A stretch of 42,840 nt of DNA from positions 42,782,527 to 42,825,366 of the forward strand of contig NC_068986.1 of the NCBI RefSeq assembly GCF_001194135.2. Reading direction: 5' to 3'. This stretch comes from Octopus bimaculoides. Taxonomy: Eukaryota. Shown piece by piece: positions 1-42,840 of this stretch (the stretch's first letter is position 1; the number at the start of each line of letters is the position of its first letter). A program made the translations under genes and the position numbers. The notes beneath the pieces are model-generated. The model was given only the letters and a program-made list of their open reading frames with translations. It searched no databases and was not told the DNA's origin.

Positions 1-30
1 TATATGTATATATATGTATATATATGTATA

Positions 31-62
<32 letters not shown>
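1..62. repeat. (TA)n / (TATATG)n microsatellite
   Basis: Direct reading of the sequence. Confidence 0.95.
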
Positions 63-69
<7 letters not shown>

Positions 70-582
70 AATAATTTAAATAGTTGTGTTCTCCAGCCGG
101 CAACATATACTGCAGTAGAGTATTCTATGCAGAATTGTTCCCGGAATTTTGCGCGCCGGAGCTGAGGCATTTTGAAAAATAGCCCCAATGTAATCGGTAG
201 AACTATATGCAAGTCTTATTTCATGAAGACAATTCGTGTATAGTTCTGCAAATTATATTGATTCTAGAACGTCTATGCTGATGAGAACACGGATGTTGTT
301 ACGTAAGTATGACGCTAATGTTCGAAACTGCAGTACATAGATAATTCATTATTGTGTATATTTCTCATTTATATGTATCTATAAATATATATGTATATAT
401 ATATGTGTGTGCGTGTGTATATATGTAGATGTGTGTGTGTGTACATGTATGTATCAATCTATGAATATATATATGTATATGCATCTATGAATATATATGT
501 ATATATATCTATGAAAACCGGTTAGAAAAAATCTTCATTAAATTATGCTCCCAGTTCAGCATTCTGGCTTTTTTTACATTTT

Positions 583-622
<40 letters not shown>

Positions 623-624
623 CA

Positions 625-662
<38 letters not shown>

Positions 663-706
663 ATATATATGTGTGTATCTATGTATATGAATCTCTGAAT
701 ATATAT

Positions 707-2290
707 GATTTGATTTGATCTAGTTTCAGTTCATGTCCCGTGGCCATGCCTGGGCACTGCCATTTGATGTTGCTACATAATTTTACTTAACTAATTCTTT
801 TTAGAAATAGACATTTGGTGCATGAGGGAGTTTGATGCCGCTGCCCTAATATGCACTTCTTGCTGTGAAGTTGGTTCATCTAGGACACTTTACAGTAAGA
901 GGTCTAGTTTCGTTTTGAATACACTTACGACCACTCCATGTAGGTCTCGCAGGCTGTTGCAATATCCTGTCTTCTGTATTGATGCCAAAATTGGAATCTT
1001 TCGCACTATTCAGTAGCACCCTGTTCTAGCATTAGTGTAACTCTCGATGCCAAAGTTTAGGACAAGTCCCTCCAGTATCTTCCAGATGTATATTATGGCC
1101 TATCCTTCCCTCCTACGCTCTAAGGAATAGTGTCACAATCTCTTAAGTCTTTCCCAATAGTTTATATGCTGAATAGAGGCTATCTTCTTTGTATAGCTTC
1201 TTTGGATTACCTAAAGTTCTGAAATTAATTTTTGCACTGGTTGATGACCAGAGCTTGGAGCAATCATGAAAGCAGCTTAGGACAAAATTCCTCCAGAGGA
1301 CCATCATGGTTTCCTGATCTCTCGATTTGAAAGTTCTGCATTTCATTACCAACTTAGCAACATGCACATGCAAGGATGCATCGTTACTCATGTAAACGCC
1401 CGGGTCTTGCACTGATTGTCTCTGGGATTGAAATCCCTCCAGGTCCAGTGTATTTAATTGGTATTGCGTTTAATTTTGCATGCTGATAGCATAGGGCTTC
1501 AAAATCTTCAGCATTAAACTGCAAGCTATTATTCTCAAACCAGTTGTAAATTTTATCGAACTCACATCGCGGGTGCATAGCGTCTTTTGTTTCATCTGCA
1601 TAACTTGTGATTGTAGCTCTCTGTGTGGTTGAGGGCATATCTGAGAGGGGTATTATGAACAGTAGCGGTCCCAAAACAGTGCCTTGCGGAACACTACTCA
1701 TGATTTGCGTGTCATTGGAGGTGGCACCATTGACTACTATCACCTGACTTCTATCCTTCAGAAAGCTATGCAGCTATTCTCTTAATTTTCCAACTTTGCT
1801 GAGATCACGCAGTTTGTGACATATCATTCTATGATCGACTTTATCGATGGCGTTTACAAAGTTGAGATATATCACATCCAGAATTGAGTGGTTCAGCTGC
1901 TGTTTTGACACCCAATCATAGTATTGTAAGAACTAAGCCAGGTAGCTTCTTCCTGATCGGTAACCATGCTGGGTGTCAGTCAGCAAGTCATTTTCCTCAA
2001 GGAAGGCGATTAGTTTTTTCTGACAATTCCTTCCGTGACTTTGCTGATGTGCGAGGTCAGAGAGATAGGTCTGTAGTTTCTGACCTCAGCTCTATTACCT
2101 ACTTTATGAATAGGGCATATTTTATCTTCCTTCAGCTTATTTGGAAGTTTGCCAGTTGTCAGTAAGGTCTGGAAGAGGGACTGCAGTGGTCTTGCTAGGA
2201 TTCACTTACATGCTTTTAGAACGATTACTGGGAATCCATCAAGGCCAGTAGATGAGTTCAGGTTCATTTCATGTATAGCCCTTCACAGTG
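707..2290 (-). mobile_element. CR1/L2-like LINE, 5'-truncated and decayed, covering the RT domain to the 3' end
   Basis: Minus-strand motifs in the expected order: SSTGLDGFP (about 2230-2260), YRPISLTSHISKV (about 2035-2075), GYRSGRS (about 1945-1965), DVIYLNFVNAIDKVDH (about 1830-1880), VPQGTVLGPLLFII and YADET (ORF 1384-1743), RTFKSRD..M..LW...VLS (ORF 1143-1412), IRAAASNSL (about 825-850). The 3' end has an (ATCAA)n-like tail at 707-720. Many stops and frameshifts. Confidence 0.88.
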
Positions 2291-2940
2291 AGAACAAACA
2301 GGATCCCACGTGACCATCGGCCATTTTTTTTCTTCTCCTAACTTGTGTTTCATTCTTTCTTCCAGTTGCAGATGGACAAGGAAGACGTATTCTTGTCTGT
2401 CTTCTGTCCAAGCCTGTTTCTTCGTGTTTGCAGCCACAACTTCGTTTAGGCTTAGCAGCCCTTCTTGGTTGTTTTCACTGTCCTGTTTTTGTCACCAAGT
2501 TTGACAAAATTCCCAAATTCCAAATTTTATCTAATTTGCTTTTCGGGAGCAACCGTTTTATCGAAGGCATATCTTGTCGTGAATTGCTCGAAATACGGAT
2601 TAGAAAAACAGTCGACAACTGATGAAGTGTCGTTCTGTATGCTGTTTGTCTTGCTTTCCCTTTGTTTCCTTCGTTGTTCGCAAAGGAAATTCATAATCTA
2701 TGTCCTCGAACTTCGTAGTTTTTGGTGTTTACGTTTTGTGACGTCTTGTGCCCATATATGCATATGTATATACGTATACTTGTAAGTATGTACGTATACG
2801 TATGTATATATATATGCATGCATATATATATATATATATATATATATTGTTTATATATATATATTGTTTATATTATTATTTGATTGAACGCCACGCATCC
2901 TTTTCCAAGTAAGTTTTATATATNNNNNNNNNNNNNNNNN

Positions 2941-2983
<43 letters not shown>

Positions 2984-3450
2984 CATGTGTATATGTATAT
3001 GTGTATATATACTCACACATACACACCTGCGCGCGCGTGTGTGCGAATGCGGGTATGTTGTATTTAATGGGAGATTAAAAGATGTAAATCTATAGTTTGT
3101 TTTAGTCAAGGGGGACATTTTAAGTTGCGATAAAAAAATGTTTATGCTTGGGAAGAAGTGATTGTATGAAACAGTTTAATGTTGTTTGTGTTGTTCATTA
3201 TTGCGCTGTTGTTTTTGACAGGAATCTGACAGAATTTCTAAAAGGAAATATTGTTATAGAAAAATAACTTTTCCCAAAATTTACCAACATTGTTCTTGTC
3301 ATAATTTTGGCAATCAATCACTAGCTGCCATACAAAATCATCCTAAACTACGAAACGACAAATGCATAAGTATATTCTAAATTGATAAATCACCTACTAA
3401 TTTTTTTTTTTTTTGTATTAACATTTGGTATTCATAATCGTAAAAAATAT

Positions 3451-3606
3451 GCTGTATGATGAAGAAGCTCACGTTGCAACCATGTGGTTTCACGTTCGAT
3501 CCCACTGCGTGGTACGTTGGGCAAGTATCTTCAAATTTCGTCCCAGGCTGATTAATTAATGCCTTGCGAGTGTATTTGGTTGACAGAGGTTCTGTGGAAG
3601 CCCGCC
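3451..3606 (+). mobile_element. SINE family 1 (tRNA head plus CORE-like block; OR1/OR2-like), degenerate 5' half
   Basis: GTTCGATCCCACTGCGTGGTACGTTGGGCAAGT matches the full copy at 7396-7804. Confidence 0.75.
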
Positions 3607-3741
3607 ACATAAAAATAGGCATACCACAACATACATAGTTTCGATTTACGTCTTTTTTGGCTTTACACCCGAAATTAATGGAAAAAATATTGTTATATTT
3701 CGGGATTGTCATTTCTATTTTTTCTTTGTTGCCAAATGAAC

Positions 3742-4023
3742 ACACGCACTATATATTCGTTTTTCATTCGTTTCTTATTGTTCTGTTGTTTTTTTTTATC
3801 GTATGTCCTTTGTCTGGAAATCTTCATCTGTGACGCTTCTGTGACTCTTCTGGCGATACGTCTCCTCTATAGACGATGAGAATGGACTAAACAGAACAGG
3901 AAGAGACACGTGAAATGGAAGAGTCACTGCGGAGGTTACGAATGTGTTTAAAGATTTCCAGACTATGTACATAAGATAAAATAAGAACAATAAACGAATG
4001 AAGAACGAATATATAGTGGGTGT
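3742..4023. mobile_element. Foldback/MITE-like element with about 110-bp imperfect terminal inverted repeats
   Basis: The left arm ACACGCACTATATATTCGTTTTTCATTCGTTT...GTCTGGAAATCTT...GTGACTCTTC is the reverse complement of the right arm GAAGAGTCAC...AAGATTTCCAGAC...AAACGAATGAAGAACGAATATATAGTGGGTGT. Confidence 0.75.
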
Positions 4024-4487
4024 ATTTATGTAGCAAAAAGAAGACAATTTCGAAGTATAACAGTATGTGTCAACACATAGTTTCACATCAAGAATTTTGC
4101 AAAACAAATTCATAAACGTAATGGGAAAAAAATAAGCAACAAATTCAACTAATTTATCATTTTATACGTCTCTGTGAACAAATTTAAAAGCATAAAAAAC
4201 TTTTTTTTAAAAAACCTCACCTAAATACCAGTTTTGAAAAGGAAAAAAGTAAAATAAAATACATGTGAAAATATGTAGAAACCCTCTATTAAGACGGATA
4301 TGAGCCAATATTTCTTAAAAGTTATTTCGTGTTACGTCACTTTTCGAGTTAAGTCGCTTGATTTGAACTCACCCATTAACTGACTAAATTGAGATATGCC
4401 TGTATACGCGCATACACACACAGAACACACACACAACAGACACACTCACACACACACACACACACACAAACACACACATATATACAT

Positions 4488-4640
4488 TTGGACAAGTGGT
4501 TAGCGTGTTGCACTCACAAGCGCGAGATCGTGGTTTTAATTCCTGGACCGGGTGGTGCGTTGTGTTCTTGAACAAAATACTTCATCTCACATTGCACTGC
4601 GATCATTTTGGCACTTGACGCGTGGTGCACCGTCTAACGT
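4488..4640 (+). mobile_element. SINE family 3 (tRNA head plus CORE-like block), partial
   Basis: Head AGTGGTTAGCGTG...TTAATTCCTGG followed by GCGTTGTGTTCTTGAACAAAATACTT, homologous to the copy at 31310-31609. Confidence 0.6.
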
Positions 4641-4776
4641 CGATCACTATACGCAAATCATTTGCGCAGTTAATTCGGCAAAAGCTGAACACTCATTTAT
4701 TGTCTTCGACGAGGAGTTACAGATTTTTTTCAGTCAGCAGTTATATTTTCAGGCGGGATTTTTCTCTGCTTTTAAT

Positions 4777-5030
4777 CTATTTGTTTAGGCGATTTGAACT
4801 TTTTGTACACCGTCTCATAAGAACTTTCCTCTCCCTGGAGATTTTGATCTTGTATACGGTGGCCTTTCTCTCCCGGACACATATGTAGCATATGACTTGC
4901 ATTACAGACATGAATTGTTGAAGTTTCATGTCGATGTCTGGTGAGGAGAGACATTTTAGCCAGTTTTGTTTACGGATCTCTTTCTCAATATGTTTCCAGT
5001 TTGCCTTATGTAAGTTCAACAGAAAATAAA
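4777..5030 (-). mobile_element. CR1/L2-like LINE fragment from the endonuclease-RT linker
   Basis: ORF 4777-5019 reads NLHKANWKHIEKEIRKQNW..., resembling the NF.KANW...DW motif just after the APE domain. It has the same strand and colinear order as 707-2290 and may be the same interrupted element. Confidence 0.65.
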
Positions 5031-5200
5031 CTAAATTTCGGACGCACTATACCTGTGAAAACAGTCTAGAAAATTGGGCAAACACTTCTAGAAGTATGTG
5101 TGTGTGTGTGTGAATTAACTAATAGTCATTTTAATCGATTGCACTCCTGCTCCAACACAAGTACAGTTACACACAAGAACATGGAGTGTACAGATTCAGA

Positions 5201-5336
5201 GAATAACCGGTAGATGGATACATTTACAAAGAATTCCAAACTTTAAAATCACATGCATTTATACTTCATATTTATTAAAAGTTTATTAATAAAACCAGAA
5301 AATGAAGAGGGATAATGGGAGATGAGAGATGAGGAT
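5201..5336. repeat. 136-bp insert flanked by the 9-bp direct repeat AGATTCAGA; inverted copy of 9361-9496
   Basis: 5202-5337 is the exact reverse complement of 9361-9496. AGATTCAGA occurs at 5192-5200 and 5337-5345. Confidence 0.9.
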
Positions 5337-5699
5337 AGATTCAGATAGACAGTGAGGCAGACAAAATTATACAGATTAGTGCTTTCGTTGTATTGCTCGA
5401 AACTGCCGCTTTACTTTGTTAGCATAATTCAGCTGCTGCACAATTTCATTGATAAACTGCTTTACCACGACACACATAAACGTACATACACAAATATTCA
5501 GTTTATCTCCTATACATTACAGTGTGAGCAATATATAAGAACTGTAATTATGGTTTCAAATCTTGGCACAAGGCCAGCAAGTTCGAGGGGTAGATGCCAT
5601 GACGGGTGAAATCACTGGGTCTTAATTCGAAGAATATTTTAAGCTACATTTTCAGCGCCACCTGGCTGTTGAACGAAATGCCTAGCCGACCGATGGAGA

Positions 5700-6090
5700 G
5701 CGACTGTAAACGCAATAATTTGAAGGAACTATATCAGGAGAATATGATGATTTCAGGAGTTCTTGAATAACATTTTTTGGGCCAGATTAACAGCGCGGGG
5801 GTGACGCACCCATCCAAGAAGCACGTCATGTCGCTGGTCAAGTTCTTTCAGGTGGATTGCCCTTAAGTGGAAGTGATGACGATATGAAGAGAGCACCTCA
5901 CCTGCTAGATAAAAATGTCCTAGTGCTTTAGAGCAGATACTCGTGGATAAGTTGGTTCAGTCAATCCACATTGAACTTACCAGGTTCGCGGTAAAGCAGA
6001 GAAGCTTTGAGATCGAATTGAGAAGTTTCGACAGGTTTGGAACCGTAGCTGAAGGCAAAGAGATGCAGATGTCGGAGATGCTCCATTTTC
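5700..6090 (+). pseudogene. Possible highly decayed Tx1/L1 ORF2 C-terminal fragment
   Basis: Weak peptide echoes (KELYQE, TFFGP, GGLPL, KFRQVW) of the Tx1 ORF2 tail at 14450-15200. Not a firm alignment. Confidence 0.25.
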
Positions 6091-6721
6091 TTTCAGTTAC
6101 TTGTATATATATATATATATNNNNNNNNNNNNNNNNNNNNNNNNNNNNNNNNNNNNNNNNNNNNNNNNNNNNNNNNNNNNNNNNNNNNNNNNNNNNNNNN
6201 NNNNNNNNNNNNNNNNNNNNNNNNNNNNNNNNNNNNNNNNNNNNNNNNNNNNNNNNNNNNNNNNNNNNNNNNNNNNNNNNNNNNNNNNNNNNNNNNNNNN
6301 NNNNNNNNNNNNNNNNNNNNNNNNNNNNNNNNNNNNNNNNNNNNNNNNNNNNNNNNNNNNNNNNNNNNNNNNNNNNNNNNNNNNNNNNNNNNNNNNNNNN
6401 NNNNNNNNNNNNNNNNNNNNNNNNNNNNNNNNNNNNNNNNNNNNNNNNNNNNNNNNNNNNNNNNNNNNNNNNNNNNNNNNNNNNNNNNNNNNNNNNNNNN
6501 NNNNNNNNNNNNNNNNNNNNNNNNNNNNNNNNNNNNNNNNNNNNNNNNNNNNNNNNNNNNNNNNNNNNNNNNNNNNNNNNNNNNNNNNNNNNNNNNNNNN
6601 NNNNNNNNNNNNNNNNNNNNNNNNNNNNNNNNNNNNNNNNNNNNNNNNNNNNNNNNNNNNNNNNNNNNNNNNNNNNNNNNNNNNNNNNNNNNNNNNNNNN
6701 NNNNNNNNNNNNNNNNNNNNN

Positions 6722-6756
<35 letters not shown>

Positions 6757-7168
6757 AGGCAGAGTAGTGTGATTTTAAAGAAATTTAACATATTTCTAAT
6801 CGGTCAAGTGACTCCAGACAAAGTTTTCCTCCATTGGCTTGAAAGCAAATTGATTGATTGACTGTTGTTGTTAGCTCCGCAGCGTCACAGACTGGAGAAA
6901 GCTATAAAAAGCGTTCGAGTCGTGACTCTCTTGTAAACTATTTCTCCAGAATATCTTTAATTTAAGATGATTTGCTATTTTCAGCAGATGAATAACGATT
7001 CCCAATCGTTGAACAAGGGACCAGGGGTTCACGTACATAGCAAAACACAACAAAGTGAATAATATCTAATTCAGTTATTACGTGTATACTTCAAATGTAA
7101 TTATTACACTGTACATATATTATGAACTTTATTTCTACTGTAACTATATTGTAATATATATAATACTG

Positions 7169-7384
7169 AGGCGGCAAGCTGGCAAAATTGTTAGCACGCC
7201 GGGCAAAATGTTTAATGGCATTTCGTCTGTCTTTACGTTCTGAGTCCAAATTCCGCCGGTGTGGGCTTTGTTTTTCATCGTTCCCGGATCGATAAATTAA
7301 GTACACGATGAGAACTGGGATCGATGTAATCTACTTAGCACCTACCCAGAAATGGATGGCTTGGTGCCAAACTTTGAAACTAAT
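7169..7384 (+). mobile_element. SINE family 2 (tRNA-like head, MetaSINE-like central block)
   Basis: A-box-like CTGGCAAAATTGTTAG, B-box-like GAGTCCAAATTCC, central TTTCATC...GATCGATAAATTAAGTAC. More than 15 copies in the window. The superfamily name is from memory and needs a library search. Confidence 0.85.
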
Positions 7385-7395
7385 ATATATATATA

Positions 7396-7804
7396 GGCGC
7401 AGGAGTGGCTGTGTGGTAAGTAGCTTGCTTACCAACCACATGGTTCCGGGTTCAGTCCCACTGCGTGGCACCTTGGGCAAGTGTCTCCTACTATAGCCTC
7501 GGGCCGACCAAAGCCTTGTGAGTGGACTTGGTAGACGGAAACTGAAAGAAGCCCGTCGTATATATGCATATATATATATATATATGTATGTGTGTTTGTG
7601 TGTCTGTGTTTGTCCCCCCACCATCGCTTGACAACCAATGCTGGTGTGTTTACGTCCCCGTAACTTAGCGGCTCGGCAAAAAGAGACCGATAGAATAAGT
7701 ACTAGGCTTATAAAAAATAAGTCCTCGGGTCGATTTTCTCGACTAAAGGCGGTGCTCCAGCATGGCCAGTCAAATGACTGAAACAAGTAAAAGAGTAAAA
7801 GAGT
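7396..7804 (+). mobile_element. SINE family 1, full-length copy with internal (TA)/(TG) microsatellite
   Basis: Head GGCGCAGGAGTGGCTGTGTGGTAAG...GGTTCAGTCCC, CORE-like GGCACCTTGGGCAAGTGTCT, microsatellite at about 7560-7610, 3' part ending CATGGCCAGTCAAATGACTGAAACAAG(TAAAAGAG)n. Confidence 0.88.
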
Positions 7805-9029
7805 ATATAATATCAAGAGGCACAGGAGGATATTCTTTTGTTTGTAAAATTACGTTTCACCTGATGATTACGGTCTTTTTTTTATGACTTACTCCATTAA
7901 ATCGGAAATTCGAACGCGTCAAACAGTAACAGTAGAGTGAAGTATCAGCCGACTTTCAATAACTATAAACTTGGCACCATGTATTTTTAGCTCTTTTCTT
8001 TTGTCTGTAAGCATATAAGGTTATTTCATCCATGTACACAGTTGCACACACACACACATACACAAACACACACAATGAATATGCACGTCTCGCGGTAGAA
8101 CTTCACAAATAAATCCAATAAATAATTTTAAAAAATTGAAGTAGAGCTAAGACAAAGCCAATGTGAAATGAAGAACGGAAATCGAAGAATTTCGAATATA
8201 TCATTCAACTACGGTAGTAGTTCAATATCATTCAACAATGGTAGTAGTTGAATAACATTCTTAAGGCCGCAATTTACACACATACCGCATTTTCAGAGCT
8301 TGTCAGTAATTCAGTTCTTAACCAAATGGAAAACCGCTAACATTTCTGAAGAGGACTGGTCCTAGCTACATTTTGGTGAAATGAAATTGAGATTTGGTCC
8401 CGTAGATAAAAGTTTACATCAAAATTTGTAGCGACGTTATAAGAGAGTAAGTAACGCCTTCAATCAAGTTTAGATTTAAATAGCTTTCTTATTTTAGAAG
8501 CAAAATATATTTATCTTAGCTTCAATGAAAGTGTGAAGAATTTCATAGTTTTTGTCCCATGCAACAAGAATTTGTATAAAAAAATTTGTGAGGTAAAATA
8601 TCATGGAAAAAATATAAGGCAAAAAATTGGATTTAAGTATAATTAACTATCTTATTTTAAAAACAAACTATATTTCAATTAAGCTTAAATGATAGAGCTC
8701 AATTCGAAGAATTTCATGGTATCAATCTCATGCAAAAAGTTATTAGTTTTTGGATCTCAAATTTGAGGGTGATAATATAGTTCTATACATTTTTTTTATG
8801 AATATGGTTCAAGGAAACTTTTAATATATGTCATCGGCATCATTGAGGTAAGGAAAAATTAACAACGACACCGCTAATTGATACATTTGAAACATTATTA
8901 ATTAGCACAATAGCATAGCCTGGACAAAACATGGATTATATGGAAAAATGCGAGCAAGAGAAATAATATTCTTAAGATTATATATGTGGAAAAGTACAGG
9001 ACAAGTTATTACATCTTGTAAAGTACACA

Positions 9030-9773
9030 AGAAAAGTTTAACTTAAAATATTGCAGCTAAGGATAAAATTTGAATATGAAAAATTATTTGATTTTAATTT
9101 ACAAACTAACATAATTAAAAAAGGTACCATCATTTTGTTAAAATATTGACATACTAGAATACTTAAAAAATGAAAGTCAGAAGTACCAGTATAGCTAAAG
9201 TTTTAAGCAAAAGTAGAACAATATATATGGTAGGCAAATTCATTATGTAAAAAATAAAAGCATTGTTCAAGACTAAAAATGTGAAAACTTGGCAATAACA
9301 CAGGCAATGACTCAAAATTTTACTGTGAATTTGTTGTTATAGGTAGATTCTACTGTAATATATCCTCATCTCTCATCTCCCATTATCCCTCTTCATTTTC
9401 TGGTTTTATTAATAAACTTTTAATAAATATGAAGTATAAATGCATGTGATTTTAAAGTTTGGAATTCTTTGTAAATGTATCCATCTACCGGTTATTATTC
9501 TATTTATTGTACTAATGATGTACTAATGTTATTTTATATAACCTATTTTCAAATTTCCAATTATTAATTAAGGATTAAAAAAAAGAATTTTTTGAAGTGC
9601 AAAAAATATTTTGAGTTCTTTTTTTATTTTTAAAAGAAGTAACAAGTAATAACAAATAGAAGTAATAACTTGTAATAAAATTTTTAGTTTTAATAAAAGC
9701 TAATACTTTCTAAATCATAATATTTTATTTGAAATTTGATCATCAGCTGCAATATTTTAAGTAAAACTTTTCT
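9030..9773. repeat. AT-rich segment bounded by a 29-bp inverted repeat (9030-9058 / 9745-9773)
   Basis: AGAAAAGTTTAACTTAAAATATTGCAGCT versus the reverse complement of AGCTGCAATATTTTAAGTAAAACTTTTCT, 1 mismatch. Confidence 0.55.
9361..9496. repeat. Partner and probable donor of the 136-bp inverted repeat
   Basis: Exact reverse complement of 5202-5337; no flanking direct repeat seen at this copy. Confidence 0.9.
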
Positions 9774-9889
9774 CCTGTAATTTACTAGATATAGTAACCT
9801 ACTGTTTTTTTTTCAACTTTTTTTTTTCAACTTTTCAAGATGAATATTATTTCTTCTGGTCGCATTTTTCCATGTAATAATTCAATATG

Positions 9890-10255
9890 TGTAGGAGAGA
9901 GTGAGAGAGAGAGTGAGCTAGGGTGTGTGTGTGTGTGTTTGTGTGTGAGAAAGAGAGAAAGAGAGAGAGAGAGAGCGTGTGTGGATTTCCGTTGGATTTT
10001 TGTGTGTATGTGCGCATGTATTTGATTATAGTTAGTCCTTATTTGTATATTTGTATATGTGTATATGTGTATGTGTATTATTGTGTGTGTGAGTGTATCG
10101 TGTGTATGTGTATAGGTGTATGTGTGGGGGAGCGTGTGAGAGAGAGAGACAAAATAGAATGTGTGTGAATTAGCAAATTACCGTTGGATTTTGTGTGTAT
10201 TTGTGCATGTGTATGCGTGTATGTGTGTGTATGTGTGCATGTGGTTGGTCCTTAT

Positions 10256-10298
<43 letters not shown>

Positions 10299-10300
10299 TT
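9890..10300. repeat. Compound (GA)n/(GT)n/(GTAT)n microsatellite tract
   Basis: Direct reading. Confidence 0.9.
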
Positions 10301-10619
10301 TATTAGCACGAACCTGTGAACCAGAGAATGTCTTGCCATTTGAATATCTTGTCATTTTTCTGCTCTTGCAGTTGGTCGTACTGTCATATTTCGGTGGCTA
10401 AACAAAGATAGTGCTTAAGTATGTCATCTTAATATCATAGATTGAATTTGAAGTCAATATTTGTAAGAGACAAGAAAAAGTGTGTGTNNNNNNNNNNNNN
10501 NNNNNNNNNNNNNNNNNNNNNNNNNNNNNNNNNNNNNNNNNNNNNNNNNNNNNNNNNNNNNNNNNNNNNNNNNNNNATATATAATGTGTGTGTGTGTGTG
10601 TGTGTGTATGGTTTTTTTT

Positions 10620-11090
10620 CACTCCTTTACTTGTTTTTGCCATTGGAGCACGGCTTTGCTGAGGCACCGACTACTCAAATGAATCAACTCAGTCTATCGG
10701 TCTCTTTTGGGGTAAAGCTAAGTTAGAGGGACGTAAATAAATTGACATCGTTTATCGAGAATTGGAGGACAAATGCTGACATGCACATACAAACAAACGA
10801 GTACACACACACACACACATAAAGCTACACACATGCACACACATACACACATACAAATATATACGGCGGGCTTTCACACAGTTTCTATCTACCAAATACA
10901 CTCGTGAGGCATTAGTCAGCATGGGTGTATATATATACTCTTTTTGCTCTTTTACTCTTTTATTTGTTTCAGTCATTTGACTGTGGCCATGCTGGAGCAC
11001 CGCCTTTTATTCGAGTTAACCAACCCCATGACTCATTCTTTGTAAGCCTAGTACTTATTCTATCGGTCTCTTTTGCCGAACCGCTAATTA
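10620..11090 (-). mobile_element. SINE family 1 fragments (two 3' parts and one 5' part)
   Basis: TACTCTTTTA..TGTTTCAGTCATTTGACTGTGGCCATGCTGGAGCACCGCC and CTATCGGTCTCTTTTG are reverse complements of the 7396-7804 copy. Confidence 0.8.
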
Positions 11091-11651
11091 TGTGTGTGTG
11101 TATGTATGTATGTATATGTATGTGTCTATGTATGTATGTATGTATGTATGTATATGTATGTGTCTATGTATGTATGTATATGTATGTATACATAATTATA
11201 TGCATAACTGCTTACGTATTCGTTAGCATGAGTGTGAGTGTGTGTGCATATGTGTTTGACTTCTTTTTATTGAAGTTGATTATCTCCATAGTCTGCCTCG
11301 ATCGTGATCATGCATGTATACTTTGGATTATGCACTCCTAGGTGTACATAGATAATCTTTTTTAGACAATATGATGTGATTTGAAAGTGATTTCGTTGCA
11401 ATTTTTAGCAGATCAAGAGACCACGAAGTAACTCTCAATTTGTTTTATATGTATGCTTAGGCATACAAAAATATCACACAAAGCGAGACGTAGAGTATTA
11501 AGCATGCCAAGAGATTCGTCTCTTTTAGCAAGGACACGTGCAGGGCTAAGACAGATATCAGGAGTGATTTCGATATCACTACGGGTAACTTTCACATAGT
11601 TGAAACGTGCGTAACTACATTTGTTTCTCCTTAACAATATGTGCACGAGCA

Positions 11652-11710
11652 AAGGTAGTGTGCTGGCAGAATCATCAGCACGCCGGGCGAAATGCTTAAC
11701 GGTATTTCGT
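11652..11710 (+). mobile_element. SINE family 2, 5' head with A box, interrupted by the Tx1 tandem
   Basis: AAGGTAGTGTGCTGGCAGAATCATCAGCACGCCGGGCGAAATGCTTAACGGTATTTCGT matches the heads of intact copies (7169, 33003). The SINE match stops at 11710 and resumes at 15398. Confidence 0.85.
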
Positions 11711-13427
11711 TCCTGTGAATTATCTCCTGTCATATGAAATTGGTGAATTATTGTGAATACTTCTGTGTTACTCTGTGAAAACTGTTTGAATTTCTGTAAG
11801 TTGTCTCTGTGAATAATTGTGATTTTTGTGGAATTTATTGTTGTAACGTTACACGCGAGCCGCTGCATTTTTTCCCCAGCTATGGTGAGTGGTAGTGTTT
11901 CCAGTATGGAGAGCTACGCCATGGCCGCCGCAGAGAAGAAGCCAGTGCCGCTGGAAACCAAGTTGATCGAGCTGGATATGGAAGAGTGAGCAGAAGCAGG
12001 AATTTGATAGAGGTACAGGGAGACTCATACAAATTGTCCCCACGTAAAGAGACCAAGGAAGATAAAATTCTGAGGGCTGTTGTGTATCGTGCACAGGCTG
12101 TCGAGATCAGTAAAATTGAAATGGTGACGGAAGAGGAAATTGAGGAGTGCCTGGGTGAAATTGTGAATGAAGCCACGTACATCGGCAGAGGAAGAAAGTT
12201 CGGTACGATAGAGGTGAGGTTTGCCACCATAGAAGAGGCAGCCAAACATGCGACCAACATTTTAAGAAACACGAAAATAGCATTACTACCAAGTTATAGA
12301 GGAAGAAGAAGTGTGAGAATGCGTATTCCGAGAGTGCCACTAGAAATTAAACCGGAGTGGTTGGTTGCAACAGTTCTGTCTGCAACCAAGGAGGATCCGG
12401 AATTGGGACCAGTGGCGGAATCAAAAGTGCGCAACTGGTGGAGATTTGGACTCGAAATGTGGCTTTTTGCCACATTCGAGGACTTAGAAACAATTCCCTA
12501 CCAGATAGAAGTGGAGGACGAAAGAACGTTAAATGTCGTAGTCGAGGGAAGGAAATCAAATTGTTACATGTGCGAGGAAAGAGGTCATATGAAGACCAAA
12601 TGCCCCCTATATGAGTTCACACAGCTACAGCAAGAGAAAACACAAGCAGAGGAGGAAAACATTGTAAACCACACTGAGGAAATGAAAGAGAGACAGAAGT
12701 GTGAAACAGAGAAAACAAAGAAAAAGAACGAAAATGGAGCTACTAACCCTAAAAGCGATAGAAAAATAAGTCAAAGGAACGGTCAACAGAAAATAAAAAA
12801 GAGATAGGAAAGCCAGAAAGTTATAATATACAAGAAGAGGAGGAGAGAACGGATAAAGATGTTAAATACAAAGGGATTTTGATAAAACACGAGAAGAACA
12901 AGCAGATGGACAGAAAAATCACGAAGTTGGAAGAAATAATAAGGGGGAAGATGCCGGAAACCTGTGCTGAGAAATGCCTTTTAATACACGAGGAAAACTA
13001 TTGTGAGTACATAAAAGAACTTGGTGAAAATGTAACAACGAAACGGGTATGGTTGGTGGAGAGACCACCCCCTAAAACTTATTTGCAGTTGATAAAGACG
13101 GAAGTAACAGTGATTAATGGGAGAAAAATAACGCAAGTATTTCAGTTTTTTGAGTTGCAAAACTGTTAAAATGTATGCATGATGTTTAAGTAAAAGTGAA
13201 AAACTGAATAAATGTAACCACCCGACTTCGGGGGTCGAGTAGACATTGCGCCTCATTTTTTCATTCTTGCATATTATCATTTTATTTTAATTTTTCTTCT
13301 ATTATTATCATTCGCTTTTGTAATTTTAGTTCCCCGATTTTATGTTTGTTACGTTTTGTAATGTCTTTCTGTTTTGTGATGTCCTATAAAAACTCTTTGT
13401 ATAGCCCTTTTTGGGTAATAAAGAAAT
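11711..13427 (+). mobile_element. Tx1/L1-clade non-autonomous element A, ORF1 only (HAL1-like)
   Basis: 5' UTR rich in TGTGAA, a frameshifted ORF1 at 11882-13169, a T-rich 3' UTR, and a terminus GCCCTTTTTGGGTAATAAAGAAAT followed by the target motif. No APE or RT sequence seen. Confidence 0.75.
11986..12807 (+). CDS. Main open segment (273 aa) of a gag-like ORF1p with a CCHC zinc knuckle
   Basis: VVVEGRKSNCYMCEERGHMKTKCP gives C-X2-C-X4-H-X4-C preceded by V.GR, typical of Tx1/L1-clade ORF1. The likely start is ATG 11882 (MVSGSVSSMESYAMAAA...), with a frameshift near 11986 and a continuation at 12879-13169. Confidence 0.75.
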   Translation: MSRSRNLIEVQGDSYKLSPRKETKEDKILRAVVYRAQAVEISKIEMVTEEEIEECLGEIVNEATYIGRGRKFGTIEVRFATIEEAAKHATNILRNTKIALLPSYRGRRSVRMRIPRVPLEIKPEWLVATVLSATKEDPELGPVAESKVRNWWRFGLEMWLFATFEDLETIPYQIEVEDERTLNVVVEGRKSNCYMCEERGHMKTKCPLYEFTQLQQEKTQAEEENIVNHTEEMKERQKCETEKTKKKNENGATNPKSDRKISQRNGQQKIKKR

Positions 13428-13444
13428 CGGTATTTTGTCTGTCT

Positions 13445-15397
13445 CTTTTGTTTCTTACGCGTCGCACATGTGTTCGTGGCGAAAATTGCTGTTTCTTACT
13501 GTTAATATTGCTAATAACTGCTGTTTCTTGTTGAATTGTTGAATTTCTTAACTGTTGGAGTTTTCATTTGAAAACACTAAGTGCTTGTAGAAAGCACGCG
13601 TTATTCATTCCTCCGTTAGGGGAAGAATGTCGTCTAGCGAGGAGCCTACCGTTGGAACAGAAATGTTTGTTTCTCCTGTTCAAAGGAAGAATTACATGTT
13701 GTCTGGCGAGGAGCCAACTACGAGCAAGGAAATAGTGGATTCCCCCGTTGCAAAAAAGAATGACAAAATGTATGAGTTATTTGGAGATGTATCTGAAAGC
13801 TCGTCAGAACTTTCACTAGAAGAATTCCCGAGTTTGCCAAAAAACAAAAGTATTGTGTCCAAAAGAATAATTGATGCACCTAGCATCCAAACTGAACAAC
13901 CGAAAAAAGAAAAAAAGAGTTTTGCGTTGGCAGCTGGGGATAGAACCCGGCTGTTTTCGACGAATAAGTGTAATTTCATGAAATACAGTGAAATTATGTA
14001 AATAAACGATAACGTGGTTAAAATACAACCACCGGAGAAATTACAATTAGAAAAAAAAAAAACAGAAAACAATAATATTCAAAACTTACTGTTTGCAAAA
14101 AAGAAAAATTGAGAATTGCCTGAAGCCAATCTGTAGCGACGTGGTTTATCTGACAAGAGGCAGGAAATTTGGTACGGTGCAAGTAAGGTTTACCAACAAA
14201 GAAATTGCACAGAAACATTCAGTAGAAACGCTGAAAATGGCCTACGTGGCGCCCCACCCCACCTATATAGGGATGAGAACGTCCAAAATTAAAATCACGA
14301 GGGTCCCACCGGAAATGGATCCTATGTGGTTGGTAGCGGCAGTCTTAATCAAACAGGAAGATAAAATTACTCTCCTCTAGGCTGCCGCTACTGAAAACGC
14401 TAACTGGACTGGTCAAACAGTCTCCTCATCCAGGCTGAACCCGAGTTCAAAAGTTTTTGCGAACAGGAAGCCTGGTGTTCTCGTAGACCGTGGTCGAGTG
14501 AATGGCATAAAGAGTGCCGTAAGGCCCTCTTGCTATTCCGGCGCTTGGGCAACACCAGTGGTGGGGATTCCATAAAGATTTTATATAGTGGGTTGGTAGA
14601 GTCTGAATGCGACGATGGCCTGGGGGTGACTCTAGGTCTCGGGTTTAGTTATCTGGACAGCCTGTTTCACCGTATATTCGGGTTGAGAACGTTGGACAAC
14701 TTCCAAAAGTCCTTAACCTGGCAATGATACAGGGATAAGTTCGCAAGACACGGTAAGCGTCAGTCACCGACCTGTCCAAGATGCGGGTGAGACAGGGAAA
14801 CCGTCCATCACGCTATTGTTCAGTGTCCGGAAATATCTGAAATGTGGACTTATGCTGAACACCTGCTGCCCGGTGAAGGAAGAGTACAGCTGTCGACTGA
14901 GTTAATTATAAAAATTGACCCACCGGGAGTTTTAACAAACGAAAGCAAGAATTGTTTTCTCACGGTTGAAGCAATAGCGAAAGAGGCAGTATGGTAGACT
15001 AGGATAAAAGGAATTAATACAGGCAACTTTATCTCTGGTCACAATTTACGATCATTCTTTTATTTTTCATTTGAAAAAGGTGTGGCTGGAGAAGAGATGT
15101 CTGTCGGAGTGTACGTTCCAAAAGAGATGGAAGCATGTTGCACGAGTGTTGTGCGTGCAAGGAACTGTATGAATAAACGGAAAAAAGGTACCAGCGATAG
15201 ATCGGGGCTTGTGGGGTCGGAGCGTGGCCTGATCATCGCTTCATTTGTATTGTCCCTATATTGCTAATTTCATTCGATTTTTTAAATATTTCATTTAATT
15301 TTTAAAAGTCACATTTAATGTAAAATCATAGCATTACTGATCCCATCAGTTGTTCTGTCCATTTCTATGTTTAGCCCCCGGTGGGCAATAAAGAAAT
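13445..15397 (+). mobile_element. Tx1/L1-clade element B, internally deleted (ORF1 N-half joined to ORF2 C-terminus)
   Basis: ORF1 remnant 13627-14435 (KKSFALAA; YLTRGRKFGTVQVRF...RVPPEMDPMWLVAAVL) is homologous to element A. From about 14445 an ORF2 tail follows (DNFQKSLTWQ, TCPRCG.DRETVHHAIVQCP zinc finger, AKEAVW). Terminus GCCCCCGGTGGGCAATAAAGAAAT. Confidence 0.8.
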
Positions 15398-15567
15398 TGG
15401 TATTTCGTCTGTCTTTATGTTTTGAGTTCAAATTCCACCGAGGTCGACTTTACCTTTCATCCTTTCGGGGCCGAAAAATTAAGTACCAATTGCGTACTGG
15501 GGTCGATCTAATTGACTGGCCCCCCTCCCCCAAAATTTTGGGCCTTCTTCCTAGAATAGAAAAGAAT
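15398..15567 (+). mobile_element. SINE family 2, remaining body (B box, core, tail) of the interrupted copy
   Basis: TGGTATTTCGTCTGTCTTTATGTTTTGAGTTCAAATTCC...TTTCATCCTTTCGGGGCCG continues the SINE at the point where 11652-11710 stops. Confidence 0.85.
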
Positions 15568-15740
15568 CGTTACTACGCCGGGCAAAATGCTTACTGACAT
15601 TTCCCTCGTTTTTCCGTTCTGTCTTCAAATTTCGCCAAGGTCGATTTTTACCTTTCATCCGTTCGGAGTTAAGCACTGGGAGGCGATGTAACCGACTTAA
15701 CCACTCCCTCGAAATTACTGGCCTTCTGCGAAAATTTTTA
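15568..15740 (+). mobile_element. SINE family 2, degenerate tandem copy
   Basis: CGCCGGGCAAAATGCTTA...GGTCGATTTTTACCTTTCATCC. Confidence 0.7.
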
Positions 15741-16081
15741 ATCAATATGTACATGGATAAGTTCAGTCGCAATATGGGTAACTTTTGGTAAACTGAAATC
15801 TGTGAATTAGTGGGATTGTTCCTGCTCAACAAAATGTGCATCTCGACTGAAAGAAACCATTGTTCCAAAATGTACTCCTCTTTACCTTATATGTGAATGT
15901 ATACAAATATATATTTTAAATGTAATCAATCATCAGATCTAATCAATAGATTCCAATATCTTGAGACAAATGAATTGAATAAAATGACTGCGAATGTAAA
16001 ATACTGGATCTGTTACTTTATTATAATTTGAGTATAATTTTCGGTAGACTCAGTAAAATTACTTGTGTTATGCAATGTTCT

Positions 16082-16300
16082 CAGGGTGGCGAAATGGCAG
16101 TATCGTTAGCCCGCTGGACAAAATGCTTCACAGCATTTCGTCCAACTTTACGTTTTGAGTTCAAACTCCGCCGAACTTAACTTTGCCTTTCATCTTTCGG
16201 GGTCGATAAAATAAGTACTAGTTGGAGACATGGGGTCTGTGTAATCGACTTACCCCCACTCCAAAACTTCTAACCTTGTGCCAGAATTGGAAATCAATAT
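16082..16300 (+). mobile_element. SINE family 2
   Basis: TGGCAGTATCGTTAG, GAGTTCAAACTCC, TTTCATCTTTCGGGGTCGATAAAATAAGTAC. Confidence 0.8.
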
Positions 16301-17694
16301 TTTAGCGAGGTATGGGGGCAAGTGCTACTGTATATATCAATAACTTCACTGCCTTAGTTTCATCTAAAGCTCATTTTTTTTTTGCGGTATTAATATTAAT
16401 GAGGAGGGGCATGTCGTCTGTCTGTAGGTTCTAGGTTCAAATTCTGGGTCGATGAAATAAATATCAATACATTTCCCACGCACATTTGTTTCATGGTTAA
16501 TGTACTACAATATATATGTGAGTGCCAATCAAAAACGTTATTTGTCTATATATGGCCTCTGCTACTAAACGAATTTGACAATTTTTCTGTCGATTTAATT
16601 TCTAGATGCAGCTTTGCTCCTCGCTTCCTACATTCTCTGCCAACCTTTAGTCCTCTTTCTTTTCACTTAACCTCCACAATGGCTTCGCTGAAAGCTAAGA
16701 ATCTCTCCAGCTCGTTTCATCCAGTATTTACTTCCTCTCCCTTCGTTCACTTCTCCCCTTACTCCGCACCACTTCTCTCCGATCTCCTCTCTTCTACTCA
16801 TCACATCATTCCTTGTACTTTCACTTCATTCCATTAAATATTTTCTAGCTTGCGGACAGAGAGACAATAACCTCACCTTATCTCTCTTTGTCTTTCTCTT
16901 TCTCTATCTCTCTCGCTCTCGCTCCGTCTCTCTCTCTCTTTCTCGCTCTCCCTCCCACTTCTCTCTCTCTTAACCTCTCATATTCACTTCCTACAGAAAA
17001 CCAAGAACTCGAAACATTAAAGTTTTTACTCTTCACGACAATTGAACATATCTGATTCTAATATGACCTCTCCTTTGAACTATCACTTGCCTCTTGGGAT
17101 TCTAGATTTTATCATAAGTTCTGTTTCAGCAACTTTATTGACAATTGACCAACAACAACAAAGACACAGGAAACAAAGAACATGAAAGAAAGAGAAAGTT
17201 ACGACAAACACTGACCCTTGAAATCCTTGTAAATTGCAGAGCTGAAGACATCTGACATGGCAAATGACGACATCATTTTCTGGAAAGTTACATTTCATTA
17301 AATTGAATTGAAATTTAAGCATAAATAGTCCTAAGTAAATACTGCAAACCTTGTTTACGTTAATCCAGCGACTATTTTGCTTCAATGATAACACACGTAT
17401 ACATAGACAGACAGTTATAAGATATGAAAATCTCAGTCATAAATAAAATGAATTTGACGTATTTACTCCTGTTTAAATTTCTATAAATTACATTTCCTTA
17501 TGAATACATAAAACCGAATTCAATTTTTATAGCCATATTAAATTTTAAAATAATGAAATTAAGGTGTATGAAGCAACTCTAAAAATAAATTTTATTGATG
17601 AGTTTTACAATATGATAATTACAGAAATTCGCACTATTAACCAGTAGCATACACACACAAAATCACAAAAAATGCAAGCACATGAGTGTGCGTG

Positions 17695-17818
17695 CGCGTG
17701 GTGTGACATGGTGTGGTGTGGCATGGTGTGGTGGTGGTAGTGGTGGTGGTGGTAGTGGTGGTGGTGGTAGTGGTGGTGGTGGTAATGGTGGTGGTAATGG
17801 TGGTGGTGGTGTGTGTGT
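17695..17818. repeat. (GGT)n trinucleotide repeat
   Basis: Direct reading; produces the poly-Val ORF 17713-17937. Confidence 0.9.
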
Positions 17819-18052
17819 ACTTCTATATTTTATTTAAGCTTGTATGGTACCCTGATACATTGGAGTTTCCAAGCATGACTGGGTTCCAGGGTTCCAACAC
17901 CATGAAACAGACCACTAGAGCATGGCGGATCTACTAACAGACCATTGGACCGGTTTAAAAATATACTATACTCTATGTTTGTATTGAGTACTCCTTCTCC
18001 GGTTCATTAGTCAGCAACTGATATATAGATAAACATGTATACATGCATACGT

Positions 18053-18089
<37 letters not shown>

Positions 18090-18280
18090 NNNNNNNNNNN
18101 NNNNNNNNNNNNNNNNNNNNNNNNNNNNNNNNNNNNNNNNNNNNNNNNNNNNNNNNNNNNNNNNNNNNNNNNNNNNNNNNNNNNNNNNNNNNNNNNNNNN
18201 NNNNNNNNNNNNNNNNNNNNNNNNNNNNNNNNNNNNNNNNNNNNNNNNNNNNCGTCGCTTTGAGATCGCGACCTGTTCAC

Positions 18281-18316
18281 TGACAAAATTCCGTGCTGCA
18301 TCACGGAATTTTGTCA
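18281..18316. other. Perfect 15-bp stem, 6-nt loop palindrome
   Basis: TGACAAAATTCCGTG-CTGCAT-CACGGAATTTTGTCA. Confidence 0.85.
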
Positions 18317-18409
18317 AAAGGGAAAGTTCAAGGAAGGAAAAAAATCACCAACAGTACGTGTGTAGTTACATTTCTGAAGTGATGTGTATATAGGTACTGT
18401 ATATTTTTT

Positions 18410-18629
18410 TACTTTATTCTTTTACTTGTTTCAGCCAGTAGACAGCGGTCATGCTGGTGCACAGTTTTGATGTTTTTGTCTAATGAACTAACTCCAGTAC
18501 TTACCTTTTTTTAAAGCCTCATACTTATTCTAGCAGTCTCCTTAGCTGAATCGCTAAGTTACAGGGTCGCAAACACACCAATACTAATTGTTGAGCGGTG
18601 GTGGGAGGACAAATCCAGACACAATGACA

Positions 18630-18640
<11 letters not shown>
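18410..18640 (-). mobile_element. SINE family 1, 3' part
   Basis: CTTTTACTTGTTTCAG...CATGCTGGTGCAC...CGCTAAGTTAC. Confidence 0.7.
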
Positions 18641-18668
<28 letters not shown>

Positions 18669-19109
18669 CTGGCTTGCATTAATCTTCATCCTGCCATGGC
18701 ATCTCAGAGATACATAAACATAAAAATAAAAAAGCAAATATATTTATTTATGCATGTGTGTGTGCCCATATATATATATATACACACACACATTCATATG
18801 CATATATACACAAACATATTCATAGAGAGAGAGAGAGAGAGAGTGAGAGTGAGAAAGACAGAAAAGTTGAGAGAGAGGGAAAGAGTGGGAGAAACTGAGG
18901 GAAAACAAAACTTTGTAGGAACATACAGGTGAAATAGAGCTCAATAGCAAGAGTATTTTGTTAATTTTGTTTTTTATTCCTCTTTAGTGTTACGCAAGTG
19001 ACTGAAGAGCCGAGGGTTTCGTTCATTGCCCATATGAAAAACCCGGTGAGGGTTATACTCGAAACTCTTGACCTTTGTGTCACTTATTTAACTTGAACAC
19101 ACACAAACA

Positions 19110-19180
<71 letters not shown>

Positions 19181-20614
19181 ATCTCAAGCTATAGTAATTT
19201 ATTTGCATATAAGCAGTTTAATTATCATGTCAGATGTTCTTCAGTAAATTCGTGAATATTTTATAAGTATAGGTAAGATCAAATGTTGGTTATTTTTATT
19301 TATCTTATTTATCTTCCGAAGAAGTTTATTGTCGGCTGGAGAAAAAAAAGACAAGTGATTTAAAATGTGTTACTTATAAGAACTCGAAAGTCATTGAGTG
19401 TGTGTGTGTGTGTGTGTAATGGAACAATTTATCATCAAACCAAATATTTGATTTGAACGCATACAATAGAGTATACTCCATTAAAATCACTATTGCCACG
19501 AGCTAGAATTAAACTGGGTGACGGATTAGATCTACCATCCAAGGACACGAAGGGTTACTATCCCTACTGGTTTTCCATCTCCCAGAATTCTACCCATAAT
19601 GCATTAGCCCATCTGGTTTTAGTAGAAGATTCTTATCGTAGATAATATGGTGTGGATTTGAACCCGAAATCGCATAGTAGTTAATCAATGTTCTTTGCTT
19701 CGCAGACACTTCATTTTTCGTTGACTTAATGGGTATGCGTATATATATATATATATATATATATATATNNNNNNNNNNNNNNNNNNNNNNNNNNNNNNNN
19801 NNNNNNNNNNNNNNNNNNNNNNNNNNNNNNNNNNNNNNNNNNNNNNNNNNNNNNNNNNNNNNNNNNNNNNNNNNNNNNNNNNNNNNNNNNNNNNNNNNNN
19901 NNNNNNNNNNNNNNNNNNNNNNNNNNNNNNNNNNNNNNNNNNNNNNNNNNNNNNNNNNNNNNNNNNNNNNNNNNNNNNNNNNNNNNNNNNNNNNNNNNNN
20001 NNNNNNNNNNNNNNNNNNNNNNNNNNNNNNNNNNNNNNNNNNNNNNNNNNNNNNNNNNNNNNNNNNNNNNNNNNNNNNNNNNNNNNNNNNNNNNNNNNNN
20101 NNNNNNNNNNNNNNNNNNNNNNNNNNNNNNNNNNNNNNNNNNNNNNNNNNNNNNNNNNNNNNNNNNNNNNNNNNNNNNNNNNNNNNNNNNNNNNNNNNNN
20201 NNNNNNNNNNNNNNNNNNNNNNNNNNNNNNNNNNNNNNNNNNNNNNNNNNNNNNNNNNNNNNNNNNNNNNNNNNNNNNNNNNNNNNNNNNNNNNNNNNNN
20301 NNNNNNNNNNNNNNNNNNNNNNNNNNNNNNNNNNNNNNNNNNNNNNNNNNNNNNNNNNNNNNNNNNNNNNNNNNNNNNNNNNNNNNNNNNNNNNNNNNNN
20401 NNNNNNNNNNNNNNNNNNNNNNNNNNNNNNNNNNNNNNNNNNNNNNNNNNNNNNNNNNNNNNNNNNNNNNNNNNNNNNNNNNNNNNNNNNNNNNNNNNNN
20501 NNNNNNNNNNNNNNNNNNNNNNNNNNNNNNNNNNNNNNNNNNNNNNNNNNNNNNNNNNNNNNNNNNNNNNNNNNNNNNNNNNNNNNNNNNNNNNNNNNNN
20601 NNNNNNNNNNNNNN

Positions 20615-20649
<35 letters not shown>

Positions 20650-20651
<2 letters not shown>

Positions 20652-20812
20652 CGCAGGCATGTCTGTGTGGTAACAAGTTCGCTTCCCAACCACATGGTTC
20701 TGGGCTCAGTCTCACTGAGTGGCACCTTGGGCAAGTGTCTTCTATTATAGCTTCAGGCCGACCAAAGCATTGTGGGTGGATTTGGTAGGCGGAAACTGAA
20801 AGAAGTACGTCA
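20650..20812 (+). mobile_element. SINE family 1, 5' half
   Basis: GGCGCAGGCATGTCTGTGTGGTAAC...GGCACCTTGGGCAAGTGTCTT. Confidence 0.85.
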
Positions 20813-20974
20813 TACATAATTTAATAAATAAATAAATAAATAATATAAGCATATGTTTGAAGATTTTGCTTATTTGGGGGATTATCTTGTCTACTCCAGT
20901 CTGCATAGCAGATGTTTATACATATTGTTAGTCATAAATACTCGAACCTCTTCTTTACAGCTACTTAATTAGTT

Positions 20975-21399
20975 ATCTTTTATCTTGTACTTGTTTCAAT
21001 CATATTGCGGCCATGCTGGGGCACCGCCTTGAAGGATTTTTTAAAATCAAACAAATCGGCCCCAGTACTTAGTTTTTTAAAGCCTAGTACTTATAATATC
21101 GGACTCTTTTGCTAGACCGCTAAGTTACGAGGACGTAAATACATCATCACCGGTTTTCAAGCGGTGTTGAGGGGACAAACACAGACACAAAAATACACAC
21201 ACACGCACGCACACACACATATATATATATATATACCGCGGACGTCTTTCAGTTTCCGTCTACCAAATCCATCCACAATGTTTTGATCTGCCCGAGGCTA
21301 TAGCAGAAAAATTTACCATAGGTGCCACTTAATGGAACTGAAACCGGGATCATGGGGGTTTGGAAGGAAGCTTCTTACCACACAACTGCACCTGCGCCT
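20975..21399 (-). mobile_element. SINE family 1, full-length degenerate copy with internal microsatellite
   Basis: Reverse complement of the 7396-7804 structure, ending CTTACCACACAACTGCACCTGCGCCT. Confidence 0.82.
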
Positions 21400-22499
21400 A
21401 CGTATTTAATAAATTTCTACAACAAATTAAGACAAATTTTTCATTTTTCGCGCGAATTTTGTATTGATAATTATATTGTGGTAGTTAGATTGTTAGAGTC
21501 CATGAAAATATTTTCTATCTGAAGATAATCTCTAAATGGGAAGTAGACATTTTTCATGTGATGGGAAAAATATGCGATTCGAATTTAGAATGTTTGGCCT
21601 GCCAGTGTTCTTACTAAAATAATTTTCCAGCAGTTATATTAGAATCCGTTCTAGCAGCTGTGCAACAGATTTCTGTTCAATGATTTTTGCTCTTTTCACG
21701 TTGTCCCAGTCTACTCAGCTGAGTAAGCGGCCCAATCGTGACTACTTTTTTTTTTTTAGGTAAAATGTATCTAACAAAACATTATCCAGTGCCTTATTTC
21801 CTCTTTAAGACGGCGGGGGAGACATGAGTACTGCTTCTAATAAGTCGAACGACCTCGTAAAGGTTGTTTTGTTGATTCATTTTCTTTTCATATCATTCAC
21901 TGACATTTTCATGGCAGAGAATTAATGATTCGAAAACTTGACCCGTGAAACAACAAACCGTTATACCACAACCTCTACCAGCCAATAAGGGAGTATATTT
22001 GTCCTCGTTTGACGTACTAAAAGTGCATCGAAACTCCACCGTCTTTGCAAAAAAAAAAACCCAGACATAACATAACCTCAGTAAACTTTTTCTGAGATGA
22101 GATAGATAGTTATGGCAAGATTGCCTTTGATCATTAACTTGCTCGATCAGAACTGACCAAACCACTATATCTTCTAGGTACTTACAAAATAAAAAGGGTG
22201 GGGGGGACAGAATCCTTTCTGAATTTTATTTTAATTTATCAAAGTTATCTGAGAGAATGAACAATATTGATTCATGCGTAAAGGATTTCGAAAGAAATTC
22301 AGATCTCATCCTTTGCTCCTATTATAAACTTGTATATTCTTATACTCTATTAACAATGATTTTTTCCTAAATTGACTAGAGTAGTTTACAGACTCTTTCG
22401 AGGACCTCCTGTGCCTGAGAATATATCTTCAGTCACTTGTGGAATTGTTCTTCAAGAAAGTGATAGTCTTCTTCCGTCACCAAAAGCTAGTTTTATGAT

Positions 22500-22837
22500 T
22501 TACTCTTTTACTCTTTTACTTGTTTCAGTCTTTTGATTGTGGTCATGCTGGAGCATCACCTTTAGTCGAGCAAATCGATCCCTGGACTTATTCTTTGGAA
22601 GCCTAGTATTTATTCTATCGGTCTCTTTTGCCGAACCGCTAAGTTACGGGGACATAAACACACCAGCATCGGTTGTCAAGCGATGTTGGGGGGGGGGGAC
22701 AAACACAGACACACAAACACACACACACACACACACANNNNNNNNNNNNNNNNNNNNNNNNNNNNNNNNNNNNNNNNNNNNNNNNNNNNNNNNNNNNNNN
22801 NNNNNNNNNNNNNNNNNNNNNNNNNNNNNNNNNNNNN

Positions 22838-22876
<39 letters not shown>

Positions 22877-22998
22877 TACAACGGGCTTCTTTCAGTTTCC
22901 ATCTACCAAAACCATTCACAAGGCTTTGGTCGGCCTGAGGCTATAGTAGAAGACACTTGCCCGAGATGCCACGCAGTGGGACTGAACCCGGGACCATG
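22500..22998 (-). mobile_element. SINE family 1, with an assembly gap inside its internal microsatellite
   Basis: 3' part 22500-22735, gap 22738-22837, 5' part 22875-22998. Confidence 0.82.
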
Positions 22999-23414
22999 TT
23001 TATTTTTCTCTTATTTTTCTCTTTATTTCCTTTCTATACAATTCGATTTTATTTCTGGTTACTTCCGAGATTTCGCGATTTGAATGAGCTATCCAAATTA
23101 TAATTATTAGTTTTTTCCTCTTTCTTCATATTAATGATTCTGTTATCATCAAAGAAATAAAACCTTACTTTTTGTATGATGACAACTATTCACAAAATGA
23201 AACCGTGAAAACAGATATATATATATAGCTTTCACTACCTAGTTTATTTTAAAATTAACGGCAAATATTAATAAGAACTTTGTACACACTTTTCAACCAA
23301 ATACCTAAGTAAATAAAAAAAAAATATTCAGGTGAAAGAACAAATAATTAAGCAAAAATATTTATTAAAGATGACCAAACATTTATTCTTTTACAAAATA
23401 ATAATGTTTTTCAT

Positions 23415-23614
23415 TTAGACACAAGGCCAGCAAATTTAAAGAGAGCGGGCTAGCCGATCACATCGAGCCCAGTACTTGATATTATAGATGCCGAAAAGGA
23501 CGAATGGCAAAATTGTCCTTGGTGGTATTTGAACTCAGAACGGAAATAGCTGTAAAAGATCACTTTAAGTTTTTTTGTCCGACGCGCTAATGATTCTGCC
23601 AACTCGCCGCCTCA
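23415..23614 (-). mobile_element. SINE family 2
   Basis: ATTTGAACTCAGAACG...CGACGCGCTAATGATTCTGCCAACTCGCCGCC. Confidence 0.78.
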
Positions 23615-23924
23615 GTAATGATAATAATTATAAGCATTTAATGGCCATAAGGACAGCAAAAATATTTAGGGCAATACAAAGACGAAGACCGTGGGAGCAC
23701 GCGTAAACAATAAAAGTAATAACATTTAAGAGGAAAATTATTACAACAAAATTCCTTAATAGGGGGAAACACGACTCATGGGTTTACAAAGGAACCTTAC
23801 AGATTTCCGGTTACTCTGATTTCCAGAAGTAATATAGCAAGTAGTCCTCAATTTCCGCACTTTTTGACCTAAGGAGAATGCTTAAACTACGTTCATTCAT
23901 TCATTTGAGCCCTTACCTTTCAAA

Positions 23925-23925
<1 letters not shown>

Positions 23926-23974
<49 letters not shown>

Positions 23975-23994
23975 TATTATTATTATTATTATCA

Positions 23995-24055
<61 letters not shown>

Positions 24056-24082
24056 CATTATAATGATGATGATGATGATGAT
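23926..24082. repeat. (AAT)n abutting (ATT)n, then (GAT)n
   Basis: Direct reading; the AAT/ATT junction is self-complementary. Confidence 0.9.
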
Positions 24083-24507
24083 GTTCTCTGATCTGGTCAG
24101 AAAACCGACAATATTTTGAGAAAAGTTTATTTGTTAATCGATTTCATCGACTCCAGTACTTTTCTGATGCATTATCTTATCGGCCGCAAAGGATGAAAGG
24201 GTAAGTTGCCAACAGTGGTATTTGTATTCACAGCGTAAAGTCCCGGAACAAGTGCCGTAAGTAATTTTTACTGATGTTCTAACGATTCTGCTAAAAACAC
24301 AATATTAACCCTAGCTTTTTCTAGTTCTTAATTTTAAACTCGAAACATTGCTTCCGACAGTAATTTTTTAATTAAAAAAAAAAGTAATAATGATGTGTCA
24401 CGGCAAACAACCATTTCAAATTTACTTATTTGCTTCCTCTTTATGTTACATTAAAACTAAATATTTATTTCAACCTGAGTTAACTAAGATTTGGCTAATA
24501 GGAAGCA

Positions 24508-25180
24508 TACGAAGTTGTATGAAAAAGCTCCCAGACTAGTTATGTTTAATAAAAAAAAAATTTATTTACCAAAGTTTTTACATAATTCCCTTCGAAACAG
24601 TTACGTTGCGCAGCAATACACCGTTCACAGCATTCTTGTCACTTTTGGAATCCGGCCTGGAAGTCGTTTTCCGTAAGCGAGCCGAGGACTTTCTGCGAAT
24701 CGCTCTGATCTTGAAAATGGTTTTAAAACGGCGATCTTTAAGCTGCCTTTTCATCTAGAAGAGATGGAAGTCTGCAGGTGCTAAATCTGGCGAATAGGGC
24801 AAGTGCGGAATCAATACCATGTTTTTGGCGAAAAACTCACGAGTGAGGAGAGCTCGGTGACAGGGTGCATTGTCGTCGTGAAGGATCCAATATTTCGCGC
24901 TTTAAAGATCCGGTCGCCTTCACCAAATCTCATCCCTGAAACGCTTCAAAACATCGCAGTAGAATTCTCGATTGACGGTCTGGCCGTGGGGAACGAACTC
25001 TCGATGTACGATACCACAGACGTCTAAAAGAAAAAAACAATGAGCATACTCTTGATTGAGCTGCGGCTTTGTCGTGCGCCGGTGCCACTCGAAATATTGC
25101 GTACGACCTATTGCTTCGTCACCATAAGCTTGCCAAAGATGCTCAATGTCTCTGTAGTAGACTTCCAAAGTTTAATGCAA
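24508..25180 (-). mobile_element. mariner transposon relic, internally deleted, with one TIR
   Basis: YGDEAIGRTQYFEWH (HTH) is joined to ARQSRSSIKSMLIVFF-D.CGIVHREFVPHGQTVNREFY, then HDDNAPCH and PYSPDLAPADF. TA plus TIR-like CGAAGTTGTATGAAAAAGCTCCCAGACTAGT at 24508-24540. Confidence 0.85.
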
Positions 25181-25721
25181 AACATACATGCATACCTACA
25201 TACATACATACATACACAGAGGTACTATAGGGCTGTCCGAAGTCTTAGGGACGAAAATGACAAATATGCCTGGGATTACTCTGGTTTTAAATATATGTAA
25301 TTTTGTGGTTTAAACACCCAGCGATTGTAGCCAGAATGTTATGCGTGCACGTGGAAGGATATGTACATATATAGGAATCGATAGATGTATGTACACACGT
25401 ACATTACTCTGTGCGTGTGCGCTCGCGCGTGTAAACTTGAACCTGATTTGCATTGAACTTAGCAATAACATACATTGACATCTTAATATTTAGAGGAAAA
25501 GATAAAACAAAGTCAAGTGATTGTCAAAATGTCATTCTGGAGGAGGAAAAAAAATGTTAAATTCTAAAGTAATTGTGACTGTTTTTATCGTGAACAATCT
25601 TATCGAAAAATAATTGCTTCACTTTGAACTGTAGACAATAACTGGGAAATTTGTTTGAAGGGCAATATATTCTGGTAATTTTTCGTTACTTTTCTATTTC
25701 CATAAAAGTGTTCGTTTCAAA

Positions 25722-25924
25722 TTTTGGCACAAGACCAGCAAGTTCTAAGGAGGGGTTAGTCGAATACATCGACTCCAGCTGCTCAACTGGTGCTTAGTAT
25801 ATCGACCTCGAACGGATGGATAGCAAAGTTGACCTCGGTAGAATTTGAACTCACAGCATAAAGACGGACGAAACGCAGCTAAGCATTTTTCCAGTTGCAC
25901 TAACGATTTTGCCAGCTCACTACC

Positions 25925-25926
<2 letters not shown>
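25722..25926 (-). mobile_element. SINE family 2
   Basis: AAAGTTGACCTCGGTAGAATTTGAACTCAC...TTTGCCAGCTCACTACCTT. Confidence 0.8.
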
Positions 25927-25960
<34 letters not shown>

Positions 25961-25963
<3 letters not shown>

Positions 25964-26098
25964 CAAAAACACCAGGACTTACAAATATATATAACATACA
26001 GAAAACTGCACTACTGGGCACTGCACACATCCTACGCAAAACATTTTCAATACAGTAACCATAAGAGCATCACAGCAAACCACAGCACATACCCAAGG
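25961..26098 (+). mobile_element. R4/Dong-like RLE retroelement, extreme 3' end, directly after (AAT)n
   Basis: PGLTNIYNIQKTALLGTAHILRKTFSIQ* resembles the C-terminal LQK.ALLGTA.ILR motif of R4-clade ORFs. The 3' UTR runs into a gap. Confidence 0.7.
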
Positions 26099-27454
26099 NN
26101 NNNNNNNNNNNNNNNNNNNNNNNNNNNNNNNNNNNNNNNNNNNNNNNNNNNNNNNNNNNNNNNNNNNNNNNNNNNNNNNNNNNNNNNNNNNNNNNNNNNN
26201 NNNNNNNNNNNNNNNNNNNNNNNNNNNNNNNNNNNNNNNNNNNNNNNNNNNNNNNNNNNNNNNNNNNNNNNNNNNNNNNNNNNNNNNNNNNNNNNNNNNN
26301 NNNNNNNNNNNNNNNNNNNNNNNNNNNNNNNNNNNNNNNNNNNNNNNNNNNNNNNNNNNNNNNNNNNNNNNNNNNNNNNNNNNNNNNNNNNNNNNNNNNN
26401 NNNNNNNNNNNNNNNNNNNNNNNNNNNNNNNNNNNNNNNNNNNNNNNNNNNNNNNNNNNNNNNNNNNNNNNNNNNNNNNNNNNNNNNNNNNNNNNNNNNN
26501 NNNNNNNNNNNNNNNNNNNNNNNNNNNNNNNNNNNNNNNNNNNNNNNNNNNNNNNNNNNNNNNNNNNNNNNNNNNNNNNNNNNNNNNNNNNNNNNNNNNN
26601 NNNNNNNNNNNNNNNNNNNNNNNNNNNNNNNNNNNNNNNNNNNNNNNNNNNNNNNNNNNNNNNNNNNNNNNNNNNNNNNNNNNNNNNNNNNNNNNNNNNN
26701 NNNNNNNNNNNNNNNNNNNNNNNNNNNNNNNNNNNNNNNNNNNNNNNNNNNNNNNNNNNNNNNNNNNNNNNNNNNNNNNNNNNNNNNNNNNNNNNNNNNN
26801 NNNNNNNNNNNNNNNNNNNNNNNNNNNNNNNNNNNNNNNNNNNNNNNNNNNNNNNNNNNNNNNNNNNNNNNNNNNNNNNNNNNNNNNNNNNNNNNNNNNN
26901 NNNNNNNNNNNNNNNNNNNNNNNNNNNNNNNNNNNNNNNNNNNNNNNNNNNNNNNNNNNNNNNNNNNNNNNNNNNNNNNNNNNNNNNNNNNNNNNTATAT
27001 ATGACGGTCTTGGTGGTGGTAGTGATGCTGGCTGGTACGATTTTGTAGTTTGCTTGTAGCCGTGAGAGATCCAGCTCTGTTTCTCGTATTTTCCAAGCAC
27101 AGCTGCCTTTGCTCTTGACTCATGTGTTCTCGATTCTGTTGATCTCTATCTTTCCTATTTTGAAAATACACTCTTTAGTCCTGGCTCATTTCTTCTATCC
27201 TGTGTTGATTTCTTTCCCTCCGATGCTGTAGGATACGCTGTGTCCCTCATGCAATTATCTATATTTTAGAACAAGTTATTAAAACAATAAATCTCCAAAA
27301 TGATTCAGAGTGTTTCAATTGAAAAACATATACGAATGTATTAGATAGTTTTTTTTTTTTTAAGGTGAAAATATTTCTGAAATACTCACCTAATATGCAA
27401 GGACACAGTATATAGGATACGGTAATGAATTATATTGTAGGAAAGTAAAAAGTA

Positions 27455-27958
27455 AAGGGTAAAAATAGATTAATATTTTTGATTTTGTTCGGCTCCATGA
27501 ATTTAATTCTTTTAAATGCTTTCATCAATCACTTGATACAAGAAAAAAGAAATTGGAAAAATCCTGACAAAAACTGAAAAATTCTAACTTAACAAAAATA
27601 TAAAAAGAGACACTTATTATCACATACTCACACGCACATACATTCACATATATACATGTGTGTGTGTGTGTGTGTGTCTTTTAGTTTTTATTTACTTATA
27701 CACATCAACAAATGAGCCAATTGAACAACTCTGTGTGGATGTTCAATTTGCTAGAAATAATAGCCAAATCTCTCTCATACTACGCTCTTGTTAGTGTTAA
27801 GGAAAGGGAAAAAATAGAATTAATATTTTTGATTTTATTCGGCTCTATGAATTTATTCTTTCTTTTAAATGCTTTCGTCCATTACTTGATACAAGAAAAA
27901 AGAAATTGGAAAGATCCTAACCAAAACAGAGAAATTGCAACTTAACAAAAAATATAGA
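27455..27958. repeat. About 155-bp diverged direct repeat (about 27455-27608 and 27800-27958)
   Basis: Both copies contain TTAATATTTTTGATTTT(G/A)TTCGGCTC(C/T)ATGAATTT and ACTTGATACAAGAAAAAAGAAATTGGAAA. Confidence 0.8.
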
Positions 27959-28087
27959 AATAGAAAGAAAAGTGTGTATTCTAAAGCCAAAAGTTGTTTT
28001 TTAGCTGAGGTGTAATTAAAACAAATTCAAAATTTAAATTTCAGAACATAAGACTCAAATGGGCAGAAGACCTAAAACAAACGTGTT

Positions 28088-28155
<68 letters not shown>

Positions 28156-28613
28156 ATTGGGCCTTTAATAACCACTGGTCGATTTCATTTCAATAACAGA
28201 ATGGAATTTGAATATCTCTCAACCATTCCCTCTCAATCTCTCTCTTTCTCTTTCACTTCCTTTCTTCCTTGCTCGACACACGTGTCATGTTTAAGTATTT
28301 TACTTTTCTCGTTGAGACCGTTGCTGCTTTGGTGGCCCAGTAAACATGGGTGTAGAGAAGTAGTGATACACCACTGAAGTGGTGGTTTCTAATCTCTTCT
28401 AGGATTTACAAGAGATCTAATTAAAAATTTTTATCAAGGCAACAAAATTTCTTTCTCTTAAGCGTGACACACGCGTCAGGTACGTAAAAAAAAAACAGAT
28501 TGGCTCATCGATATTATTGATGATAGTCTTTTCTACTAAAGCACAAGGCCTGAAATCTTGGTTGAGGGGACTAGTCGATTACATCGACTCAGGGAGGCGA
28601 CATGAAAGTTTAA

Positions 28614-28833
28614 CTCTTTAGCGTTCAAATTAATATGTCAAAAGTAATCCTTATTCATTTACGTCTTTAAAAATTAATCTGGTATTATCTTGTAGCTTCA
28701 AAAGTAGAAAGATGTAATTGCTTATTTTTAGAATGACATTGCAGGGTAGGTGTGAGATACTGGTTCTGGCCAGTTTGAGCATAAAATGAGTACAATATTT
28801 GGGCCGGATATAGCCGGTTTAAACACTAAAGGG
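28614..28833. mobile_element. piggyBac-like MITE
   Basis: TTAA|CTCTTTAGCGTTCAAA ... TTTAAACACTAAAGGG|TTGG: imperfect TIRs with CCC/GGG-type termini and a TTAA site, degenerate on the right. Confidence 0.6.
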
Positions 28834-29844
28834 TTGGGTAAAGGATTCAGAAGCGATTGTGTATGGATATTGAATTGGTGAGTTTTGTAAGTATAGGAGA
28901 AGAGTGAATGGAGCCGATGAGTAGATAGATTAGATTGTTCGGGATTTTGTGTGAGATAGGAAGACATCATCTGTCAACTTAAAAAGATAATTAAGTTTGC
29001 GGATGATGTAGCAACGGAGTGGCTAATGAGTGGCTCAGAGATGAAAGACGGAACCGGGCCTGAATGTTCTTAGGTCAGGGTGCAGATATGAGAACACATA
29101 GAGCAGTTCGTGGTTTACTTGAGTGGACAGAAAATGTGAATCAGAATAAGGTAGATGGAGAGGAAAGAATATGCAGTGATGTGAAGTATAGGCAGAAAGT
29201 AGAGGAATGGATTTGTGGTGAATGCACTGGCTAAGGAAGATAGTATACCAAGATAATTTCTTATTCATTTCTTTTCCTTTTCTTTTTTTTTTTTTTTTTT
29301 TTTGCAGTTGCCATCTTTGCTGTAAAACACATTTTTCACTACTTATCTCTCCAATTTCAATGTTAAAAAAATTCAAAAGTCCAATTACAACGTGATTCGC
29401 ACATCTTCACTCCACGAAGCTATTTTTCATTTTTATCGTTGAACATTTGTGAAATTCTTCGTTGCAGCCTTAACGAATATTTTAACCTTGTTTAGCTGAG
29501 GTTCATTGCGTTGTGTATTTTTTCAAATACTTCCTTACATATATCGCCCACATAGACGCAGAACATATATCTTGCTTTTCTTGTTATGTGTATTTTTATT
29601 TATTATTATGGCCGAGTTTATTGGATCCATGCAATTTCTGCCTCACCAAAAAAGATTTTGTCTCTACTAATGAGGAAATGCAAGCTANNNNNNNNNNNNN
29701 NNNNNNNNNNNNNNNNNNNNNNNNNNNNNNNNNNNNNNNNNNNNNNNNNNNNNNNNNNNNNNNNNNNNNNNNNNNNNNNNNNNNNNNNNNNNNNNNNNNN
29801 NNNNNNNNNNNNNNNNNNNNNNNNNNNNNNNNNNNNNNNNNNNN

Positions 29845-29906
<62 letters not shown>

Positions 29907-30507
29907 TGTATGGTAGAATAAGTAGAAAGATAGATTTTTTCAACACGTAAATACTGAACAGTATATATAAAGGGTAAAATTCTTACGATCGAAGAAGCCG
30001 ACAAAGAAAGTGCTGTAGTTCTGTTGAATGCACATCCCTGAAACCCTTACGAGATCAGCGTCTGACTGTCGCTTCCATAAGTATATACTGTAAGGTCGGC
30101 TGGCTGCTGCCTCTAGCCAGGCGGTTGCCTAGTACCGGCAACTAGCTGGTTGTCGGCAAACTCTTCTGCTCTTAAAAAGATGTTATCCTTTGTATATACT
30201 GTTTAGTATTTACATGTCGAAAAAATTTACCTTTCTACTTATTAATTTTTGTGCTTGTGAGTGTGTGTGTGTGTGTGTGTGTGTGCCTGTCTGGTTGTCT
30301 GTCTGCTTGTCTGTGTATTCGTTAACATATCCACACATTTATAAATATATATATATGTGTGTTCCTTACATGAGCAGGTGTTTTAAATAAACAATAAATA
30401 ACAATAAATAAGACTTGTAACATTGATACCTTTGTTATTAAGAATTAGAACGATCACCCGATCGGAATTTGTTTCTTTCGTTCTTTCTTTTTCTTTCAGA
30501 TTGCTTA

Positions 30508-30579
<72 letters not shown>

Positions 30580-30667
30580 GATGTGTGATCAAACAGACTC
30601 CAATATATATGTTGTTGTTTACGATGCGTCCACCGTATCATCATCATTCTCATTGTTATTATTGTTT

Positions 30668-30881
30668 ATAAAGCGGCAGGATGGTAGAATCTTTAGCACG
30701 TCAAGCAAAACGCTTTGTGGCACTTCGTCTGTCTGCACATTCAGAGTTCAATTCCGCTCAGGGTCAATTTGCCTTTCATCCTTTCGAGGTCGATAAGTTA
30801 AGTACCAGTGAAACACTGGGTTCGGTGTAATTGACTGGTCCCCTTCTCCAAAATTCCAGACCTTGTGCCTTTAGTAGAAAG

Positions 30882-30942
<61 letters not shown>

Positions 30943-30943
30943 T
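30668..30943 (+). mobile_element. SINE family 2 with (ATT)n tail
   Basis: GATGGTAGAATCTTTAGCACG, GAGTTCAATTCC, TTTCATCCTTTCGAGGTCGATAAG, followed by (ATT)n at 30883-30943. Confidence 0.85.
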
Positions 30944-31309
30944 ATTCGGTATCTTTTGTTTCAGGTCCTGAAAGGTTAGTTGATTTTATTACAAATACAT
31001 TGTTTTCTTAAAATGTGGTTTTTTTTTACATTTCTTCAGATAGGGACCTGTACTTCACTGTGTGAAGGTGGGGGGGGGGAACAGTAAAAGCTCTGAGGGT
31101 CAACAAAGATTTCACTCTATTGTCAATACATTTATTTTAAAAAAACACAGCCTAGCTGAAACACACGCCTACCAACTCTGTGAAAATTGTTCCTGGGTTA
31201 TGACTGACTGTAGTGGCAATTAATTCTCCCTTCAATTAAACATCACGGACTCAACTGGATGTTGCAGCAATCGTAATAACAGCGTAATTGGCAGGTATAC
31301 TAAAAATAT

Positions 31310-31609
31310 GGCACTCCGTCGCTTACGACGACGAGGGTGCCAGTTGATCTGATCAACGGAACACTCTGCTCGTGAAATTAATGTGCAAGTGGCTGAACAC
31401 TCCATAAACACGCGTACTCTTAACGTAGTTCTTATTGATGTTCAGCGTGAAACATAATGTGACAAAGCCAGCCCTTTTGAAATACAGGTACAACTCATTT
31501 TTGATGGCTGAGTGAACTGTAGCCACATGAAATAAAGTGTCTTGCTCAAGGACACAACGCGCCGCCGGGAATCGATCGTATGCCGAAACCCTAACCACTA
31601 AGCTACGCC
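31310..31609 (-). mobile_element. SINE family 3, full-length, with 3'-terminal stem-loop
   Basis: Minus-strand head GGCGTAGCTTAGTGGTTAGGG..GATTCCCGG, CORE-like GTTGTGTCCTTGAGCAAGACACTTT, terminal hairpin GGCACTCCGTCG-CTTACGA-CGACGAGGGTGCC at 31310-31341. Confidence 0.75.
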
Positions 31610-31617
31610 GAATGCGA

Positions 31618-31990
31618 AAACTACAACAATAACATCAACAATATCCTGAACAAGCACAACAATTAGAATAACAACTCGAGCAACAATAACAACAACAACA
31701 ACAACAACAAAGCTAACAAAAACAACAGCAACAAAAGCAATAACCACTCTAACAACAGCAGCAACATTAGCAACAGTAGCAACATTGGTAACAGCAGCAT
31801 CATTGGCAACAGTAGCAGCATTAGCAACAGCAGCGCTAGCAGCAGTGACAGCGGTAACAACAATGACAACTCCAACAATAGCAACAAAGCTCCAACTGCA
31901 ATATCATCAACAACTATGACAGCAGCAACGAAAGCAATAACAACGACAGAACAGAAAACAATAGCATCACTAACAACAACAGCACCAACA
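31618..31990. repeat. Cryptic (AAC/AGC/AAT)n trinucleotide low-complexity tract
   Basis: Direct reading; gives the poly-Leu antisense ORF. Confidence 0.85.
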
Positions 31991-32254
31991 TGTGCCAGGT
32001 CTTCTTCGCTAGAACTGTATTCACATGGGAACTAAACAGCCTTCTTCTGGAAAACAAGTGAGCCAAATTTTAGGACTTGCTCCATCTAGGAAAACTGAAA
32101 ACTGAGAGCAGAAAGGGCCGCTCTAACGCCCCCACCTAAAAGCTCTAGCAGTAACTTCCAGAAACACTATTAATATTGCGTCATGTGTTTAAACAGCCGG
32201 TGCCTAGAAACAGCAACGAGCGTACAAGTAGATTGATCTTCCTGCGATGAATGG

Positions 32255-32900
32255 TGTGACATCCAGCTTATATATATGGCAAGAGACTTCAGAGAAATCG
32301 ACGTGCCATCAGTGGACCTGCTTGAGGTGCATGCAGAGCGACGAAACCGTCTTGCTCAAATTCGTACAGTGCCCGGACATTGTTGTCTTGTGGGGTTATG
32401 TCGAGCAACTACTATGGCGTGTCGGATGTCGAATTCAGATGTCCGCCGACTCCACCGCGAAGATCGTCCCGCCACTTTCCTTTGACCAGGAAAGACGGGA
32501 CTTTCTTCTGCATAGTAGCTATGATGAGAGAGACAGTGTGGCCAACAAGACTAACAGAATAGGACTGATGAAAGGCACATTCTAGTGCTCGTCTACATTT
32601 TAAATTTACACTTGAAAAGAAAGTGGAGGATACAGAGAGAAATGTTGCCTCCCACAAAGCTCGCTGAATACAGCGAGGATAGCTCGAGTAAGTGGGCCTG
32701 TTCTAAACTTGTGCCTGTAAGATGGAGAGAAGTGATGTAGAGGGAGAATCCCTTTTGTGCTGTTTGAGGTCAAGTTGATTCAGGATTGGCAGGGGTTTTT
32801 GGTTACCCTCAGTGGTACTCCACCAATTAGGGATTTTAGTTGTGATCAAGTTTCATGTCAATTGTTATTATTTTATTGCACCTGTACATATAAATACCTT
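32255..32900 (+). mobile_element. Tx1/L1-clade ORF2 3' fragment and 3' UTR, related to element B
   Basis: TCLRCMQSDETVLLKFVQCPDIVVLWGYVEQLL...KIVPP...RETVWPTR aligns with TCPRCG.DRETVHHAIVQCPEISEMWTYAEHLL...KIDPP...KEAVW.TR of element B. Confidence 0.8.
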
Positions 32901-32959
32901 CCCCGTGTTTTTGTATTGTCCCAAAGGATTTTTGTGGCCCTTGTAGTCAAAGGAGAAAG

Positions 32960-33002
<43 letters not shown>

Positions 33003-33006
<4 letters not shown>

Positions 33007-33815
33007 CGGTGAGCTGGTAGAATCGTTAGCGCGCCGGGCAAAATGCTTAGCGGCATTTCGTCCGTCTTTACGATCTAAGTTTAAATTCCGCCGAGGTCGA
33101 CTCTGCTTTTCATACTTTCGGAGTCGATGAAATAAGTAGCAGTTGAGTATTAGGGTCGATGTAATCGACTCATCCCTTCCCCCAAAATTGTTACCCTTGT
33201 AGCAAAATTTGAAACCATTATTATTATTAATAATAATAATCTTTTCTATTGGAAGCAAAAGGCCTCAAATTTTGGGGAAGAGATTAAGTCGATTACAACG
33301 ATCCCAGTGCGTAACTGGTACTTATTTAATCGACTCTGAAAGGATGAAAAGCAGAGTCGACCTCGGCGGAATATGAACTCAGAACACAGCGGCAGATGAA
33401 ATACCGCTAAGCATTTTGTCCGGCGTGCTAATGACTCTACCAGCTCGGCGAGCTTGCAGAGTTGTTAGCACGCCGGGAAAATTGCTTAGCGGCATTTCGT
33501 CCGTTTTTACGCTGAGTTCAAATTCCACCGAGAGCGACTTTCGAGGTCAATTAAATAAGTACCAGGCTGCCCCTGTAGCAAAATATTGAAATCGTTATTA
33601 TTATTGCTATTATTGTAAAGGCAGCGGGTTGACTGAATCTTTAGCACGCTGAGTAAAATGCTTAGCTGCATTTCATCTGACTTTACATTCCGATGTTGAC
33701 TTTGCCTTTCTTCACTTCAGGGTCAATCAAATAAGTACCATTTGAGTACTGGGATCACTGTAATCGATTTACCCCTTTCCCTAAAACTTATCTTGTGCCA
33801 AAATCTTAAACCTTT
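33003..33815. mobile_element. Cluster of four SINE family 2 copies: 33003-33220 (+), 33241-33448 (-), about 33449-33600 (+), about 33618-33815 (+)
   Basis: Each copy carries the head, B box and core motifs of family 2. Confidence 0.85.
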
Positions 33816-34229
33816 ATTATTATTATTAGCATTACTACTACCATATTAACTGACAGTTCTTAGATCATTACTTTACGTTTCCCGTCACGAACTTTTTAAA
33901 TGATGGAAGTAGGACAGCGTCTTAATTGTTGCAAATAAACTATCCTATATAAACTATGTTACTCTGTTGGTAGTCTGAAAACCCCTAATTAATATCGTTG
34001 GATGTTTCTGAAAGAATTATTCAAATCCGATATTTTGTTCAAATTTACAACACGCAATACATCACACTTCGCAGTCAAGTATATTTTTTCACCTTCTAAA
34101 TCCATTAAAGCTTCGAGACGCGTGTTCTGTAATGGAATCATCGATTTTATAATTGATATCATCATCCCTTAAAACATTTGAACCTCCTTAGATAAAACAA
34201 AACAATGTATAAAACTGAAAACTATATAT

Positions 34230-35060
34230 ACCAGAGACAACTTCATAACAATATCAGCAATATATAGAAGAAAATAACTATATCACCAATAACTATAAGA
34301 TGAACTATATATTACATCTAAAAATCATAGAAACATTTTTGTTGCCAACATCAAACGCGAGTTAATAAATACAGAAAAAATTGAGATAACTATAGAGAGT
34401 GAAAATAATTTAAATCCCATTATTGTCAACATTAAGAGTCACTTAGATTCCGTTATGACAGATAACAATTTTTCTATCACCAAATGGTTCAATAACATAG
34501 ATAATAAGTACCTTTGTAAATGTATGCAGTCCAATATCAGGGTTAGCCATCTACAATTACACCGATTTAGAATTTAGCAGAGGTTTTCTTTCACTTAGCG
34601 ATTTAGACTTAGTGATAATATTGCTAAGCGTACCATTTACTATTCTACTATTCAGGGAAGAGTTGGGGTTAAGAATGGTAACTAGGAATTATTTCACGTC
34701 ACCATGGAATCGTAAAATAGGTTGATACTTGGGAATTCATATGACTTTAAATCTTAAACCCACTTCGTAAGACATCCGCTCACCCAAATTCTCTATTCAT
34801 CATGACAATAGACCATCCATTTAGCTACTTATGAATAACCATACAATGGATATTATTAAAAAGTTCAACAACGAAGTTAGATTTAAAGATTATAGTTGAT
34901 ACAAATCAAAGTCTAGTTGGTGTTCCAATATGACCGCAGCTTCATGGCTAAATCGCATACAAGAAATAAAAGAAATAACTCCAGACTTCAGTACTGGTGA
35001 ATACTGCCATTATAGTAAATCTAACGAGATATTGCCTCATATCATTGTAGATTTCAACCC
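34230..35060 (+). mobile_element. Penelope-like element RT relic
   Basis: KWFNNIDNKYLCKCMQSNI (compare WF..I.NK....F..FDI..FYPSI), ELFHVTMES (compare FDVTMGSYDGAE), ATGACAATAG near the expected YRDD position, MDIIKK. Heavily frameshifted. Confidence 0.55.
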
Positions 35061-35112
35061 TCCCTAAGTAATCCAACTTACCTCATGCTTTCAAAATAAA
35101 ATACGTTCTAAG

Positions 35113-35305
35113 CAGACCAAGACTAATACTAGTTTCAAATTTTGGCACAAAGCCTGCATTTTCAGAGGAGGGGTACGCCAATCCCAGTGTTCAACTGGTA
35201 CTTATTGTATTGACCCCGGCGGCATTTGAACTCAGAATTTAAGTCGGAAGAAATACTGCTAAGCATTTTTTCCGGAGTAGTAACGATTTTGATAGTACAC
35301 CGCTT
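35113..35305 (-). mobile_element. SINE family 2
   Basis: TTTGGCACAAAGCC...ATTTGAACTCAGAA...GCTAAGCATTTT. Confidence 0.75.
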
Positions 35306-35554
35306 TAGCCAAGACTAATATTCATAAATGAAAACATAACAAACGAAATATATGGTACACTCTTTCCATGCTTCAAATATTCCAATGATGTGGTTTTCCT
35401 GAATATTACTAAATAAACGTTTTTTCTCATAAACTATTGATATTATACGATATTTAATAAAGACAGCGTTGCCGTGAGTCATAGTCGCGCTGAAAACTTC
35501 GCTGCATCTCAAGGCAATGTAAACAGAAGAAACATTTGTAATATCTGTATCGTT

Positions 35555-35700
35555 TATCTTTTACTTGTTTCAGTCACTGGACTGTGGCCATGCCGAGACA
35601 CTGCCTTGAAGGGTTTAGTCGAACAAATCAACCCAAGTACTTCTTTTTAAGTCTGGTACTTATACTATCGGTCACTTTTGCCGAATCACTAATTTATGGT
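35555..35700 (-). mobile_element. SINE family 1, 3' part
   Basis: CTTTTACTTGTTTCAGTCACTGGACTGTGGCCATGCC...CTATCGGTCACTTTTGCCG. Confidence 0.75.
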
Positions 35701-35829
35701 ATAATGGAAGGAAGGTTTGTATGATACTTTTAGGGTATCTTCTTCTTCCATTTTAATTATTCTGTTGATTCAAGGAGCTGGAAATACGAAGAATTAAGTT
35801 CTAAGGCGGAGTAAATTCAATAACCAGTT

Positions 35830-36449
35830 ATTCACAAGTGCTTCCTACAAAGGGTCTGTTTTCAGCAACTATCTTCACAGCAGTGCGTACTTAGCTTTCT
35901 CCCCCATACACCTGACGATGTTTTTCTCCTGTTTCTGAGCGAATGACGGATGATGGATCTATCATCACGAGGTGATGTAACCTTTTTTATACCTGTTCTT
36001 TGTATTGTCTTCGCATCTTTTGTCTCTCTGAATTGCTTGAGAGTCGTTTGCACTGCACATCGAGAACATTTTAACTTCTGAGCAATTTCCCTTTGAAATA
36101 TTACATCTTCATGATGAGCTACGATTTGACCTCGTTCACACTCACTCAACTCCCTTGTTTTAGGCATTTTACTGTTTAATAACTATATCGACAACGTATT
36201 TTAGCATACAACTCTGAGATAATCCAGGAAACATAAGTTAATTTTGGACATTGGTCTTACTGATAATTGGTTGCATAAGTCCAGTACAGTATGAAAGCAA
36301 TAATTGACGCTAAAGGAGGGTCAACCAGATATTAAAATTAATGTATATTGTGAATTGTACCATAATCTAGTATGTGCTAGAGTTTCATTAACATTGAGAC
36401 AGCAGAACCCCAAAACATTGGGGTGGCCTAATACTTTTGGCCAAGGCTG
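35830..36449 (-). mobile_element. Tc1-family transposon 5' portion with TIR and transposase N-terminus
   Basis: ORF 35862-36167 MPKTRELSECERGQIV...QREIAQKLKCSRCAVQ...TSPRDDRSI encodes a paired HTH. On the minus strand, TA|CAGCCTTGGCCAAAAGTATTAGGCCACCC is a Tc1-type TIR. Confidence 0.85.
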
Positions 36450-36479
36450 TATGTACGTGTATGTATATATATATATGTT

Positions 36480-36529
<50 letters not shown>

Positions 36530-36544
36530 ATACATATGTATATT

Positions 36545-36748
36545 TGTGTGTCTGTGTTACCCCACCACTACCACCATTCATTGAAAACCGATGTTGGTAT
36601 GTTTATGTCCCTGTAATTTAATGGTTCGGCAAATGAGACCGACAGAATAAGTACTAATCTTACAAAGAATATGTCCTGGGGTCGATTAGTTAGACTAAAA
36701 AGGCAGTGCTCCAGCATGGCCGCAGTCAAATAACTGAAGCAGATAAAA
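36545..36748 (+). mobile_element. SINE family 1, 3' part
   Basis: GAGACCGACAGAATAAGTACT...GGCAGTGCTCCAGCATGGCCGCAGTCAAATAACTGAA. Confidence 0.8.
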
Positions 36749-37159
36749 ATAAATGAATATATACATATATATATATATACATATATATACATATATATAC
36801 AATTATGTATATATGCATATATATATGTATATATATATATATATGCATATATTATATATATACATGTATACATACATATATTCATATGTTTACCTTGTTG
36901 TTTGTGTATGTGTGTGTGTGCATGCGCCCGTAAAAAGAAACAGATACATTGATCAATAGATAAATGTTATGAATAAATAAGTAACAGACATTTTCTTCAC
37001 AATGATTAATTTCACAGATAACATCTATAATCGAGCGATTGCCCACGCAATTATACACTGGGAATTCTTCCGTTGCTCTCATCACAAAAGTATAATATCA
37101 TGCAAGGTGCTTACGCGCACACCTTCTTGTACATTCACTTACAAACACTTAAACACCCC

Positions 37160-37325
<166 letters not shown>

Positions 37326-37491
37326 AAGCCCCTCACATGAACACGAAAGGTGTTTTATGTGAGATTCCTTTGTCACTCTGGTCAATTTCCTTTCTACTTA
37401 TACATTCATACATACATACATACATACATACATACATACATACACACAAAACAATTGCTATTGCACATTAAACGATAGCATCTCATACCCA

Positions 37492-37538
<47 letters not shown>

Positions 37539-38057
37539 ACACACTCTCTCTCTCTTTCTCTCTCTCTCTCTCACACACACTCTCTCTCTTGCATACATGG
37601 AAGTATAAACTGTGAGTAATTCATGTGGAATATCAAAGAACAAATATTTTCATTCGTTTATAAAGCTGTCGATAAAAAGAAAACGAAATCATTCAAACTA
37701 ACAACTCTATGAGGACTGATCGAAAAACTGGAATCACACATAACTTTATTAGTGTCATTCAAGCTTNNNNNNNNNNNNNNNNNNNNNNNNNNNNNNNNNN
37801 NNNNNNNNNNNNNNNNNNNNNNNNNNNNNNNNNNNNNNNNNNNNNNNNNNNNNNNNNNNNNNNNNNNNNNNNNNNNNNNNNNNNNNNNNNNNNNNNNNNN
37901 NNNNNNNNNNNNNNNNNNNNNNNNNNNNNNNNNNNNNNNNNNNNNNNNNNNNNNNNNNNNNNNNNNNNNNNNNNNNNNNNNNNNNNNNNNNNNNNNNNNN
38001 NNNNNNNNNNNNNNNNNNNNNNNNNNNNNNNNNNNNNNNNNNNNNNNNNNNNNNNNN

Positions 38058-38115
<58 letters not shown>

Positions 38116-39384
38116 TGTGTGTGTGTGTGTGTGTCTGTGTCTCTACGCACAGATGCACAGGTTAGTTATTCAATGTGTATGTTTGTGATTGCTCAAGTAT
38201 GCATATGTGACTGTGGGAGTACATATGGCGGCATTCTTGATTAAGTAGTTAACAAATTCGTTTCGCCATTATGAGGTCACAGCACGTTTCTAATGCAGTG
38301 CATCTGGGTAAGTATGTTTATCGATAACCTCGGGTTTAACCAAAACTTGTAGTTAGAAGCTGGTCGATAGAAACGTTTATGGAGCGATCTCAGCACATTT
38401 GTACCTGTAATTCAAGAGTCCTGCTGCGTTAAATATAGTGGGTTCTTTCTTTCGCATTCTTACGACGAATTCCGTAAAACGAGTTTCTCCTGAATCATGT
38501 ACAAAGTAATCTCATATGTTGGCATTTCAGTTAATGAAACAACTAACTTACGATCCTTGAAACAGACGTAGTAATCATCATGTTCATACGCACAACCCCC
38601 GCCCCACACACACACACTCACATAAAGTAGATAGTTAGATGCACACATGTCTGTATGTATATGCTTATATATTATTGTATACACATATAAATGTATATAC
38701 ATATACATATATATATATGCATATATAAATGTATATATGTGTGTGAGTATGTGTGTGTTTGTACGTGTGTGCGTATGTGTATGTTTGTGTATGATTAAGT
38801 ACCTTTTAATGGTTACATGCAAGAAAATATGTATGTATGGTTATTTGTGTACGCATGCTTTCTCGTACTTGCGTGAAAGAAAACTAAACATCTGCTGGAA
38901 AACTTAACAACTGTGTTTTTTTTTCCACCGGTAATCGTTTATAATCATCTTTCATCACATGTGACATGCAATATCATATTAAGAAGCTACACTTGATTTA
39001 TAGTCGATGTTTCTTCAGCATCTAAATACAAGAAGACAGTTTATTTATTTCAAGTAGAGCTAAATTATCCCTATACACGAATAAGCACAAACACGCATGC
39101 ACGAAACTCGCATGCATATACACACATTTTCCCCACGCACAAATACATACGCACAAACACAGATATTACTAGTAATAAAAGTTTAAATACATATTGATAT
39201 CTACACATTTATTTTTATGTGCGTGTACTTTAAGGTCAATAAAGATGTTCGCAGAGAATGGGCGTGGGAATCTACAGAAAATTATATATCTATATATTTG
39301 TTACTCAAGCAAGTAATTCCATACAACGATAAAAAATAACGTTGCCCAATTGAGAACTGATATACTGATGAGTATTTTATAGTG

Positions 39385-39458
<74 letters not shown>

Positions 39459-39460
<2 letters not shown>

Positions 39461-39981
39461 TAAATGCCCAATAAATTGATTGGAAGTGTTATCATGTACA
39501 TTGTTTTGTCTTAGTATGAAAGATGGGCTACAGCAAATATTCTGCTCAATACCACAGATTTGCTTGTCAGTTGTTTGACCTTAATCAGTTGAGCATGTCC
39601 CTTGGTGACTGACGATATGTGCTTCTCTGATCATGAGCAGAAGTAGTGGGGGAGCATCATAGCCATGTGTTGAGAGGAATTCTTTGCGGTTTGAATAATT
39701 CACCTTTGGAAACATGGGTGTTTTGCTAATCATCCTTAAAAAAACCTTATTCAGGGACCTTTTGAGCGGGATGGGCTACTCGACCTGAAGAAAATTCTAA
39801 CTGGGCCCCCCTGCGAGGCCATGCACTGTTTATCTTGATATGAGATCTCCATGTCGCGCACATATGGTTGTGATGCATGTGCCTGGTATACCCTTATCAA
39901 ACAGGTAGTTATGATGGGTATAATGGGCTTCGTATATTTTACCCCAGTGTCACTTTGATGGCATGCACTGCTCTCTCACTC
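39459..39981 (+). mobile_element. (TAA)n-flanked non-coding retroelement, copy 1
   Basis: Flanked on both sides by (AAT)n. Closely colinear with 40254-40799. Ends ...CTGCTCTCTCACTC|AATAAT. Confidence 0.75.
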
Positions 39982-40037
<56 letters not shown>

Positions 40038-40049
40038 TAATAATATTAA

Positions 40050-40178
40050 TCCTTTCTACTATAGGCACAAGACCTGAAATTTCGGGGAGGGTGACAGTGG
40101 ATTACATTGACCCCAGTGTTTCATTGGTACTTAATTTATCGACTCCAAAAGAATGAAAAGCAAAGTCGATCTCGGTGG
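40050..40178 (-). mobile_element. SINE family 2, 3' two-thirds
   Basis: GGCACAAGACC...CTGGTAC-like block...ATGAAAAGCAAAGTCGATCTCGG; the head is replaced by (TAA)n. Confidence 0.75.
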
Positions 40179-40194
40179 CATAATAATAATAATG

Positions 40195-40253
<59 letters not shown>

Positions 40254-40254
<1 letters not shown>

Positions 40255-40799
40255 CAGTGCCAGACAGTGGTTCTCATGGCTTCTTATCTTAACTGATTGG
40301 AGGTGCTATCATGTATATTGTTTTGTCTTGATATAAAAGATGGGCAACAGCAAATATTCTGCTCAATACCACAGATTTGCTTGTCACTTGCTTAATCTTA
40401 ACCAGTTGAGCATGACACTTAGTGGCTGACGATATGTGCATCTCTGATCACGAGCAGAAGCAGTGGGGAAGCATCATAGTCATGTGTTGAGAGGAATTCT
40501 TTGGGGTTTGGATAATTCACCTTTGGAAACATGGGTATTTCGTTCGACATCCTCAAACAACCTTTATTCAAGGACCTTTTGAGCGGGATGGGCTACTCGA
40601 CCTGAAGAAAATTCTAACTGGGTCCCACCTGCAAAGTCATGCGCTCTTTATCTTGATTAGAGACCACTATATCGCGCACATATGATTGTGATACATGTGC
40701 CTGGTGTACCCTTATCGGACGGGTAGTTATGATGGGTATACCGGGATTCGTATATTTTACCCCAGTGTCACTTTGATGGCATGCCCTGCTCTCTCACTC
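40254..40799 (+). mobile_element. (TAA)n-flanked non-coding retroelement, copy 2
   Basis: Same 3' junction CTCTCTCACTC|AATAAT as copy 1, with a different and longer 5' end (GCAGTGCCAGACAGTGG...). Confidence 0.75.
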
Positions 40800-40887
<88 letters not shown>

Positions 40888-41036
40888 TATGTAGGACTGA
40901 AGTAACTCAACAGAAGTTTTTTATAGATATAGAGAGTAGAGTTCTTTACTTGTATACGATTGACACAATCCCTCACTAAGGTAAACATAGCTGACGTAAT
41001 CCATCACGAAGGAAAACTTAATGACGAAAAGCGCAA

Positions 41037-41157
41037 CTCGAAAGGAACAGTTATTTATTTGTAGTTACTAGACTGACAATTTTATTTTGAACCTGTTGAA
41101 GGCATGAGAGATGCTGAAGTATCGTTCAACTACAAATAAATAACAGTTGCTTTCGAG
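41037..41157. repeat. 121-bp unit with 30-bp terminal inverted repeats (mini-MITE or hairpin)
   Basis: CTCGAAAGGAACAGTTATTTATTTGTAGTT (41037-41066) versus the reverse complement of 41128-41157, 28 of 30 identical. Confidence 0.75.
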
Positions 41158-41445
<288 letters not shown>

Positions 41446-41456
41446 CAACAAAAATA

Positions 41457-42055
41457 AGACAGAGAAAAAGATGGCTATGGATGACTAAAAGTGATTTAAA
41501 ACCGGAAACGGAGGCTCTCATTTGTGATGCCCCAAAACAAGCATTAAGAACCAATTACATCAAATACAGAATAGACAACACATCAGAAAGTCATAAGCGC
41601 AGAACTTGTGGACAAAATGGTGAAACCGTATGGCATATTACCAGTCAATGTATGCCTCTACCCCAGAAAGAATATAAGGGACGCCATGACAATATAGCAA
41701 GGATTGTCCATTGGACACTTTGCAACAATTATGAACTCAACAGAGCAAAAAAAGTGGTACGAACATAAACCTGAAGGCATCATCGGAAGTGATAATGCAA
41801 AGATCCTATGGTATTTTATGATTCAATGCGACAATGAGATAGAGAATAGGAAACCAGACAAAATGTTAATTGAGAAAGAAAGGAAACGATGCTGGATCAT
41901 AGACATAGTATACCTATTATTGTCGGAGCCCTGGGAACAGTGAGTAAAAATCTTGAGAAGTACATGGAACAAATAGGAGCTGCAATAAGGATGGAGCGCT
42001 TGCAGAAAACAGCACTGCTTGGAATCGCTAGAATACTCCGGATTATTATTGAAAA
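41457..42055 (+). mobile_element. R4/Dong-like RLE retroelement 3' fragment (zinc knuckle plus restriction-like endonuclease), decayed
   Basis: DLKPETEALI..A.KQALRTN, R.CGQNGETVWHITSQC, RHDNIARIVHW, WYEHKPE, RKPD...IIDI (PD..D), PIIVGALGTV, LQKTALLG.ARILR. There is a frameshift near 41750 and an internal deletion near 41910. Confidence 0.85.
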
Positions 42056-42840
42056 GAAATGCAATTATTGAAAAGAAATACAAAATTTATCTAATCGAAT
42101 CTTTAGTTTAAATAAAATTTTAAATGTTATTCTATTAACTTCATTAGAATTTTAACTAATAATCAAAGAAATTATATTAAAAAAATACTTATTTATCGAA
42201 AAAATGAAAAAGAAATATTAAACAATATTATGGGAAATAAATGTAACACTAATCTAATCGATGTTTTGGTTTAAATTAAAATGTTAAACTTTATACTATT
42301 AACTTAGTGTTAAATAGGATATCGGCTAACATTAATTACTAAGTGAATTAATGTAAAAATACATATATTACCAATCAATGATAGAAGAGCATTTAACAAT
42401 ATTATTGAAAATAAAAGCTATACTTATCTAAAATTTTAAACGTTATACTAATAAATAAGCGTTTGTTAGAAAGAAGTCGCGGGAAGATATTGCGTAAAGA
42501 AAAAGAATAGAATAAAGAGATATAAAAACATGAATGAAAGTTTTATTTATAAAATCATGAATGAAAATAAAAATTTAAAATTTATATAACTTAAATCATA
42601 ATAAAACAATTAACTATATTGTACACATTTTATGGAACTTAAAATTTAAGTAATTATAGAGTGTAAAGAATAAGATTAAGATGCATAAATTAAATAATAT
42701 ATATGAAATAAGCTAAAATACTAATTAACGAATCTTTCTATGAAAATAAAATTTAAACGAAGTTTTAGGTTAAACTAAAATTATAAACGTAATATAATTT
42801 AATATAAACTAACAAAAATTAATTTATATAAAAAGAAATT

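What the first reader, a model, noticed from the sequence alone, without database searches (positions are those of the whole stretch)
11652..15567. Two different Tx1-type retroelements stacked at one site inside a SINE, suggesting SINE-targeted insertion
Seen: a family-2 SINE is split. The head ends ...CGGTATTTCGT at 11710 and the body resumes TGGTATTTCGTCTGTCT at 15398. The same motif, CGGTATTTTGTCTGTCT (13428-13444), sits exactly between elements A and B, giving three target copies around two sense-oriented inserts, the pattern of successive target-site duplications. A and B are distinct families: 38 of 80 identical residues by hand in the alignable ORF1 block. The site lies between the A box (about 11664-11675) and the B box (15424-15436), so insertion breaks the SINE's Pol III promoter. 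Established: Tx1-clade APE elements are often sequence-specific (U2 snRNA, 5S rDNA, tRNA spacers, microsatellites, DNA transposons). Inference: this lineage uses an abundant SINE as its landing site and disables it on insertion. I do not know of a description of this, but I cannot search.
Basis: partly seen in the sequence, partly recalled or inferred. Interest (0 to 1): 0.85.

Follow-up and report, generated by a model that had tools for sequence, protein, structure and literature searches.

The report
Two retroelements stacked in one SINE site
Two different dead LINE-derived retroelements sit head to tail at exactly the same base of an abundant octopus SINE, and a third independent copy elsewhere in the Octopus bimaculoides genome sits at that same base, so this LINE lineage probably lands preferentially at one SINE sequence; only three insertions could be examined.

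Summary
A SINE is split at 11710/15398. Element A (11711-13427) and element B (13445-15397) lie in sense orientation. They are separated by a 17-bp copy of the SINE motif, which gives three target copies. The motif belongs to the SINE, because uninterrupted copies carry it and the joined flanks rebuild an intact SINE.

New evidence: a second A copy on O. bimaculoides chromosome CM046603.1 has the same 3' junction (AATAAAGAAAT|CGGTATTTCGTCTG) and a SINE head upstream. Its host SINE is a different, unrelated copy. Chance per insertion is about 1e-4.

A is an ORF1-only derivative. B is an internally deleted element that keeps an ORF2 C-terminus (zf-RVT). Full-length relatives (Argonauta hians) have APE, RT and zf-RVT domains, and their best solved-structure match is human L1 ORF2p. 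Tx1 membership is plausible, but no labelled reference was available to test it.

Relatives in other families or species end in microsatellites or unique DNA, so SINE landing is a feature of particular families.

The same 3' tail closes one SINE subtype, which suggests the lineage also mobilises SINEs.

No genome-wide flank tabulation was possible. I rate this a new variant of a known kind (target-specific L1/Tx1-group LINEs), of moderate interest.

The parts
11652..11710 (+). SINE head (5' part of the split SINE), with the A-box-like TGGCAGAATCAT at 11664-11675
   Evidence: Aligns to positions 13-71 of the joined SINE and to 7 other copies
11700..11710 (+). Target copy 1, CGGTATTTCGT: the left target-site duplication of element A
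   Evidence: Read directly. The same 11-bp span is duplicated around the L001 A copy
11711..13427 (+). Element A: a 1.7-kb ORF1-only (non-autonomous) LINE derivative, 5'-complete, with frameshifts
   Evidence: ORF1 is 82% identical to O. bimaculoides A0A0L8FKL1. It carries a CCHC knuckle. No ORF2 similarity was found. The 5' end is the same as in the L001 copy
11883..13169 (+). A ORF1 remnants in three frames (11883-11989, 11986-12807, 12879-13169)
   Evidence: P0005/XP_052822358 reads continuously through the part that is frameshifted here
13393..13427 (+). Conserved 3' terminus of A (...TAGCCCTTTTTGGGTAATAAAGAAAT), a GCCC-N5-GGG hairpin followed by AATAAAGAAAT
   Evidence: Alignment A3; 4-bp stem kept in 8 sequences
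13428..13444 (+). Target copy 2, CGGTATTTTGTCTGTCT: the right duplication of A (first 11 nt) and the left duplication of B (17 nt)
13445..15397 (+). Element B: an internally deleted LINE (5'UTR, ORF1 N-part, ORF2 C-terminus, 3'UTR), with several stops
13627..14380 (+). B ORF1 remnants (13627-14001 and 14093-14380)
   Evidence: The second piece is 47% identical to the A ORF1 block and 39% to P0001
14440..15166 (+). B ORF2 C-terminal remnant with a zf-RVT CCHC motif
   Evidence: Pfam PF13966, E 8.8e-5. tblastn to P0066 residues 886-1095 and P0060 residues 857-1105
15363..15397 (+). Conserved 3' terminus of B (...TAGCCCCCGGTGGGCAATAAAGAAAT)
15398..15414 (+). Target copy 3, TGGTATTTCGTCTGTCT: the right duplication of B and the start of the SINE body
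15398..15567 (+). SINE body and tail (B-box-like GAGTTCAAATTCC at 15424-15436; tail ...CCTAGAATAGAAAAGAAT)
32316..32963 (+). Element C: a 5'-truncated relative of the same LINE lineage (ORF2 C-terminus plus 3'UTR). It ends in (AAT)n at about 32964-33005 and is not at the SINE site
   Evidence: tblastn to P0060/P0009, 58% identity; sequence read

Best explanation
A and B are dead, non-autonomous derivatives of two families of one cephalopod LINE lineage of the L1/Tx1 group (APE endonuclease, RT, C-terminal CCHC; ORF1 with a CCHC knuckle). They share a conserved terminus of about 35 nt ending GGGYAATAAAGAAAT, with no poly(A).

Shown: each inserted independently, in sense orientation, at the same phosphodiester bond of an abundant SINE (TTAR|YGGYATTTCGTCTG, between the A-box-like and B-box-like motifs). 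A left an 11-bp duplication and B a 17-bp duplication.

Inferred: the lineage's endonuclease nicks the bottom strand at this sequence and reverse transcription starts on the conserved 3' tail. The second-strand nick falls 11-17 bp downstream. Every insertion therefore leaves an intact target copy on each side, which a later insertion can use again, and this gives the stacked A-motif-B arrangement.

Inferred: the enzymes come in trans from an autonomous relative. One SINE subtype carries the same 3' tail, so the lineage probably mobilises SINEs as well as landing in them.
For: Three motif copies surround two sense-oriented inserts. The motif is part of the SINE consensus, and the joined flanks restore an intact SINE. 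An independent A copy in L001 (O. bimaculoides CM046603.1) has the junction AATAAAGAAAT|CGGTATTTCGTCTGCCG and a SINE head upstream with the same 11-bp span duplicated.

The two host SINEs are only 79% identical, no closer to each other than to random copies (76-89%), and they have different 3' parts. These are therefore separate insertions and not copies of a composite. About 17 SINE-borne sites lie in 77.7 kb, so a random insertion hits one at the exact bond and in the right orientation with probability about 1e-4 (computed).

A and B are distinct families: 47% identity in ORF1 and no DNA similarity beyond the terminus. The 3' terminus is conserved among A, B, SINE-alpha tails, Argonauta LINEs and L007. 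Full-length relatives have APE, RVT_1 and zf-RVT domains, and their best PDB match is L1 ORF2p at E 2e-53.

Target-specific Tx1 families that land in other transposons are established (PMC4494074). Animal RRM/CCHC ORF1s are described as consistent with Tx1 (PMC5203782). Head-to-tail arrays of the lineage occur in Argonauta.
Against: Only three insertions, in about 78 kb, could be examined, and two of them are the ones that drew attention. No endonuclease from an Octopus autonomous copy was recovered. One copy with the identical terminus, from Logan runs of unknown species, is followed by GAACATTTCTTGCG, which is not a SINE. Relatives C, the Argonauta elements and L015 end in (AAT)n, (ATT)n and (CTAT)n, so SINE landing is not a property of the whole lineage. 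The left duplication of the L001 copy matches only 8 of 11 bases (TGGTATAACGG against CGGTATTTCGT). A 12-N scaffold gap lies inside the L001 copy.
Confidence: 0.65

Rival explanations
1. The preference is for a short motif, not for the SINE. The endonuclease recognises only a short core, roughly YATTTC three bases downstream of the nick. The SINE is hit mainly because its very many copies hold a large share of the genome's instances of that core.
For: The L007/L008 copy with the identical terminus has a non-SINE flank that shares CATTTC at +4 to +9, in the same register as CGG(C/T)ATTTCGT. Octopus SINEs make up about 11.6% of the O. vulgaris genome (PMC13282606).
Against: It rests on one flank from an unidentified species. 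All three copies from O. bimaculoides-type sequence are in the SINE, whereas under a bare 6-mer preference many non-SINE sites should compete.
Confidence: 0.2
2. Integration is assisted by homology. Source copies embedded in a SINE give read-through transcripts that carry SINE flank, and this flank anneals to nicked SINE DNA elsewhere. The junctions and the duplication are then inherited rather than made anew by a specific endonuclease.
For: Both A copies have the same 11-bp duplicated span and the same 5' end. Co-transcription with the target is known to reinforce target-specific integration in R2 and other elements (discussed in PMC4494074).
Against: B has the same 3' junction but a different duplication length (17 bp). 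After A only 17 bp of SINE follow before B begins. The host SINE flanks are no more alike than random copies, so no transduced flank is visible.
Confidence: 0.08
3. A composite unit (SINE head, A, SINE body) was amplified, or the segment was duplicated, so the copies are not independent insertions.
For: The offsets of the 5' and 3' junctions are identical in the window and L001 A copies.
Against: The host SINEs are 79% identical, less than each is to several uninterrupted copies (up to 89%). They belong to different subtypes, one with a beta tail and one an alpha tail/dimer, and the outer flanks are unrelated. B cannot be explained this way.
Confidence: 0.03
4. The arrangement is chance nesting in a repeat-rich genome, or an assembly misjoin.
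For: The assembly has gaps and repeats are dense.
Against: Exact-bond coincidence has a probability of about 1e-4 per insertion and is seen three times. No gap lies within 10577-18089. Only 17 bp are shared at the A/B junction, too little to cause a misjoin, and a misjoin of two SINE-embedded copies would still imply targeting.
Confidence: 0.03

Closest known systems
Tx1L/Tx2L of Xenopus laevis, inserted in the Tx1D/Tx2D DNA transposons (Christensen et al. 2000, as cited in PMC4494074)
   Same: An APE-type LINE of the L1/Tx1 group that lands at one sequence inside another, more abundant mobile element. An endonuclease with sequence-specific nicking is the established cause there.
   Different: The target here is a SINE (a retroposon with Pol III-type boxes), not a DNA transposon. 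The endonuclease specificity has not been measured. Tx1 clade membership has not been tested by phylogeny.
Tx1-Mar families and SINEU of crocodilians (Kojima 2015, PMC4494074)
   Same: LINE families and the SINEs they mobilise share a preferred landing site in another transposon. Nested stacks of elements at the site are reported.
   Different: There the landing pad (Mariner-N4_AMi) is unrelated to the mobilised SINE. Here the landing pad is itself the SINE, and one subtype of it carries the LINE's 3' tail.
Microsatellite-targeting and small-RNA-gene-targeting Tx1 families (Kibi, Koshi, Keno; Kojima and Fujiwara 2004, as cited in PMC4494074)
   Same: Sister families of this cephalopod lineage end in (ATT)n, (AAT)n or (CTAT)n and form head-to-tail arrays, as microsatellite-targeting Tx1 families do.
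   Different: A and B have no microsatellite tail and abut a unique-sequence motif. Whether the microsatellites in the relatives are targets or element tails was not resolved.
HAL1, the 'half-L1' ORF1-only derivatives of mammalian L1 (from my own knowledge, not checked here)
   Same: Family A keeps the 5'UTR, ORF1 and 3' tail and lacks ORF2, and exists as several diverged copies.
   Different: It belongs to a different LINE lineage, has a type I-like rather than a type II ORF1, and inserts in a site-directed manner.
R2/R1 in rDNA
   Same: Fixed junctions, fixed orientation, and reuse of a repeated target.
   Different: R2 uses a restriction-like endonuclease and a host gene as target. Here the enzyme is APE-type and the target is a parasitic repeat.

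Membership tests
Tx1 clade of non-LTR retrotransposons | RT domain groups with Tx1 references in a phylogeny (RTclass1/Repbase) | not testable with these tools
   No labelled Tx1 sequence could be obtained. The relatives found are unnamed or 'uncharacterized'. A and B themselves lack an RT domain.
Tx1 clade of non-LTR retrotransposons | N-terminal APE endonuclease, RT and a C-terminal CCHC domain in ORF2 | tested here: met
   Met for full-length lineage members P0066 and P0060 (Exo_endo_phos, RVT_1, zf-RVT). B retains only the C-terminal part with zf-RVT (E 8.8e-5, below the Pfam cut-off). The architecture is shared with the L1 clade, so it does not discriminate between them.
Tx1 clade of non-LTR retrotransposons | ORF1 of the RRM plus CCHC zinc-knuckle type (type I-like), as described for animal Tx1 (PMC5203782) | tested here: inconclusive
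   The CCHC knuckle is found (A: E 0.024; P0001: E 1.6e-4, 22 bits against a 20.8-bit cut-off). No Pfam RRM model matches. No Transposase_22 (type II L1 ORF1) match either.
Tx1 clade of non-LTR retrotransposons | Target-sequence preference (common in the clade but not universal) | tested here: met
   Three of three copies are at the same SINE bond, but the sample is small.
L1 group (L1 + Tx1) | ORF2 closest to L1 ORF2p among solved retrotransposon proteins | tested here: met
   P0066 against human L1 ORF2p gives E 1.9e-53 over residues 7-857. R2 proteins give E 1e-24 or worse.
L1 clade sensu stricto | Poly(A) 3' tail and type II ORF1 (coiled coil, RRM, CTD) | tested here: not met
   The elements end in GGGYAATAAAGAAAT without poly(A). 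ORF1 has no Transposase_22 match.
tRNA-derived SINE (host element) | Short, abundant, internal A and B boxes, tRNA-related head, 3' tail shared with a LINE | tested here: inconclusive
   It is abundant, with about 15 copies in 43 kb. Conserved A-box-like and B-box-like motifs are present. The alpha-subtype tail equals the LINE terminus. However, ARAGORN and Rfam give no tRNA match.

The most novel reading that the evidence does not exclude
One LINE lineage both drives the dominant octopus SINE, through shared 3' tails, and uses a fixed sequence in that SINE's head as its sequence-specific safe harbour. SINE expansion then continuously creates new landing sites for the LINE and its non-autonomous derivatives. 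Such a self-reinforcing LINE-SINE loop has, to my knowledge, not been described, and it could help explain the joint LINE/SINE expansions reported in octopus genomes.
Probability: 0.25. Interest if true: 0.7.

Novelty: new variant of a known kind. Interest (0 to 1): 0.5.

Why it matters
Target-specific LINEs are models for how mobile elements avoid harming the host, and they are starting points for site-directed gene insertion tools. Known targets of the L1/Tx1 group are RNA genes, microsatellites, DNA transposons and LTR elements. In the literature I could search I found no SINE described as a defined landing pad. If the preference holds genome-wide, it would add a new class of target. It would also be a case where a LINE nests in its own dependent SINE, and it would bear on how SINEs (about 11.6% of the O. 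vulgaris genome) and LINEs co-expanded in octopus. If it proves to be only a short-motif preference, it is an ordinary insertion bias.

Tried and rejected
1. Genome-wide flank test: not possible. The protein word search with the B ORF2 piece found nothing. Scans of metagenome, genome and viral contig collections for the 3'-tail pattern or the SINE core gave only one chance bacterial hit.
2. UniProt octopus ORF1 models are not on record as contigs. Only XP_052822357 gave a locus.
3. Logan contigs carrying ORF2 C-terminal fragments (L002, L004-L009, L012-L015) come from runs SRR11869384-91 of unknown species. Most end before the 3' junction. Only L007/L008 and L015 were informative.
4. Rfam and ARAGORN gave no tRNA or other RNA family match for the SINE.
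5. The apparent second 'target' after SINE-alpha tails (AAGAAACGTTAGCACG, twice in L001) was considered as a further landing site and rejected. One of the two alpha-beta pairs is flanked by an outer 8-bp CTTTTAAA duplication, so it moved as a dimer unit.
6. Template switching in a single insertion event was rejected for A-B, because a full target copy lies between them.
7. No labelled Tx1 protein could be retrieved, so no clade tree was built.
8. Searches for ZCCHC3 with Tx1 and for 'inserted into SINE' returned no relevant paper.
Full report
**What is in the window**

The window is octopus genomic DNA. A's ORF1 is 82% identical to an Octopus bimaculoides protein. The assembly has N gaps, but none lies within 10577-18089.

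A short repeat with conserved A-box-like (TGGCAGAAT) and B-box-like (GAGTTCAAATTCC) motifs occurs about 15 times in the 42.8 kb. In an alignment of eight copies the consensus reads ...GCTTAGCGGCATTTCGTCTGTCTTTATGTTCTGAGTTCAAATTCC... without interruption. One copy is split:
- The head ends at 11710 (...AACGGTATTTCGT).
- The body resumes at 15398 (TGGTATTTCGTCTGTCTTTATG...).
- Joining 11640-11710 to 15409-15575 gives a sequence that aligns with intact copies without a gap at the junction.

Two inserts lie between head and body. A is 11711-13427 and B is 13445-15397. They are separated by CGGTATTTTGTCTGTCT (13428-13444). The only differences among the three motif copies are two CpG->TpG changes.

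**What A and B are**

*Element A.* A has a 5'UTR, then an ORF1 broken into three frames, then about 260 nt of 3'UTR. The ORF1 has a CCHC knuckle. Its intact form can be read from O. bimaculoides gene models. A has no ORF2 similarity. It is an ORF1-only, non-autonomous family, and at least six diverged copies have been annotated as proteins.

*Element B.* B has its own 5'UTR and ORF1 start. One ORF1 block is 38/81 identical to A's. B then jumps to the last ~220 residues of an ORF2 that carries the zf-RVT CCHC motif. It is an internally deleted element with several stops.

*Relation between them.* A and B have no detectable DNA similarity except for their last ~35 nt...TAGCCC-N5-GGGYAATAAAGAAAT. 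This terminus can form a small conserved hairpin.

*The lineage.* An exhaustive profile search with a stop-free B piece found only short cephalopod-type ORF2 fragments. Their clusters led to two near-full-length proteins: P0066 from Argonauta hians (1096 aa) and P0060 (1111 aa). Both have Exo_endo_phos (APE), RVT_1 and zf-RVT domains.
- The best solved-structure relative of P0066 is human L1 ORF2p (E 2e-53), far ahead of R2 proteins. The lineage therefore belongs to the L1/Tx1 group.
- The absence of poly(A), the absence of a type II ORF1, the CCHC-type ORF1 and the targeting behaviour all fit Tx1 (PMC5203782; PMC4494074).
- I could not obtain a labelled Tx1 sequence, so clade membership is untested.

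**Independent test of SINE-directed insertion**

The one NCBI-located relative (XP_052822357) gave a 37.9-kb locus, L001, on O. bimaculoides chromosome CM046603.1. L001 contains a second A copy (80-83% identical).
- Its 3' end reads GGGTAATAAAGAAAT|CGGTATTTCGTCTGCCGTTACGTTCTGAGTTCAAATTCC.
- Its 5' end, which is the same element start as in the window, is preceded by a SINE head ...GGGCGAAATGCTTCGTGGTATAACGG.
- The duplicated span has the same 11-bp boundaries as in the window, although only 8 of 11 bases still match.

The two host SINEs are 79% identical. That is no closer than each is to unrelated copies (76-89%). They also differ in subtype and in their outer flanks. These are therefore independent insertions, not copies of a composite.

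In the 77.7 kb of non-N sequence I could read there are about 17 SINE-borne sites. A random insertion would hit one at the exact bond and in sense orientation with a probability of about 1e-4. Three insertions from two families share the same bond and orientation.

A full target copy lies between A and B. This excludes a single event with template switching and fits two successive insertions, each of which regenerates the target. The order of A and B cannot be told from the duplications.

**Limits and nuances**

I could not tabulate flanks genome-wide, because none of the searchable DNA collections holds octopus DNA and the protein routes were exhausted.

Other members of the lineage behave differently:
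- A third relative in the window (C, 32316-32963) ends in (AAT)n.
- Argonauta elements end in AATAAAAGAAT plus (ATT)n. In one locus they form a head-to-tail array of three ~6-kb units separated by (ATT)n of different lengths.
- A Logan copy ends in (CTAT)n.
- A Logan copy of unknown species with exactly the A-type terminus is followed by GAACATTTCTTGCG. This is not SINE, but it shares CATTTC at +4 to +9 with the SINE site.

That last flank raises the rival that the enzyme reads only a short core, and that the SINE is hit because it holds many instances of that core.

**Link between the LINE and the SINE**

In L001 a SINE subtype (alpha) ends with the LINE terminus (...CCCCTCTATGTTTAGCCCATTGTGGGCAATAAAGAAAT). 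The common (beta) SINE tail...AATAGAAAAGAAT followed by (ATT)n, resembles the Argonauta LINE end AATAAAAGAAT(ATT)n. The lineage is thus a plausible driver of these SINEs as well as a lodger in them. This is inference only.

**Mechanism**

*Shown:* identical 3' junctions, fixed orientation, 11-bp and 17-bp duplications, and a conserved 3' terminus.

*Inferred:*
- A sequence-dependent bottom-strand nick at TTAR|YGG by the lineage's APE endonuclease, as established for Tx1L (cited in PMC4494074).
- Target-primed reverse transcription from the conserved tail, without microhomology. The element end GAAAT and the target start CGGTA do not match.
- A second-strand nick 11-17 bp downstream.
- Trans-mobilisation of A and B by an autonomous relative.

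Separating the A-box-like and B-box-like motifs by 3.7 kb would inactivate a Pol III promoter of this SINE copy. Nothing indicates that this has any consequence.

**Novelty**

Tx1-group families that target other transposons (piggyBac-type Tx1D, Mariner, Harbinger, LTR elements) are known. In four full-text searches I found no description of a SINE as a defined LINE target, nor of target specificity for octopus L1-Tx1 elements. Repbase and Dfam entries could not be consulted.

I rate this a new variant of a known kind, of moderate interest, and dependent on a genome-wide count.

Noticed in passing
L003 (Argonauta hians BAAFZT010000048.1) 1-15288: Three near-identical (over 99.8% protein identity) full-length ~6-kb elements of this lineage lie head to tail. 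They are separated only by (ATT)n tracts of different lengths (about 5 and about 13 units). Either they inserted repeatedly into a microsatellite or tail, or the unit was duplicated in tandem.
   Followed up: partly
L001 8937-9313 and 34357-33984 (minus strand): A SINE subtype ends in the LINE 3' terminus (...GGGCAATAAAGAAAT). In both cases it is followed by a 5'-truncated SINE that starts AAGAAACGTTAGCACG and ends ...TAGAAAAGAAT. The second pair is flanked by an 8-bp CTTTTAAA duplication, so this looks like an alpha-beta dimer SINE that moves as a unit.
   Followed up: partly
window 15560-15666: The tail of the split SINE (...TAGAAAAGAAT) directly abuts another SINE that lacks its first ~28 nt (CGTTACTACGCCGGGC...). 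This is the same kind of junction as in the L001 dimers. The SINE head contains AGAAT just before this point, so microhomology-guided template switching or end joining may create such dimers repeatedly.
   Followed up: no
window 25950, 30883-30942, 32964-33005, 33218-33240, 39982-40050, 40180-40253: Many SINE copies are bordered on one or both sides by (ATT)n/(AAT)n microsatellites. This suggests that the common SINE type has an (ATT)n tail and/or lands in such repeats, like the Argonauta LINE.
   Followed up: no
L007/L008 1394-1425 (Logan SRR11869391/SRR11869385): A copy with the exact A-type terminus GGGTAATAAAGAAAT is followed by GAACATTTCTTGCG. This is non-SINE, but it shares CATTTC in the same register as the SINE target. 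A SINE-like head lies ~900 nt upstream in the same contig. The species of these runs is unknown.
   Followed up: partly
window 2924-2940, 6121-6721, 10488-10576, 18090-18252, 19769-20614, 22738-22837, 26099-26995, 29688-29844, 37767-38057: Runs of N (assembly gaps, 3161 bases in all) explain the very low GC values in the composition profile. None touches the finding.
   Followed up: yes
P0075 (Siphateles boraxobius protein): In this fish gene model an ORF2 (APE, RT, zf-RVT) is followed by two ZCCHC3-type RNA-binding domains and a CCHC knuckle. The model may fuse one element's ORF2 to the next element's ORF1 in a tandem array. It hints that ZCCHC3-like domains are the ORF1 type of related fish elements.
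   Followed up: no
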